A stretch of DNA of 64,000 nt from Pseudomonadota bacterium (lineage in GTDB: Bacteria > Pseudomonadota > Alphaproteobacteria > Rhizobiales > Amorphaceae), in NCBI GenBank assembly GCA_038745295.1, contig JBCDLN010000001.1, positions 4,572 through 68,571 on the forward strand. The letters are read 5' to 3'. The position numbers and the translations under genes are program-made. A model generated the notes under the pieces. It had not been told where the DNA came from. It saw nothing but the letters and a program-made list of their open reading frames with translations, and made no database searches. Of this stretch, positions 1 through 64,000 are shown piece after piece (position 1 is the first letter of the stretch; each line of letters starts with the position of its first letter).

Positions 1-1
1 C

Positions 2-3349
<3,348 letters not shown>

Positions 3350-3454
3350 TCAAAGTCGTTAGTCCCGCACACTCTTGGCTGCCGGCGCGAATGGGCGACG
3401 CGCCGCACCAAACATATTCAGCCCCTTTGTCCCCGTCCGCTCACGGAGAAGCCG

Positions 3455-4756
3455 CTAGGCTGTGAAATTGGCTGCCGAGAGTGCCTTAACGTCATCGATC
3501 TTGGATTCAATCTGCGCCTTCAGTTCGTCCCGTTCAGCGATGAATTCGTCCAAACGAGCTGAGAAAACGCCATCCTCAAGCAGATCCTTGGCCGGCAAGA
3601 GGTACTTCTTATCAAATCCGAAATGCCGGAAGAGCCCTTCAGCTTTACCGCGATAAGAGAACATCATCGTCGGCACCAACACCCCAAGTGTTGCGATGGC
3701 AAGATGCATACGTCCGGTGAGTGTGGCATCCAGACTTGCAATAATGGATTTGAGATCTTCCGCTGGCAGTTCCTCAGATAGATTAAAGATGGCGTCCGGG
3801 TGCCGCTCTTGAATGATATCAAAAATGATACTGTGACAGTGGACATCTGCAGCTTCATCACGAAAGTCGTGGGCGAGCAGAATGACTTTCACGTTGCTTT
3901 TCTCGATGAGATCAATCAGGTCATTGGCCAACGTGCGTGTCGCCTCGCCGATCTTGTCTCTTTGATTCAACGGCAAAAGTAATGGGTGGAAATTCACGCC
4001 GAGCACAAAGCTTCCGCCTGATCGCGCAGCCTCGATCCACTCGATATATTGTCGCGTTTTCTCGTTCACCGCGGACGGTTTCAGCATAAAGGCAGCATCG
4101 GCAACAAGGTTGGCGTTCACACCCATCTTCGTGATGAAACGCTCGTGGGAGACTGGGTCTCGAGAACAATAAACGATGCTTGGATGGGCAAATTGGTAAG
4201 CGTCCGCCAAATCTTTATAGGCCTCGTCCGAGCAACTAAACCCCAGAACTCTCGCTTCCGCACCCATACGGGCCGCTAAATCGACCACAGCCAGGAGGCG
4301 AATAGAGAAATTCGGATCAGCGTAGCCATCCATCACATCCGCACCAAGCAGATAGATCGTCTTGGGAGGTGTTCTCTTCAAAAATTCAAAAGTTTCATGG
4401 ACGAAATTTGAATATTTCACGCGCACCGGCTGCGTGCCTAACGCAACCGAATTGCGGTCTCCTTCGCTACCGACCGAGAGGATTTGGATCGTGGATGATG
4501 GGTCTGTTTGCCGGATATGATCAATTGTCACTTTGAGCATCGCTTCGTCGCCCTTCGAAGCCGTGACTAAGAGTGGGTCCGGCGGAACTATTAATACATC
4601 ACGTTTGTCTCGAAAGCGTTCTGGATCCAATTTCTCGCGCTCGATGATGGCCTTCCATTCTTTGAATGTTTGGCTGAACTGGTTTTTTAATCGCCAATCC
4701 CGCACGCCAAATTTTCGATATGCCATCCTCAACACGTCACGTGTCATACCATACAC
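3455..4756 (-). CDS. Polysaccharide pyruvyl transferase family protein (CsaB/WcaK-like)
   Basis: 433-aa ORF. The N-terminal KGDEAML resembles the GDEAIL motif. The C-terminal LTGRMHLAIATLGVLVPTMMFSYRGKAEGLFRHFGF resembles the R-x-H-x-x-I-x-A...P...Y..K motif of PS_pyruv_trans proteins. Clearly lower GC than its neighbours. Confidence 0.6.
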   Translation of the reverse strand: MYGMTRDVLRMAYRKFGVRDWRLKNQFSQTFKEWKAIIEREKLDPERFRDKRDVLIVPPDPLLVTASKGDEAMLKVTIDHIRQTDPSSTIQILSVGSEGDRNSVALGTQPVRVKYSNFVHETFEFLKRTPPKTIYLLGADVMDGYADPNFSIRLLAVVDLAARMGAEARVLGFSCSDEAYKDLADAYQFAHPSIVYCSRDPVSHERFITKMGVNANLVADAAFMLKPSAVNEKTRQYIEWIEAARSGGSFVLGVNFHPLLLPLNQRDKIGEATRTLANDLIDLIEKSNVKVILLAHDFRDEAADVHCHSIIFDIIQERHPDAIFNLSEELPAEDLKSIIASLDATLTGRMHLAIATLGVLVPTMMFSYRGKAEGLFRHFGFDKKYLLPAKDLLEDGVFSARLDEFIAERDELKAQIESKIDDVKALSAANFTA

Positions 4757-5026
4757 CTGTTTTGACTATCCCAAATCAGAAGCCCGAGATGAGTACTTGA
4801 AGACGATCACATGGTATGGAACGTACGACTTGGTCTGGGTGGCAGAGCGAATGCTCGGGCGGGTGCCACTTGCTCCTCGACGGTGGTGGAAGTCAAGTTC
4901 CCTTGAGTGGGAGGCAGGCGGTCACTGTGATCCCTTTGAATACAAGGGATTATTCAAGGCTTCAGAATAAGACTGATACCCTAGGGATCTTGTCCGGAGA
5001 TGTTGCAGACAACCTTCCCCTCAGGC

Positions 5027-6001
5027 CTAGAGTGCGCGGATTTTAGTGGGGTTGGCCGCTGGCGGCGGGCGGTTGCCATATTCGGCAAGCAGCATCGCGA
5101 TGCGCTCTTCCAAGAAGGCCGCGAAGCCTGGCGCAGCACGCTCATTGATGGTGATACGCGTGGTCCCGGATCCATGGGTGATCACCACCGGCCGCCCCGC
5201 TCTAGGGTCCGGCTCCTTCGGGGTCTCGCGCGGGGCGGAGAGGGCTTCGAGCGCTAAGAGCAACGCTTTGAAACGGGCATCGCTGCCGCTGTCGCCGCCG
5301 GGCATGCCTTCAGCGGCGGCTTCAAGTGCCTCAAAAGCGGCCCGCTCACCGTGGGCTTTGATGAGCCCCACCAGTTTCAGCCAGCGAGGCCTGCCGGCTT
5401 TCGGCGCACGACCGATTTTCGCCGCCAGCCCCTCGGGAAGGCCATGGGCGACGGCGAGAAGGCGCGCGAGCTCCGTCTTGTCGATATTGAGGGCCTGACC
5501 GACAACGGTGCGTGTCATGCCAAGGCTTGTGAGGGCGGCCGCGAACTCGGCCCGCTCGATGAAGGTGAGGTCCCGACGCTCATTATTTTCCCGGCCCTGC
5601 GCCAGCACCAGCGCCTCATCGTCGAGGCTACGGACAATGGCGCGCACAGGCCGGCCAAGGCGGCGACAAGCCTGCCAGCGGCGATGGCCGTAGGCGATTT
5701 GGTAGCGGTCCGGATTGTCAGGGTGCGGGCGCAAGAGGATCGGCACCAGCTGGCCGCCGGTCTCAATGCTCGCGGCAAGCTCGTCAATATGGGCCGCGCC
5801 GGCTTGATCGAGACGGTCACGCACGAACGAGGGATCAATGGTCTCCGGATCGACCTCCACCACACGCTCGGCCCGCTCGCTCTCCATGAGTGCGAGGCCC
5901 ATGGTGCGCACCGCACCCGCGCGCACGGCCCGTGTGGGACCCTCGGTGTCAGACTCAGCCACTTTGAGGAGCCGTTCCATGGCAAGGCGCCGCTTGGTCA
6001 T
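5027..6001 (-). CDS. parB: ParB/RepB-family plasmid partitioning (centromere-binding) protein
   Basis: LVPILLRPHPDNPDRYQIAYGHRRWQACRRLGRPVRAIVRSLDDEALVLAQGRENNERRDLTFIERAEF is a typical ParB-box / RepB core. It lies directly downstream of a ParA-type ATPase gene on the same strand. Confidence 0.85.
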   Translation of the reverse strand: MTKRRLAMERLLKVAESDTEGPTRAVRAGAVRTMGLALMESERAERVVEVDPETIDPSFVRDRLDQAGAAHIDELAASIETGGQLVPILLRPHPDNPDRYQIAYGHRRWQACRRLGRPVRAIVRSLDDEALVLAQGRENNERRDLTFIERAEFAAALTSLGMTRTVVGQALNIDKTELARLLAVAHGLPEGLAAKIGRAPKAGRPRWLKLVGLIKAHGERAAFEALEAAAEGMPGGDSGSDARFKALLLALEALSAPRETPKEPDPRAGRPVVITHGSGTTRITINERAAPGFAAFLEERIAMLLAEYGNRPPPAANPTKIRAL

Positions 6002-6068
6002 GCGCTGGCTCCTTGGCTGTGCGTGACGGCCTGGTTGACACCTGCCAACGGCGTTGCGGAGCGGGCAC

Positions 6069-7310
6069 TCATTCGGCCGCCTCCAGCATGGTGGGCCGGC
6101 GCTCGAACACGGAGCGGATCAGCGCTTCGATCTCGCCGTTCACCGCATCGAGACTTTCAACGGCCCGGTCGTAGGTGCTGCGGGTCATGCCCTCGCGGCC
6201 GACCTCGTAGAGGGTCTGTTTGGAAAGGCCTGCATCGGCGAGCGCTGTGGACTTTACCATCGCGTTGGTGAGAACGCGCTCGCCGAACAGGCTGCGCAGG
6301 AAGCCCGCCACCTGCGCCTGCGGCCCGTCGCGGGGCTCAAAGCGGGTGAGGACGTAGCGGAAAAAGTCGAGCTCCACCCGGGCGCCGGCTTTTTCGACCA
6401 CCGCCATCAGGTCGGCGGTCATGAGCAAAAACTGGCTCATGGACGCCACATCCAGCATCTGCGGATGGACCGTCACGAGCACACCTGTCGCAGCGCAAAG
6501 GGCGCCGAGCGTCAAGAAGCCGAGTTGCGGCGGGCAATCGATGACGACGACGTCGTAGTCGGTGATGACACCGTCGAGCGTGGTCGCAATGCGGGTGTAA
6601 AACGGCGTTTGCTTCGCGCCCCGTTCCAGCAAAACCCGCGGGGTTTCGTGCTCGAACTCGTGGAGTTCCAAATTGCCAGCGATGAGGTCGAGGCCCGGAA
6701 AGTAGGTTTTGCGAATCACATCGCGCACCGGACGCGGGTCGTCGTAGCGGATCGCGCCATAGAGCGTTTCGCCGACGCCCACATCGGTCTCAGGCTGGTG
6801 GCCAAAAAGGCTTGAGAGCGAGGCTTGCGGGTCGAGGTCGACCGCCAGCACCCGAAACCCTTTGAGCGCCAGATGCTGGGCAAGGTGGGCCGTGGTCGTG
6901 GTTTTTCCGCTGCCGCCCTTAAAGTTCGCGACCGCGATCACCTGGGCGGGCGTTCCCGGCGCCCGGTTGGGAAGGGCGACGCGCGCTTTCGGGCCGCCCT
7001 TCTTGGCGAGGTATTCGCGCAAAATATTGATATTTTGGAGCGAATAGGCGTTTCGGTTGCCCGACAAACGCTCCGGCTGCGGCCCTTCACCGGCCCGCGA
7101 CAAGTGCCGCAGATAGCTGTCGGTGACTCCCAAAAGCTTGGCAGTTTCGGTGCTGGTGAAGAGGCGCAGCGCCTTCTTCTCATCGGGCTGAAAAAGTTCG
7201 CTGCGCAGCCGTGTGATTTGCGCCGACAGGGCCTCGGCATCGCTTTGGACAGCGTCAAAACCGACACCGCCTGTGGTGTCCGCCGATCCGCCTGATGATC
7301 CGAAGACCAT
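6069..7310 (-). CDS. parA: ParA/RepA-family partitioning ATPase with an N-terminal HTH extension
   Basis: The deviant Walker A VIAVANFKGGSGKTTTTAHLAQHLA is followed by VLAVDLDPQASLS. The N-terminal FTSTETAKLLGVTDSYLRHL is an HTH-like segment, as in type Ia ParA / repABC RepA. 413 aa. Confidence 0.9.
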   Translation of the reverse strand: MVFGSSGGSADTTGGVGFDAVQSDAEALSAQITRLRSELFQPDEKKALRLFTSTETAKLLGVTDSYLRHLSRAGEGPQPERLSGNRNAYSLQNINILREYLAKKGGPKARVALPNRAPGTPAQVIAVANFKGGSGKTTTTAHLAQHLALKGFRVLAVDLDPQASLSSLFGHQPETDVGVGETLYGAIRYDDPRPVRDVIRKTYFPGLDLIAGNLELHEFEHETPRVLLERGAKQTPFYTRIATTLDGVITDYDVVVIDCPPQLGFLTLGALCAATGVLVTVHPQMLDVASMSQFLLMTADLMAVVEKAGARVELDFFRYVLTRFEPRDGPQAQVAGFLRSLFGERVLTNAMVKSTALADAGLSKQTLYEVGREGMTRSTYDRAVESLDAVNGEIEALIRSVFERRPTMLEAAE

Positions 7311-7334
7311 GGTGGCCCTCCGTGTTGCGCGCCA

Positions 7335-7365
7335 CGCGGTTGATTCGTGTTCCGCGGTTGATTCG
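7335..7365. promoter_or_regulatory. Two direct copies of CGCGGTTGATTCG (18-bp period) just upstream of the parA start; candidate partition-operon operator
   Basis: Copies at 7335-7347 and 7353-7365, read directly; they lie 25-55 bp upstream of the parA initiation codon at 7310. Confidence 0.35.
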
Positions 7366-7522
7366 CGGCACGGCGCTGTTCACGCAAACCGCGTCGGTGA
7401 CTCTGCATCTGCGTGAATGCTTCCTACGCCGTCACACCCTAACGATTCGTGACTGGCGCAACAGACTGCGCGTTCGACGACACACAGCTCCGTTGTTTTG
7501 CCGCTTTCACCGCAAAAAGGAC

Positions 7523-7536
7523 TTGACAGGTGTCAA
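7523..7536. promoter_or_regulatory. Perfect palindrome TTGACAGGTGTCAA, which reads as a -35-like TTGACA on both strands
   Basis: Read directly in the parA-upstream intergenic region. Confidence 0.3.
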
Positions 7537-7621
7537 CGTTTGTCCGTCGGGGCCGAGCAACACCTCAGTCTTTGTCCGATCAACACCCGATGGCGTGGTG
7601 TGAAGACCATGCGGCTGAGGC

Positions 7622-7700
7622 GTTTGACTCTTCATTTTTGTCAAACATTTTTGGCCGCGCAGCGGTTTTAAAGGTTTTTCTAGTTTTTCTCTTAGGTTTT
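7622..7700. promoter_or_regulatory. Inverted repeat GTTTGAC-N11-GTCAAAC followed by an AT-rich tract; candidate DNA-unwinding element
   Basis: Arms at 7622-7628 and 7640-7646. The sequence that follows (catttttggccgcgcagcggttttaaaggtttttctagtttttctcttaggtttta) is the most AT-rich stretch of the maintenance block and directly precedes the iteron-like array. Confidence 0.35.
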
Positions 7701-7752
7701 AGGGAAGCGATCGGGCCGAAGATTCAAGCGCTTGGAGGGGGTGTTCGGCACC

Positions 7753-7960
7753 GAAGTACGGCTTTGACGGAACGATGTACGCGTTTGACGGAACGATGTA
7801 CGCCATTTTCGGACCGAAGTACGGTTCGGTGAAAAGTGCCAAAACCCCTTTGTCGCGAATCGTTTGGCCGTTTTTGTCATGACGGGGTGGAGGACTGAAG
7901 TACGCCGTTTTTGTCATGGCGAAGCCGAATCGGTCGAACTGTGAGGCGGACTGAAGTACG
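7753..7960. repeat. Iteron-like array: four tandem 21-bp units plus two dispersed copies, core GGA(A/C)(C/T)GA(A/T)GTACG(G/C)
   Basis: The GA(A/T)GTACG cores start at 7753, 7774, 7795 and 7816, an exact 21-bp period, with further copies at 7897 and 7953. Units 2 and 3 are identical over GATGTACGC and are preceded by TTTGACGGAAC. CCGTTTTTGTCATG also occurs twice (about 7869 and 7905). Confidence 0.7.
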
Positions 7961-8043
7961 GCGTTTTGGGCAAGATGGGCCGGCGAACGAGGGCGTAGCT
8001 GGGGGCAGCACAATAAAACGGACCAAACGGATATTCTCGGGAT

Positions 8044-8877
8044 CTATCGAAGAGGCGACTGATCGATAGCCATACTGTCGATTGCAGCGACGAGTTTGGT
8101 TAAGTCTGCATCGTAAAAACCTGCCGCGTTGATGCAATTTGTCTCTAGAAGGTGAAGCCCAGATTCAGCGCGGCAAATATCCATGACGTACGCGGGCGCA
8201 AAGTCTGGATTTAGATTGACTAGTCGTTTCGCAAACTCACGCACGTCGTCGTCGATTTCGGAGCGGTAGATAATACGTGACCCTTCTTTGTAGATCGAGT
8301 AGGTCACGATTTCTTCTCTCACAATCCAGAGCCGCCACTCTTTGTAGATGCGAGCTGGCCGAGTCAGCATAAGCATAGTGTCGTGTCTCAGGGAGCCACG
8401 GGGGATTTCGTCTTCCTTCAGCGCCATCACCTTCTCTGCAATGTCGCGTACCTCCGATGTTGCCGTGACTCGTCCAGGATACTCTTTGTTGTCTGAGACA
8501 GGGCGGACAAACCAAGTTGCCTCCCCGCGCAACTTTGCCGGAACATCCTCAACCCTCAAAAACAGAGCGTCCGGCCCGTTGAGCATGAACGGCTGCCACG
8601 GCTCTTCAAAAACAAACGGCCTAAGCTTGAACACGCCAGGTCGGTAACCGTGGACTTCGGCGTTCCTCCAAAGTGTGTAGGACCCGAACATGATGACGCT
8701 ATTTGGATCTGTGATCTCTGGAGGTGGGATCAGGTCTCCCACGAACGGAACGACTTTGTGCATCGAGTACCGGATGCCCAGTCGATCCAGTGCTGCGGCT
8801 AGTCTAGGGGTGTCTTCGAATTCCTGGAGAATCCAATGCATGAGATCTAACCTGCACATTCCACGCTTCGAACCCAA
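8044..8877 (-). CDS. ATP-grasp domain protein (R2K-clade / DUF4343-like); the start is possibly the internal Met at 8841
   Basis: FVRPVSDNKEYPGRV, EWRLWIVREEIVTYSIY and AYVMDICRAESGLHLLETNCINAAGFYDADL fit the C-terminal half of small stand-alone ATP-grasp proteins. Lower GC than the flanks. Confidence 0.55.
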   Translation of the reverse strand: MGSKRGMCRLDLMHWILQEFEDTPRLAAALDRLGIRYSMHKVVPFVGDLIPPPEITDPNSVIMFGSYTLWRNAEVHGYRPGVFKLRPFVFEEPWQPFMLNGPDALFLRVEDVPAKLRGEATWFVRPVSDNKEYPGRVTATSEVRDIAEKVMALKEDEIPRGSLRHDTMLMLTRPARIYKEWRLWIVREEIVTYSIYKEGSRIIYRSEIDDDVREFAKRLVNLNPDFAPAYVMDICRAESGLHLLETNCINAAGFYDADLTKLVAAIDSMAIDQSPLR

Positions 8878-8949
8878 GAGCTGGAAGCGGGCTTCCAGGA
8901 AGATCGCAAAAACGACCGTTTTTGCGAAACCGTTAGCCGCGCCCTGCCG

Positions 8950-9250
8950 CTACGCCGCCTCTGGGTCCGAGCGGCGGACCATGTGGAGGACTGGCCCGCG
9001 TTTGCCGGGCTTGAGTGTCAGGAAGTAGTCCGGGTTCAGCGTCAGGATCGTCGGCTTGCCCTCAGGCTACACCACACCGTCATAGGCCCATCGGGGGAGG
9101 TCGATTTCCACGGCGTCGCTCTCAGTGCGCGAGACCACCTTGTCGCGCCCGATCAGCGGAAAAGATTGGGTCTCGCGCCGCGTGTCGCCGGACGAGTTGG
9201 TGATTTTGATGCGGGCCGATCACCCCGTCCTGCCGCACCTTGGAGAGCGA
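8950..9250 (-). pseudogene. Decayed 3' fragment of an RPA-type replication-initiator gene, paralogous to 10097..11335
   Basis: 8950-9015 aligns with 10097-10160, starting exactly at the stop codon. 9015-9215 aligns with about 10352-10555. 9216-9250 aligns with about 10836-10868. Roughly nine of ten positions match by eye. The intervening about 190 bp and about 280 bp are missing, and no long reading frame is retained. Confidence 0.8.
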
Positions 9251-9336
9251 TCGCCGCGGCGCGCGCAAAAATGCGTCGATATTTGATCTTCCCTGAGGGC
9301 AGGCCACAGGAAAACGGCCTTCACCCCGAGGTTCCA

Positions 9337-9999
9337 TCATTTTTTGGCGTGCGTCTCTTTCAAACGCTGCATCGACCAACGCACCACGCCGCCGGTCCAG
9401 ATCAATCCGAGCAATCCACCCAGATACACATTCATCGCGCCCCCCGGTGCAATGAAGCCCGACACGCCAAAGATGGTCACGGTCTCGATCGCCTGTTCCA
9501 GCCCGAACACAATGCTGAGCCAGGCCAACCAGGCCGGAACCATCTTGTGCTCGCCGAAGCCAAGGGCGGCCACGGCCAGCGCCATCGCCGTCGTTGAGGC
9601 ATTGACCAGCGGCCCCCAGAAGGCGGCGATCGCAAAAATCACCCGCGCTGAACCTTCCGAAAGCCCACTGGGGTGATAGGCGAGACCGGCCCAGATCCAG
9701 GCCTGAACCTGCGCCGTCAACGCAAAGCCCAGAACACCGGCAAAAAACACATAACGATGGGGCGGGGGCAGCAACGCGGACACCTGGCCGGCAAAGATCA
9801 TCAAACCCAGCGACACACACGCCGAAGCCCAGGCATAGGTTTTGGCGTTCATGCCGTTGTTGGTGAACCAATCAACAATGTCTGCCCCGGTCGACTCAAT
9901 TGTTGGGACGGAGCCGCCAAGCGCAATGAAGCTGAACACATAAAACGCTCCCGTCAGAAGGATGTTGATGAGCAGAAATCTCTGCGGCGTTATTTTCAT
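9337..9999 (-). CDS. Small integral membrane protein of unknown function (about 6 predicted hydrophobic helices)
   Basis: 220-aa ORF with repeated hydrophobic stretches (LLINILLTGAFYVFSFIAL, AWASACVSLGLMIFAG, VFFAGVLGFALTAQ, AWLAWLSIVFGL, YLGGLLGLIWTGG) and good codon bias. I recognise no catalytic motif. Confidence 0.6.
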   Translation of the reverse strand: MKITPQRFLLINILLTGAFYVFSFIALGGSVPTIESTGADIVDWFTNNGMNAKTYAWASACVSLGLMIFAGQVSALLPPPHRYVFFAGVLGFALTAQVQAWIWAGLAYHPSGLSEGSARVIFAIAAFWGPLVNASTTAMALAVAALGFGEHKMVPAWLAWLSIVFGLEQAIETVTIFGVSGFIAPGGAMNVYLGGLLGLIWTGGVVRWSMQRLKETHAKK

Positions 10000-10096
10000 C
10001 TGTTTGCCTGTTCTTTGGGGGTGTCGCCAATCGTCTTGCGGGTCTGTTCAAAGGCAAATTACACTCACCCAAACCGTCCGCGGTTGTTGCCGACCG

Positions 10097-11335
10097 CTAC
10101 GCCGCCTCGGGGTCGGAGCGGCGGACCATGTGAAGGACAGGCCCCCGTTTGCCGGGCTTGAGCGTGAGGTCATAGTCCGGCAGCGGCTCATCCTTGGCGC
10201 GCTCGACAATGTCCTCCACCTTGCGGCGGAATTTGGCGGGCGGCAGTGCTGAGCCTGAGCGATAATGCAGATCGTCGAGCGCATAGTGGGCGGACGCTGC
10301 GCCCGCGGCCTTGCGCGCCAAACGGTACAAGAACCGGGCGATGGGCTGGGCGATCAGGAAGTAGTCCGGGTTCAGCGTCAGGATCGTGGGCTTGCCCTCA
10401 GGCTGGACCACACCGTCATAGACCCATTTGGGAACGTCGATTTCCACCAAGTCCACCGCGTCGCTCTCGGTGCGCGAGACCACCTTGTAGCGCCCGATGA
10501 GCGGAAAAGACTGGGTCTCGCGCCGGGTGCCGCCCGAAAGATTGGTGATCTTGATGCGGGTTGCCTGCAGCCGGTCGAGCGCGGCCTCCAGCGCTGCATA
10601 CTGCTTGCCCCCCGTGCCGCGGCGGCAAAAGCGCAGAATTTGCGTGGCGCTCGGCCGGTAGGTGGGCGGCGGCAGTGACGGGCGGCGGCCCTTTTGGGTG
10701 TCGATGCGGAACCGGCGCACCTCTTCAGCCAAATACGACACCATGGAGAGGAAAATGTCGTAGTCGTAGGTGGTGGCGAGCCCCACCTCCGCGCCGCCCT
10801 CAATGGTGATGATGCTGTCTTTCAGCTCGTAACGGATCACCCCGTCCCGCCGCACCTTGGAGAGCGCGAAGGGGGCGATATCCATGAGGTTCATCTCGTC
10901 CTTCAGCGGTGCGTCGTGCACCTGGGGGACGAAAAAATCGAGCTGCTCGTCCCCATCTGGCGCAAGGCGGATGATGCGGCCGGGCGGGAGACTCTTGCTG
11001 GCGCCATCAGGTTTCGCCGGCGGCGCTTTGGGCTCAGGCTTCCGGGAGGCGGGAAGCTCCGATTCAATCACCTTTTCCATCTCGCTGCCGCGGATGATGT
11101 CGGCCATGCGGATCAGCGTGTCGCGCATCGCCCCTTCGTCCATTTCGCCAAGCTTCAGATCGGCGACGGAGCGACGGGCATAAAACCGGCGAAGGCGCGA
11201 CAGTGCGGCCTTGGAGAGCGCCACAGGCTCTTCCCCCGCCTCGGCCTGAAACTCGTTCGCGACCTGTTGCAGGTAGGCGTTCTTGTCGTGCAGGCGCAGG
11301 TCGGAAAACTCTTCGCGCGATTTGAGAGAGGGCAC
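10097..11335 (-). CDS. Replication initiator protein A (RPA family) plasmid replicase
   Basis: MDIAPFALSK, GLATTYDYDIFLSMVSYL, TGGKQYAALEAALDRLQATRIKITN, ILTLNPDYFLIAQPIARFLYRLARKAAG and LHYRSGSALPPAKFRRKV match the conserved blocks of RPA-type initiators. The ORF is open to 11533, but that would overlap the upstream GT2 gene. A GTG at 11335 preceded by GGAGG is the more plausible start (uncertain). Confidence 0.85.
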   Translation of the reverse strand: MPSLKSREEFSDLRLHDKNAYLQQVANEFQAEAGEEPVALSKAALSRLRRFYARRSVADLKLGEMDEGAMRDTLIRMADIIRGSEMEKVIESELPASRKPEPKAPPAKPDGASKSLPPGRIIRLAPDGDEQLDFFVPQVHDAPLKDEMNLMDIAPFALSKVRRDGVIRYELKDSIITIEGGAEVGLATTYDYDIFLSMVSYLAEEVRRFRIDTQKGRRPSLPPPTYRPSATQILRFCRRGTGGKQYAALEAALDRLQATRIKITNLSGGTRRETQSFPLIGRYKVVSRTESDAVDLVEIDVPKWVYDGVVQPEGKPTILTLNPDYFLIAQPIARFLYRLARKAAGAASAHYALDDLHYRSGSALPPAKFRRKVEDIVERAKDEPLPDYDLTLKPGKRGPVLHMVRRSDPEAA

Positions 11336-11451
11336 GGCGGCAGCCTCCGGACAACGGCCTTGAGGGTGTTGATTCTCAAAAACCCTGCCTGATCCGCGGG
11401 GGCTGTGTCGTGGGGGCGGCTCGGCTTTTGCACCGCCTCGGGGCGAAGGCG

Positions 11452-12225
11452 TTAGCGCCCGCCGATGAACTGGCCGATTTTGGAGGCCGGTTTGGCAATC
11501 AGCGCTCGGTCGACAATTCCGGCGCCCAGCCACTTTTGCCGCGCCTTTAAGGCTTCCAGATTGTGCGCCACGTGCGAGCGGAGGCTTGCGGTGCTTCGGC
11601 CTCCCTGCATCATGTCCACCATGGTCCCGGGGACTTTGGCGATGGAAAAATCGTTGAGTTCGATGGCCCGTAGCATGAAGTCGTAGTCGGACGCGGTTTT
11701 CAGCGACAGGTCGTACCGGCCGACCGCGTCCACCACCTCCCGGCGCACATAAAAGGTCGGGTGGGCGGGCATCCAGCCGGCGCGAAAGCCTCCTTTGGGA
11801 TGCTCGGGCACACGCCAGCGGCGCACCACGCGCTTGGTGTTGTGGTCGGTCACAAAATCAAGGTCACCGTGGACGATGGCAGCGCGATCCAGCGTGGCGG
11901 CGATCTGCGACAGCACGGCGGGGCTGTGATAGGTGTCGTCCGCGTTGAGAGCGCCGACGGCATCGCCCGTGAAGCGGTCGAGGCCTTTGTTGAGGGCATC
12001 ATACATGCCCGTGTCGCGCTCGGAGACGAAGCTGATGGGCGCATCCGGCATATCGGCCAGGATGGCCGCCACCACATCCTGCGTGCCGTCGGTGGAGCCG
12101 CCGTCGAAAATCAGCATTTCCTTATGGGGGTAATCCTGGGCGAGCACGCTTTGAATGGTGCTGGCAATGGAGCCGGCCGCGTTGAAGCACACCGTGATGA
12201 TGCTGATTTTCATGGCGGTTGCCAT
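11452..12225 (-). CDS. Family 2 glycosyltransferase
   Basis: ISIITVCFNAAGSIASTIQSVLAQDYPHKEMLIFDGGSTDGT and the later ADD motif are typical of GT-A/GT2. The start is assumed at an internal Met (12225 or 12213), not at 12312. Confidence 0.8.
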   Translation of the reverse strand: MATAMKISIITVCFNAAGSIASTIQSVLAQDYPHKEMLIFDGGSTDGTQDVVAAILADMPDAPISFVSERDTGMYDALNKGLDRFTGDAVGALNADDTYHSPAVLSQIAATLDRAAIVHGDLDFVTDHNTKRVVRRWRVPEHPKGGFRAGWMPAHPTFYVRREVVDAVGRYDLSLKTASDYDFMLRAIELNDFSIAKVPGTMVDMMQGGRSTASLRSHVAHNLEALKARQKWLGAGIVDRALIAKPASKIGQFIGGR

Positions 12226-12440
12226 GTAAGCCGGTGTTTGGCCGGTTTCCAGCGGGCAGAGAGCTGCGAGAGCTGCTTTTGCCTTTGTGTTCCAAACCCG
12301 TGGCGCGCCCATGCTATGCGCAGACCACGAACGGAGCGCCGGTGACGGCTTGGCCCGGATTTGTTAGGCCGCGCGCACGACACGGCTGACGCGATGCGCG
12401 CAGACTGATGCCGCGCGGCGGTGGAGACCCTTCAGAGGCG

Positions 12441-13511
12441 ATGACGAAAACAGCTTTGATCACAGGCACAACCGGCCAGGACGGGGCCTATTTGGCGCGG
12501 CTCCTCCTTGCCAAGGGGTATGTTGTGCACGGGCTGAAGCGGCGCTCCTCTTCGTTCAACACCGAGCGGATTGACGATATCTACAGGGACCCGCACCAGG
12601 AGAACGTGTCGTTCTTCTTGCACTATGGCGATCTGACCGATTCCACGAACCTCATTCGCATCATCCAACACGTCCAGCCGGACGAGATCTACAATCTGGC
12701 GGCGCAAAGCCATGTGGCGGTGAGCTTCGAGACCCCTGAATACACCGCCAACGCGGATGCGACAGGGACGCTGCGGCTTCTGGAGGCGCTGCGTATTTTG
12801 GGCATGACCGACACGGTGCGGTTCTACCAAGCCTCCACCTCAGAGCTTTATGGCCTTGCCCAAGAGGTGCCGCAGCGCGAGACCACGCCCTTTTATCCGC
12901 GCAGTCCCTATGCGGTGGCCAAGCTTTACGCCTACTGGATCACGGTGAACTACCGCGAGGCCTATGGGATCCACGCCTCGAACGGAATTTTGTTCAATCA
13001 CGAGAGCCCGCTGCGCGGCGAAACCTTTGTGACGCGCAAAATCACCCGCGCTGTGGCGGCCATCGAAAAGGGTCTTCAGGACACGCTTTATCTCGGCAAC
13101 CTCGATGCCAAGCGCGATTGGGGCCATGCCCGCGACTATGTGGAGGGCATGTGGCGCATCGTGCAGCAGGACAGCGCCGACGATTATGTGCTCGCCACCG
13201 GCGAAACCCACGCGGTGCGCGAGTTCGTGGAGCTCGCCTTCAGCCATGTCGACAAGCGTGTGGTTTGGCAGGGGGAAGGGGTGGATGAGGTGGGCCTCGA
13301 TGCTGCCACCGGCGATGTCTTGGTGCGCATTGATCCGCGCTATTTCCGGCCCACCGAGGTGGATTTTCTCCTCGGCGACCCCACCAAGGCCCGGGAGAAG
13401 CTTGGCTGGACCCACACAACGCCCTTCACCGAGCTGGTGCGGGAGATGGTGGAGGGCGACTTGGTGGCGGTGGAGCGGGAGCGTTGGCGCAATGACCGTG
13501 CGGCCCACTAG
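12441..13511 (+). CDS. gmd: GDP-mannose 4,6-dehydratase
   Basis: [48 protein letters not shown]... is near-collinear with canonical Gmd (GxTGQDGSYL, SFNT, YAxAKLY). Confidence 0.95.
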
Positions 13512-13550
13512 GGTGCACCGCAACGCTGCGAAAGGCGAAGGAGCGCTGCC

Positions 13551-14516
13551 ATGACGGCCTATGATTTGGCGGGCAAGCGGGTGTTTGTGGCCGGCCACCG
13601 CGGCATGGTGGGGCGTGCCATCGTGCGGCGCCTGTCGGGGGAAAGCTGCACCGTCCTCACGGCCTCCCGGGCCGCGCTCGACCTTCGCGACCAAGCCGCT
13701 GTGGCCGCCTGGTTCGCCAAACACAGGCCACAAGCTGTGTTTTTGGCCGCCGCCAAGGTGGGCGGGATCTTGGCCAACGACACCTATCCGGCGCAGTTCC
13801 TCCACGACAATCTGGCGCTGCAGACGAACCTCATCCAATCCGCGCACGATGTCGGCGTTGAGAAGCTTTTGTTCTTGGGCTCATCTTGCATTTATCCCAA
13901 GCTCGCCGAACAGCCGATGCGCGAAGATGCGCTGCTCACCGGCCCTTTGGAGCCCACCAACGAGTGGTACGCCATCGCCAAGATCGCCGGGCTGAAGATG
14001 TGCGAGGCGTTCCGCAAGGAGTATGGCGATGATTTCGTCTCCGCCATGCCCACCAACTTGTATGGGCCGGGCGACAACTATGATTTGGAACAAAGCCACG
14101 TGGTGCCGGCGCTGATCCGCAAAGCCCACGAGGCGAAAGAAGCGGGGCGGGCAAGCTTTCCCATTTGGGGTGCGGGGACGGTGCGGCGTGAATTCTTGCA
14201 CGTGGACGATGCGGCCGACGCCATTGTTTGGATCATGCAAAATTATTCCGCCGCACAGCACCTCAATGTCGGCTGCGGTGAGGACGTGACCATTTTGGAG
14301 CTCGCTCAAACCATCGCCGATGTGGTGGGGTTTGAGGGCACCATTGAAACCGATCCCTCCAAACCGGAGGGCACACCGCGCAAGCTGATGGATGTGAGCA
14401 GACTGTTTGGCGCCGGCTGGCGGCCGCGCCACACCCTGAAAAGCGGCCTTCAGCAGACCTATCAGCACTTCCAAGAGAGCCTTGCGGCCGGCGATGTGCG
14501 CCTTTCGGTGCACTGA
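13551..14516 (+). CDS. fcl: GDP-L-fucose synthase (GDP-4-keto-6-deoxymannose 3,5-epimerase/4-reductase)
   Basis: [68 protein letters not shown] and [11 protein letters not shown] match Fcl/WcaG. It lies immediately after gmd. Confidence 0.95.
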
Positions 14517-14517
14517 C

Positions 14518-15621
14518 ATGACGACCGGCCCTTTGCGGATCCTTGCCATCTCGCGCCAGACGGAGGGGGCCAACGACTACGCCTTCGTGCGTGCGTTCCG
14601 CAGGGCCGGCCACTTTGTGAAGGTGGTGAACCCCACCGAATATGTGCCCTATGGCTGGACATCGGGTGTGCTGCGCTATGCCAAACGCGCGCTCTATGGC
14701 CCCGCCACGGCCGCCTTCAATGCCGCCGTGGTGGCCGAGGCCGAGGCGCTCCGCCCGCACCTTTTCTTTGTGTTCAAGGGGCAGATGGTCTCCGCCGATA
14801 CCGTGTCGGCGGTGCGGGCGATGGGCGTTGTCGCCATCAACTTTTATCCCGACACCGGCTTTACCAGCTACGGCCCGTTCCTGGCCAAAGCGGTGAGCCG
14901 CTACGATTTTATCTACACCACCAAGGAATTCGGCCTCACCGATTTGGCCGAGAACTACGGCATGCCGCGCGCGGCCTATCTCAACCACGCCTATGATCCC
15001 GAGGTGCACGCGGCCGTGCCGTTGCAAGACGATGACTGGCAGCGGATGGAGGCTGATGTTGTGTTTGTCGGTGCGCAGTCGCCCAAAAAGGAAGCCTATC
15101 TCGCCCACCTCATCGCGGCCCGGCCCGATCTCACCTATCGCATTTGGGGCGGGCATCGCTGGCAGCTTCCGGAGGCGCCGCGGGTCTTTTTCGGCGGCGC
15201 GCTGAGCGGCTTTGAGTATTCCAAAGCGCTGCGGGGCGGCAAAATCGCCCTCGCGCTCCTTTATGAGGGCGACAAGGACGCGCCGCAGGGCGACGATGTC
15301 ACCGCGCGGACCTTCGAGATCCCCGCCGCCGGCGCTTTCATGCTGCATGAGCGCACCGAGATGGCGATGGCGCTGTTTCACGAAGACCGCGAGTGCGCCT
15401 TCTTCGGCAGCGCCGATGAGTTGGTGACAAAGGTCGACCATTATCTGGCGCGGCCCGATCTGCGCGCCGCCATCGCGGCCGCCGGCCAAAAACGGTGCGA
15501 AAGCTCCCACTATTCGGTGGATGCGCGGGTGGCGACCATCGTGGACACCACCGTGCGCATCGCCGCTGAGCGAAACATCTCCGTGCCGCAACCGGCCGCC
15601 ACGGTCCCGCTCGGGGCGTAA
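14518..15621 (+). CDS. CgeB-family glycosyltransferase (DUF3880 + Glyco_trans_1_2-like)
   Basis: The C-terminal TFEIPAAGAFMLHERTEMAMALFHEDRECAFFGSADELVTKVDHYLARPDLRAAIAAAGQKRC fits the CgeB-type C-terminal domain. The ATG lies 1 nt after the fcl stop. Confidence 0.6.
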   Translation: MTTGPLRILAISRQTEGANDYAFVRAFRRAGHFVKVVNPTEYVPYGWTSGVLRYAKRALYGPATAAFNAAVVAEAEALRPHLFFVFKGQMVSADTVSAVRAMGVVAINFYPDTGFTSYGPFLAKAVSRYDFIYTTKEFGLTDLAENYGMPRAAYLNHAYDPEVHAAVPLQDDDWQRMEADVVFVGAQSPKKEAYLAHLIAARPDLTYRIWGGHRWQLPEAPRVFFGGALSGFEYSKALRGGKIALALLYEGDKDAPQGDDVTARTFEIPAAGAFMLHERTEMAMALFHEDRECAFFGSADELVTKVDHYLARPDLRAAIAAAGQKRCESSHYSVDARVATIVDTTVRIAAERNISVPQPAATVPLGA

Positions 15622-15622
15622 A

Positions 15623-16429
15623 ATGTTTCTCGCCGACGGGCTGATTTATTTGCAGATGCAAAAGACCGGCTGCACCCACATCACCGCGGTGCTCAACGAT
15701 CGGCTTGGTGGCCAGGAAAGAACGAAACATCAGCCACTTCCGCGTCCGCCTGAGGGGCAGCTGGTGCTCTCCTCGGTGCGCGATCCTTATGATTGGTACG
15801 TCTCGCTCTGGGCCTATGGCGCGTCGGAGCGGGGCGGGTTGCATGGCGCGCTGACCCGGGGCCGGGCGCTCGATGCTTTGCGCGCCGACCTTCGGGGGGC
15901 CGCCCCGCACCCCGGCCGCATGATCCACGCGCTGCGCGCCTATAGGGCGCGCAAACCCACCGCCGCGAAGCTGTGGCGCGCGCTCTATGCCGACCCCCAT
16001 GATGTGACGCTCTTCCGCCGCTGGCTGACGCACCTTCTGTCCGAGGAGGGCAAGCGCGACCTGGTGGAGGGTTATGGCGAGAGCCCCCTGCGCCATGTGG
16101 CGGGCTTCATGACCTACCGCTTCTTGCGCCTTGGCACACCGCAGACCGTTTGGACCACAGGGCACGGCGCCATCAGGACCTATGCCGACCTTTGCGCTTA
16201 CGCTGAGCGCCACCACGCGGTGCAAGATGTCATCAAGATGGAAGCGTTGGAGAGCGATTTGGCGCGGGTTCTGACAGACCTGGGCCACCCCACCTCCGCC
16301 GCGGACCTGTTGACCCGCAAGAAAACCAACACGTCCAAGCGCCTTGATGTGCGCGCTTATTACGACGATGCCACCCGCGCCCTGGTGGCGGACGCTGAGC
16401 GCTGGATCATCGAGCGCTACGGGTATTGA
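15623..16429 (+). CDS. Sulfotransferase family protein (family-2-like)
   Basis: IYLQMQKTGCTHI is 5'-PSB-like (KTGxT) and SSVRDPYDWYVSLW is 3'-PB-like (RxP..r..S). The C-terminal KKTNTSKR...YYDD...ERYGY tail is typical of this family. The ATG lies 1 nt after the preceding stop. Confidence 0.6.
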   Translation: MFLADGLIYLQMQKTGCTHITAVLNDRLGGQERTKHQPLPRPPEGQLVLSSVRDPYDWYVSLWAYGASERGGLHGALTRGRALDALRADLRGAAPHPGRMIHALRAYRARKPTAAKLWRALYADPHDVTLFRRWLTHLLSEEGKRDLVEGYGESPLRHVAGFMTYRFLRLGTPQTVWTTGHGAIRTYADLCAYAERHHAVQDVIKMEALESDLARVLTDLGHPTSAADLLTRKKTNTSKRLDVRAYYDDATRALVADAERWIIERYGY

Positions 16430-16483
16430 ACAAGCGGTCGCGGAGGCTCCATGGGTTGGGGCCATGGCCAGGAGAGATGCAAC

Positions 16484-17512
16484 GTGAAGGTGTTGGTGAC
16501 GGGGGCGGCGGGCTTTATCGGCTTTCACACCGCCTGCCGGTTGCTCAAGCGCGGCGATGATGTGGTGGGGCTCGATAACCTGGATCCCTACTATGACGTG
16601 TCGCTGAAAACGGCGCGCTTGGACGCTGCCCGCGCCGTCGCCGATACACCGGGCACAGGCACGTTCACCTTTGTGCAGGCGGGTCTGGAAGACGAGGCGG
16701 CGATGGCCGCGCTTTTTGAGGCGCACCGCTTTGACCGCGTCATTCACCTTGGCGCGCAAGCGGGTGTGCGCCATTCGCTCTCCGCACCGCGGGACTATGT
16801 GCGCTCCAACGTCATGGGCTTTACCAACGTTTTGGAGGGCTGCCGGGCGCAACAGGTCGCCCATCTCACCTACGCCTCCACCTCCTCGGTGTATGGGGCG
16901 AACCGGGCGATGCCCTTTGCAGAGGACCAGGGGGTCGACCACCCGCTGCAATTTTACGCCGCCACCAAGCGCGCCAACGAGCTGATGGCTCATTCTTACA
17001 GCCACCTCTACGGCCTCCCCACCACGGGCCTGCGTTTCTTCACCGTCTACGGCCCCTGGGGGCGGCCGGACATGGCGCTTTTTATCTTCACCGCCAAAAT
17101 CCTGGCCGGCGAGCCGATCCCGGTGTTCAACCACGGTGCCCACAGCCGCGCCTTCACCTATGTCGATGATATTGTGGAGGGTGTGGTGCGCGTCTCCGAT
17201 CGCCCCGCAGCATCCGATCCGGGCTTTGACCCCCTGTCGCCGCGCCCTGATGTCTCTGCCGCACCCTTTCGCATCTACAATATCGGCAACAGCGAGCCGG
17301 TGCCGCTGTCGGCCTATATCGAGGCGCTGGAGGCGGCGCTTGGCCGGCGCGCGGAGCGCCAATCGCTGCCCATGCAGCCCGGCGATGTGCCCGACACCTC
17401 CGCTGACACCTCCGCGCTCGCCGCCGCCACAGGCTATGCCCCCACCACCCCCATCGCCGAAGGGGTGGCGCGGTTTGTCAATTGGTATCGCAAATATTAT
17501 GGCAAGAATTGA
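16484..17512 (+). CDS. NAD-dependent sugar-nucleotide epimerase, UDP-glucuronate 4-epimerase-like
   Basis: [70 protein letters not shown] and [15 protein letters not shown] are typical of LpsL/Cap1J-type epimerases. The GTG start at 16484 is preceded by AGGAGA. Confidence 0.75.
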
Positions 17513-17536
17513 TATGATGATCTGGCGTGCTGCATC

Positions 17537-18376
17537 CTATTTTTGGCCTAAAATCTCGTCTACGCGTTCGCGATAATGCTCTGGTACATAAAAATAATCG
17601 CTCGAATGCTTTGTCTCGTCGATCGGTGCGAGCTGCCCGCCATCTCTCACATGCAAAAACATGCCTGGTCCGCCGTGCAGCTTCGATATCATTGCCGCAG
17701 TGCTGCCGAATTCTTCGAGGCTATGAGCTTCAAAGATAATGATGGGGCACTTTTCTCCTAAAAAATGATCCTGAACGCCACGAAAGACTTGCTCTTCATG
17801 ACCTTCCACATCGACTTTGACGACGTTGGGGGCGCCAAACTCTGAAATCACGTCGGCCATGGGGCGCACCGCAACAGTGATCGGCTCCACTCCCCGGATC
17901 GGTGAAAAACTTGATCGGACACTCGTGGGTGACAGGTAGAACGGCAACTCTCCAGCGTGTTCGGCCAATGCAACGTTGTTGATGATCACGTTGGAGGATC
18001 CGGCGAATGTTTTTTCATACAACCGGCTCACGCGCACATTGGGTTCAAACGCAACGATCTTTCCGGTGGGCCCGATGGCTTGGTGCGCAACCGCGCTGAC
18101 CATACCAAGATTTGCACCGACATCATAAAATATATCTCCAGGTCGCATCACTTTAGGGAGGATTAATCGAAGTTTTCGGCTGCCTGTAGAGGTATTGTTT
18201 AAGAATAAATTACAAGTTGACGCATCGCGAAGATCAATAAATATCGTGTAGGGGATGTTTTCGATTGTGACAGGCTTGGCTTGAAGCGATCGATCATAAT
18301 GGGCAGCAAGTTTGACAAAGCGCCATCCGCCAAAAGGCATGATGCGAGCGATCCGAAGGAGAATTGTCGTCAACAT
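17537..18376 (-). CDS. FkbM-family SAM-dependent methyltransferase
   Basis: DIFYDVGANLGMVSAVA...GKIVAFEPN... and VVKVDVEGHEEQVFRG are FkbM-family hallmarks. Noticeably lower GC than the flanking genes. Confidence 0.75.
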   Translation of the reverse strand: MLTTILLRIARIMPFGGWRFVKLAAHYDRSLQAKPVTIENIPYTIFIDLRDASTCNLFLNNTSTGSRKLRLILPKVMRPGDIFYDVGANLGMVSAVAHQAIGPTGKIVAFEPNVRVSRLYEKTFAGSSNVIINNVALAEHAGELPFYLSPTSVRSSFSPIRGVEPITVAVRPMADVISEFGAPNVVKVDVEGHEEQVFRGVQDHFLGEKCPIIIFEAHSLEEFGSTAAMISKLHGGPGMFLHVRDGGQLAPIDETKHSSDYFYVPEHYRERVDEILGQK

Positions 18377-18385
18377 CTGCGCAGC

Positions 18386-19390
18386 CTAAAGGGTGGGTTT
18401 GGCGATCACACGACCGAGCACCGCCTCAGCGGTGGCGAGGTCATCGTCAATGCCGGCCATCATGAAGGCGCGAAAGTCCGCCGACACCCCGCTTGCTCCA
18501 TCTCCTTCGGGGCGGATGTTGATGGCATTGAGCGCCTTGGTGATGCCGAAAGGGCCGCCAAAGGCCCGCCGCAGCGGCGCCATCACAGGCTCAAAGGTTC
18601 TCACCGCCCGCACCGCCGCCTGGTGGAGGGCCATGTTGCGCACCTCCACCCTCCGGTTCGCGATCGCAAAGACGCGGCGTCCATCATCGGGCACACCAAG
18701 GTGGGCGAGCACTGTTCCATAGGCGGCAGAGAGGTCCTGAAGGTCGTCGAGGGTCAAAAGGAGCAGCTGATCGGCGCCGAACACGGCCCGCCAGCGCGCC
18801 AAATGCGCCCCATAGCGGGCCCAAAAGGCGTAGTTGATGGCCCCCTTGTGCGGCCCATCGGCAAAGCGCGGCGTGTCGGTGAGGGGCCGGCCTGTGGCGC
18901 CATCCACACCCCGCCGCCAGGCCGTTTCAAAGTTGCGTTCCCGCTCCTCGCCCTCGCGCAGCTTTTGGCCGTGATAGGAAAAAGCAAGGTCCACAGGGTC
19001 GCGCACCACCCCGATCAGCTTGGCGTCGGGCCGGTGGGCCACAATGAGATCGAGCGCGGCGTGGGAATAAAGCGTGCGGGGTGTCGCATCGCCTGCCCGC
19101 ACGCCGGCGGCCAGGCCGGTATAAATGGCCTCATAGTCGGCCTGTGTGGCGATGTGGAGCGCGCTATAGCTGGTGTCTTCCACGTCTTGGCTCAGCCAGC
19201 TGGGTTCCTTTCTGGGCAGCGCCACTGCAGCGTGGCCGCTTAGCATTGCGTACAAAGTGGTGGTGCCGCACTTGGGCGCACCGATGATGAAAAAATCTGG
19301 GAAAGAAGCCGGCCGCAGCGCACCGTCGTCCGGCAAGGGCCGGACGATATTTTTATTTGGCGCCCCACTCATCAGCGCCTCTCTCCTCAA
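18386..19390 (-). CDS. Sulfotransferase (PAPS-dependent, Sulfotransfer_1/3-like)
   Basis: FFIIGAPKCGTTTLYAML is the 5'-PSB loop (PKxGTT) and LIGVVRDPVDLAFSYH is 3'-PB-like. The start is possibly at the Met at 19372. Confidence 0.75.
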   Translation of the reverse strand: MRREALMSGAPNKNIVRPLPDDGALRPASFPDFFIIGAPKCGTTTLYAMLSGHAAVALPRKEPSWLSQDVEDTSYSALHIATQADYEAIYTGLAAGVRAGDATPRTLYSHAALDLIVAHRPDAKLIGVVRDPVDLAFSYHGQKLREGEERERNFETAWRRGVDGATGRPLTDTPRFADGPHKGAINYAFWARYGAHLARWRAVFGADQLLLLTLDDLQDLSAAYGTVLAHLGVPDDGRRVFAIANRRVEVRNMALHQAAVRAVRTFEPVMAPLRRAFGGPFGITKALNAINIRPEGDGASGVSADFRAFMMAGIDDDLATAEAVLGRVIAKPTL

Positions 19391-19419
19391 GCCAAACGCG
19401 TGGCCGAGGCCTTACACCG

Positions 19420-21309
19420 CTAGAGCCGGCGCTGCCACAGCGGGCCGCTGGTGGCGAGCGGGGTGATGAGGGCCCCATTGCGGTAGTTGTTTTGCGCCTC
19501 AGCGGTGCCGTCTGCATCGGCCAAAAACACCGTCATCGTGCTGGGCTCAATAATCACGCTGCCGCTCACAATGTCTGGGTGGGTCAGCGTGCGTCCTGTG
19601 ACGACAGCATCGGTTACGCGGATATTCTCCACAATCGTGCCGTCGAGATGGGGGCGCAGCACAGTGTTGGTGCGGTCGCCCGCCGCGTCGAAGGTCTGCG
19701 CCATAATCGTGCTTGGCCGGGCCGATTGGCCTTTTGCGCCAAACACCACGTTGCCGGCCAGATTGTGCGCCGCGGCAAGGCCCGGCGACAGCCCATCAAT
19801 GCGGCGCACGATGGAATCGGTGTGCACCTCGTCAAACACCACCTGGTCGGTGTTCATGACGATCATGTTGGCGGTCTCCACATAACCGCCCACAAAGCGG
19901 ATCGTGCAATCCACGCCTGGCCCGTCATAGAGCGTTGCCGGCACACCGATCTCATCGGTGTGCAAACCGCCGAGCGAGAAGCGCGGCGACAGGAAGATCA
20001 CGCTGGTTTCGTTGGAGGAATTCTCGCCGATGGAACCGAGCCGCCACGAGCTTTCCATGTACAAATTGGTCACCGTCATCGGGCCCGCAAAGGCCAACGA
20101 GCCGATGCGGAACACATTGATGATGTTGGACATCGACACGTTGTGGATCACACCGCCAAAGCGGCCACGCTGCCGACCATTGAGATTGTTGGTCATGGCG
20201 ATAAAGCAGCGGTGAAATTCGCAGTCCGCAATGGTCACATTGCGTGACTGAGAATTGCCGATGGAAAGGCCATATTTGCTGTAGAAAAACCGGCAATCAC
20301 GAACAGTGAGAAAGTCACCATTGGTGTCGACATCCGCCGGCTGACAGGCAAGCCCAACAACAAAACCCTCAACAGCAACATTGATGAGGCGAACCGAGCT
20401 GGATGTCTTGCGGTTATACTGTGTGCCGTCATCCCAGGCTGGGTAATTCACGTCCGGATAGCTGACGGACGGGCGCGGACCAGCGTACCCATCGATGACA
20501 ATCCCCGCATAGGGGGCGTAGCGGCTGTCAGCGCTCGCGGGCAGACCATCGGGCAGCCACGCGTCTTCGCTGATGGCGTCCGCGTCGAGGATCATGTTTT
20601 GATAATGGCTGCGCAGGGGGCCGCGCACATAAAGGTCGGAGATCAGCGCCCCGCGCGCGCCCTGAATGTTGATCGCCGGGGCATCGGTGTGGCCGGCATA
20701 AATGATCGTGCCGGCGTGGTTGGTGAGCGGTGTGGCACCGTCCGAGGTCCCCGCAATCAGGTCCTCCTGGTCGATGATCCCGTCTTCGGCGAACGCTGTG
20801 GCACGGCCATAGGAGTTGCCGTGGCCCACCAATGGAACAGTCCGAAACCCACTATCACCATAGCCGAGATGAATGGTGCGGCTGATGAAGATGATCCCCG
20901 CCGGAAGCAGCACCCGCGTGGGGCTGGACAGCGAGAACATGGCAATGTCGATGGCAAGCTGCAGGGCGTCGGTGTCGTCGGTCACGCCGTCGGCGACAAT
21001 GCCTGTGGCGCGCGCATCAAGCCCAGCTGCTCCCTCCACCGGCAACAGGCAGGTGCCTGACGGCAAGATGATTTGCGGCACATTCGGGTTGGAGGCGACC
21101 ACCTGGTAGGTGATGGCCTCCGCCTGTGTGGCCAAAAAGGTGCCCACATCGAAGGTGCGGTCGGTGGCGAGCAGTTCGGCGACGTTCGGAAACACGGCCG
21201 AGCCGCTGGAATCTAGCAAGGCCAGCAAAATCGTCGACATTTCCATGCCGGTCGTGGCCTTGGCCGTGCCGACGCGCTCTTCAATCAGGGTGCGGATGGC
21301 GGCGCTCAT
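19420..21309 (-). CDS. Right-handed beta-helix protein, pectate-lyase-superfamily / tailspike-like (putative glycanase or polysaccharide-modifying enzyme)
   Basis: ARATGIVADGVTDDTDALQLAIDIA is the GDG-x-TDDT-x-A-hydrophobic-Q-x-AI motif of Pectate_lyase_3-type proteins. A long central block is paralogous to 24207..26414. The ATGA overlap with the upstream gene spans 21306-21309. Confidence 0.65.
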   Translation of the reverse strand: MSAAIRTLIEERVGTAKATTGMEMSTILLALLDSSGSAVFPNVAELLATDRTFDVGTFLATQAEAITYQVVASNPNVPQIILPSGTCLLPVEGAAGLDARATGIVADGVTDDTDALQLAIDIAMFSLSSPTRVLLPAGIIFISRTIHLGYGDSGFRTVPLVGHGNSYGRATAFAEDGIIDQEDLIAGTSDGATPLTNHAGTIIYAGHTDAPAINIQGARGALISDLYVRGPLRSHYQNMILDADAISEDAWLPDGLPASADSRYAPYAGIVIDGYAGPRPSVSYPDVNYPAWDDGTQYNRKTSSSVRLINVAVEGFVVGLACQPADVDTNGDFLTVRDCRFFYSKYGLSIGNSQSRNVTIADCEFHRCFIAMTNNLNGRQRGRFGGVIHNVSMSNIINVFRIGSLAFAGPMTVTNLYMESSWRLGSIGENSSNETSVIFLSPRFSLGGLHTDEIGVPATLYDGPGVDCTIRFVGGYVETANMIVMNTDQVVFDEVHTDSIVRRIDGLSPGLAAAHNLAGNVVFGAKGQSARPSTIMAQTFDAAGDRTNTVLRPHLDGTIVENIRVTDAVVTGRTLTHPDIVSGSVIIEPSTMTVFLADADGTAEAQNNYRNGALITPLATSGPLWQRRL

Positions 21310-23258
21310 GCAAAATCCTCCGGCGCGAAGTCACCGCCGGTGAGGTCTCGACCAGCAATGAGGCTCATGGCCTGTGACAGTGTGGTGGGTGGTTGGATGT
21401 ACTCGACGTTGGGTCGGGCGAGGCCGGCACCGGTGCTGCCGATCGCGCCGGTGATGGTCCAGTTGCCGTTCAGCGGATCGGCAACACGCATCGCCGACGT
21501 GATGGAGTTGGCATCAAGCGCCGTCGCGCTTTGCCAACCGGCCAGATTACCGCTGGTCGCGACGGTCGTCCCGCTCGCGTACCACCGGCCGTGGCCGCCA
21601 AAGACGTTGTGGTCGCTCACCGCGGCGTCGTTGCTTTGCAAGCGGACGAAACCTTCATCGGTCACAAAGATCGTCGTCTGAACATCAACGCTGACGGTGC
21701 CATCAATCCCCCCGGTGAGGAGCAGGAAGGTGTTGCCGGACACCGTGCCCACCTCCCGCATCTCCAAGATGGACTGGGTGATTTTCGCGTGGCGAAGGTT
21801 GTTCCAGCCGGTGACGCCGTCCGGCACTGAGAGGCGCAGGCCATCCAATGTGGTTGGCGTTGTGCCAGCCGAGGCCGTTGAAATCCCCGTCTTGCCGGTT
21901 GCGGGGACACGGTCATAGGTCACCGACATGTCGGTGGCTGTGAGCGAGCCGCCCGGCCCATGGTCGGCCACCTGCAAGGCGCCGTTGCGCAGCGATGTGC
22001 GATTGATCGTGACCGCGGCGGCGTCCGCAGGGTTGATCCGGCATTCAACCACAGCGCAGTCGTTGAGCGTCCAGGCCGGATACCGCTCCGCATTGGCGCC
22101 GCGGTGGGCGGCGAATCCGTCGATGTTGGTGCTGTCCCGAACGGCTGGGGTTGCAAGGGCCATGCAGCGGTTCGATAGGCACGGCTCAGCGCGAAGGTCC
22201 GGTGCGTTGGAGGAAAATGCGATGACAATCGCGTCGCGCCGGCTGTCAGCAAAACGGTGCACGCCAATACAATCGCGAAACTCTCCGGTCTCCATCGTCA
22301 TCTGCTGGCTGACGCCGTCGAACGCGAGACAGCGGTCGAACACGCAGCGCCGCTTGCCCTCAATGGCGCCGACGTGGTTGCCCGCCCGATACACAGCCAC
22401 CTCTCGCACCAGGCTGTCATCGCCCACGCGCACGCCCACTTGCCGGACAGCGCCGAAATAGGCCTTGCCGTCGCTGCGCGCGTCGGTGGAGCCGTGCGGG
22501 TGAACGTAGGCCGAGACGGTGTTGGCGGCCGATGCGGGGGTGAATGGCGCTGCCGGATCGGCGCCAAGCTCCGCCGCGTCAATCCAAAATGAGCCCGGTG
22601 TCGCCGCGCAGTCGCTGAGCGAGGGCGCGAAGGCCAAATGGGTGACGTCGGCGGCAAACACATCGTCGGTGCCGTCGGGATGCTCGAAAAACTGCAGCCA
22701 GGTCTCGCCCGTTTCGCCGCCCTCCCAGCTAAAGGGCTGGCTGTAGACGGTGCCAAAATTATCGCCGCGTTCGGCCGCGGTCTGCCAGGCGCCTGACAGT
22801 TCATCATCGCCGCGCACTTGGGGCATGCCGAGCGTCACCACGTCGCCGTGCGCGGTGACGGTGACGGTGCTGAGGCCCGACAGGTCGAGGCTTTCGCGGA
22901 ACACGCTGCCTGCGGCAAGGCTCAGCACCGCGCCCGGACCGTTGGCGAGCGCTGCGGCGCGGCCGGCCGCCAGAGTGCGCAGCGGTGCGCCGGGTGAGCC
23001 ATCATTGCTGTCGTTGCCGGACAGGGCATTGATGAGAAAAGTTGAAGTGGTGGGCGGGAGCGCATCATCCGATGACCCCCGCCGACCCCCCAAGGAAAGA
23101 CCGAGTGCAATGTCCATCAGCGCCGCCGATTTGGTGTGTCCAACACCCCTTTCAGCCGTTTCGTCACCAGAACGGTCCCCCTTAAACTTCGACTTCAAGT
23201 TGTAAGTGCCGCCTGATCGTGGGGGATTATTTCGTGAGCGGTCGGTGAAACGCCGCAT
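21306..23258 (-). CDS. Right-handed parallel beta-helix repeat protein (start uncertain: 23330, 23258 or 23117)
   Basis: FLINALSGNDSNDGSPGAPLRTLAAGRAAALANGPGAVLSLAAGSVFRESLDL resembles the N-terminal cap of DUF1565/Beta_helix proteins (G.D.N.G....P..T...A......G..I.L..G.Y.E). The rest is rich in short G/N/D/T-rich repeats. Confidence 0.55.
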   Translation of the reverse strand: MRRFTDRSRNNPPRSGGTYNLKSKFKGDRSGDETAERGVGHTKSAALMDIALGLSLGGRRGSSDDALPPTTSTFLINALSGNDSNDGSPGAPLRTLAAGRAAALANGPGAVLSLAAGSVFRESLDLSGLSTVTVTAHGDVVTLGMPQVRGDDELSGAWQTAAERGDNFGTVYSQPFSWEGGETGETWLQFFEHPDGTDDVFAADVTHLAFAPSLSDCAATPGSFWIDAAELGADPAAPFTPASAANTVSAYVHPHGSTDARSDGKAYFGAVRQVGVRVGDDSLVREVAVYRAGNHVGAIEGKRRCVFDRCLAFDGVSQQMTMETGEFRDCIGVHRFADSRRDAIVIAFSSNAPDLRAEPCLSNRCMALATPAVRDSTNIDGFAAHRGANAERYPAWTLNDCAVVECRINPADAAAVTINRTSLRNGALQVADHGPGGSLTATDMSVTYDRVPATGKTGISTASAGTTPTTLDGLRLSVPDGVTGWNNLRHAKITQSILEMREVGTVSGNTFLLLTGGIDGTVSVDVQTTIFVTDEGFVRLQSNDAAVSDHNVFGGHGRWYASGTTVATSGNLAGWQSATALDANSITSAMRVADPLNGNWTITGAIGSTGAGLARPNVEYIQPPTTLSQAMSLIAGRDLTGGDFAPEDFA

Positions 23259-23397
23259 GACTGGGGCGCTGTTAGGGTGAGGCGACGGGTATTGCGGGGC
23301 CGCCTCGTTGTCCCGCGCTGTGGGTGCCATCTATGAGGTCTTGGGTGCGGGTTTGGCCTAACGGCCTTGACCGGCTGCAATTGCGGAGGGCTGGGAA

Positions 23398-24153
23398 ATG
23401 GATGCGGTGAATGCGCCGGGCACGGGCAATGGGACGGCGGAGACCCAGCCCGCCGCGCCTGACGACGCTTACCAGCGCTACACCGCGTGGAAGGGCTGGC
23501 ACGACCATTTCACCATCACGCCGGTGCGGGCCCGCTACTACCGGTTGGAAACCAAAGGGGCCGCCATTTCCGGCGCGAATGTCTTAGAAATCGGCTTTGG
23601 GGTGGGCGAATTCCTCGCCTTCGCGCAGGCTGAGGGCGCCACCGTGGCGGGCACCGAAATCATCCCGGAGCTCATTGAGGCGGCCCAAGCGCACGGCGTG
23701 GAGCTTCTACCGCCTGAAATTGAAGCTGTGGCCGAGGCCCACGCCGGCCGGTTCGACACCATCGCCGCCTTCGATGTGTTTGAGCACTTTGTCATGGAGG
23801 ATGTGATCGCGCGGCTCGATGCCTGCCACACCATGCTGAAACCTGGCGGCCGGCTGATCCTGCGCTTTCCCAACGGTCAGAGCCCGTTTGGCCTCACCCA
23901 GCAGCATGGCGATCCGACCCACCGCTCAGCGCTCTCGCTCGCCAATCTGACGCCCTATTTGTCGCGCAAAGACTGGCAGGTGGTCGGCTATCGCGGCCAG
24001 GTCATCGTCGGCGGCGGGACGGTGCTGCACAGCGCGGTGCGCTTCGTGCGCACCACCTTGCGCGGTGCGATCGCCGCCGCTCTGCGCTTCATCTACTGCG
24101 TCCACCATCCGTTTGACGCTGTGGTGGTGCTGACCTTGAAAAAGGGGGGCTGA
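23398..24153 (+). CDS. Class I SAM-dependent methyltransferase
   Basis: VLEIGFGVGEFLAFA (motif I), AGTEI, AFDVFEHF and LKPGGRLILRFPN are typical of the Methyltransf_11/23 fold. Confidence 0.8.
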   Translation: MDAVNAPGTGNGTAETQPAAPDDAYQRYTAWKGWHDHFTITPVRARYYRLETKGAAISGANVLEIGFGVGEFLAFAQAEGATVAGTEIIPELIEAAQAHGVELLPPEIEAVAEAHAGRFDTIAAFDVFEHFVMEDVIARLDACHTMLKPGGRLILRFPNGQSPFGLTQQHGDPTHRSALSLANLTPYLSRKDWQVVGYRGQVIVGGGTVLHSAVRFVRTTLRGAIAAALRFIYCVHHPFDAVVVLTLKKGG

Positions 24154-24206
24154 TAAAGCCGTCCGGCGCCAAGGCAGGGCCCCAACATGAAGGGAGGCGA
24201 AGAGCG

Positions 24207-26414
24207 GTGACCCACCACACCGTGCGCGATCTGAGGCGCCTGTTCAGCGCCAGTGCCCCGTTGCCGGCGTTGGCGTTCGGCGATCTTCTCACCACAGCGC
24301 GCGAAGGGCTCGTGTTTGATGTGGTTCCCGCGCCAAGGGACGGTGCGCGCGCCGCGGACACCCCGCCGCCGGTCATGATTCCGGCCCTCGCCTCAGAGGG
24401 CCTGGCGCTCGCCCCCATCCCAGGCCCGCTGGGCTTTGATGTGCGCGCATTCGGGGCCCGCGGCGACAACCGGCAAGACGACACCGCCGCCCTGCAGCAC
24501 GCCATCGACACCGCCCTTTATGGCCCCGTGCGGGCGCCTGTGAGCCTGCCCCCGGGCCGCTTCATCCTCACCGATACGCTGCATCTTGGCTATGGCACCA
24601 CCTTCACAGGCCTGACCTTCACCGGGGCAGGCCGGGTCTATCGCGGCAACGCCCACCGCTTTGCCGGCACTGTGTTGGTTGCGCGCCAAACCGACCGCCC
24701 GGCGCTCAACATCCAGGCCGCGCGCGGGACCATTGTCTCCGGCCTCACGCTTCTGGGGGAAGCCGGCGCAATAATGGCCGAGCACGGCATGGGCCATCCG
24801 CTGCGCGCCACCCGGCCCGACACCACCCTTAGCGATTGGGTGGACCCGGCGCTCCCGCCGAGCGCTGCGAGCCGCTACGCCCCCTACGCCGGCCTGACCA
24901 TCGACGCTTATGGCGGCGAGCCCCCCTCCCCCGCCTATCCGGATGTGGCGCTGCCCGCCTTTGCCGGCGCGGACGGCCAATATGGCAAGCGCACGTCGAG
25001 CAATGTGCAGCTGCGCGACATGGTGATCTCAGGCTTCGTGGTGGGGGTGGCGGTGCAGCCCGCGGACGTGGATGCGAACGGCGATTTCACTGCGATCAAC
25101 AACCTTCTGATTGAACGCTGCGTCTATGCCGTCAGCGTGGGCAATTCCCAAAGCCGCAATGTGGCGATCCGCGACAGCCAGATTCACCAGGTCTTTTGCG
25201 CCTTCACCAACAACACCCACGGTCGTCAGCGGGGCCACTTTGGTGGCAGCATCGACAATGTGTCGATGTCCTTCACCACCAATATTTTTCAGTTCGGCAC
25301 GAGCGCTTATGTCGGCCCGCTGACGGTGCAAAACCTTTACGCTGAAAGCACTTACAGGATCGGCGACATTGCCTCCGTCACCGGCAATGAGACCGCGGTG
25401 ATCGTGCAGGCTTCGGTGTTTAAGCTGGGCGCGCAGACCGATCTGCGCGGCGTTCCGGCGTCTTCGTTGTCGCTCGGCGGCGCACCCTTTGCCATGCGCT
25501 TTGTGGGCTGTTCCTTTGCCTATCCGCAGTTCCTTGTGATTGCGGGCGCCCCCGCTCACTTTGAGGACTGCCGGCTCGCACGGCGTCCGCAGGGCGGGCC
25601 TTTGGCCCGCAACAGGGTCGCCGATCAGGGCCTGCGCGCCGCGCTCAACGCCACAGCGAGTGGCCTCCTCATTGGTCCTGACGGTTTTGTTCCGGATGAG
25701 ACGGGGCAATCACTCCTGTGGCGGCCCTATGAGGCGCTCACAGGCGTGCGCCTTGGCGCCGCCACAAGCCTGGCGCGCGAGGCCACCGAGGGGCCAACAC
25801 CGCTCACCATCCACACGCCTGACATTGTTCGCCAGGGGATCCGCTTTGCCACCCCCACCCCGCATATGGCCGTTGGCCCGGCGCTGTTTGAGCGCGTTGA
25901 GGTGGACTTGAATGGCGACGGTGCGATGGTCACGGCAACGCTTGCGGGCGCGGAGATGGCCTTTGGCGCACCGCAGATGGGCGACATCATCATCGTGGGG
26001 CGCGACAGCGAGGCGGTACTCGTTGTGGAGGAGCGCAAGGGACCCACGGTCCGTTTCCGGCAAATCAGCCCCACAGGCGGTGCGGCATCGAGCGCGCCGG
26101 CGCCGCTGACCATGCCGGGCACGCTCATTGTCACCCGGCGTGTGGCATTGCCGGCTCCGATGCGCATTGCCACCGCGGCCGACCACACCGATGCCCGCCT
26201 CGTGGTGGACGAGGCTTTGGCGGACCTTTTGGCCACTCTGGCGCCCGGCGCTTGGGTTCAGCTGGCAGCAGCCGACCGAACCGTCTTCGGTCGGCCGCCC
26301 CGCATTGTTGATCTGAATGTGCAGGCTCAGCGGATCACATTTGACCGCCCGGCCCGCGAGACAAAGGCGCTGATGGCCGTCATCTGCCTCGTCACCGACC
26401 CCGCAATCCGCTGA
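24207..26414 (+). CDS. Right-handed beta-helix protein, pectate-lyase-superfamily / tailspike-like; paralog of 19420..21309
   Basis: FGARGDNRQDDTAALQHAIDTA is present. SRYAPYAGLTIDAYGG...GFVVGVAVQPADVDANGDF...SVGNSQSRNVAIRDSQIH...THGRQRGHFGGSIDNVSMS...VGPLTVQNLYAES is collinear with the matching block in 19420..21309. GTG start. Confidence 0.65.
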   Translation: MTHHTVRDLRRLFSASAPLPALAFGDLLTTAREGLVFDVVPAPRDGARAADTPPPVMIPALASEGLALAPIPGPLGFDVRAFGARGDNRQDDTAALQHAIDTALYGPVRAPVSLPPGRFILTDTLHLGYGTTFTGLTFTGAGRVYRGNAHRFAGTVLVARQTDRPALNIQAARGTIVSGLTLLGEAGAIMAEHGMGHPLRATRPDTTLSDWVDPALPPSAASRYAPYAGLTIDAYGGEPPSPAYPDVALPAFAGADGQYGKRTSSNVQLRDMVISGFVVGVAVQPADVDANGDFTAINNLLIERCVYAVSVGNSQSRNVAIRDSQIHQVFCAFTNNTHGRQRGHFGGSIDNVSMSFTTNIFQFGTSAYVGPLTVQNLYAESTYRIGDIASVTGNETAVIVQASVFKLGAQTDLRGVPASSLSLGGAPFAMRFVGCSFAYPQFLVIAGAPAHFEDCRLARRPQGGPLARNRVADQGLRAALNATASGLLIGPDGFVPDETGQSLLWRPYEALTGVRLGAATSLAREATEGPTPLTIHTPDIVRQGIRFATPTPHMAVGPALFERVEVDLNGDGAMVTATLAGAEMAFGAPQMGDIIIVGRDSEAVLVVEERKGPTVRFRQISPTGGAASSAPAPLTMPGTLIVTRRVALPAPMRIATAADHTDARLVVDEALADLLATLAPGAWVQLAAADRTVFGRPPRIVDLNVQAQRITFDRPARETKALMAVICLVTDPAIR

Positions 26415-28107
26415 CGGGACGGCGTCTGGGATCTGTTCTGAGGTCTGGGCGCTGATTTGGAGGTAGACCGTGTGGGTGAAGTTTCGACCGTCGTTTTCGC
26501 TGGTCATTGGCCATCTCACCTTTGAGAACGCCCGAAAAAAGATAGAATACCAGCATATACGCCGCGATAATCGGCAATGATCCAATGAATCCATTGATCA
26601 AATATTTGTTTGTTCCGGCGGCAACCCAAATTAACATATAAAGAACAAGCGGAAAATAAATGAAATCGCGTTCTAAAACCCACTTCAAAGCCAGACGACC
26701 TGTAAATCCAAACACAAATCCGATAAATGGAGCGATAATAATCAACCCAAGCCATCCGTAATGCCAATACATATCGCCATAGATTGAAATTCCGACAAGA
26801 GTTTCGGTCTCTCGTCCGAGCAAAATTGAGTAAAAATACTTGCCTGGCCCTTCAAATAAGGGTTTTTCAGGCCACAAGAAGCGCGGGATAAAGCGCATCC
26901 AGGCCGTTTCAACGGTGCGGCTGGCATAACCGGAATCGTAAAGCAGCATCGCCTTGGCAATGGGCGAGGCATAATCGAGGCGCATCCACCACCACTGTGC
27001 GGTGCGCTCTTCGTCAATGACATAGTCTGGCGTGCCGCTGGCGCCTGACCCCGTCACATAAGCCGTCAGCACGTTGACGCGGTCGCCATAACCGCCGCTG
27101 TTGATTTCGCCGTGCAGCAGAAAGAGCTCGCTGCGCGCATGGGTGACCAACGGCGTGGAGAGCGAGAAAGCGACCGCTGTGAGCGCCGCACCGAGTGCCA
27201 GCTCCTTCAGACGCTGCCGCGCCAGATAGATGCCGAGGATCGGAAAGACCAGCGCCACCACCAGCTCGCTCTTGGCAAAGGACAACAGCGTCAGCACCAA
27301 GTGAGCGCCCCACAAGACGATAAGGGGGATCACCCAACGGCCGCCCCGCTTGGAGGCGGCGATATAGGCCAGCAGCGCGAGGCCAAGATCGACCAGAAAG
27401 CTCAGCGAGCCCAGAATCCCAGGTATGACAATGGGGATGATCCCCCAATCGGCTGGTTTGACGAGGCCGTAGCGAAACAATCCGCCCACCACGATCACCG
27501 CGAGCGCAACGGGGGCGAGGCGTTCGGGATCCACAAAGCGGTTGGCGTCTTGCCACACATGCTTGGGCACCCGCGGCGGCGCGAACACGGACAAAGCCGC
27601 CGCGATCCCACTCAACAGCAGCGGCACGGCGATCGAGATCAACAGATTGGCGCGTAACAATTCAGAGGGTGTTGCGGTCAAGGGATGGCCCGCTTTGGCG
27701 AGCAGTGTCGCCTCGCTGCCAAAGACATTCACCAGAGGTCCTAAGTAGAGAAAAACAATACTTTGTAATGGCGCCCAAAAGAACGCTGTCCATATGGTTT
27801 CAGGTAAGCATCTCACACAATTGTAGATCAGCGCTGACAGCACGGCCACGCTGTATAGCGGGAGGAGTGTGTTGATGAATGTCAAAGTGGTGTCGCTGAG
27901 ATTGCCACTGCTGACAAGCAGCAGCAAAATCAGCGCTGGCGGTACAAGAAGCCCAATGGCGGTCCAATAGTGACGGCGCAACAGCGCATACGGATAGGGC
28001 ACGGCGTCTGACGGCCGGCCGCTGCGCGGCACCGGGCGAGGTCCCGCGATGGGGGTGTTCGCGCCGCTGTTCGGAGGGGACAGCGTCATCCTCTTTGCGC
28101 CTTCCAT
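26392..28107 (-). CDS. Polytopic membrane protein, putative Wzy-like repeat-unit polymerase
   Basis: 571-aa ORF with more than 10 hydrophobic segments and a large loop (EERTAQWWWMRLDYASPIAKAMLLYDSGYASRTVETAWMRFIPRFLWPEKP). It sits in a polysaccharide locus. The family assignment rests on context only. Confidence 0.4.
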   Translation of the reverse strand: MEGAKRMTLSPPNSGANTPIAGPRPVPRSGRPSDAVPYPYALLRRHYWTAIGLLVPPALILLLLVSSGNLSDTTLTFINTLLPLYSVAVLSALIYNCVRCLPETIWTAFFWAPLQSIVFLYLGPLVNVFGSEATLLAKAGHPLTATPSELLRANLLISIAVPLLLSGIAAALSVFAPPRVPKHVWQDANRFVDPERLAPVALAVIVVGGLFRYGLVKPADWGIIPIVIPGILGSLSFLVDLGLALLAYIAASKRGGRWVIPLIVLWGAHLVLTLLSFAKSELVVALVFPILGIYLARQRLKELALGAALTAVAFSLSTPLVTHARSELFLLHGEINSGGYGDRVNVLTAYVTGSGASGTPDYVIDEERTAQWWWMRLDYASPIAKAMLLYDSGYASRTVETAWMRFIPRFLWPEKPLFEGPGKYFYSILLGRETETLVGISIYGDMYWHYGWLGLIIIAPFIGFVFGFTGRLALKWVLERDFIYFPLVLYMLIWVAAGTNKYLINGFIGSLPIIAAYMLVFYLFSGVLKGEMANDQRKRRSKLHPHGLPPNQRPDLRTDPRRRPVSGLRGR

Positions 28108-28167
28108 GCCCTGTTGGCCAGATGATGGCCCATTGACGAGGTCCGCACCCTAGGCAACACACCCGCC

Positions 28168-29364
28168 GTGAGCCCAGACAACACGTTGCGAACAAGGACG
28201 GACGGCGGCCCGCTGCGCGCTTTGCATGTCTCGCCCACCTTTTATCCAGCCACCCGCTGGGGCGGCCCGATTTTCTCCACGCTGACCCTTTGCAATGGAC
28301 TGCAACGCACTGGCAAGGTCAGCGTCACGGTGTTGACCACCGATGCCGCGGGCCCCGCCCGGGGTGACCGGCTCGATGGGCCGCGCCAGGCCCATTTCGA
28401 GGCCGGCTACGACGTCACCTATGCAAGGCGCATTGCGGGCAAGGACGTGTCGCTGGAGCTGATGGCACAGCTCCTCCCTGCCATGCGCCGCGCCGACCTG
28501 GTGCACCTCACGGCCACCTATTCGGCGCCGACCCTACCAACGCTCGCCGCCGCCAAGTTCTTGGGAAAGCCGCTGGTGTGGTCGCCTCGGGGCGCTCTGC
28601 AAGCACGGCAAGAGTGGCAGGGCGCGGCGAGCAAGGCCAAGGTGGTGTTTGAGGCCGCGTGCCGGCGGCTCCTGCCCCGCCGCGCGGTGCTCCACGTCAC
28701 CTCAGAGGCGGAACGGGAACTGAGCCGCCGCGCGATCCCGATCCCCGCCGCCGTTGTGCCGAACGCGGTTCAGATGCCGCCCGATCCGGCGCCTCGCACT
28801 TACCGTCCGGACGGTGCGCTGCGGCTTGCTTTCCTCAGCCGCGTCCACCCCAAAAAAGGGCTCGAAACCCTGATTGAGGCGCTCAAAACCCTCCCCGCCC
28901 CCACAACGCTCGCCATTTATGGCGAAGCGGACGCTGGCTATGCAGATGCGCTCAAAGCCCAAGCCGCCGCGGCCGGTGTCGCCGACCGTGTCACCTTCCA
29001 CGGCCACGTGACGAACGAGGCGAAGGAGCGCGCTTACGAAAACGCCGACATCTTCGTGTTGCCGAGCTTTTCGGAGAATTTCGGCATGGTGATCGCCGAA
29101 GCGCTCGCCCATCGCACCCCCGTGGTCACCACCACGGCAACGCCATGGCAGATGCTGCACGAAGCCGGCTGCGGGCGCCTCGTTGCGCCAGGTGACAGCG
29201 CTGCGCTTGGCCAAGCGATCACCGAGATCGCTGGCGGCGACTTTGCCGCCATGGGCGCGGCCGGCCGGTCGCTGGTGGAGGACCATTATGGCGAGGCCGC
29301 GCTCGCGAGCGCCATGGTTGATGTCTATGCGGCACTGGTGTCTGAGGGACCCCCATTCCCTTGA
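28168..29364 (+). CDS. Family 4 (GT-B, group 1) glycosyltransferase
   Basis: LHVSPTFYPATRWGGPIFS at the N-terminus and FVLPSFSENFGMVIAEALAHRTPVVTT (E-x7-E region) at the C-terminus. Confidence 0.8.
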   Translation: MSPDNTLRTRTDGGPLRALHVSPTFYPATRWGGPIFSTLTLCNGLQRTGKVSVTVLTTDAAGPARGDRLDGPRQAHFEAGYDVTYARRIAGKDVSLELMAQLLPAMRRADLVHLTATYSAPTLPTLAAAKFLGKPLVWSPRGALQARQEWQGAASKAKVVFEAACRRLLPRRAVLHVTSEAERELSRRAIPIPAAVVPNAVQMPPDPAPRTYRPDGALRLAFLSRVHPKKGLETLIEALKTLPAPTTLAIYGEADAGYADALKAQAAAAGVADRVTFHGHVTNEAKERAYENADIFVLPSFSENFGMVIAEALAHRTPVVTTTATPWQMLHEAGCGRLVAPGDSAALGQAITEIAGGDFAAMGAAGRSLVEDHYGEAALASAMVDVYAALVSEGPPFP

Positions 29365-29960
29365 GCGAGAGAGACATCCCCGCCATGGAGCACCCCGAGA
29401 GCCTGTTATCGCCTCAGGCAACGGCTCTGTGGCCCGCTCCCTCCCGCGCCGACAAGGTGCGGCGGGCGCTGTGGCGTGTGGTGTCGGCCCTCACCTTCCG
29501 CCTCACACCGACCCCATTCCACGGTGTGCGCTGCGCGATCCTGCGCGCGTTTGGCGGGCGCATTGAACGGGGCGCACGGCCCTACCCGGCCGCGCGCATC
29601 TGGGCCCCGTGGAACCTTGTGATGGAACACGGCAGCTGTCTGGCGGATCGGGTCGACTGCTACAACGTTGCCCCGATTACGGTGAAACGGCACGCCACCG
29701 TCAGCCAAGGCGCGTCCCTTTGCACGGCGAGCCACGATTTTCGCCGCAGCGACCATCCCCTCACCGCCGCCCCCATCGTGGTGGGCGAAGGCGCTTGGGT
29801 GGCGGCTGAAGCCTTTATCGGCCCCGGCGTGACGGTCGATGAAAAGGCCGTGGTTGGCGCCCGCGCGGTCGTGATGCGCTCTGTGCCGCCGTCGACCGTG
29901 GTCGCCGGCAATCCCGCCAAAATCGTCGACAAGCGCATCATCCAAAACCCCGCGCCGTGA
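29361..29960 (+). CDS. Left-handed beta-helix (hexapeptide) O-acetyltransferase, WcaF-like
   Basis: RALWRVVSALTFRLTP...LRAFGGRIERGARPYPAARIWAPWNL...VSQGASLCTASHDF...IVVGEGAWVAAEAFIGPGVTVDEKAVVGARAVVMRSVPPSTVVAGNPAKIV is collinear with colanic-acid WcaF-type acetyltransferases. 4-bp overlap with the upstream GT4 gene. Confidence 0.8.
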   Translation: MSERDIPAMEHPESLLSPQATALWPAPSRADKVRRALWRVVSALTFRLTPTPFHGVRCAILRAFGGRIERGARPYPAARIWAPWNLVMEHGSCLADRVDCYNVAPITVKRHATVSQGASLCTASHDFRRSDHPLTAAPIVVGEGAWVAAEAFIGPGVTVDEKAVVGARAVVMRSVPPSTVVAGNPAKIVDKRIIQNPAP

Positions 29961-30060
29961 GCGAAGTGGGGAATGGCGCGGTTGCGCTTCGCCTCGCCGA
30001 TCTCCTGTCAATGGGTGTCCAGCCGGCGCGTTGACAGCTGTCAACTTTGGCCGCGGCTTG

Positions 30061-30978
30061 TCAGCTTTGGGTGATGTCGAGCCCCGTGCAGGCTTTGACC
30101 GCGTCAGCCAGGGGAACGTTGTGGGTCGCAGCGTAGCGTTCGATCTCGGTGACTTTGGCGTCCACCAGGGTGCGGTACCAGAACGCTTGCATTGAATGAA
30201 AATAAAACCCTTCCTTGCCGTCTAAAAAGCCGAGCAGCAAAAAGTATCGTGCCAGGAAATACAGCGTTGAACGCCCGCCGCCCGGCAAGCGGCTGTAGAT
30301 TTTTGTCTTCACGAAACGTTTGAACGCTGCGCCGGGGCTGGTGCCGTCCGCTTGTGCGCGCTCTTCGGCATAAAGGCCGTGGGCGACGTTCAACAATTCA
30401 AGGGCCTCGCGGGAGGCGTAGTCGTTGTGCTTGTTCACCCACTGGGTGATGGGTTTCAGGTTGATGTCGGTGATGACAAAGGGCGAGCGCACCACCTCGC
30501 CGTCGGTGACAAAGTGCTCGTCCATCCAGCGCTGCTCGCAGCGGCCGCGCCCGTTGCGCAGGAGGCGCAGCTGCCAGGACGGCTCCATACCGCCAAACCG
30601 AATGCGCCGGCCCATGAAGACCATCCGGCGGCGCACAGCGATCCCGGCCACAGCCTCGTCTTGGGCAACAAGGAAGGGCCGCAGACGCGCCGCTGCGCCC
30701 TCCTCCAGCACCTCGTCGGCATCAATGCGCATGAGCCAGCCGCCGCGCCCCGCCACACTGTCGATGGCGTGGTTCATCTGCGCGGCATGGTTCACCCAAG
30801 GGTGTTCGATGACCCGCGCGCCCTGCGCTGCTGCGATCTCCACCGTGCGGTCCGTGGACCCTGAATCGATCACCGTGATGGTGGTCGCCGCCTCCGCCAC
30901 GCTTGCCAGGCAACGGCCGATGTGGCGCTCTTCGTTGAACGTTAGCACCAGGACGTGGAGAGCCTCCGGCGCCTTCAT
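30061..30978 (-). CDS. Family 2 glycosyltransferase
   Basis: LHVLVLTFNEERHIGRCLASVAEAATTITVIDSGSTDRTVEIA and the later IDADE. The Met at 30978 forms an ATGA overlap with the upstream gene's stop. Confidence 0.8.
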   Translation of the reverse strand: MKAPEALHVLVLTFNEERHIGRCLASVAEAATTITVIDSGSTDRTVEIAAAQGARVIEHPWVNHAAQMNHAIDSVAGRGGWLMRIDADEVLEEGAAARLRPFLVAQDEAVAGIAVRRRMVFMGRRIRFGGMEPSWQLRLLRNGRGRCEQRWMDEHFVTDGEVVRSPFVITDINLKPITQWVNKHNDYASREALELLNVAHGLYAEERAQADGTSPGAAFKRFVKTKIYSRLPGGGRSTLYFLARYFLLLGFLDGKEGFYFHSMQAFWYRTLVDAKVTEIERYAATHNVPLADAVKACTGLDITQS

Positions 30979-32084
30979 GGGCGCCTCCCACACTCGCTTT
31001 GGAGGGCTCCCATCAGCCGTGTCTGAAAGGCAGAGAAGCGGAATTCGTCCGCCCAGCGGGCCGCCGCCCCGCGCCCCAAAGCTTCGGCTTTGGCGGGGTT
31101 GGTCAAGAGATCCACAACACTGTGCGCCAGCATTTCGGGTTGGTTGAGATCCACATTGATGCCGCTCACACCGTCCGCATTCACATCCTGGCCCGCATCG
31201 TTTTGCGAGGCGATGACGGGGATCCCGTGGCGCATCGCTTCAATGTAGGTGAGGCCAAAGCCTTCCTTCCAGCTTGGCTGCACATAAAGCCTCGCGCGGC
31301 GCCAGAGTGCGGGCACATCGGCCTCCGGCACAAAGCCGAGCACCTCGATGTTGGCAGCGGCCGGGGATGTGGCCACAAGATCTTTCAGGATGTTTAAGCC
31401 ATCACCGCCGCCGGCAAGCAGCAACCGCGCGTCCGGGATCTGTTCGATGACTTTGGGCCAGGCCGCCACCACCTCGCGGTGCCCTTTGCGCATGTTGTCT
31501 TTGTCGACCCGCCCGAAGGTGAGCGCGACAGGCGCTGTGGGCAGCGCCTGCGGTTCCGGCGGGATGTCCTCTTCGGTGCCCAGCAGGCACACTCGCGCCT
31601 GCGGCAGCGGCCCGTGGTCGGCGGTGAAGCGGTTCAGCGTGTGGTGCGAATTGACAAGCACCAGATCGGCCTGGCGCAGCGCTGCCGCGCGGCCTGGCGT
31701 GAGCCCGTCGCCCCACACCTCAATGCCGTGCATCCAAACCGCATAGGGCCGGCGCGGCAATTTGGGGTGGGCGCGGGCGATGCCGGCGTGGTCGTAGATG
31801 AAGGCGCGGGCGGTGAGCGCGTCCCGCCACAGCCCCGCGGTGAAGCGCAGGCGGTTGCCGCCGGCTGCAGCGCCCGGTGCATCGATCATGGTCTTGTGCG
31901 TGTCGTTCAGCGCCCGCACCCACACAGGTGTACCGGCCGCCTCTAACGCGCGCACCGTGAGCCGCGCCACACGGCTGATACCGCCGCGGCCGGCCTCGGT
32001 CTGCACCGAGGCCATCACCACCTTGCCGCCCTTTGAAAGGATCAAGACGGAATCTCCCAGCGGCGCGGATTGGATCACGCCCAT
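30975..32084 (-). CDS. Family 4 (group 1) glycosyltransferase
   Basis: LYVQPSWKEGFGLTYIEAMRHGIPVIASQNDAGQDVNADGVSGINVD (EX7E motif region). Confidence 0.8.
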   Translation of the reverse strand: MGVIQSAPLGDSVLILSKGGKVVMASVQTEAGRGGISRVARLTVRALEAAGTPVWVRALNDTHKTMIDAPGAAAGGNRLRFTAGLWRDALTARAFIYDHAGIARAHPKLPRRPYAVWMHGIEVWGDGLTPGRAAALRQADLVLVNSHHTLNRFTADHGPLPQARVCLLGTEEDIPPEPQALPTAPVALTFGRVDKDNMRKGHREVVAAWPKVIEQIPDARLLLAGGGDGLNILKDLVATSPAAANIEVLGFVPEADVPALWRRARLYVQPSWKEGFGLTYIEAMRHGIPVIASQNDAGQDVNADGVSGINVDLNQPEMLAHSVVDLLTNPAKAEALGRGAAARWADEFRFSAFQTRLMGALQSECGRRP

Positions 32085-32310
32085 CGATCATCACAGGCGG
32101 TGGATGAGCGGTAGCGCGTTGGGTCAAAAGCGTCCACCAGGCCCCGGCGAGCCTGAGGGTTCGGACCTCTCAATGGCGCGCCCTGAGCGCCTTCGCGTTG
32201 ACTTTCGCCCAGACGGCCTCATAAGCGCGACGCGGTGTCGTTCAGCAGATCCCGCGCCCATTGTCCGTTTCAACCGACACGGCCAAACCTTGGTGCCCAG
32301 AACTGTTTCC

Positions 32311-33537
32311 ATGACTGTTTCCAACGACGCGCCTGAGACGCCCTATTGCCCCCGTATTGCCGTGGTGGTCAGTCATCCCATCCAACACTTTTGCCCTCAA
32401 TACACCAGTCTTGCGACCTCTGACCTTTGGGAACTGAAAGTATTCTTCGGTTCACCGCTCGGTCTGGAAGCGTATCATGACCGTAATTTTGGCCGTGAAG
32501 TCCGTTGGGGCGGTCTCGATTTATCGGGGTTTGAGCACGAATTCTTGCACGATGCGCCAATCGCATCCGGCCCCAAACTTGACGCACCCCATTTGGGGGA
32601 GCGCCTTGCAGACTATGATCCACATGTTGTGATTTCGTATGGCTATGCGCAAAAACTGCAGCGTCGGGCGCAAGATTGGGCCAAACAGAACAACAAGCTT
32701 CTTTACTATATTTCCGATGCCGAAGAGGCCCATCGTCCATCCCCGCTGAAAATACAGCTAAAGCGCGTGCTATTGCGCCAGCGCATGGCGCGGATCGATC
32801 GTTTTTTGTCGGTTGGCGACTTTAATGAATTGGTCCACCGGGGCTTTGGCGCCGCCATGGATCGCATCACGCGCATGCACTTTTCCATTGATGAGCCCCG
32901 TTATCGCGCGGCCATGGATGGCCGCACGGCGCTGCGCGCCAAGACGCGCACCGCCTTCGGGTTCGAGGCGCAAGACGTGGTGGTGGGCACGGTGGGAAAG
33001 CTCGTGCCGTGGAAACGGCAGATCGATGTGATCCGCGCTGTTGGGCAAAGCGCGCCGCAACGACAGATCAAGGCCCTCATCATCGGCAGCGGTCCTGACA
33101 TGGATGCAGCCAAGGCGGTCGCTGAGCAGGACGCGCCGGGGCGGGTTGTCTTTTCTGGCTTTGTCGATCCGGTGGAGCTTCCCGCCCTTTACGCGGCGAG
33201 TGATATCTACGCCCATGCCGCCGCGTTCGAGCCCCATTCGCTCGCCATCAGTGAGGCGGCCTATATGGGTTTGCCTCTGGTTTTGTCGGACCGCTGCGGC
33301 AGCTACGGCCCCAATGATGACCTGAGGGTGGGCGCCAATGGCTGGACCTATCCCATGGGCGATCTTCAGACCCTCATAGCCCATCTTGAGCGCTTGGCGG
33401 CCGACCCTGCCCTTTGCGCCACCTTCGGTGCCGCAAGCCACGCCTATGCTGTGAATGCGCAGGCGCGGGCCCACGGACACTTCCTCACCGAAGCGCTCAT
33501 CGCCGACGGCTTTTCCATCCCTTCCAACGCGCGGTGA
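32311..33537 (+). CDS. Group 1 (GT-B) glycosyltransferase
   Basis: IAVVVSHPIQHFCPQY at the N-terminus and DIYAHAAAFEPHSLAISEAAYMGLPLVLSDRCGSYG at the C-terminus. The start is taken at the ATG at 32311, because the longer ORF from 31798 would overlap the minus-strand GT4 gene. Confidence 0.65.
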   Translation: MTVSNDAPETPYCPRIAVVVSHPIQHFCPQYTSLATSDLWELKVFFGSPLGLEAYHDRNFGREVRWGGLDLSGFEHEFLHDAPIASGPKLDAPHLGERLADYDPHVVISYGYAQKLQRRAQDWAKQNNKLLYYISDAEEAHRPSPLKIQLKRVLLRQRMARIDRFLSVGDFNELVHRGFGAAMDRITRMHFSIDEPRYRAAMDGRTALRAKTRTAFGFEAQDVVVGTVGKLVPWKRQIDVIRAVGQSAPQRQIKALIIGSGPDMDAAKAVAEQDAPGRVVFSGFVDPVELPALYAASDIYAHAAAFEPHSLAISEAAYMGLPLVLSDRCGSYGPNDDLRVGANGWTYPMGDLQTLIAHLERLAADPALCATFGAASHAYAVNAQARAHGHFLTEALIADGFSIPSNAR

Positions 33538-33585
33538 TTGAGTGAGCGACAGTTCGGGGGTGAGACGCCTGACCCCAATCAGACC

Positions 33586-34938
33586 ATGACACGGGCGCGT
33601 GCAGTGCTGGGCAGCAGCGTCGGTATGGCGCTGGTGCGGCTGACCAATATGGGCCTTGGCTTCGCACTGTCTGTGCTTTTGGCGCGCACTTTGGGGCTGG
33701 AGGGTTTTGGCACCTATGCGTTCGCCTTCGCGATCGCGGGCCTCATGGGGTTTGTGACGCAGCTTGGGCTGCCGGTGCTGATCGTGCGTGAGAGCGCGCG
33801 GGCGCTGGCCGGTGACCCTCAGGGGGCGGGGGCAGGGCGCTTTGTGGCCATCGCGTCTTGGTCGGCCATGGTGGTGGCGGTCGCCGCAGCCCTTCTTCTG
33901 GCCGGCACGCTGCTCGTCGCACTTGGCCTTTCGGTGTCCATGCTAGATGGGGGGGCTTGGATGCTCCCGCTCGCCGCCGTGCTTGCCACCATGATGGGTT
34001 TCATGGCGGCGGGTGGGGCGCTGCTCAACGGACAAACCAAGCCCCTCAAAGGCTCTGTTGCCGATGGGGCGTTGCGCCCTTTTGTGTTTTTGGTGCTGGT
34101 TTGGGCGAGTGCGAGCACGCTCACTCCGCAAAGCGCTATGGCGGCCCATGTGATGGCGGCCCTTTGTGGCGCGGTGCTCGTCTGGGGGCTGTCAGCGCCT
34201 GCGCTGCTGCGCGCCAGGGCCGTTTCCACGACACAAGAGCGGCGCTGGATGAGCCGGACGTGGATCCAAAGCCTTATTCCGTTTTCGCTCAACACCGGCC
34301 TGAGGGTCCTCAACTCGCGGCTTGATGTGTTGATGGTGGGCCTGCTGGTGGGGCCTGCCGAGGTGGCGCTTTACGCGGTGGCCAACCAGTTGGCGAACTT
34401 TGGGGTCATGGGCCAGACCATCGTCAACGCCCAAGCCGCGCCCCGTCTTGCCGCGGCCCTCGCACGGGATGACAAACCGAGCGCGCAGCACGCTGTCTCG
34501 CTGTGCGCGCTGGCGGCGGGTACGATCGGGCTCGCCATTTTGGGCGGTGTTGTACTGGTCGGCGCACCTATCTTGCGCCTTGCCTTTGGGGAAGCGTTCG
34601 CTTCGGCCTTTGGCGTTCTGGTCATCCTGGCCTTGGTGCAGGCCATCACCAGCGCCATGGGGCCGACAGCGCTGACGCTGAACATGGCGGGGCTGGAGCG
34701 TTTGACGTTGCGTGTCAGTGCGATTTCGGTTGGCGTGAACGCTGTCCTCAACATTCCGCTGGTGCTGGCGTTTGGAGCGGAAGGGGCGGCACTGTCGCTT
34801 CTCATTGCCGTGGCGGTCGGTCAGACCCTGATGATGCGTTATGCGGCGCAGCGTACCGGGCTCACCACTCATGTGGTTTTCGCGCTCCGCTCGGCGCGTG
34901 TGCGGCACGATCTACGGCGCATCTTATGGCGATCCTGA
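33586..34938 (+). CDS. Wzx-like oligosaccharide flippase (polysaccharide biosynthesis protein, MOP superfamily)
   Basis: About 450 aa with 12-14 hydrophobic segments. The N-terminal GSSVGMALVRLTNMGLGFALSVLLARTLGLEGFGTYAFAFAIAGL is typical of Wzx/RfbX-type proteins. Confidence 0.7.
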   Translation: MTRARAVLGSSVGMALVRLTNMGLGFALSVLLARTLGLEGFGTYAFAFAIAGLMGFVTQLGLPVLIVRESARALAGDPQGAGAGRFVAIASWSAMVVAVAAALLLAGTLLVALGLSVSMLDGGAWMLPLAAVLATMMGFMAAGGALLNGQTKPLKGSVADGALRPFVFLVLVWASASTLTPQSAMAAHVMAALCGAVLVWGLSAPALLRARAVSTTQERRWMSRTWIQSLIPFSLNTGLRVLNSRLDVLMVGLLVGPAEVALYAVANQLANFGVMGQTIVNAQAAPRLAAALARDDKPSAQHAVSLCALAAGTIGLAILGGVVLVGAPILRLAFGEAFASAFGVLVILALVQAITSAMGPTALTLNMAGLERLTLRVSAISVGVNAVLNIPLVLAFGAEGAALSLLIAVAVGQTLMMRYAAQRTGLTTHVVFALRSARVRHDLRRILWRS

Positions 34939-35438
34939 ACCGGCCGCGATGGGGTGCGTGAGGCGCGTTGCCCGCACCAAGTATTGCAACTTGAAATGGC
35001 GGTTCTCTCGTGAGGACTTGGTGCGGCTTTTTTCAGGTTAGGCTTTGATTTTCCGCCGAAATCTCAATTGAATTGGCCGAGGGAGTATACCGCACTCCGG
35101 TTGAGCCCGCTGGCGTTGTTCGTTGCTGATCATCATCATGCGATGACCCTCTTTCGCCTCCCTTTGATCCGTCTTTATTGGCGTTCATGCCCAGCATCAA
35201 TCGCTGGAATGGATGTTTAGTGATCAAGATCACATCCTTTATCATAGATAATCTTATCCATAATGAAAGGTTTGATCTTTAATGAATGAATATTCATGAA
35301 CAAAAAATTACAATTAGCAACTTGCAAGGCGTGGTGATCGACGATTTAAATATTTATCTTTGAGAAGAAGTGCTTGATGAGCGCCGTTCGCAAGATCCAA
35401 CATCATTGTGAGGCTCATTTAAAATTCGCTATGATGAA

Positions 35439-37601
35439 GTGAGGATTACGACTGTGAGCAATTTTAACGATCCAACTGTTCAGGTCAAAGTCAACTCTGG
35501 CTATATCGATACTGGCGATCGAGCCAAAACCTATGTCTTCGACGAGGATGGACCCGGTTCCTTCCGGGTCATTGGCACCAGCGATGTCAAAGATGTTTTG
35601 AACGAGATTGCGGCGACCAACGACGGCAAAACCCAGTGGGGCGAAGACAACAATGGTGACGGCGAGGGCCGCCGGGACATCAACCTGTTCGATGACAATG
35701 GCAATGCGTCCGACGATTTCGTCGCGCTGCTGAGAGAGGCGTTCGAGGGCGATCAGGGCATCACCGTCGTTCCGGACAGCATCGAAAACGGCACGATCAC
35801 GCTCGCGATTGCCGGTCAGAAGTCCACCGACCTTCTCGTTTTTGACGGCGATTACGTCAACGACGCGTTCGCGCAAGTGAAGAATGATCTGCCGATCGAT
35901 GTTCTGAAGGCACTCGCCGTGGAGGATCCAAGCGGGTACGCCGAGATGTTCGGCAGCAGCTTTGTCGACATGGGTGATGGGCGCTCAAAAATTGGCGTTT
36001 ATGAATTCAGTGAAGATGTCAACGATTCCTTTTACTGGAGTCACGACAAGCACCTCAATGAGGATGTGTATTCCCTGTTTGATCGGGTGAATAACCAGTT
36101 CCAAGATGAAGATGCTGTCGCCTTGGTGAAAGCGGCGCTCGCCGAGAAATGCGGGATCGCCGATTATGAGGGCCTGGAGTACCGCAGTGACGATGGTCAG
36201 GCGATTGTCATCGACCTCACCACAAAAGGCGGAAACATCGACACCATTGTGCTCCACGGGTCGGAGATTGAGGCCGCCATTGCGGACTTCGAAGACACCT
36301 TTGCGGGCAACCATGAGGGTGGCAACGTCTTTGAGGTAACGGCGCTGGAACTGGCCGCGCTCAATTCCATCGACGGGGAGGCCGGCTGCGACACGGTCAA
36401 GCTGATCGAAGGGGGCACTTTCGACTTCACTAACGTGACGCTGAACAGCATCGAGGCGATCACCACCGATGGCGCCAACGCTGAACTGGTGCTCACAAGC
36501 GGCGCGCAGGCGATGCTGGTCCAAAGCGCCGATGGCGACAACGACACTGCGGTGCTCGACTACGCTCCGATTGTCTTTGAAGAGATTTTGTCGCTTCTCA
36601 CCAGTGGCATTGAGACCGTCACCTTCGGCGCGGGCGAGGGGCCGTTCAACACCGCAACGCTCATTGACGACGGTCAGACGGTGAAGATTGTCGGCGATGA
36701 CAGTGAGTTTGACGTGTTCGGCTTCACCAGCCGGGCGGAGTATGTGGATGTGGCGAGTGGTGTGGTCCGGCAACGGACCACGGAGCTTGATGATGGCTCA
36801 ACCCGCGTCATCAACTATGACGCTGAAGGTGTGATCACGGACCTCACTGTGACTGATGATCCGGACGGAAACCTTCCGATCACCAGTATCTCTGAGCTCT
36901 TCACCGATGGTATTATCGCATCCCGCGAGATTATCTATGACGATGGGACCCGCGATGTGCGCACGTTCGATGAGAACGGCAAGCTCATTCAATTGGTGTC
37001 GCACGACGGTGCGGACGGCACGGCTGAGGATTACTTCGAGTACAAGACAAAAACACTGGAGTTTGACAGTGAAGCCGGCACTCGGCTGAAAAACACATTC
37101 ATCTTCGATGATGATAGCGACACAGTCAGCGTTGTGCGCACACTGGATCAAGAGAATCCGGGTCATTATACGGAGGTGACCACGTTCGTTGATGGTTCCA
37201 CGCTCACCGTTGAGGCGGGGCACAGCACCGGTCCGCTTCTGAAAACCCTGATGTTCGCCGACGGTGATCAGCAGATCGTGGGTTTTGACGGCGAACAGAT
37301 CATCCAAGGTGGCGCCGGCGACGACACCATGACCGGCGGCGAAGGCAACGACACCTTTGTGGGCCTGAAAGACAACGGCAATGACGTCATCACCGACTTT
37401 AACGCCGCTGGGAATGATCTGTTGGATCTGACGCTGCTTGGCGTGGACAGTCTGGCTGACTTGACCGACGCGGGGGCCATCCGCCAGGAGGGCGCGGACG
37501 TGGTGATTGATTTTGGCGATTTGTCGGGTGATGCGAGCGGCGAGATTGTGCTGCAAAACACCAACCTTGCCAGTCTCAGCGACGACGATTTCCTGATCTG
37601 A
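35439..37601 (+). CDS. Large acidic secreted protein with C-terminal RTX (hemolysin-type calcium-binding) repeats; probable type I secretion substrate
   Basis: QGGAGDDTMTGGEGNDTFVG nonapeptide repeats are followed by the tail ITDFNAAGNDLLDL...DDDFLI. It is very Asp/Glu-rich and has no Cys-rich or enzymatic motif that I recognise. An alternative GTG start at 35454 follows an AGGA. Confidence 0.7.
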   Translation: MRITTVSNFNDPTVQVKVNSGYIDTGDRAKTYVFDEDGPGSFRVIGTSDVKDVLNEIAATNDGKTQWGEDNNGDGEGRRDINLFDDNGNASDDFVALLREAFEGDQGITVVPDSIENGTITLAIAGQKSTDLLVFDGDYVNDAFAQVKNDLPIDVLKALAVEDPSGYAEMFGSSFVDMGDGRSKIGVYEFSEDVNDSFYWSHDKHLNEDVYSLFDRVNNQFQDEDAVALVKAALAEKCGIADYEGLEYRSDDGQAIVIDLTTKGGNIDTIVLHGSEIEAAIADFEDTFAGNHEGGNVFEVTALELAALNSIDGEAGCDTVKLIEGGTFDFTNVTLNSIEAITTDGANAELVLTSGAQAMLVQSADGDNDTAVLDYAPIVFEEILSLLTSGIETVTFGAGEGPFNTATLIDDGQTVKIVGDDSEFDVFGFTSRAEYVDVASGVVRQRTTELDDGSTRVINYDAEGVITDLTVTDDPDGNLPITSISELFTDGIIASREIIYDDGTRDVRTFDENGKLIQLVSHDGADGTAEDYFEYKTKTLEFDSEAGTRLKNTFIFDDDSDTVSVVRTLDQENPGHYTEVTTFVDGSTLTVEAGHSTGPLLKTLMFADGDQQIVGFDGEQIIQGGAGDDTMTGGEGNDTFVGLKDNGNDVITDFNAAGNDLLDLTLLGVDSLADLTDAGAIRQEGADVVIDFGDLSGDASGEIVLQNTNLASLSDDDFLI

Positions 37602-37630
37602 CGGGGTGTGCCTCGGCAACAGGCAAACAA

Positions 37631-37673
37631 AAGGGGTGTGCGGCCCGGTAAAGTGGGACGCACACCCCTTTTT
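37631..37673. terminator. Bidirectional rho-independent terminator between convergent RTX genes
   Basis: AAGGGGTGTGCG (37631-37642) pairs with CGCACACCCCTT (37659-37670). It is preceded by an A-rich run (caaacaaaa) and followed by TTT, and sits between the stops at 37601 (+) and 37727 (-). Confidence 0.8.
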
Positions 37674-37726
37674 AGTTTGTCTGTCTCGGTGCGCTGACTG
37701 ATGTGAGACGCGCGGCCGTCAGATCA

Positions 37727-38668
37727 TCAGAAGATAATGAAGTCGGATTCTTGGAGGCCAACAAAGTTTTCGACGAGAATACTGGTTGTATCACCATTGA
37801 ACGTCACGAGTGAGTTGACGCCATTGTCGAGGATGTTGATGTCGGCAAATCCATTGGCGAGGGCGAGAAAGCTGACTTTGATGCGGTCTTCGCCGGATGT
37901 GAAATCGACGATCGTGTCCGCGCCGCTGTTGGCCTGCATCACGAAGATATCGTCGCCTTCTCCACCGCGCAGGACGTCGTCGCCGAGTTCACCAATCACC
38001 CGGTCGTCACCCATGCTTCCGTCGAGAGTGTCATTGCCTCTCTCTCCGACGACACGGTCGTTGCCTTCGCCGCCGATGAGAATATAGTCGCCAGCTCGGC
38101 CCGCGAGGGTATCTGCTGCATCGCTGCCGAGGATCACATCGCGGCCGAACGTGCCGATGGTCAAACCACCCGTGTCCGGCGCGACGTCGGTGTAGGTGCG
38201 GAAGAAGTTCTCGATGCCGAGCGGGCCATCAGCGCCCAGCCCCAAAAGCGTCACGCTCGTCCCAGCGAACGATACGACAAGGTCGTCGCCCTGCACCACT
38301 TGGTTGATTGAGCTCAACAGAAGGGGAACGGGGGAGGTAATTGTCCCAAAGTTGAGAAGGTCACCGCTCAAGCCGCGCTGAAAGTCGGTGATGGTGTCAT
38401 TGCCTTCGTTGGCGCCGAAGCGGAATTGGTCAATGCCAGCCCCGCCAGTCATTTCGTCGTCGCCTTCGCCACCCAAGAGGGTGTCGTTGTCGTCATTGCC
38501 GAAAATCGTGTCGTTGTCGCCCTGGCCCAGAAGGAAGTCGCAGCCGGCATCGCCAAACAGTTGATCGTTACCGTCGTTACCGCGCAGGACGTCATCAAAA
38601 ATGGTGCCGAGCAGGGTGTCGTTCCCCGGTGTGCCCCTGTCGTCGATGCCTATAATCCCTGTCGACAT
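37727..38668 (-). CDS. RTX calcium-binding repeat protein (probable type I secretion substrate)
   Basis: [67 protein letters not shown], a second repeat block [42 protein letters not shown], and the tail [13 protein letters not shown]...ESDFIIF. Confidence 0.8.
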
Positions 38669-39267
38669 TATCCCATCCTCACTTCTGACTGTTTCCAGGA
38701 TTGTCGGGGTTTGTCGTCGCCATGCCCCAGTCCTGTATCCGAGCGTCGGTTCGCAGTTTCCCTGTCATGGCAACTTCCGCCCACAACGCCCGAGGGCATA
38801 TGACGCCGACGCGGCCACACTTTGTTTAAGGTTTGCCTTAACGTGCTCGCTGTTGCAAGAATTTTGGCCGGAACGGTCAAGGTTATGGGGGGATGGCTCT
38901 TGAACGTGTTGGCCGTGCTGCGAGGGGGAGTGTCTGCCGCTCGGCGACGGCGGATCCGGAGCGCTGGGCCGGCCGTGCGTTGTGTGTCTTTGCGTTCAAT
39001 TCGCTAAAGCTCTGGATTAATTTTGTATGGCGCGCTCAATAAACGCTTGCCGCGTTGGACGGTTCTCGGACTGACAGTGCTGAGCGTGAGAGCGTGAACG
39101 GTCTGATCGGGCCGCCCCACAGCGGACATAGAATGGCCTCAGAGCCTGCGAGTACGTGCCGCGTTGGATTGAGCTCTGTGCTGTCAGCTCAAAGAGAATA
39201 GCGTGTCGTCTGGGTCTCTGGAGATCCAGGGTTTTCTGGGGTGTGGGCCCGATCTTGGGTCCGGGCT

Positions 39268-40245
39268 TTAGATGAGAATGCGCTCCACCTCATCGAGGCT
39301 GATCTCGTCGGCCCGGCGGTCATAAAGCTGCGTGGTGCGGGTGGAGGCGTGGTTTGCCATCTGCGCGGCCTTCTCCAGCGTTCCGTCGTTTTTGAGGTAC
39401 GCGGTGATGCCGGTGGCGCGAAAGGTGTGGCAGCCGATGGGCGTTTGGATGCCGGCCTGCCGCGCCCGTCGCCGGATCATCGCCCACACATTCGCCTGGG
39501 GGAGGGGGCGGGCGGACAGTTGTTTGGTGTGCCGGTCGATGGTGCGGAAGACATAAGACTTGCGCTCGTCCCAGAGGCTGCAGCCATCCAGATAGTCATA
39601 CAAAAAGGCTTCCAGCGTGTGGTGGCAGGGCACGTCATGCCGCTTGCCGCCCTTTTCGTGGAGCCGGACCCAAAGCCGCCGGTTCTGGGTGTAGATGTCT
39701 TCCACTTTCAGCGAGAGCGCGGCGCCCACGCGGGCGAAGGAATAAACCATCAGCCCGATGAGGGCGCGGTCGCGCAGACCGACCGGTTTTGATGTGTTGA
39801 TGGCGTCCAGCAGCTGCCGCGCCTCGGCCGGTTCCAGCACGGGGGTTTTGCCGCGCCGCACGATGTGTTTGGGGCCGCGCACGGACGCGGCCGGGTTGGT
39901 GGGCACCACCTGGCCGACGACGAGCCAGTCAAACAGCGCGCGGATCCCGGCGAGCCGCTGCTTCACGGTGGGTACGGAGTGGGTCCGTCCCAGTTCCTCG
40001 ATCCAGGCTGCCACGTGGATCGGTTGGACATCGCCGAGTGTCTTCACGCTTAGCGTGTCGCACCAAGCGGCGAACTCGACCGCACTCTTTATATAAGAGC
40101 GCCGTGTGTTCGGGTTGCGGATGTGAACGGCGAAGAATTCTAAGAAGCGGTTGCGGGCGTGGTCGTCCGCTGAGGCAAACAGAGCCGGCAGGGTCGGACC
40201 GGGTTTGGCGGGGGTGATGAGGGCCTGTCCAGAGCCGTTCTTCAT
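39268..40245 (-). CDS. Tyrosine-type site-specific recombinase/integrase
   Basis: The C-terminal HTFRATGITAYLKNDGTLEKAAQMANHASTRTTQLYDRR carries the H-x-x-R ... H ... Y catalytic signature. The N-terminal SAM-like domain is RNRFLEFFAVHIRNPNTRRSYIKSAVEFAAWC. The Met at 40245 is preferred to 40272. Confidence 0.85.
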   Translation of the reverse strand: MKNGSGQALITPAKPGPTLPALFASADDHARNRFLEFFAVHIRNPNTRRSYIKSAVEFAAWCDTLSVKTLGDVQPIHVAAWIEELGRTHSVPTVKQRLAGIRALFDWLVVGQVVPTNPAASVRGPKHIVRRGKTPVLEPAEARQLLDAINTSKPVGLRDRALIGLMVYSFARVGAALSLKVEDIYTQNRRLWVRLHEKGGKRHDVPCHHTLEAFLYDYLDGCSLWDERKSYVFRTIDRHTKQLSARPLPQANVWAMIRRRARQAGIQTPIGCHTFRATGITAYLKNDGTLEKAAQMANHASTRTTQLYDRRADEISLDEVERILI

Positions 40246-40463
40246 GGCACCAAAATGGCACACTATATACATTGGATAAAGGATATTATCATATGTATTT
40301 TGCGTTCTCTTTTATGCCGGGCGCCGGGGCGGGTACCCCGACGTGGAAACCGGTATGGTCGTGGAGTGCGTCGCACCGCTCCTCGCAGCGCACCAGACGC
40401 CAATAAATCCGTCACTCCTCGTGAGATCGAGGGTGGTTTTTATGGTGTCATTCCCGCCCGACC

Positions 40464-42029
40464 CTAATGCGTAGAACCTTTGGGCCAGTCCATTGTGATG
40501 GGTGCGGATTGAGAGCTGGATGTGTTCCGCTTGACGATATCGGCGAGCGAAAACGTCTCATTGATTGTCTTCCAGCCCAATGCGCTGAAGGTTCTCTCGT
40601 TGAAGACGTTGACCGATAGCAACGGATTGGTCAGCGCATGGGAGAAGGCGTCAAGTGCCACCATACGCCCGATCATCGGTGGAACAGCTGATTCCACGGG
40701 CGCATCTTCAGCCATCAGGCCAACATAAAATTCGATCTGATCGACACTTGAATACACCGCTTTGAGAGCATTGATCCGCGTTTCGTCGCCTGTAATCTGG
40801 TTAAAGTCGGTCACAGTCGGGTACGACATGGCCGTCCGGTACGTGTTGTAGCTTGCGACTTGGGTTTCTCGCCCTTGGAGGATGGTTGCAAGTTCAACCG
40901 GCAACAGGAATTTGGCTGTGTTTGCCAAACCGAGCCGCCATGCACGGTTGGCAGATGCCGCGGCCAACATCTCTTGCACTCCGTGCTCAATGAGGAGTTG
41001 GTTGTTGAGCAGAAGAGTTGCGCTTGGGTACTGTTGCTGCGCGACGGTGACTTCGGACGGCACCAATGAATGCCAGCGATAAAGAAGGTTGAACTCAACC
41101 GGAATCCAGTTCGGCCGGTTCCACTTGGCTTCCCAAACAAACTGCGGGAAGGCGCGCAGGCGGAAATGATACGGTGCGATGTGGTTGATATATTCTTCAA
41201 TGACGACCTTGATGAGCATTGCAATCATCGTATTGCGCGAGACTTCGAACACCCGGTCGTCGTCCCAAGATGGTTCTTGGGCCGCAATGTTGTCCGCAAT
41301 TCGATTATGCTCCCGCAGAAACAACGTGGTCATCGCGGCGGTGAAGGGCGTTGAGTTTGAGCGCTCTCCTGCGAAGGCAAAGATCGTCCGCTTTTGTTCC
41401 AGCGGGGTATCGTCAGAAAGTCGAGAGGGGAGGGGCAAACCCTCAAATTCCGGCTTGAGGTTGCCGTCTTCGTCAAATAGGCGCGGCGCGAATTCGCCTT
41501 CGGTACTCTCGACTGACTTTAAACGACCTTTGCGATGCGGATCGTGCAATCGAACAAGCGTGGTATGATGTTCAGTATATCCATAAATCTGGTTGAGATC
41601 GATCTGATGGCTGGTTCGCGTGCGTCGTCTATCTTCATCGTCCGTGAGAAGAAATCCGTCAGTAAACCATTGCGCGAACACCGGAAACAACATTGTTGAT
41701 TTGGGTGATAGTGTCGGACCGCTTTCAGGAATCCGAAACAGCGCAGCAACATCTTGGGCATCCGGTAAGTTGGGAATTTCGGTCGCAGGTGCGCGACGGC
41801 CAAAATATGTCTTGTCCATCAGGCTTCGCCAGGACGTGTAGTTCGACAGTGTTGAGAACGCATGCGGTCTATTCACGGCCTTGCTCATCGCATTATTGAT
41901 GATGAGGCGGTTCACCAAGCGCTCCAAGAAGGGCACCGATTGCAAAAACGACCATAATGGTCTGAAGCGTTTTAAGGCTGTGGACTGTATTGTGTTGATG
42001 AAGCCGTCGCGGCTGGTATCGCGTTTCAT
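40464..42029 (-). CDS. Animal-heme-peroxidase superfamily protein of the cyclooxygenase / alpha-dioxygenase / linoleate-diol-synthase type (putative fatty-acid heme dioxygenase)
   Basis: VFAQWFTDGF (compare COX FAQHFTHQF), TSHQIDLNQIYG (compare HGVDLNHIYG), LREHNRIADNI (compare LREHNRVCD) and EFNLLYRWHSLVP (compare EFNTLYHWHPLLP, which holds the catalytic Tyr and the proximal His). Lower GC than the surrounding locus. Confidence 0.75.
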   Translation of the reverse strand: MKRDTSRDGFINTIQSTALKRFRPLWSFLQSVPFLERLVNRLIINNAMSKAVNRPHAFSTLSNYTSWRSLMDKTYFGRRAPATEIPNLPDAQDVAALFRIPESGPTLSPKSTMLFPVFAQWFTDGFLLTDDEDRRRTRTSHQIDLNQIYGYTEHHTTLVRLHDPHRKGRLKSVESTEGEFAPRLFDEDGNLKPEFEGLPLPSRLSDDTPLEQKRTIFAFAGERSNSTPFTAAMTTLFLREHNRIADNIAAQEPSWDDDRVFEVSRNTMIAMLIKVVIEEYINHIAPYHFRLRAFPQFVWEAKWNRPNWIPVEFNLLYRWHSLVPSEVTVAQQQYPSATLLLNNQLLIEHGVQEMLAAASANRAWRLGLANTAKFLLPVELATILQGRETQVASYNTYRTAMSYPTVTDFNQITGDETRINALKAVYSSVDQIEFYVGLMAEDAPVESAVPPMIGRMVALDAFSHALTNPLLSVNVFNERTFSALGWKTINETFSLADIVKRNTSSSQSAPITMDWPKGSTH

Positions 42030-42030
42030 A

Positions 42031-43257
42031 TCAACCCGCCCTAAGACGCACCCGATAGTGTTCGGGGAAGGGTCCGTCCTTGTAATCGATCGTGCCGCCG
42101 CAATCGTCTAGTGGCGTGACATTCGCCAAGAAGATTTGCCGGACTGTTTCTGGAATGATCTGTTCGCCGACATAGCGGCCAAGACATTCGTGATGGCCGC
42201 GACCAAAGTGTGAGTATGTGTCGTGCGGCCGATCGCCGGAAAATGTTTGCGGGTCCGGCGTGTAGCCGGGCGAGGCCATCGGCGAAACCGTCATTAACGC
42301 GATGAGACTGCCAGCGCTCACCGACCGCGCGTGCGGGCGGCCTGGCGCCAATGTTGCCTCGCGCGATGCAACGCGCAGAACGAACGTGTTGATGGGGTCA
42401 AAGCGCAGGGCTTCCCACACCAACGGATCGAATTTTGCCGGATCGTCTTTGGCGTTGTGGGCGGCCTCGCACCGGGCGGGATCGGACAAAAGCTGCCGCG
42501 TTGCCTGGATGATGGCGTGGGCGCTGGTCTCCACCGCGCCGACCAAAAGCCCGGCCGCGTTGGACAAGACGCGCGATCGCTCCATCGCATGGGTGGTAGC
42601 GCTCAAACGGGCGAGCCGCGCGAGCACAGTCTCACTGCAGTCGTCAAATCCAGCCTCGATCCGCTGATCGATCCAGGCGCGCAACGCGACGCCCGCCTCG
42701 ATGCCGGCTTGATACAACGCCGGATCGCGCGTCAGATTGTAGAAAAACGCCATCTGCGTGGCTCTCGACCATGCAAGCAGCGTGGTTTCATCGGGACCCG
42801 ACACACCGAAATATTGGTCAACAATGTGCGCGGGGACTTGGCGTCCCACCGTCGCCGCGAGATCCACTTCGCCTGAGCAACTTTTGAGAATTGCACTGGC
42901 TTTTGATGCCACCAGCGCGCGAATACGCGGCAGATCCTCCCAGCGCAGGAGGCTCCGCATGACGCTTTTCTCATAATAGTTTTCGTTGGCCCCGTCGCGC
43001 GCCAGCATAAATGGCCCGACAGAAGGGTCCATGTTGGGGGCGTGCGGTACATTGAAGACTTCGTGCCGCGACAGCGCGTCGACAACATCTTGCGCATCGG
43101 CCACCACCACAAAAGACGGCGTTTGTAGAATGGGGCGATGCGCTGTGAGTTCGGCTGACAAAGCAAACGGCGCGTTACGGGCAGCCTGAAGAAAGAAGCC
43201 GACCTTTTGAGCAGGCTGATCATCAGGAATTTGATCGTATTTGTCTAAGAAATTCAT
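42031..43257 (-). CDS. Cytochrome P450
   Basis: Cys-ligand loop FGRGHHECLGRYVGEQI (F-x-x-G-x-x-x-C-x-G), I-helix LLVGAVETSAH (G-x-E-T-S) and ExxR in WEALRF. The stop is 1 nt from the peroxidase ATG. The ORF is open to the GTG at 43293; the ATG at 43257 is preferred. Confidence 0.85.
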   Translation of the reverse strand: MNFLDKYDQIPDDQPAQKVGFFLQAARNAPFALSAELTAHRPILQTPSFVVVADAQDVVDALSRHEVFNVPHAPNMDPSVGPFMLARDGANENYYEKSVMRSLLRWEDLPRIRALVASKASAILKSCSGEVDLAATVGRQVPAHIVDQYFGVSGPDETTLLAWSRATQMAFFYNLTRDPALYQAGIEAGVALRAWIDQRIEAGFDDCSETVLARLARLSATTHAMERSRVLSNAAGLLVGAVETSAHAIIQATRQLLSDPARCEAAHNAKDDPAKFDPLVWEALRFDPINTFVLRVASREATLAPGRPHARSVSAGSLIALMTVSPMASPGYTPDPQTFSGDRPHDTYSHFGRGHHECLGRYVGEQIIPETVRQIFLANVTPLDDCGGTIDYKDGPFPEHYRVRLRAG

Positions 43258-43599
43258 GATGTCCGCTCTAATCCTTCGAGGAATAATGATCACAATTCAA
43301 AACTGCACCCGTTAATTAACACAGCGAGAGATCGAGGGCCACTCACGCCGTCCAACGATGATCATGGCGCGGCTGGCGCTCCGGTCTGAGGCCTCACCGC
43401 CGGCCTTATGGCGCCAATATGCTGACGTTCGTGATGCGAAACGGGTATAGAAGTACCAGCTGCTTTGCCCGATCTGCCGGTCGACCCGTGGCCGGGCTTG
43501 CGTTAGGGGAGGCCGGGTGCGTCGGCCCAAGCCGCTCACCCCAAAGGGGCGATCTCACGACGCTCCCAGCAACGCTCGGGTTGAAGGACAAGGCTCCCA

Positions 43600-44577
43600 A
43601 TGACCATTCTCGTCACCGGCGGTGCCGGATATATTGGCTCGCACGCCTGCAAAGCGCTCGCGGCCGCAGGGCACACCCCCATCGCCTATGACGATCTTTC
43701 GACCGGTCACCGTTCCGCTGTCCGCTTCGGCCCCTTCGAACACGGCTCCATCTTGGACACCACACGCCTTGCCGAGGTGATGCGCCGGCATGGCTGTCAC
43801 ACCGTTATCCACTTCGCAGCGCTCTCCACGGTGGGGGAAGCGGCGACGCGGCCGGACCTTTATTGGCGGGTCAATGTGGCCGGCACTCTGGCGCTTCTGG
43901 ATGCCATGCGCCTTGTGGGCATCAACCGGCTGGTCTTTTCCTCCACCTGCGCGGTCTATGGCATTCCGGTGCAAATGCCGATCACAGAAGCCACGCCCTG
44001 TGCGCCGCTCAATGTTTATGGCGAGACCAAATTTGCCATGGAGCGGATGCTGGAGGCGCACGCCAATGCCTATGGGCTTGCGGCGGTGGCGCTGCGCTAT
44101 TTCAACGCCGCCGGCGCCGATCCTGACGGGATGATCGGCGAAGAACACGACCCTGAAACCCACGCGATCCCGCTGATTTTGCAGACCGCAGCGGGCCAGC
44201 GCGCCCACTTTACTGTGTTTGGCGAAGACTATGAGACCCGCGATGGCTCCTGCGTGCGCGACTATGTGCACGTCACTGACCTTGCTGATGCCCATGTCCG
44301 CGCGCTCGATGTTTTGCGCGAAGGCACCATGGACGCCATCAATCTGGGCTCAGGCGATGGCTTTACCGTGCGCGAGGTGGTGGGTGTCGCCCGGCAGATC
44401 ACCGGCCGCGAGATCGCGGTCGAGAGCGGGCCACGCCGGGTGGGCGATCCGCCCGTTTTGACGGCCAACGCCACCAAAGCTGAGGCGGTGCTTGGCTGGA
44501 CACCCCAGCATTCTGGCCTTGATGAGATTATTGGCACCGCATGGCGCTGGATGAGCGAATTCAGCCCCCGCCGGTAA
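43600..44577 (+). CDS. galE: UDP-glucose 4-epimerase
   Basis: MTILVTGGAGYIGSHACKALAAAGHTPIAYDDLSTGH..., FSSTCAVYG, YGETKFAMERML, LRYFNAAGADPDG and RDYVHVTDLADAH are collinear with GalE/ExoB. Confidence 0.9.
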   Translation: MTILVTGGAGYIGSHACKALAAAGHTPIAYDDLSTGHRSAVRFGPFEHGSILDTTRLAEVMRRHGCHTVIHFAALSTVGEAATRPDLYWRVNVAGTLALLDAMRLVGINRLVFSSTCAVYGIPVQMPITEATPCAPLNVYGETKFAMERMLEAHANAYGLAAVALRYFNAAGADPDGMIGEEHDPETHAIPLILQTAAGQRAHFTVFGEDYETRDGSCVRDYVHVTDLADAHVRALDVLREGTMDAINLGSGDGFTVREVVGVARQITGREIAVESGPRRVGDPPVLTANATKAEAVLGWTPQHSGLDEIIGTAWRWMSEFSPRR

Positions 44578-44644
44578 TGCGCTGCCGACCGGCTGGATCG
44601 GCCTGATCTCAGATCGAACTGTGTTCTGCCGCGCACCCCAAAAC

Positions 44645-44680
44645 ACATTCACCCGCCACAGCCGTGCTGGGCGGGTGAAT
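44645..44680 (+). terminator. Perfect 12-bp stem hairpin downstream of galE (possible terminator or RNA element; no U-tract)
   Basis: CATTCACCCGCC (44645-44656) pairs with GGCGGGTGAATG (44669-44680) around a 12-nt loop, about 70 nt after the galE stop. The lack of a T-run keeps confidence low. Confidence 0.3.
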
Positions 44681-45170
44681 GCTGGCCACGATACGCATGG
44701 CCATCCCTGAAAAACAGCCCGTTTAAAATTCGTCCAAGCAGTATGACATGCGCTGATGAAAAACTCGATTGAGGCCAGCCAACACAGCCTGTGCTTACGC
44801 GATACTTAGAAGCACATGCGGTGGGGGGGTGATGACTGGGCTGTGTGACTGACCTCGTTCTGTGTCTCTCTTCGATGCACTACACATATTGGTTAGCGAG
44901 CCGTGATGATGTGACGGAGATCACGCCTTCTCCCTATGGGTCGAACTTTTTCAGCCTTCGGTTCATTGCGGTTCACAAAGCGCCGTTGCGCATGACGGCG
45001 CGGCCTCGATCCTGGCCTCACACACTGGCCCAGTCGCTGGGTTGCAGTGCGGTAGGCGATGGCCTAGCCACCACCCATCGCACAACCTACGACAGCGCGC
45101 TGGCCTGTGGCGGTTCCCGTTTCTGGGGGGCACGACTGAGGCTGATCGCTTCTGAGAGTCCGCACCGCCA

Positions 45171-46268
45171 ATGAGCCAACTGATCCTCAATGGGCGCTTT
45201 TTGACCCGTGCCGCGACCGGTGTGGACAGGGTCGCCATGGAGCTGGTGGCCGCGCTTCTGACGCGGGGACTGCCCGCACCGTTTGAGGGGCTGGTGACGC
45301 TGGCACCGAACGCGCCGGTGGTCGACAGCACCGAACGCCCCGCCGCGATGCTCTCAACGCTGAGGCCCACCACAAGCGGCCTCAACGGGCACCCGTGGGA
45401 GCAGTGGGCGTTGGCCCGCGCTCAGCCCCAGGACTGGCTCCTCAGCCTGTGCAACACCGGGCCAATCACGCGTGCGCGCCAGGTGGCGATGATCCACGAC
45501 GCCCAGGTGTTTACCCAGCCGCAGTCCTATTCACGCGCCTTCAGAACCCTTTACCACCTCTTCCAGCCGCGCCTCGCCCGCAAAGCGGCCCTGGTGCTCA
45601 CCGTCTCCGACTATTCCAAGCGGGAGCTGGAGCGGTTGAAAGTGGTCCCTGAGGGCAAGTGCCAGGTGGTGCACAATGGCGCGGATCATATCCTGCGCGT
45701 TGACCCCGATGAGACGATCTTGCAGCGCCACGGTTTGACGCCAGGGGGCTATTTGCTCGCCATCGGCAGCCTTGCGGCGCACAAGAACCTGCCGATGGCG
45801 GTGGCGGCGGCCAACGCCCGCCCCGACACCTCAATTCCCCTCGTCATCGCCGGCGGCGGCAACTCGTCCGTCTTCGCCGAGGCGGGCATTGCAGCCAGCG
45901 AAACGGTGAAACCCATCGGACGGGTGAGCGATGCTGAACTGCGCGCCCTTTATGGCAACGCGACGGCGCTCGTCTTTCCCTCTTTCACCGAAGGCTTTGG
46001 GCTGCCGGCCGCTGAAGCGATGATGTGCGGCGCACCGGTGATTGCCTCCACAGGTGGCGCGATTCCTGAAGTGTGCGGCGAGGCCGCGCTGCTCCTTGAT
46101 CCGAACGACCGTGAGGGCTGGACCGCAGCGTTGACCAAGGTGTGCGCCGATCCGGCGCTGAGACACCGTTTGAGCGAGGCGGGGCACACCCATGTGGCCC
46201 GCTTCACCTGGGCCCACGCGGCCGACATGTTGGCCGGCCATCTGGCCGCGCTGCCGGGTCCAAGGTGA
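45171..46268 (+). CDS. Family 4 (group 1) glycosyltransferase
   Basis: LILNGRFLTRAATGVDRVAMELVAAL at the N-terminus and LVFPSFTEGFGLPAAEAMMCGAPVIASTGGAIPEV (EX7E) at the C-terminus. Paralog of 48261..49343. Confidence 0.8.
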   Translation: MSQLILNGRFLTRAATGVDRVAMELVAALLTRGLPAPFEGLVTLAPNAPVVDSTERPAAMLSTLRPTTSGLNGHPWEQWALARAQPQDWLLSLCNTGPITRARQVAMIHDAQVFTQPQSYSRAFRTLYHLFQPRLARKAALVLTVSDYSKRELERLKVVPEGKCQVVHNGADHILRVDPDETILQRHGLTPGGYLLAIGSLAAHKNLPMAVAAANARPDTSIPLVIAGGGNSSVFAEAGIAASETVKPIGRVSDAELRALYGNATALVFPSFTEGFGLPAAEAMMCGAPVIASTGGAIPEVCGEAALLLDPNDREGWTAALTKVCADPALRHRLSEAGHTHVARFTWAHAADMLAGHLAALPGPR

Positions 46269-46278
46269 GAGTGTGGAG

Positions 46279-47253
46279 ATGCTGCAGGAGGGTTCACAGC
46301 AGGTGACACCGCAGAACAGTTTGAAACGGCGTGTCGTGTTGGTGACCGGCACTCCTCGCTCGGGCACCACGGTGGTGGGCAACGCGCTCGCTCTCGCTGC
46401 GCACACCAAGGCCCTTTACGAGCCCATGAACAGGGATAGCGGCGACAAAATCATCCGCCGCTATTTTGAAGTGCCGGACGAAAACGGGTTCTCCACCGCG
46501 GACTGCGACGGCCTCATTGACCGTGTGGCTGGGCTTTCCCTGCAATTGCGGTCCGGCGCGTTCGACCATGAAAAGGGGCTTCGCCGTCTCGCCAAATTGA
46601 TGATTGGCGGGCAATCGCGACATTCTTTGCGCATGGCCCGGCTCGCGCTCGACGTGCGCCATGTGATTTGGAAGGATCCGTTCGCGCCTTTTGTGGCGCG
46701 CCGCGCGGTCGAGGAATTCGGCATTCCTGTGGTGATCACCGTGCGCCCGCCGCTGGCTGTGGCGGCGAGCTTCAAACGGCTCAATTGGCGCTTCGACGTT
46801 GCTGAACTCGACCGCAGCCTGCATGGCAAATATTTGGCCAATCGACCGCTGAGTGACCCCGCCAACATCATCGAGCGCTCCGCCGCGCTTTGGCAAATGG
46901 TCTATGGCGAACTCAGCGAGCTCCACGCGCGCCATCCAAACGATGTTCGCATTGTCATGATGGATGGACTGATCGACACCGCGCAGGACACCTTCGCCGC
47001 ACTTTACGCCGATCTGGGGCTTGAGGCGTCGACCCAGGCACGAGCCGCCATCGCCAAAATGTTTCAGCCAACCAATGCGGCGAAGGCTGCAGTGCCTGCC
47101 GGCCATCCCCACAGCCGCAACCGCGATATCCGCACGGCCAACACCTATTGGTCAAAGCTTCTGGATGAGAGTGAGGTCGAAGCGGTCCGCACGCGCACAG
47201 CCGATGTAGAAGCCTACTTTGACCGGTCTGGTGGAGTAACCGTCAATGCATGA
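46279..47253 (+). CDS. Sulfotransferase family protein (P-loop RSGTT type)
   Basis: VVLVTGTPRSGTTVVGNAL is a 5'-PSB-like loop and VVITVRPPLAVAASFKR is a possible 3'-PB. It sits in an operon with GT4 and acyltransferase genes. The start is taken at the ATG at 46279. Confidence 0.55.
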   Translation: MLQEGSQQVTPQNSLKRRVVLVTGTPRSGTTVVGNALALAAHTKALYEPMNRDSGDKIIRRYFEVPDENGFSTADCDGLIDRVAGLSLQLRSGAFDHEKGLRRLAKLMIGGQSRHSLRMARLALDVRHVIWKDPFAPFVARRAVEEFGIPVVITVRPPLAVAASFKRLNWRFDVAELDRSLHGKYLANRPLSDPANIIERSAALWQMVYGELSELHARHPNDVRIVMMDGLIDTAQDTFAALYADLGLEASTQARAAIAKMFQPTNAAKAAVPAGHPHSRNRDIRTANTYWSKLLDESEVEAVRTRTADVEAYFDRSGGVTVNA

Positions 47254-48259
47254 GATGTCTGCCCACCGATCGGCGGCTCAAACACGTCCAGTGCGAGACC
47301 TCACCATCGACATCGCCCGCGGTATCGCGATGATTCTCGTGGTGTTTGGCCACGCCCTTGTGGGCATTGTCGCGGCCGGCGACGCGACTGCCACCAATCG
47401 GTTTCTGCTCCTTATGATCTACAGCACCCATATGTCGCTATTTTTCTTAATCTCAGGCCTTCTTTCACAGTCTTTTTCTCGTGCAAGTTGGCAAAAGTCT
47501 GGCCAATCCATCTTATTCCGTATGATATGGCCGTATTTTTTATGGAGTTTTATTCTTTATACAGCGCATTATGTGATGAACCAGTACACTAATACTCAGA
47601 TTGATCATTATAATGTGGTAAGTATTTTCTGGCAGCCGCCGGCCGTGATGTGGTTTCTTTATGTGCTCTTCATCGCGATGCTGTTGCGCAAGGCGTTGTC
47701 CCCGCTGCCTGATGCCGCGCTCGCCGCCATTGGTGTGCTTGTGATCCTCACATCGTACGCCATTGGGCCACCGCAGGAGCTGCGCTTCGTCGGTGTCTTC
47801 TTGGTCGCCGCTGCGTTGGGATTACAACGTTATCCCATCACGCTTGGTGTGATGCCTGTGACAGTGTCGGCGTTGATCATGGCAATCACGGCGGTGCTAG
47901 CCTGGGGTGAAGCCGTGGCATGGGCTGAAGCGCCGGTAAGGGCCTATCCAGCCTTTGAATGGATTTATCTGCCAGCGCTTTTTGCCGGGCCAATCCTTCT
48001 GACGCGGGCCTCCGCCGCCCTCTCAAAGCTTGGTGGGTGGCTTGCGAACGCGCTTGTATTTGTGGGTCAGCGAACGATGGCCATCTTCGTGACCCATATT
48101 CTCATCACTGCCGGCTCGCGCATCGCCCTCGGCCTTGTGGGGATCGATAACCTGCTCCTCGCTCTTATTGTGGGAACAGTACTCGGGGTCGGTCTGCCTT
48201 TGATCGCGGCCGTGGTGGCCGAACGACTGCGTATCGCACCGCTTTTGGGCTGGCGATGA
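47246..48259 (+). CDS. Acyltransferase family 3 membrane O-acyltransferase
   Basis: DIARGIAMILVVFGHALVG, with about 10 hydrophobic segments. It overlaps the upstream stop by 8 nt. Confidence 0.8.
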   Translation: MHEMSAHRSAAQTRPVRDLTIDIARGIAMILVVFGHALVGIVAAGDATATNRFLLLMIYSTHMSLFFLISGLLSQSFSRASWQKSGQSILFRMIWPYFLWSFILYTAHYVMNQYTNTQIDHYNVVSIFWQPPAVMWFLYVLFIAMLLRKALSPLPDAALAAIGVLVILTSYAIGPPQELRFVGVFLVAAALGLQRYPITLGVMPVTVSALIMAITAVLAWGEAVAWAEAPVRAYPAFEWIYLPALFAGPILLTRASAALSKLGGWLANALVFVGQRTMAIFVTHILITAGSRIALGLVGIDNLLLALIVGTVLGVGLPLIAAVVAERLRIAPLLGWR

Positions 48260-48260
48260 G

Positions 48261-49343
48261 ATGACTCGCCGTCTCATCGTCAATGGCCGCTTCCTCGCCG
48301 GAGCACCCACCGCGGTGAACGCGGTGGCGCGGTCGCTCACCAAGGCGCTCGCCGCCTGGGAGGGCGCGAACAGCTGGCAGGTGACCGTCGCCATTCCGCC
48401 TGCGGCTGAGGCAGAGGCAGCGCGCGACAATCTTCCCTACGAGGTGGTGGGCACGCGAAACGGGATTGGCTGGGAGCAAGTCGATCTGCCGGCCATGCGC
48501 CGGCACGGCGTGGTGACAGGCTTTTTCAACACCGTGCCCCTCATCGGCAAGGGCTATGTGACGATGCTGCACGACGCGCAGGTGTTCACCGCGCCCCAAT
48601 CCTACGGCCGGCCGACCCGCGCCTGGCGCCAGCTCCTGTCCCGCAGAGCCGGGGCGCGCGGCAATCGTCTCCTCACCGTCTCTGACTTCTCCAAGGACGA
48701 ACTGGTCCGACTTGGCATTGCCCCGGCCGAGCGCATTGGTGTGGTCCACAATGGCCTTGGCGCTGTGGTGCGCGAAACGCCGGACCGGTCCATCATCACC
48801 CGCCTGGACCTTTCAGAACGCAGCTATGGGCTCGCCCTCTCCAGTCGCCTGCCCCACAAAAATATTGATTTGCTTTTCAAAGCCTTCGCCGATACGCGGC
48901 TCACCACATGCCCGCTTGTTTTGTTCGGTGCACCCGGGCGGGCCGACTTTGAGGCGGCCGGGTTTGCGGTGCCTCAGAACGTCATGTTCGCGGGGCGGGT
49001 GAGCGATGCTGAGCTTGCAGCGCTTTACGCAGCCGCCCTTGCGGTCCTCACACCCTCCACCACGGAAGGGTTCGGCCTGCCGCCGCTGGAAGGCATGGCG
49101 CACGGCACACCCGCTGTGGTGGCGCCCTGCGGCGCGCTGCCGGAGGTGGTGGGCGATGCTGCACACTATGCCACGCCCGACGACCCTTTGGCCTGGGCCG
49201 ACGCGGTGGTCGCACTGCGCAATGATAGCGATCTGTGGGCCGATCTCGCGCGCCGCGGCCGCGAGCGCGCGTCCGATTTCACCTGGGAGAGGGCCGCAGA
49301 GGTCACACTCGCCCATCTTTCAGGATGGTTTGCCGACCGTTGA
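48261..49343 (+). CDS. Family 4 (group 1) glycosyltransferase
   Basis: LIVNGRFLAGAPTAVNAVARSLTKAL at the N-terminus and VLTPSTTEGFGLPPLEGMAHGTPAVVAPCGALPEV at the C-terminus. The ATG lies 1 nt after the upstream stop. Confidence 0.8.
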   Translation: MTRRLIVNGRFLAGAPTAVNAVARSLTKALAAWEGANSWQVTVAIPPAAEAEAARDNLPYEVVGTRNGIGWEQVDLPAMRRHGVVTGFFNTVPLIGKGYVTMLHDAQVFTAPQSYGRPTRAWRQLLSRRAGARGNRLLTVSDFSKDELVRLGIAPAERIGVVHNGLGAVVRETPDRSIITRLDLSERSYGLALSSRLPHKNIDLLFKAFADTRLTTCPLVLFGAPGRADFEAAGFAVPQNVMFAGRVSDAELAALYAAALAVLTPSTTEGFGLPPLEGMAHGTPAVVAPCGALPEVVGDAAHYATPDDPLAWADAVVALRNDSDLWADLARRGRERASDFTWERAAEVTLAHLSGWFADR

Positions 49344-49387
49344 CGATCCCGCCCATCCATCGGCCCACGCCCCCGGAGCGCTTGTGT

Positions 49388-50524
49388 TTAGCGGGCGAAG
49401 GGCATGGGGCGTGGGGTGATGAGGAAATCGCGGCGCAGCAGCCTTGTGACCGGACGCTCCACCAATAGGTGCAACACCGTTCCGGCCGTCAGGCACGCCA
49501 CGAACAATCCCCCAGCAATCAGCACAATCAGGGCAGTTGATGTGGGCGCCAAAACGATTGCGATGATCCACACACTGGTCTGCATCACCAGCATGTGAAC
49601 CAGATAGGTTGCGTAGCTGGCATCCCCTTGCAGCAGCAAAAATGGATTATTCCAGAGCACCCCAGCGCGCTCCAGCATCAGCGCTCCCGTGATGATCGCA
49701 GCCGCCGGGAGGCCCCACACGATAACGCGCACAATCCCACCGACCTCTCCATCAATGCCCAACACCGCTGTCATGGCGAGCGCGCCAACGCCGATCACCA
49801 CCACCATGGCCCCCAAACGCTTTGATCGGCTCGCATCGATCGCCGTGATGTGCCGGTAGGCGAGGCCGATCACCATGCCTATCGCGAACTCCAACAAAAT
49901 CGCGTCGAGGAAGAAGCGCAGGGCGAGCGGCGCACCGTCCCCCAGAAACGCACCCACCCCCACCAGCGCGAACAAGATGATGAGAAGCGTATGGAATGGA
50001 TTGCCCCAATGCCGCAGGGACAGCGACAGTGCGAGAAGCGCGTAGAACAACATCTCATAGTTGAGCGTCCAGCCGACGGTCAACAAGGGGACAATGTCCC
50101 CCCACGCGCGCTCGAACGGCACGAAGAAAAGCGACTTCAGCAGCTGCTCGACAGTTCCGTCGACCCCTCTGATCAATCCGTTCACTTGGAAACCCAAGTT
50201 GATCATCGCCCACACAACAAGCGTGACCAGGGCATAGAGCGGGACGATGCGAATGATGCGACGGCATATGAACGGGACGGGCCTCTGATCGCCGTTGATG
50301 GTCGAATAGACCATGATGAAGCCCGACAACACGAAGAACAGGTCCACGCCCGCCGCCCCGGTTGTGGGCCAAACAATGCCCAGTTCACGTGTGAGATAGA
50401 GGCTTCCGATGTGGTGAATGACCACCATACTGGCCGCAACTGCACGCAGGGCCTGTGCGTTCTGGATCATACCGTTCGTCACTCCAGCTTCACGCAGCGA
50501 CTGCTCTCCAACATTGAGAGGCAA
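49388..50524 (-). CDS. Acyltransferase family 3 membrane O-acyltransferase
   Basis: LRAVAASMVVIHHIGSLY, GVDLFFVLSGFIM, and multiple TM segments. Confidence 0.8.
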   Translation of the reverse strand: MPLNVGEQSLREAGVTNGMIQNAQALRAVAASMVVIHHIGSLYLTRELGIVWPTTGAAGVDLFFVLSGFIMVYSTINGDQRPVPFICRRIIRIVPLYALVTLVVWAMINLGFQVNGLIRGVDGTVEQLLKSLFFVPFERAWGDIVPLLTVGWTLNYEMLFYALLALSLSLRHWGNPFHTLLIILFALVGVGAFLGDGAPLALRFFLDAILLEFAIGMVIGLAYRHITAIDASRSKRLGAMVVVIGVGALAMTAVLGIDGEVGGIVRVIVWGLPAAAIITGALMLERAGVLWNNPFLLLQGDASYATYLVHMLVMQTSVWIIAIVLAPTSTALIVLIAGGLFVACLTAGTVLHLLVERPVTRLLRRDFLITPRPMPFAR

Positions 50525-50577
50525 TAAACCAAAAGCTGAACGTGTTGCAGCCGAAGGGTGTTTTTGTTGAGCCTATA

Positions 50578-52257
50578 TTAATTTGTTAGTTCAGGACGAC
50601 GGCGCGGCACAAGGATGTCACGATTGGATGTCAGTGGCGCCGTCGCGGTGAGCGGATTGGGCTCGGCGGGTGGTGCGGAACGTTCAGCCGAGATCCCAGC
50701 GGCGTCGTTCGTCTCGTCTTGGCCTGCGACGGCCTCGCCGGACGGTTCGGCCGTGTCAGCCGGTGACCCATTGTCATCGATCGCAGCATCTTGAGTTGGC
50801 GGTGCGGCAGCGGCCGGCGCATCAGCGCTGGGCAAAGGCAGATTGGGTTCAGCCGATAGGGCCGACTGAAGAGGCAGCGGCAACGGGGCCGGCTCGCTGC
50901 TCTCCTGTTGTTCTAAAGGCTGCTCGAGCGGCTGCGGCGTGTCAGGCAGCGTGCTGGGTTCTGCCTCCAACGCAGCGGTCTGCGGCGGATCAATTTGCAG
51001 GGATGCGTAGTCGTAGGTGACCTCCACATCGATGACATCACCGGGACGCACCGCGGTGTCGAGTTCGGCCTTGATGATGGTCACGTCAGGCGACACACCG
51101 CGGCGAATGCTGATGGCGACCTGAGGCTGCAGCGTGACACCGAATGCCTCCACAGCCTGTCCGTTGAGCGCGAGCGCCCGGCGCGCGTTGGCGACCCGGC
51201 TTTCCAACGTCCAGATCTGCGTCAAAACCTGCGCGCGCTCAGCAATCAAGGGCTCTTCGAAACGCTCATCGAAGGTGTTGAGGCGCTCGCCGATCTCATC
51301 GCGTTCCAGGGTGAAGCGGGCAACCGAATCTTGCACGCCCAGAACGCGCGAGGAGACCAGAAGCAACGCTTGGCGGGCGTCAGAAAGCCGTGCAGCGGCC
51401 GCGAGCCCCCGCTCTTGGAGCTGGCGGATCCGGTCGACGTCTTCCTCTTCCAGGCTGAGCGCTTCGGCGGTGTTGTCGAGCTCTTCGTTCAGCCGCGCCA
51501 CGCGGTCGGTGAGATAATCGAGCTGTTGGCTGAGGAACCCGCGGGTGACGTTGGAGGCGCGCAACGCGAGCTCCACACGGCGCTGCTCGCTGTCAAACAG
51601 CTGCCGCAACGCGCCAGGCGCGACTTGGACTGGGATCGGTGCCTCGCGTGCAGCATCGGCCCGGCGCTCCAGCGTGGCATCGATGCCCCACAGACGCACC
51701 ACGGCCGCGGCATGCTCCAACGTTGCGGTCTGGTAGTCCCGCAAAAGGTTCGGCCCGCCCTGCAAAGCGTCTTCAAACAGAACCGGAACGGTGGACATGC
51801 CACCGGCTGAGGCGATGGCGGTGCGCACCGTCATGCCGGGTTGGAACTCCACGAGACCTTGCCGCGCCACGTCGCCGGTCACGTAGATCGGCCGATAGCG
51901 GATGATTTCGACCATCAGCTCTGTGCCGCCCAGGATCACCTGGCGGCGTTCACCTTCGTTGTTATAGAGCGCGATCGTGAGGCCGGCCGAGGCCACGCTG
52001 ACCGCCTCGTCGAACTCCGCCAGTGTTTTGCCCGCCGCTGGGAACAAACCCAAACGGGGCACCTGAACATTGCCATCGATGTCGATGGTGGATTCAGCGT
52101 TCATCTCCGGCAGTTCGGTGATGGAGATGCGTAGCGTATCGCCAGGCTGCAGCACGTAGGGCTCTGCCTTGGCCGGTAACACCAGAAGCGCACACACAAG
52201 GGCGGCCAGAAGCACCGCCCAGATCCGCGTCACATGTGTCATTGCGCGCTCCCGCAT
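50578..52257 (-). CDS. Outer-membrane polysaccharide export (Wza/OPX-family) protein with a long coiled-coil insertion and a Pro/Ala/Glu-rich C-terminal tail
   Basis: A signal-like N-terminus (RIWAVLLAALVCALLVLPAKA) is followed by the Poly_export motif YVLQPGDTLRISI...DGNVQVPRLGLFPAAGKTLAEF and the SLBB-like segments IYVTGDVARQG and VRPGDVIDVEV. The middle is heptad-like and rich in E/R/L/Q. Confidence 0.7.
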   Translation of the reverse strand: MRERAMTHVTRIWAVLLAALVCALLVLPAKAEPYVLQPGDTLRISITELPEMNAESTIDIDGNVQVPRLGLFPAAGKTLAEFDEAVSVASAGLTIALYNNEGERRQVILGGTELMVEIIRYRPIYVTGDVARQGLVEFQPGMTVRTAIASAGGMSTVPVLFEDALQGGPNLLRDYQTATLEHAAAVVRLWGIDATLERRADAAREAPIPVQVAPGALRQLFDSEQRRVELALRASNVTRGFLSQQLDYLTDRVARLNEELDNTAEALSLEEEDVDRIRQLQERGLAAAARLSDARQALLLVSSRVLGVQDSVARFTLERDEIGERLNTFDERFEEPLIAERAQVLTQIWTLESRVANARRALALNGQAVEAFGVTLQPQVAISIRRGVSPDVTIIKAELDTAVRPGDVIDVEVTYDYASLQIDPPQTAALEAEPSTLPDTPQPLEQPLEQQESSEPAPLPLPLQSALSAEPNLPLPSADAPAAAAPPTQDAAIDDNGSPADTAEPSGEAVAGQDETNDAAGISAERSAPPAEPNPLTATAPLTSNRDILVPRRRPELTN

Positions 52258-52258
52258 C

Positions 52259-54307
52259 TCATCGGTTCTGGTAGGAATATGCTGTTTGCGGGATGGCTCT
52301 GAAGCTCGCCTCGGCTTTCAAGTCCACGCCGTTAAGCACGAAGCCGTCCACCTCCGCGCCGAACGAGCCCAAGACGTCCATCGCATCGGCAACAGCGGCC
52401 TGCGAACTCTTGCGCCACTCGGTCACGAAAATGACGCTCTCGGCGTGGCGCGACAAGATCGCCGCGTCGGTCACCGGCAGCAGCGGCGGGGCGTCTAAGA
52501 TGATGGTGTCGTAGTCGCGCCGCAGATCGGCGATGAGATCGGCCATCGCCTCAGATGACAACAGGTCGATGGGGCTCACATTGGCCTGGCGCGGCGCGCG
52601 GGCCGCCACGATCACATCGGGCAAGCGCTCGCCTAAAGAGATGATGGCATCGTCGACCCGGCTCGTGCCGTCCAGCACCGTGCCAAGGGTGTGCTCGGTC
52701 TTCAGCTTCAGACCCTTGGCAAGGCGCGAACGACGCAGATCACAATCGATAAACAAAACATCCTTGCCGATATCGGCGGTGCTCGCCGCCAGCAAAAGGG
52801 CAACGTTTGACTTGCCCTCCGCCGCGCTCGCCGAGGTGATCAGCACCACACCGGGCGTCGGCTTGGCGTGGTGCTGCAGCACTGCGGCCCGCATGGAGCG
52901 CAAATTCTCCGCAAGGGGTGAGCTGCTATTGCTGCGCACAAAGGCGATGAGCTTGCCGGGCGTCAGCCGGGAGCGCCAACGCGGCAGCACACCCAAAACG
53001 GGACGCTTGGCAAAGTTCGCCAGCTCCTCGCGGGTGCGGAAGGTGGTGTTCAGCAGTTCGCGCAAAGCAATGATGGCAATGCCGGCGCCAATGCCCAGAA
53101 TCCCGGCGAGCGCGAGAATGATCTTGCCGCCCGGGTTGGACGCTTGGAGAGGGGAAAGCGCATCGGCGATGATGCGGGCATCGGCCTGCTGATAGGTCTC
53201 CAGGGCGTCGACCACATTGGTCTCGTCCAGGAAGCGCTCATAAAGGCGCTGATCGGCGAGGGCCTGGCGTTGGAGTTGGTCAAACTGGGCCTGCAGCTCC
53301 ACAAGGCTTGAGAGCTCCGCTTCGGCTTCCTCAACGCGTTCGGCAAGCGCGTCCTCGCGGGATTGGATGGCGGCAATGCGCCGGCTCAGATTGCCCGTGG
53401 CGTCGTCTGCAGTGTCGGCGGCGGCCTGCTCGGTCAGCAGCGTTTCACGGACCTGCCGTGCGTCAAACAGGCTTGAGCGCAGGCGATCAAGCTGCGCGGC
53501 GTACTGCTCCACCTGGCCTTCGTCGGTCAGACCGTTGGCGATGCGGAACTCGTTCACAGCATCGGTGGAACGGCGGACCTGGTCTTCCAGCTCGGCGATC
53601 TGATCGGTCAGCCAGACGACGGCGCTGGTGGATGATTCCAATTTGATGGAGCGGGTGGCGTCGATGTAGCTGCGCACAACCGTGTTGGCGAGCTCTGCGG
53701 CGGTCTTGGGTTCGGTGGATTCAGCATAAAGCCTGATGATGTAAGAGGTATCCACCTGCCTGGCCGACAATTTGCCAGCCAGTGTTGCGATCGCAATCCG
53801 GCGATAAAGATCGGCACGCTCGGTGTCGGTCAGTTCCTCCTGCGGCTTCCCCAACAAAAACGGCACGGCACCCACGATGGGCTCCAAAAGCTTTCCCAAC
53901 GTTACGCGCACATCGCTGAGACTGAAGCCGCCCGTGTCGGGGCGCAACGGCGGCACAAAGACCGGATCGCTCGCGAGGCCCAGCCTGTCCACCACCGCGC
54001 CGAGGACACGGTTGGACAACAGCACATTCACTTGGCTGGCCACCGCTGATGCGTTGAGTGGGGCTTCGCCGGTGGTGCGCAAATCAAGCTGCTGCGCACT
54101 GCCGCCGTCGACAAGAACACTGGCCGCTGCTTCGTAGTTCAGTGTCCGGGATGACAAATAAAACAGCGCCAGAAGACAGGCCAAAACGAACGTTGCAGCG
54201 ATGATAAACTTACCGCGCCAAAGCGTTCGCAGCACCGCCCGCAGGTCGATTGCCATCTCATCGGTGTCGGCCGCAATTGGAGCTCGGCTTGGGCTCAATT
54301 TCTGCAT
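52259..54307 (-). CDS. Polysaccharide co-polymerase / tyrosine autokinase (Wzc / ExoP / GumC-like)
   Basis: N-terminal Wzz-type segment with a TM helix (LWRGKFIIAATFVLACLLALFYL), a long coiled-coil periplasmic region and a second TM helix (IILALAGILGIGAGIAIIAL). The C-terminal P-loop domain has VVLITSASAAEGKSNVALLLA, LFIDCDLRRS and IILDAPPLLPVTDA. The extreme C-terminus AYSYQNR contains Tyr residues. Confidence 0.8.
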   Translation of the reverse strand: MQKLSPSRAPIAADTDEMAIDLRAVLRTLWRGKFIIAATFVLACLLALFYLSSRTLNYEAAASVLVDGGSAQQLDLRTTGEAPLNASAVASQVNVLLSNRVLGAVVDRLGLASDPVFVPPLRPDTGGFSLSDVRVTLGKLLEPIVGAVPFLLGKPQEELTDTERADLYRRIAIATLAGKLSARQVDTSYIIRLYAESTEPKTAAELANTVVRSYIDATRSIKLESSTSAVVWLTDQIAELEDQVRRSTDAVNEFRIANGLTDEGQVEQYAAQLDRLRSSLFDARQVRETLLTEQAAADTADDATGNLSRRIAAIQSREDALAERVEEAEAELSSLVELQAQFDQLQRQALADQRLYERFLDETNVVDALETYQQADARIIADALSPLQASNPGGKIILALAGILGIGAGIAIIALRELLNTTFRTREELANFAKRPVLGVLPRWRSRLTPGKLIAFVRSNSSSPLAENLRSMRAAVLQHHAKPTPGVVLITSASAAEGKSNVALLLAASTADIGKDVLFIDCDLRRSRLAKGLKLKTEHTLGTVLDGTSRVDDAIISLGERLPDVIVAARAPRQANVSPIDLLSSEAMADLIADLRRDYDTIILDAPPLLPVTDAAILSRHAESVIFVTEWRKSSQAAVADAMDVLGSFGAEVDGFVLNGVDLKAEASFRAIPQTAYSYQNR

Positions 54308-54840
54308 CAGGAAACCTCAAAGCAGGACACCCGCAAGGGGCAGAAACGCAATCGTCCCGTTCGCTTGCCGCAGCGTCCTAGCATATTTGCGCTTTGGCGC
54401 GGGCTACTCAATGCGGGGCTGCTGGCCGTTACAATCTAGCGGCGGGTTCGTGCTGGCATTTCACTATTCAAGATTGATGATAATAAACCTAAAGATGTCA
54501 AAACGCATTGACCTACCGTTCTGAGCAGCGTAAGGCCTGCTTTGGTAAAATGTTGAGAATCGGGATTTGTGTTTCGATCTCAGGTGCATATCGCGTTTAT
54601 GAAACGTCAGGCTATCTTACCGTTGGATACCTGACAGCTCATCCCTCGCCCACTCACCTCAGTCAAACTCAGACGTCTTATGATCGAAAATCGACCCAGT
54701 GTGCACGCAGCCTCAGAGGCGCTGATCCACACTCACAGCTGGTCTGCAACTGCTCGTGTCATATCCGAAATACGAATTCATGACGGATACAGTGCGACCT
54801 TACACCGTTCTCCCAGTGTCGATCTCAGCGAGATCAAACA

Positions 54841-57537
54841 ATGATAACCGATTCCTGGGTGTTTAATCAGATGACTGGAAGTGACACACCATCGAATGTC
54901 TTAACCGAGACATCCGATATTTTTTGGGGTGCCGGCCATCAACGCTGGTGGCATCTTGAACACAACCGCGATGGCCCCAGCGTCGATGTCATCGATATTT
55001 GGGATGATTATAGTGGCGCCGGTGTCACCGTCGCTGTTCATGATGAGATGGTCAATTTTAATCATCCAGATCTTAAAGAAAACTATGATTCTTCAATCGA
55101 TTATGATCTGAATAAACGAGCTACCAAACTCGATTACCCCTTTGGCACTGACGCATCGCACGGGACAGCGGTCGCAGGTGTGATTGGTGCGGCCAACAAT
55201 GGATTTGGCACCATTGGAATCGCGTATGAAGCGCGACTGACATCGCTCGCGTTCAGTTACGAGTCCGAAAACGTCATCGACGAGGTCCTCACCGGCATCT
55301 CACGAGCCAAAAACTACGACATCGTCAACAACAGCTGGAGCTTTGTCAAAGCATTCACCGATCGAAATTTCGGCGATAGTCTGATCGAACCTGTCACGGA
55401 AGGGCGAGACGGGCTGGGCACTATCATGGTGTTTTCAGCCAGCAATCAGCGCTCGGCGGTCTCGTCAAACTATCTGGATTTTCAGAACTCGCCATACGCG
55501 GTCGCAGTGGGCGCGGTCGATAAAGAGGGTGATGCGGCGTCATTCTCATCGATCGGCACCAATGTTTTGGTATCCACCGCCGGCGTGAACATCAAAACCA
55601 CCACGAGGGACGACAACTATAGCGGAGTCGACGGCACATCGTTCGCGGCTCCTATGGTATCGGGCGTGGTTGCGCTCATGTTAGAAGCTAACCCCGATCT
55701 TGGTTACCGCGATGTTCAAGAAATCTTGGCCTACTCATCCAAGATTTCCGAGCTTGGTGATCGCGGTCACACCGCCAATGATTGGGTCATCAATGGCGCT
55801 GACAATTATAATGGCGGCGGCCTGCACTATAGCGACGTATTCGGATACGGCTTCGTCAACGCTTTCGCGGCTGTACGTCTGGCTGAAACCTGGACTAAGC
55901 AGCAAACCATCGATAACCTGCAAACGCATGTGGTCGACAAACAGTTCGACACACCGCTGAGGCTGGTGGCGGGAGACACCGACAGCCTGTCGGTCAGCTT
56001 TGAGGTGACTGAAAACATCGTCGCCGAGCATGTCCAACTCGCGCTCGACTTCTCCTGGCGCGACAGCGGCAACCTGGAGGTGTACCTCACCAGCCCAGAC
56101 GGCACGCGCAGCCAATTGATGTATGATCTCTACACACCTGATGCAGTTGGCGATTTCAGGCTGTTCGAGTTCACGACGGTCGCCTCCATGGGTGAGAATG
56201 CGGCCGGCACATGGACCATCGACATCGTCAATCCGGACCCGGACGCCAACTTCAAAGGCGAGACGATGACCGGTGAATTCAAAGGGTTCACCGCAACAAT
56301 CCTCGGTGAAGCACCGTCGGTCACCAACACCTACATTTACACCGATGAGTTCGCAGTCCTCTACGACGACGAACTCACCGAGCGTGTGGTGTTGCGCGAC
56401 CGCAATGGCGGGACCGATACCATCAACGCCGCCGCTGTTACCACCGATTCCACGCTTGATCTCAACCGGGGACCCGGTGCGGTGATCGCTGGGCATGCGT
56501 TGACCATTGAAGGGCTTATCGAGAACGCGGTCGGCGGTGATGGTGACGACACGCTCATCGGCAACAACGCCGACAACCACCTTCATGGCGGCCGCGGCGA
56601 TGACCACTTCACACTCTCCGCCGGTGACGACACGCTGGACGGCGGCCGCGGTCAAGACAAGCTCGTCATTGAGGCTGATTTTAACGCCTTCAGTGCGTTC
56701 GAACTGATCGGCGACACACTGTCGCTCGCCTTCAATGACGGTGCCACAGCCCTGATCCAAAGCATTGAAGCCTTCGTGGTGGATGGGGTGAACTACGGCT
56801 ACAATGCCCTAGTCGATGCTCTGGAGGACGTGAGCAATACCGATGACCGGCCAGACAGCGGCCAGGGGAGCGGGGGCGCCAGCGTCATCACACCACCACC
56901 GCCAGCAGACACGCCGAAGGATGATGTTCCCCCGAACAACACCGGCAACGATGACGATGACACACCGCACGATTGGCTGGGCGAAGCGCCGGACGATGCC
57001 ATCCTGGGCAAAGGGGGGGCAGAGCGCCTGAAGGGCAACATGGGCACCGACTCATGGCTGGACGGCGGCGCAGGCGATGACACCCTTCTTGGTCTTGATG
57101 GTCAGGACACGCTGATTGGCGGCGAGGGCGATGATCTTCACTTCGGCCATGGCGCCAACGATGTTTTGAAAGGCGGCAACGGTAACAACCGTCTGGTCGG
57201 CGGCGAAGGTGACGACACGCTGATCGCTGAAGCTGGTGATAATGTGCTCGTGGGCGAAGAGGGCGCGGACACGTTTGTCATCTCAGCCGATACGTTCGGC
57301 GGCAAGCAGCGCATCACCGACTTCTCGGCCGCCGACGGTGACACCATCGTGCTGCTCGATCCGGACAACATCCTCGACACAATGGACATCGTCATGGCGT
57401 TATCGTGGGGGACTGGTGTGCAACTCAGTGCCGTCAACAAAAAGGGAGACGCACTCTCAATTGTCGAAATCCATGGTGATTTTGACGCTGAAACACTTCT
57501 TCAGCTGAAGGAGGTGTCCAGCGAGCTGCTCATTTGA
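54841..57537 (+). CDS. Secreted subtilisin-family (S8) serine protease with a proprotein-convertase P-domain and C-terminal RTX calcium-binding repeats
   Basis: Catalytic triad contexts GVTVAVHDEMV (Asp), SHGTAVAGVIGA (His) and GTSFAAPMVSGVVALMLE (Ser). The P-domain-like segments are LEVYLTSPDGTRSQLMY and GENAAGTWTIDIVN. RTX repeats are GGDGDDTLIGNNADNHLHGGRGDD and GGEGDDLHFGHGANDVLKGGNGNNRLVGGEGDDTL. The tail is ITDFSAADGDTIVLL. Confidence 0.85.
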   Translation: MITDSWVFNQMTGSDTPSNVLTETSDIFWGAGHQRWWHLEHNRDGPSVDVIDIWDDYSGAGVTVAVHDEMVNFNHPDLKENYDSSIDYDLNKRATKLDYPFGTDASHGTAVAGVIGAANNGFGTIGIAYEARLTSLAFSYESENVIDEVLTGISRAKNYDIVNNSWSFVKAFTDRNFGDSLIEPVTEGRDGLGTIMVFSASNQRSAVSSNYLDFQNSPYAVAVGAVDKEGDAASFSSIGTNVLVSTAGVNIKTTTRDDNYSGVDGTSFAAPMVSGVVALMLEANPDLGYRDVQEILAYSSKISELGDRGHTANDWVINGADNYNGGGLHYSDVFGYGFVNAFAAVRLAETWTKQQTIDNLQTHVVDKQFDTPLRLVAGDTDSLSVSFEVTENIVAEHVQLALDFSWRDSGNLEVYLTSPDGTRSQLMYDLYTPDAVGDFRLFEFTTVASMGENAAGTWTIDIVNPDPDANFKGETMTGEFKGFTATILGEAPSVTNTYIYTDEFAVLYDDELTERVVLRDRNGGTDTINAAAVTTDSTLDLNRGPGAVIAGHALTIEGLIENAVGGDGDDTLIGNNADNHLHGGRGDDHFTLSAGDDTLDGGRGQDKLVIEADFNAFSAFELIGDTLSLAFNDGATALIQSIEAFVVDGVNYGYNALVDALEDVSNTDDRPDSGQGSGGASVITPPPPADTPKDDVPPNNTGNDDDDTPHDWLGEAPDDAILGKGGAERLKGNMGTDSWLDGGAGDDTLLGLDGQDTLIGGEGDDLHFGHGANDVLKGGNGNNRLVGGEGDDTLIAEAGDNVLVGEEGADTFVISADTFGGKQRITDFSAADGDTIVLLDPDNILDTMDIVMALSWGTGVQLSAVNKKGDALSIVEIHGDFDAETLLQLKEVSSELLI

Positions 57538-57570
57538 TGGCGTTCTATCTCAGATCGCGAGCAGCAACAT

Positions 57571-57601
57571 AAAAAAGGGTGCTGGAATGATCCAGCACCC
57601 T
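57571..57601 (-). terminator. Rho-independent terminator (canonical on the minus strand) between convergent protease and RTX genes
   Basis: AGGGTGCTGGA (57576-57586) pairs with TCCAGCACCCT (57591-57601) around a 4-nt loop. On the minus strand the hairpin is followed by TTTTTT (the complement of 57571-57576). Confidence 0.75.
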
Positions 57602-57625
57602 CATCAGTCCGATAGGACCAACTCT

Positions 57626-58345
57626 TTAGAGGGACGGGACGGAGTCGATCGCAGCCTGCGCGCTTTGCGACAGGTCGTCCAGGTCAATGGTGAAGTTGTC
57701 TTCGGTCAGAACTTCGTTCCGAACGTTCACCGTGGCCGTTCCTTCTTCAGTCTGATACGTGACCAAGGTGTGCTTGCCATTGATGATCTCGATTTCCAGG
57801 CCTGCAATACCAGCAAACCCTTCACCCTCTTCACCATTGTTAATGAAGAAGATATCGTCTGCTTGGCTGAATCCCCAGACTTTGTCGTTACCGGCCAAAG
57901 CGTCGATCACGATCACGTCTTGACCATCTTCGAGCTTACCATTCCAGTTGTTGCGCTGACCAGCGAGGATGGTGTCATCGCCTGCGAAGCCAACGAAGAC
58001 ATCTTCGCCGTCGCCGCCCCACAGGGTGTCTTCGCCGTTTGAGTTGTTATCGAACGACCCAAGGAGGAGGTCGTTGTCAGCATCACCGAGCAGCTTGTCG
58101 TCGCTGCCGCCACCGTTCAGCGTGTCTTCGCCGGTTCCACCCAGGACAGTGTCGACGCCGGTCCCACCGACAACATTGTCGTCGCCGCCGTTGGCTTCAA
58201 CACGGTCACCTTGAGCATCCGCTTCAATCGTGTTCGCATCATCAGAGCCGATCACGAAATTCGCTTGCTCAACAACATCTTGGCCGACGGCGTCGGCGGT
58301 GAAATTGGGAGTGTCTGCATCAAGGACAAATTTGTTCAGCATCAC
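57626..58345 (-). CDS. Small RTX calcium-binding repeat protein (probable type I secretion substrate)
   Basis: GGDDNVVGGTGVDTVLGGTGEDTLNGGGSDDKLLGDADNDLLLG and GGDGEDVFVGFAGDDTILAG; acidic, with no N-terminal signal peptide evident. Confidence 0.75.
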   Translation of the reverse strand: MMLNKFVLDADTPNFTADAVGQDVVEQANFVIGSDDANTIEADAQGDRVEANGGDDNVVGGTGVDTVLGGTGEDTLNGGGSDDKLLGDADNDLLLGSFDNNSNGEDTLWGGDGEDVFVGFAGDDTILAGQRNNWNGKLEDGQDVIVIDALAGNDKVWGFSQADDIFFINNGEEGEGFAGIAGLEIEIINGKHTLVTYQTEEGTATVNVRNEVLTEDNFTIDLDDLSQSAQAAIDSVPSL

Positions 58346-58748
58346 TCATCTTCCCCTAACTAAATCTATCTACCACTCGTTACAAAGATCGCCGCAGTCT
58401 TTGCCTTATTTTTTGCACAGAATGGCCATAAACAGCAATCTTTTCGCGCGCTGCAACTGGCACATTTTAGTAGCTCGATCAACCAGTGTGCAGGCCGCAG
58501 CACCAAAATAATATGTGATTTGTTAACCTCAAGGTTTTTGAGCCCCGAGACGGTCAACCTTGGCGGGAACGCGGCGAAAGTGTTACGCTCATGAAGCAGG
58601 TACTTTACTACCGTTTTTGTTATTTTCCTTAGTCCACCCATCAAAAATCGTTGTGACTGCGGGTTTGCAACCTGCTGAGTTTACATTGCTGGCCCGCGCG
58701 TTTTAAACGCCGGGGCCGGGCCATGGTGGCCGCGGCAGGAGGCTCGCC

Positions 58749-60185
58749 GTGACATTTGTCGTGATCGCTGTCTTCTGGTGTATTTTTCTTTATAGCTTTG
58801 TCGCGCCGATCCATCGGATCGTCTATCTTATAATGTGTTCCATTTGTTTTGGGACATTCTCAACGATTCCGACATCGGTCACGGGCTTTGTCTTTCTACC
58901 CGCCCCGCTGTTTGCTTTGGCGCTGGTCATGCGTGTCGCGCTGGCGCCCAACGCGCCGCAATTCATCATCACATCGGTACTCGTCCCGCGCCGCATGCTG
59001 CTTCTGTTCTTGTTTCTGGTTGTTGCGTACATCACGACACTGTTCATGCCACGCCTGTTCGCGGGTGGTATCGACGTCGTCACGTTCCGCGGCCGCGTCG
59101 ATACTACCGTGCCGCTGCGACCGACACCGCAGAATTTGTCGCAGCTTTTCTACGTCACGATCTCAGTGTTCTCCGTGGTGGCGTTCGCCTTTATTTTGCG
59201 CAAACCGGTCATGCGGCAGCACGCGTTGAAGGCAGTCTGGTGGGGTGGGGTGTTCACCGTTGCGACAGGGGTACTCGATTATCTGAACAGCTTCCTGCCG
59301 CTCGACCCGCTGCTTGCGCCATTTCGAACAGCCAGCTACGCGCTCGCGACTGATGTAGCGCTTTTGGGCGGCAAGCGGGTGGTGGGCCTGACATCGGAGG
59401 CCTCGGCGTTCGGCAATATCTGCATCGCCTTCGCGCTGACGCTGTACTTCTTCCGGCGTGCCATCGACGATCAGCGCCTGCGCGATGTCTGGGCGCCGAT
59501 TCTGATCGTGATGTTGGTGGGGATGGTGTGGCTGTCCAAGTCCACTGGGGCCTATGTGATCTTGTGCATCGCCTTCGCGCTGGCCGGGCTGGACTGGCTG
59601 CTGCGCGCCGCGAGGGGCCGCAAACGTAGCCGGGTCACCACTGGAATCGGCACCGAATTTTGGCTCGCGTTCGGCGGCGTGATGAGCGTTCTCCTCGTGC
59701 TCTTGACCAATCCAGCCGTGTTTGAGCCCATCTACGCCCTGTTTGAGCGGTTGGTCTTGAACAAGGCCGAATCCACTTCGTTCGAGGAACGCGGGATGTG
59801 GCGCCTCACGGCCTGGACCGCCTTCCTGGACAGCAGCTTGTTCGGTGTTGGGGTCGGCTCGACACGCGCCTCTAGCGCCGTCGTGTCGACATTTGCCAGT
59901 ACCGGGCTCATCGGCGCGCTGTTCTACTATGGTTTCCTCTTGCAAACCGCATTGCGCAAAGCGCCGCCAGGCAGTGTCGATGGCCCCATCATTGTCGTTG
60001 GATTCCGCTGGTGGATCATTCCGGGCCTATTTGTGGGCCTGTTCGTCGGCACCGTCGATTTCGGCATTTTCAACGCATTCGTGCTCGGTCTGGTCACCGC
60101 AGTCGGCACCACACGAATGGCGCAGCCGCTGAGAGCGGAGGGCATCACGCCAAGGTCACGGCTCCCAGCCTCACGGCCGAGCTAA
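58749..60185 (+). CDS. O-antigen-ligase-like / Wzy-type polysaccharide polymerase membrane protein
   Basis: More than 10 hydrophobic segments, plus a loop with RGMWRLTAWTAFLDSSLFGVGVGSTRAS that resembles the Wzy_C signature (R...W......P.FG.G.G). GTG start. Confidence 0.6.
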   Translation: MTFVVIAVFWCIFLYSFVAPIHRIVYLIMCSICFGTFSTIPTSVTGFVFLPAPLFALALVMRVALAPNAPQFIITSVLVPRRMLLLFLFLVVAYITTLFMPRLFAGGIDVVTFRGRVDTTVPLRPTPQNLSQLFYVTISVFSVVAFAFILRKPVMRQHALKAVWWGGVFTVATGVLDYLNSFLPLDPLLAPFRTASYALATDVALLGGKRVVGLTSEASAFGNICIAFALTLYFFRRAIDDQRLRDVWAPILIVMLVGMVWLSKSTGAYVILCIAFALAGLDWLLRAARGRKRSRVTTGIGTEFWLAFGGVMSVLLVLLTNPAVFEPIYALFERLVLNKAESTSFEERGMWRLTAWTAFLDSSLFGVGVGSTRASSAVVSTFASTGLIGALFYYGFLLQTALRKAPPGSVDGPIIVVGFRWWIIPGLFVGLFVGTVDFGIFNAFVLGLVTAVGTTRMAQPLRAEGITPRSRLPASRPS

Positions 60186-60611
60186 CGATGCACTGGCACC
60201 GCCATTGCAACTCATCCAAATGGCCAGCCCGCGCGCTGATCAGGGCCACCCAGTCGCAACAGAGGAGCCATTACGCTAACGCTGTCGCCGCTCGATCTTC
60301 CAGGGTCCGGCCTGGAGGTGCTGAGTGCCCCCCTGTGCTGGCGTCCTTGGCGAGCCGCCAGCGGGCGTTGCGCCACAGGGTCCGGTTCAGTCTGGCACAA
60401 AGGGCGATGTGCCAAATCTTAACCGACCAAAAGCGCAAGATCTCACATATCCGTGCCTACAGATGATCGCACAATACTCTTCTGAGGACATCTTACTCTC
60501 GGAAAAAGTGAGATCGAACCAAGTCTTGACGTTCAGTGACCGAATTCACTGAATGACATGCCCCTCGATCCGGCCGCGCCCTCATGAGCCACCTCGAAAG
60601 TCGCAGCACCC

Positions 60612-62054
60612 ATGACGAAGACACCCACGCTCATGCGCAGTGGCGGCAACGCTGCAATCTCGATCCTGGGACAAGCAACGCCGCAGATCGCCTCGCTGCT
60701 GATCACGATTGTTGCGGCCCGCTATCTGTCGCCGTCCGACTATGGGGTGTACGCGCTCGCGCTGGTGTTCGCCGAGCTCAACATCACCATCACCTACACC
60801 GGCTACTACTATTTCATCATTAATTCCAAAAGCGATGACCGGTCCGTCCTGTCGACCTTCTTTTGGATCATGCTCGCCATCGGCACCGTTTTTGGCACGG
60901 TCTTGTTCGTCGGCGCCGACCCGCTGGCGCGCCTGTTCCGCAACGAAGAGCTCGTGCTCCTTCTGGCCTGTTTCGCGCTTCTGCAGCCGTTCCAATCAAT
61001 CACCGGCTGGGCCTCCGCCGCGCTGATCAGGGCGCAGTTGATGCGCCGCTTGTTCATCACCGTCGCAATCACCGATTTGGTGGCACTCGTCATCGGCATT
61101 GGCCTGTTGCTGTGGTGGCAGTCGCTGTTGGGCCTTGTCGTCTATCGTATTGTGTTGGTGGGCTTGAAGGTGGTTGCGTTCTGCATTGTCGTGCCGCAAT
61201 CGCCCAAGTGGATGTTCGATCTGAGCCTCGCCAAGCAGGCCACGCGCTATGCCGCGGGCCTTTACGGCGCGCGTTTGCTGAACTTCTTCTCCCGCTTTGG
61301 CACCGACCTTATTTTGGCATTCTTATTCTCCACCGCTGAATCGGGGCTCTACCGGTTTGCCAACCGCCTCGCCAACGGCGCGGTCGATATTGTCGCCCAG
61401 CCCCTGCAACGCTTTGCGGAGAAGAGTTTTGGTCATGCCGCGCGCACCAATGCCTCGCTCGACACGCTGGTCGCACAGTATTTGTCGGCCAATATTTTCA
61501 TGATGGGCGGCGCCGCGATCGCCATCGCGGTGCTGAGCCACAGCGTGGTGGCGGTTTTGTTCCAGCCCGCCTATCTCGCGGCCGTGCCGGTGGTTTATGC
61601 GCTCGCCCTGCTGTCGGCCGCGCGCTCGGCCAACCTGTTGATCGTTCCGGTCTTCGCCGCACGCCACCGCACCAGCATTGCCTTCTGGCATGACCTTGTG
61701 TGGACCAGCGTGATGCTCTGCACGATCCTCTTCGTTGCGCCCTTCGGCTTTCAAACGCTCGCCTACGCCCAGGCCGCCACGATGATTTTCACCTCATTCG
61801 GCGCGATTTTCGTGATCGCCTATTTCGGGAAAGTCGCCGTCAACGCAGCCGTCATCAACGCGGCCAAGGTGATCGTCTTGCTCATGGCCTATGTGGCTGC
61901 GACCTATTTCGCGTACCAGGCGATCCTCGGGGCGCTCGGGGAAACAGCGCTCGCCCTCGGCGCGGGCTTGTTCACCGCCGCCCTTCTCGGCCTCGCGGCC
62001 ACCGCCGTCGTGGTCAAGCTCAATGTGGTCGATCCGCGGGTGTTCGCGGACTGA
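60612..62054 (+). CDS. Wzx-like flippase (polysaccharide biosynthesis protein, MOP superfamily)
   Basis: The N-terminal GNAAISILGQATPQIASLLITIVAARYLSPSDYGVYALALVF is typical of Polysacc_synt-type flippases. 480 aa with about 12-14 TM segments. Confidence 0.7.
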   Translation: MTKTPTLMRSGGNAAISILGQATPQIASLLITIVAARYLSPSDYGVYALALVFAELNITITYTGYYYFIINSKSDDRSVLSTFFWIMLAIGTVFGTVLFVGADPLARLFRNEELVLLLACFALLQPFQSITGWASAALIRAQLMRRLFITVAITDLVALVIGIGLLLWWQSLLGLVVYRIVLVGLKVVAFCIVVPQSPKWMFDLSLAKQATRYAAGLYGARLLNFFSRFGTDLILAFLFSTAESGLYRFANRLANGAVDIVAQPLQRFAEKSFGHAARTNASLDTLVAQYLSANIFMMGGAAIAIAVLSHSVVAVLFQPAYLAAVPVVYALALLSAARSANLLIVPVFAARHRTSIAFWHDLVWTSVMLCTILFVAPFGFQTLAYAQAATMIFTSFGAIFVIAYFGKVAVNAAVINAAKVIVLLMAYVAATYFAYQAILGALGETALALGAGLFTAALLGLAATAVVVKLNVVDPRVFAD

Positions 62055-62065
62055 CCTCAAAATCT

Positions 62066-63172
62066 CTAGCGACGCCGGCTGTAGTGGTTCGCGATGGTGG
62101 CGTCGATGAGCGCCGCCATTTCGGTCTTGAAGCGCTCAGTGTCGAAGGTGAGGGCGTGGGCACGAACCGCTTCGGGGTCGAACTCATCCTCGCGGGCCTC
62201 AAAGGCACTCACAGCCTCGCGCACACCGGCAACGCTCTGGTCGTGAAACAATATGCCTGAGGTGCCCTCAACCACGGTCTCCAAGGCGCCGCCACGGGCG
62301 AGCGCGATGACCGGCCGGCCGGATGCCATCACCTCCACAGGGATGATCCCAAAGTCCTCTTCGCCCGGGAACACCAGCGCGCGGCAGCGGGCCATGTGAT
62401 CCTTCAAGACCTTGAAAGGCTGATAGCCGAGGAAGGTGATATTGGGGCCAGCGCGCTTTTTCAGCCGCTTCTCCTCAGGGCCGGTACCGATCACCACAAG
62501 GGGCTTACCTGTCTCGGTGAAGGCATCGACGGCCAGATCGACGCGCTTGTAGCCCACCAGCTGACCGGCACACAGATAAAAGTCGTCACGGTCTTCGGAG
62601 ATCGCAAAGTCGCCGGTGGCGACCGGCGGGTGCACCACGCTCGCCTCGCGCCGCCAGTAGCGCATGATGCGATTTTTGATGTGGTGCGAGTTGGCTGCGA
62701 ATGTATCGACACGCGCGGCGGTCGAGACATCCCACATGCGCAAAGCCGGGCTGAACAGCGCCATGGCAAGGCGGGTGATGAAACCCGCCTCCCGGCGATA
62801 CTCGTGATAGTGGTCCCACAAATAGCGCATCGGCGAATGGACATAGGTGACGTGCACCGCGTCAGGCCGCGGCACGATCCCTTTGGCAGGCCCGGATTCA
62901 GATGAAATCACAAGGTCGTAGGGGGAGGCGTCAAAACCCTCGAGCGCGAACGGGAAGAGCGGTAAGAGCGACGTATAATAGCGCTTCACACCCGGCAGCC
63001 GCTGCAAGAACGAGGTGTGGATCGTGTGCCGCTTGATGGTGGGCGAGAGGACAGACGGGTCGGCCACCAGCGTGAAAATGTCCGCGTCCGGGTACATTTC
63101 ACAGAGCGCCTCCACGACCTTCTCGCCGCCCCGCATGGAGACAAGCCAGTAGTGCGCGATCAGAATTTTCAT
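62066..63172 (-). CDS. Family 4 (group 1) glycosyltransferase
   Basis: MKILIAHYWLVSMRGGEKVVEAL at the N-terminus and LVFPGEEDFGIIPVEVMASGRPVIALARGGALETV (EX7E) at the C-terminus. Confidence 0.8.
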   Translation of the reverse strand: MKILIAHYWLVSMRGGEKVVEALCEMYPDADIFTLVADPSVLSPTIKRHTIHTSFLQRLPGVKRYYTSLLPLFPFALEGFDASPYDLVISSESGPAKGIVPRPDAVHVTYVHSPMRYLWDHYHEYRREAGFITRLAMALFSPALRMWDVSTAARVDTFAANSHHIKNRIMRYWRREASVVHPPVATGDFAISEDRDDFYLCAGQLVGYKRVDLAVDAFTETGKPLVVIGTGPEEKRLKKRAGPNITFLGYQPFKVLKDHMARCRALVFPGEEDFGIIPVEVMASGRPVIALARGGALETVVEGTSGILFHDQSVAGVREAVSAFEAREDEFDPEAVRAHALTFDTERFKTEMAALIDATIANHYSRRR

Positions 63173-63581
63173 GACCGAAAGCCCAGCTTTTCAGAGGTTC
63201 ACTTGGGGTTGCCGCACCCCTCGACGCGGATGGGGGCGATCAGATGACCAAACCGCAGTACGACTCCATCGCGGGTGGGGCAAGCAATACCAACCTTCCA
63301 CAGCCAGCGACAGGCCGTCTTTGGGGTCATGCAGCATTCAATTGAGACCCAGTGGACGGGCGGCGCTGGGCCTTATGCTTTGCGGCTTGCAAGGATCCGC
63401 GATGCACCCACAGCGCGCAAAAATCGCTAGAGATTGCCACCCAAACCAGTCCAGAACCCAGGCTGAGACCCGCAGCGCGATTGCTCGCATGAGAACCAGG
63501 CCAGAACCTCTAAAGGCCCAAGGCCGGATCGACCTTGAGCATGAAAACCAACCCTTGCTCGCATGCCAAAGGGGATTCTAA

Positions 63582-64000
63582 TTGATTGTATCTCACAAGC
63601 ATAAGCTGATTTTCATCAAGACACGAAAAACAGCTGGCACGAGCATCGAAGTGTTCCTCGCAAAACAAGCCGGGCCCGACGCGATCATAACGCCGATATA
63701 TCCACCAGAGGATGGTCATAAGGCCCAAAACTACAAAGGGTTTTTCAACCCTATGCATGACAGCCGCGTCAACGGCAGCACAATCAAAGATCAACTCCGA
63801 CGCGGAAAGCTTTTTCTTCGTCGCGATAAATTCTACAACCACATGTCGGCGCAAGAGGTCAAAGACCGCGTTCCATCAGACGTGTGGCACGATTATTTTA
63901 AGTTCTCGGTGGAGCGGAACCCTTGGGGAAAAGGTCATCTCCCTGTATCATATGATGCAGAAGATCCCCCAAAAGGGTACAACAGCACCAACGCTTGATG
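63582..64000 (+). CDS. Sulfotransferase family protein (family-2-like), apparently frameshifted near 63925-63932 and running off the window end
   Basis: HKLIFIKTRKTAGTSIEVFL is 5'-PSB-like and SVERNPW is the start of a 3'-PB-like motif. After the G4A4 run, the +1 frame reads EKVISLYHMMQK, the expected family continuation. The annotated frame instead stops at 63998. Confidence 0.55.

Follow-up and report, generated by a model that had tools for sequence, protein, structure and literature searches.

Introduction

In the animal cyclooxygenase cascade, COX-1 or COX-2 acts ahead of two self-sufficient P450s, prostacyclin synthase (CYP8A1) and thromboxane synthase (CYP5A1), and both of these, as well as CYP74, all of which rearrange hydroperoxides or endoperoxides, have lost the acid-alcohol pair. 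The oleate diol synthase system of Pseudomonas aeruginosa consists of two di-haem cytochrome c peroxidase-family enzymes, a 10S-dioxygenase and a 7,10-diol synthase, which convert a monoenoic fatty acid into a diol by way of a 10S-hydroperoxide; neither enzyme is COX-like or a P450. Fungi carry dioxygenase and CYP domains on one chain, with the dioxygenase at the N-terminus, and we compared PpoA/5,8-LDS, 7,8-LDS, the 8R/9R/9S-DOX-AOS enzymes and 10R-DOX-EAS by their described features. Their dioxygenase domains are about 25% identical to COX, keep the distal His (AxxIthd) and lack the COX-type membrane-binding helices, while an Asn occupies the axial distal position in the CYP domains of LDS and EAS, as it does in PGIS and plant AOS (PMC13049297). 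The bacterial counterpart is the linoleate 10S-dioxygenase of Nostoc punctiforme (UniProt B2J5P4), whose gene neighbours that of a catalase-related 10S-hydroperoxide lyase (Brash et al. 2014, J Biol Chem 289:13101, as relayed in PMC13049297). According to that summary, the dioxygenase makes and releases hydroperoxide from oleate and linoleate, and the roles of dioxygenase and hydroperoxide lyase were shown biochemically. Cyanobacterial enzymes of this type are about 31% identical to COX and have a COX-like membrane-binding domain (PMC13049297).

Here we describe a cytochrome P450 gene and a COX-like gene on a plasmid-type replicon from the MAG of an uncultured Pseudomonadota bacterium, lying in what we call the window, the whole 64-kb stretch of DNA that was analysed. 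We put at roughly 0.55 the probability that the two are translationally coupled and together form a two-haem module for fatty-acid oxygenation, in which a dioxygenase is followed by a hydroperoxide-using P450.

Results

The gene pair and its replicon

An initial annotation of this DNA had pointed to two minus-strand genes one nucleotide apart, and the sequence agrees. The ORF listing and the letters themselves give two intact open reading frames, 42031..43293 and 40464..42029, and the junction reads GGT TGA T ATG AAA (Table 1). Within the 3′ end of the P450 gene, 8-15 nt ahead of the COX-like ATG, there is a purine-rich AGGGCGGG. The P450 was rightly called complete, but its start has to be moved: all 21 homologues in alignment A2, which holds 22 P450 sequences, begin at or align to the Met at 43257, and so the start is almost certainly this ATG rather than the GTG at 43293. 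The divergent region upstream was searched for a sigma-70 promoter, and no convincing match was found there.

Table 1. Features of the P450/COX-like locus and its replicon (window coordinates; P450 residues in 408-aa numbering)
Feature	Position	Strand	Remarks
P450 gene	42031..43257	-	408 aa from ATG 43257; mechanical ORF to GTG 43293
I-helix GLLVGAVETS	42523..42552	-	acid-alcohol pair Glu243-Thr244, both invariant
K-helix ExxR motif, EALR	42403..42414	-	P450
Haem-thiolate loop FGRGHHECLG	42178..42207	-	P450; Cys358 ligand
Gene junction TGA-T-ATG	42027..42033	-	P450 stop 42033-42031, spacer base 42030, COX-like ATG 42029-42027
COX-like haem dioxygenase gene	40464..42029	-	521 aa; "bacterial cyclooxygenase"/10S-dioxygenase family, PF03098
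N-terminal amphipathic helices	41883..42011	-	aa 7-49; align with COX membrane-binding-domain region
FAQWFTDGF, distal haem-face helix	41652..41678	-	aa 118-126; Gln120 = COX Gln203, Asp124 = COX His207
LREHNRIAD	41292-41318	-	aa 238-246; coordinate-checked motif
EEYINHIAPY, central substrate-channel motif	41169..41198	-	Tyr280 = COX Tyr348, Tyr287 = COX Tyr355
EFNLLYRWHSLVP	41058..41096	-	aa 312-324; catalytic Tyr317 = COX Tyr385, proximal haem ligand His320 = COX His388
DAFSHA, terminal substrate-site motif	40635..40652	-	Ala461 at COX Ser530 (aspirin) position
Variable segment	40303..42046	-	COX-like gene exactly, plus ~160 nt of 3′ untranslated sequence; present/absent between contigs
Tyrosine recombinase (XerC/D-like)	39268..40245	-	probable start ATG 40245; ORF 39268-40272; context only
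Divergent intergenic region	43258..43599		P450 operon vs UDP-sugar epimerase; presumed promoter region
UDP-sugar epimerase gene	43600-44577	+	divergent neighbour of P450 operon
RepA/RPA	10097-11533		plasmid-type context
ParA	6069-7310		plasmid-type context
ParB/RepB	5027-6001		plasmid-type context

The setting is confirmed as a plasmid-type polysaccharide locus, as had been proposed: replication and partition genes (RepA/RPA, ParA, ParB/RepB) share the window with many polysaccharide-synthesis genes, and the pair itself is surrounded by glycosyltransferases, sulfotransferases and exporters. The block is also lower in GC, at 52.7% for the COX-like gene (GC3 0.61) and 59.7% for the P450 (GC3 0.67) against 63-67% (GC3 0.73-0.82) for the epimerase, glycosyltransferase and integrase of the window. 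In other genomes, too, COX-like genes are 1-4 GC points lower than their own P450 partners.

The co-oriented tyrosine recombinase lies where it had been reported, but it is not a conserved neighbour. It looks incidental and not part of the module, since no other locus of our neighbourhood survey has a recombinase beside the pair. Its closest relative sits by ParA/RepA on an Acuticoccus plasmid where both P450 and COX-like gene are absent. That plasmid has its origin in green algae; this is the sole hint of the algal association once suggested for the pair, which we regard as speculation.

A sister contig, 88-91% identical to the window contig in nucleotides, keeps the P450 and integrase, but in it the variable segment gives way to an unrelated, AT-rich stretch of about 320 nt; the P450 may therefore have a separate role too. 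This presence and absence, together with the lower GC3 of both genes and the long branches on which both proteins sit in their trees, is what one would expect of a decaying or dispensable passenger near a recombinase, about to be lost and without current function. We consider such a fate highly improbable, since both reading frames are full length with all family-invariant residues intact, and the one-base junction is preserved. Moreover, the two proteins occupy comparable positions near alphaproteobacterial groups in their respective trees, which is no proof but is consistent with co-inheritance under constraint.

The COX-like protein

The COX-like protein matches PF03098 (E 1.5e-46), and its residues 18-504, that is its full length, align to COX-2 (phmmer, E 2e-60); the alpha-dioxygenase matches of the same search cover the C-terminal part only. 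The top 35 Foldseek matches are all COX-1/2 (TM 0.80-0.83), and identity to animal COX is 26-28% from the membrane-binding domain through the C-terminus. The alignment begins at COX-2 residue 64, the EGF domain being absent, and the predicted N-terminal helices (residues 7-21, 23-31 and 33-49) correspond to the three helices, alpha B-D, of the Nostoc 10S-DOX (PMC13049297). Compared with animal COX, the equivalents of Tyr385/His388, Tyr348, Tyr355 and Gln203 are kept, while in the alignment His207 is replaced by Asp, Arg120 by Met and Ser530 by Ala; Val457, just upstream of DAFSHA, takes the position of COX Gly526. The three blocks that had been singled out (FAQWFTDGF, LREHNRIAD and the one containing the catalytic Tyr) are all present at checked coordinates. 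The Tyr-x-Trp-His motif, here Y317-R-W-H320, is kept in all full-length homologues examined, and Q120, D124, Y280, Y317 and H320 are invariant among the family members compared.

Protein P0287 of Nostoc punctiforme FACHB-252 is 42% identical over the full length (E 8e-149) and reproduces the published 10S-DOX numbering F143TDSF/Y305/T310/Y342 (motifs from PMC13049297). The window protein belongs to the same family as the Nostoc 10S-dioxygenase, with a length of ~520-545 aa, COX-like membrane-binding helices and no EGF domain, and shares with it the F-T-D-x-F, YIxxI[TA]PY, FxxxY...H and DAFx[QH]A motifs at near-identical spacing. Thus EEYINHIAPY matches the published central motif IMxxY305IxxIT310Py, and DAFSHA the terminal motif I483GxDA487FxQ490A (PMC13049297). 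In sequence the two differ at position 125, which is Gly in the window and Ser in Nostoc, and members of the Nostoc clade carry some 18 extra residues inserted behind the membrane-binding helices. Taken together, these comparisons place the protein among bacterial cyclooxygenase-type dioxygenases, in the COX/DOX branch of the peroxidase-cyclooxygenase superfamily. This agrees with its earlier assignment to the fatty-acid-oxygenating branch with radical Tyr and proximal His kept. The reading as specifically a split version of the fungal Ppo fusions is not borne out: animal COX and cyanobacterial 10S-dioxygenases resemble the dioxygenase far more closely.

The Asp at the distal-His position had been taken as a sign of altered peroxidase chemistry. 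The HMMER alignment to COX-2 does set “faqwftdgf” over “faqhfthqf”, placing Asp124 at His207, but this is no peculiarity of the gene, the Asp being invariant across all 80 loci examined. Because it is family-wide and, by the published summary, also present in the active Nostoc 10S-dioxygenase (as F143-T-D-S-F; PMC13049297), Asp124 fits a hydroperoxide-releasing dioxygenase rather than an enzyme of unknown chemistry.

The P450

The P450 scores below the Pfam gathering cut-off (17.5 vs 22.8 bits), and its identity therefore rests on PDB sequence matches, on AlphaFold and Foldseek, and on orthologues that pass Pfam. The best P450 matches of a phmmer search of the PDB are bacterial P450 monooxygenases (E ~1e-12), and the AlphaFold model (pLDDT 84.7) resembles CYP260A1, PikC, CYP142 and EryK in Foldseek (TM 0.72-0.79). 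Across structure and sequence the best matches are class-I monooxygenases (PikC, CYP142, CYP109, CYP153A, CYP260A1), and none of the top 50 Foldseek matches is a CYP74, PGIS or TXAS; with CYP8A1 and CYP5A1 the protein has the superfamily fold in common and is otherwise unrelated. In alignment A2 the I-helix GLLVGA[IV]ET and the Cys loop FGxGxHxCxG are invariant, including H350, G352, G354, H356, C358, L359 and G360. With few exceptions, relatives linked to COX-like or di-haem genes have the Glu-Thr pair, whereas the acid residue has been lost from DyP-fused ones (IPTT). Taken alone, the protein looks like an ordinary class-I monooxygenase. By sequence and gene context it is a distinct bacterial family of class-I type, nearly always paired with a haem partner of peroxidase fold.

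Conservation of the pair

Neighbourhood comparison bears out the conservation of the pair. Of 80 species-genome loci, 25 have an orthologous P450 (34-48% identity) adjoining the COX-like gene. These loci are spread over four phyla (Alphaproteobacteria, Cyanobacteria, Planctomycetota and Actinomycetota), and in all but one of them (24/25) the P450 is immediately upstream and co-oriented, the exception being L051, where it is downstream. Junctions elsewhere are overlaps of 1, 4 or 8 nt, and in L085 the P450 stop and COX-like start share a coordinate. Three independent natural fusions (P0363, P0368 and P0379) have the P450 N-terminal and the COX-like domain C-terminal, matching the gene order of the pair, with linkers of 35-60 residues in two of the three. 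Judged from these arrangements the pairing is not chance, and the conserved adjacency, the tight junctions and the natural fusions in the same order argue for functional coupling of the two genes.

Among 26 well-flanked, P450-centred metagenome loci, the COX-like gene is immediately downstream in 12, a di-haem cytochrome c peroxidase-family gene adjoins in another 12, and neither partner is present in two; these counts contain near-duplicate contigs, so the samples are not independent. The Pseudomonas system is relevant here because half of the P450 family thus adjoins a di-haem cytochrome c peroxidase-family gene and no COX-like gene. Seen from the dioxygenase, roughly two in three COX-like genes lack a P450 within 6 kb, which counts against our preferred reading and means that the dioxygenase can function without it. 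In 9 of the 80 loci the neighbour of the COX-like gene is a small catalase-related haem protein instead of a P450, as in the dioxygenase and lyase pair of Nostoc, and in the COX tree the partner types substitute for one another across branches.

Redox partners and lipid genes

The initial annotation took the lack of a ferredoxin or reductase gene as a sign of a hydroperoxide isomerase. The lack itself was upheld over ~105 loci and ~0.9 Mb: no such gene was found in the 64-kb window by tblastn with putidaredoxin-type, 3Fe-4S-type and putidaredoxin-reductase probes, in 25 genome loci, or in 80 metagenome loci totalling 532 kb, and the P450-COX-like fusions contain no reductase domain. It is weak evidence by itself, since most bacterial P450 genes have no adjacent redox partners anyway.

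It is possible, if doubtful, that the genes are coupled but that the P450 works as an ordinary monooxygenase dependent on O2 and NAD(P)H, drawing on housekeeping ferredoxin and reductase whose genes lie elsewhere. Its target for hydroxylation or epoxidation would then be either the fatty acid, ahead of the dioxygenase step, or the reduced hydroxy product, following that step, and no hydroperoxide would be rearranged. The invariant I-helix and standard Cys loop, the class-I matches and the persistence of the P450 in the sister contig all favour this, and the loss of Glu in DyP-fused relatives suggests that COX-linked P450s retain it for a reason. Yet the absence of redox genes extends over every locus searched and over the fusions, the alternative neighbour of the dioxygenase is of a class that acts on hydroperoxides, and near-obligate pairing with peroxidase-fold partners is hard to square with a mere tailoring hydroxylase.

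A lipid substrate is indicated by patatin-like phospholipases, which recur beside the module in other loci, and by an acyl-AMP ligase in L088. None of these accessory lipid genes, lipase included, occurs in the window, which counts against a fatty-acid module there and would suit a COX-like protein that is a peroxidase, acting on a secondary metabolite or a polysaccharide-pathway component and either detoxifying peroxide from an uncoupled P450 or oxidising the P450 product. The surrounding glycosyltransferases, sulfotransferases and exporters would suit it also, and COX-like, di-haem CCP-type and DyP partners all come from peroxidase superfamilies. We think this quite unlikely, because efficient peroxidase chemistry requires the distal His, for which every family member has Asp, because the radical Tyr and COX-type channel tyrosines are invariant, and because P0287, 42% identical to the window protein, is closely related to an enzyme proven to be an oleate/linoleate dioxygenase. 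The polysaccharide context, moreover, is specific to the window plasmid, since elsewhere the pair's neighbours are phospholipases and not polysaccharide genes.

Discussion

In the two-haem module that we favour, the COX-like protein would probably rest on the membrane by means of the amphipathic helices at its N-terminus. The haem-generated Tyr317 radical would act on a free C18 unsaturated fatty acid, removing an allylic or bis-allylic hydrogen, O2 would be inserted and a fatty-acid hydroperoxide released, poor peroxidase activity and hydroperoxide release being expected because Asp replaces the distal His. Homology supports this dioxygenase step well. For the second step we infer hydroperoxide isomerase chemistry: the P450, which would be co-translated from the same mRNA, may use the hydroperoxide as both substrate and oxidant and so need no NAD(P)H/ferredoxin chain; what it makes could be a diol, an epoxy-alcohol, an allene oxide or a product of chain cleavage. 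Its role would parallel that of the Nostoc catalase-related lyase, of the CYP domain in fungal DOX-CYP fusions and of PGIS/TXAS after animal COX, and the suggestion draws on the replacement of the P450 by a catalase-related haem protein beside COX-like genes elsewhere. The invariant Glu-Thr pair counts against rearrangement, as do the closest solved structures of the P450, which are redox-partner-dependent monooxygenases.

Like the fungal fusions, the window pairs a COX-related, Tyr-radical haem dioxygenase with a haem-thiolate P450 that would handle its product, and single-chain proteins that naturally fuse the two domains are found in bacteria as well. The fungal CYP domains also have a bacterial-style HxC Cys-pocket, the H-E-C of the window recurring in 9-AOS (PMC13049297). 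However, the window has separate genes with the P450 first, the bacterial fusions carry the P450 at the N-terminus, and Glu-Thr stands in this P450 family against the Asn of fungal LDS/EAS domains; the resemblance to Ppo is best taken as an analogy of shared logic rather than as evidence of descent. The order of haem dioxygenase then P450 is likewise that of the animal cascade. Arachidonate is generally absent from bacteria of this kind, and nothing about the window pair suggests endoperoxide formation or prostaglandin synthesis.

The initial observation is thus confirmed and its interpretation partly supported. The product of the module is probably a bacterial oxylipin, which may serve in signalling, in defence or in altering membrane or host lipids. 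The two-gene logic of the Nostoc system, a COX-like 10S-dioxygenase carrying Asp with a second haem enzyme adjacent, is already known from a cyanobacterial chromosome, where the partner is a catalase-related protein; what differs here is that the coupled partner, encoded upstream, is a P450.

Results

A coupled and recurrently fused gene pair

The two minus-strand genes studied here encode a P450, upstream, and a cyclooxygenase (COX)-like haem protein, downstream. The initial annotation had described a gap of one nucleotide between them, and this is what we find, with the junction reading GGT TGA T ATG AAA, the stop at 42033-42031 and the start at 42029; every motif that it had quoted from the two proteins was likewise recovered at checked coordinates. 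All aligned homologues of the P450 start at the Met at position 43257 (M-x-F-L...), so the gene is taken from there; the GTG at 43293 was rejected as merely the start of the mechanical ORF. The GC content of the COX-like gene (52.7%) is the lowest of the region, and COX-like genes usually lie 1-4 points under their P450 partners.

Features of the window and of fetched genome or metagenome loci (L handles)
Feature	Position	Strand	Remarks
Large ORF, 1,109 aa	20-3349		Coding-like GC3, no Pfam match
ParB/RepB	5027-6001		Plasmid-type maintenance module
ParA	6069-7310		Plasmid-type maintenance module
R2K-type ATP-grasp gene	8044-8877		Within 5027-11533 module region
Replication initiator protein A	10097-11533		Plasmid-type maintenance module
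Pectate-lyase-like/epimerase-domain ORFs	19420-21309, 24207-26414		Neighbour the large ORFs
Large ORF, 674 aa	21306-23330		Coding-like GC3, no Pfam match
RTX-repeat proteins, several	35439-38668, 54841-58345		Flank the locus; GC 50-58%, below rest of window
Tyrosine recombinase (integrase)	39268-40245		Mechanical ORF to 40272; downstream of pair
COX-like gene	40464-42029	minus	ORF table, 521 aa
EFNLLYRWHSLVP, COX-like protein	41058-41096	minus	Coordinate-checked
LREHNRIAD, COX-like protein	41292-41318	minus	Coordinate-checked
FAQWFTDGF, COX-like protein	41652-41678	minus	Coordinate-checked
Upstream gene, mechanical ORF	42031-43293	minus	ORF table
P450 gene, from Met	42031-43257	minus	408 aa
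FGRGHHECLG, P450	42178-42207	minus	Coordinate-checked
EALR, P450	42403-42414	minus	Coordinate-checked
GLLVGAVETS, P450	42523-42552	minus	Coordinate-checked
Subtilase, 898 aa	54841-57537		Peptidase_S8, P-domain, RTX repeats
Large ORF, 478 aa	58749-60185		Coding-like GC3, no Pfam match
Di-haem partner genes	L086 1429-3333; L087 7156-9216; L088 5397-7259		Beside P450
~202-aa protein genes	L085 3098-3706; L068 3972-4580; L086 3361-3969; others		Upstream of P450
Patatin-like loci	L042 7673-9904; L010 9264-12122; L004; L015; L018; L019; L021; L043; L046; L086; L087

Conservation of the pair as neighbours, which the first reading of the sequence had proposed as a check, was borne out by a neighbourhood survey (tblastn and ORF clustering): in 25 of 80 genome loci, a best-scoring set that includes near-duplicates, an orthologous P450 (34-48% identity) adjoins the COX-like gene. 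These paired loci represent four phyla and span Alphaproteobacteria, Cyanobacteria, Planctomycetota and Actinomycetota, in 24 of them the P450 is the immediate upstream gene on the same strand and in L051 it lies downstream, and a further locus, L059, has a C-terminal P450 fragment only beside the COX-like gene. Many junctions overlap by 1, 4 or 8 nt, and in L085 the two genes share a coordinate. In the fetched loci genes were approximated by their longest ORFs, and partners were detected by tblastn with few probes. P450-linked genes occur in every major clade of the COX-like tree which, like the other trees used here, is a neighbour-joining tree without support values. Seen from the other side, 80 P450-centred metagenome loci (again a best-scoring set with near-duplicates) include 26 with at least 2.5 kb on both flanks; within these, the COX-like gene lies immediately 3' of the P450 in 12, a di-haem cytochrome c peroxidase-family gene adjoins it in another 12 and neither partner is beside it in 2, counts that are indicative only since some contigs are near-duplicates.

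A P450 profile search of 1.84 billion representative proteins returned 717 relatives at E<=1e-30, and three among the top 150 are natural fusions of the two enzymes: P0363 (911 aa), P0368 (979 aa) and P0379 (969 aa), each from a single metagenome contig, with the P450 N-terminal and the An_peroxidase domain C-terminal, both Pfam-confirmed. An origin as frameshift artefacts is rejected for P0368 and P0379 by their Ser/Pro/Thr-rich linkers of 35-60 residues, and is unlikely for P0363, in which the P450 joins directly into the last helix of the membrane-binding domain (MBD). Their positions in the P450 tree lie apart from each other, an indication that the fusion events were probably independent of one another. 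No long protein with a C-terminal P450 was found to carry An_peroxidase; all seven sampled are fusions to a DyP-type peroxidase. Taken together, conserved adjacency, tight junctions and Rosetta-stone fusions make the case for functional coupling about as strong as sequence data allow, and the two enzymes very probably act in one pathway.

The downstream protein is a COX-type dioxygenase by homology

The downstream protein matches Pfam PF03098 (An_peroxidase) at 159.6 bits (cut-off 25, E 1.5e-46) over residues 132-507, and its best matches among PDB sequences are mouse and human COX-2 and COX-1 (E 2e-60 to 1e-49), with residues 18-504 aligned to COX residues ~60-546, from the MBD through the C-terminus. 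Plant alpha-dioxygenases align to its C-terminal quarter alone (E about 1e-13); for ordinary animal peroxidases the similarity is confined to short stretches. When its AlphaFold model (pLDDT 80.7, pTM 0.85) was searched with Foldseek, the top 35 matches were COX-1/2 (TM 0.80-0.83, 26-28% identity), with alpha-dioxygenase and myeloperoxidase ranking next (TM 0.64-0.72). The model has predicted MBD-like helices at residues 7-21, 23-31 and 33-49, the alignment with COX-2 beginning at COX-2 residue 64.

A HMMER alignment maps COX Gln203 to Gln120, Tyr348 to Tyr280, Tyr355 to Tyr287, Tyr385 to Tyr317, Trp387 to Trp319 and His388 to His320. The radical Tyr and proximal His that the initial annotation took to be retained are therefore Y317 and H320, which lie in a Y-x-W-H motif (Y317-R-W-H320) conserved without exception in both homologue sets, of 20 and 80 sequences; in the same comparisons, Q120, W121, D124, Y280, Y317, W319 and H320 are all invariant or nearly so. 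Unlike animal COX, the protein has Asp124 in place of the distal His207, which supports peroxidase activity in COX, Met in place of the carboxylate anchor Arg120 and Ala461 in place of Ser530, and it has no EGF domain and nothing N-terminal to the MBD-like helices. The Asp, within F122-T-D124-G-F, was first remarked upon as a feature of this gene; it is present, but it is invariant family-wide and is thus no peculiarity of this protein.

The linoleate 10S-dioxygenase (10S-DOX) of Nostoc punctiforme, as described in a 2026 specialist review, is a 542-aa protein with three COX-like membrane-binding helices and F143-T-D-S-F in place of COX F205-T-H-Q-F. It converts oleate and linoleate to 10S-hydroperoxides, and these are then cleaved by a catalase-related lyase, the product of a separate gene next to that of the dioxygenase (PMC13049297). 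The window protein is 42% identical over residues 2-502 (E 8e-149) to P0287, the N. punctiforme FACHB-252 homologue that stands in for the published enzyme (UniProt B2J5P4). Nostoc-clade proteins including P0287 reproduce the published numbering (F143TDSF, Y305, T310, Y342), and the window protein has counterparts, at near-identical spacing, of the central, catalytic and terminal substrate-site motifs published for 10S-DOX. It also shares with the Nostoc type Y-x-W-H, F-T-D-x-F, COX-type helices B-D, the absence of an EGF domain and a length of ~520-545 aa. On the numbering, the identity and the motif matches, the downstream protein is, judged by homology, a member of the bacterial cyclooxygenase/10S-dioxygenase family, and its Asp is a family trait already found in an active Nostoc dioxygenase.

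Homologues of the protein fill more than 3,000 clusters in the protein database, and relatives occur in 426 of 185,579 genomes when one genome per species is scanned. The nearest, from Acetobacteraceae, Bradyrhizobium and Methylobacterium, are only ~54% identical and frequently carry the JGI label 'prostaglandin-endoperoxide synthase 2'; the exact protein is annotated as 'peroxidase family protein', and no NCBIfam model matches it. It is a divergent, new member of a known dioxygenase family. The scheme in which this type forms Family 4 is reportedly that of Zamocky et al. 2015. Bacterial proteins of the COX type fall there under 'Family 4, bacterial and animal cyclooxygenases', with the bacterial members only putative sequences (PMC4420034).

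The upstream P450 and its I-helix

Against the Pfam p450 model the upstream protein scores 17.5 bits, under the gathering cut-off of 22.8 (its orthologue in L046 reaches 37.4), and it is matched by 138 PDB P450 sequences (best E 3e-12) and by NCBIfam P450 subfamily models down to E 3.7e-14. Its model (pLDDT 84.7) returned more than 1,600 P450 chains from Foldseek, the best being CYP260A1, PikC, CYP142, CYP109, EryK and CYP153A (TM 0.72-0.79, 15-21% identity), which are ordinary bacterial class-I monooxygenases. The protein had been named a P450 from its motifs, and that identity is upheld by FGRGHHECLG as the haem-thiolate loop, EALR as the ExxR motif and the P450 fold of the model. The family is compact (~416 aa), with the window member 44-49% identical to its relatives, and its alignment shows MDPSVGP, GLLVGA[IV]ET, EALRF and HxGxGxHxCLG to be invariant, the second of these including the acid-alcohol pair Glu243-Thr244. 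Judged by its sequence, it thus looks like an oxygen-activating P450. Several relatives (P0377, P0385, P0389, P0406, P0425, P0461, P0507) have unassigned extensions of 70-300 residues, and two of ~700 aa (P0420, P0440), named 'cytochrome P450/glutathione S-transferase' by JGI, have an N-terminal domain of ~300 residues with a weak GST_C_2 match.

To our knowledge, the I-helix acid-alcohol pair is lost in the self-sufficient rearranging P450s CYP74, CYP8A1 and CYP5A1. The window P450 differs from these in keeping Glu243-Thr244, and it has no sequence or structural affiliation to them, with no CYP74, prostacyclin synthase (PGIS, CYP8A1) or thromboxane synthase (TXAS, CYP5A1) among its top 60 PDB sequence or top 50 Foldseek matches. 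P450s that rearrange hydroperoxides or endoperoxides have Asn or a nonpolar residue at the distal axial position, while fungal 8R/9R-AOS does carry a Thr (PMC13049297), and so loss of the pair is not an absolute criterion.

Alternative partners and accessory genes

In 9 of the 80 genome loci (L029, L031, L042, L043, L052, L061, L071, L075, L076) the COX-like gene adjoins the gene of a small catalase-related haem protein of ~360 aa (Pfam Catalase, E 9e-8; no NCBIfam model), and the P450 is absent. Since these loci form three separate clades (Scytonema, Rhodovulum/Amaricoccus, Lichenihabitans), P450 and catalase-related partners substitute for each other. The active-site pattern Q-W-D-G...Y...YRWH of the COX-like protein is identical with a P450 partner, a catalase-related partner or no partner, which rules out active-site residues that vary by partner type.

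The di-haem gene stands beside the P450, with the COX-like gene absent, in 24 of 49 metagenome loci (among L090-L169). Its product scores 460-490 bits against NCBIfam NF040606 and also matches Pfam RoxA-like_Cyt-c, the rubber oxygenases being distant kin only. A P450 clade linked to it lies within the COX-linked alphaproteobacterial P450 clade, a nesting suggestive of partner swapping. P450s of the same broad family also form the C-terminal half of fusions with an N-terminal DyP-type peroxidase (P0432, P0456, P0465, P0468, P0481, P0489 and P0497, 889-955 aa; also P0415). The I-helix acid residue is lost in these DyP-fused relatives (for example GLLIGAIPTT; ...IPTT), and for this reason the COX-linked P450s may keep their Glu-Thr pair for a reason; the I-helix of one COX fusion reads ...EPT.

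Another gene found directly 5' of the P450 (39 of 64 metagenome loci, 8 genome loci) encodes a ~202-aa protein with an N-terminal signal-like sequence and no Pfam or NCBIfam match; it accompanies COX-linked and di-haem-linked P450s alike. Patatin-like phospholipase genes recur beside COX-like and/or P450 genes in other genomes, in loci that resemble a bacterial cascade from phospholipase to dioxygenase to haem partner, and an acyl-AMP ligase is found near the module in other genomes. A fusion to a PF09994 domain, which we take to be a Tle1-type phospholipase/alpha-beta hydrolase domain, is seen in one COX-like homologue, P0355 (855 aa). The 64-kb window itself holds no 202-aa protein, patatin or di-haem partner. 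In eight Acetobacteraceae MAG loci (L002, L003, L005, L008, L009, L010, L015, L016) the COX-like gene has no P450 and is preceded by a divergent 1,130-aa protein (for example L009 2354-5746). This protein combines SAM, adenylate/guanylate cyclase, AAA ATPase and TPR-like regions and may serve as a dedicated regulator.

Genomic setting and a sister contig

The plasmid polysaccharide locus first named as the setting is indeed what surrounds the pair: besides the replication/partition module, the window has many polysaccharide genes, among them GDP-mannose dehydratase, epimerases, sulfotransferases, glycosyltransferases, flippases, Wzz and Poly_export. The window contains no tRNA genes, scans for promoters and terminators did no better than on shuffled sequence, and no minus-strand terminator was found between the COX-like gene and the integrase. 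The tyrosine recombinase that had been associated with the pair is present downstream, but it is not a conserved neighbour and its place in the module is not upheld. A mobile cassette in which the integrase carries the pair was rejected on this ground and on the synteny of the P450 with the polysaccharide locus in L082, and we see in the recombinase either a plasmid housekeeping gene or a mobile gene unconnected with the pair. Its true start is probably ATG 40245 (MKNGSGQ...), judging from conservation with L082. An AT-rich stretch, CAAAATACATATGATAATATCCTTTATC, lies ~40-75 nt 5' of the recombinase ATG and is common to both genomes (the observation also concerns L083 5919-6908). A megablast search of 39000-44600 against PLSDB found no close plasmid relative; the integrase alone matched, at 80% identity, on an Acuticoccus plasmid (36 kb, from green algae), where this nearest relative sits beside ParA and RepA with no P450 or COX-like gene.

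The sister contig L082, which belongs to another MAG (GCA_039178655.1), shares 81-91% nucleotide identity with window 54323-42047. It keeps the same polysaccharide genes, the divergent epimerase, the integrase and a P450 with 95% protein identity. Homology ends ~15 nt before the P450 stop and restarts ~75 nt 5' of the integrase start: where window 40303-42046 has 1,745 nt with exactly the COX-like gene, L082 has ~320 nt of unrelated AT-rich DNA (11215-11536) that shows no residual homology anywhere in the window. No direct repeats longer than 7 nt were found at the two junctions of the COX-bearing segment. In their respective neighbour-joining trees, the window P450 and COX-like protein are both on long branches beside alphaproteobacterial groups, placements compatible with joint inheritance and a subsequent loss of the COX-like gene in L082; that they are comparable mildly favours such a loss.

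Discussion

Systems in which a second haem enzyme follows a COX-superfamily dioxygenase are already known, such as Nostoc 10S-DOX with its catalase-related lyase, the fungal DOX-CYP fusions, and animal COX with PGIS or TXAS, and the arrangement described here is a variant on them. What we say of the pair's function is drawn from homology and genomic association. From its family membership, the COX-like protein would oxygenate a fatty acid to a hydroperoxide, and the patatin-like phospholipases and acyl-AMP ligase nearby in other genomes point to fatty acids freed from lipids as the substrate. The P450 would then consume this hydroperoxide without the need for redox partners, a reading to which we give a probability of about 0.55. 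It is favoured by the catalase-related neighbour in 9 of 80 loci, which is the Nostoc arrangement with its proven hydroperoxide lyase, by the P450 family being almost never without a peroxidase-fold haem partner, and by the redox genes undetected near the pair together with the reductase domain absent from the P450-COX-like fusions. The initial annotation had noted no ferredoxin or reductase gene nearby, and we detected none in the window, in 25 genome loci or in 80 metagenome loci totalling 532 kb (~105 loci) with probes limited to putidaredoxin-type, 3Fe-4S-type and PdR-type proteins, an absence that does not amount to proof. The invariant Glu-Thr pair and the monooxygenase-like structure count against an isomerase and in favour of a conventional monooxygenase acting in the same pathway, which, set beside the partner and redox-gene evidence, we consider rather unlikely.

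The pair had been called a split, reverse-order version of the fungal Ppo enzymes. As an analogy this holds: the fungal DOX-CYP enzymes are single chains with the dioxygenase N-terminal, whereas the window has two genes with the P450 first, and the bacterial fusions also have the P450 N-terminal. As a statement of descent it is unproven, the dioxygenase being nearer to COX and cyanobacterial 10S-DOX than to the fungal enzymes, which have their distal His in AxxIthd and a fungal-type MBD; the corresponding features of the window protein are FAQWFTDGF, which has the Asp, and helices of the COX type. According to a hypothesis put forward in the same review, fungal oxylipin synthases obtained their P450 halves from a bacterial P450 that had at one time been linked with a COX-superfamily enzyme, and no extant bacterial example is cited there (PMC13049297). 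In the accessible literature, Nostoc 10S-DOX, with its catalase-type partner, is the sole bacterial COX relative cited as characterised. In the searchable literature, from which subscription journals are largely absent, so that silence is not proof of novelty, we found no description of a bacterial P450 as a dedicated, translationally coupled dioxygenase partner, of bacterial COX-like/P450 operons or fusions, of DyP-P450 fusions, or of the near-obligate tie of a P450 family to peroxidase-fold partners.

Bacterial combinations of a P450 with a COX-superfamily enzyme exist today, as coupled operons in four phyla and as at least three apparently independent fusions. A wider proposal, which we think unlikely, is that the P450 family is an unrecognised class that is redox-partner-independent and hydroperoxide-driven, keeps its Glu-Thr pair and has repeatedly been wired to COX-like, di-haem and DyP enzymes, its operons and fusions being the extant form of the 'ancient bacterial' dioxygenase plus CYP. 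If true, this family would be wired to three unrelated peroxidase-fold haem enzymes, both as operons and as fusion proteins; the P450-COX-like operons and fusions would be a living form of the postulated source of the fungal DOX-CYP enzymes; and the pair would represent, in prokaryotes, an equivalent of the COX-to-PGIS/TXAS cascade that yields oxylipins from monoenoic fatty acids of bacteria, for example oleate or cis-vaccenate. With a few clonable genes, the finding makes two questions accessible to direct test: where the dioxygenase-then-P450 logic of eukaryotic lipid mediators originated, and whether a P450 with an intact oxygen-activation pair can run on a hydroperoxide made by its partner. 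It also indicates that bacteria of soil, lichens, plants and the sea harbour oxylipins yet to be explored.
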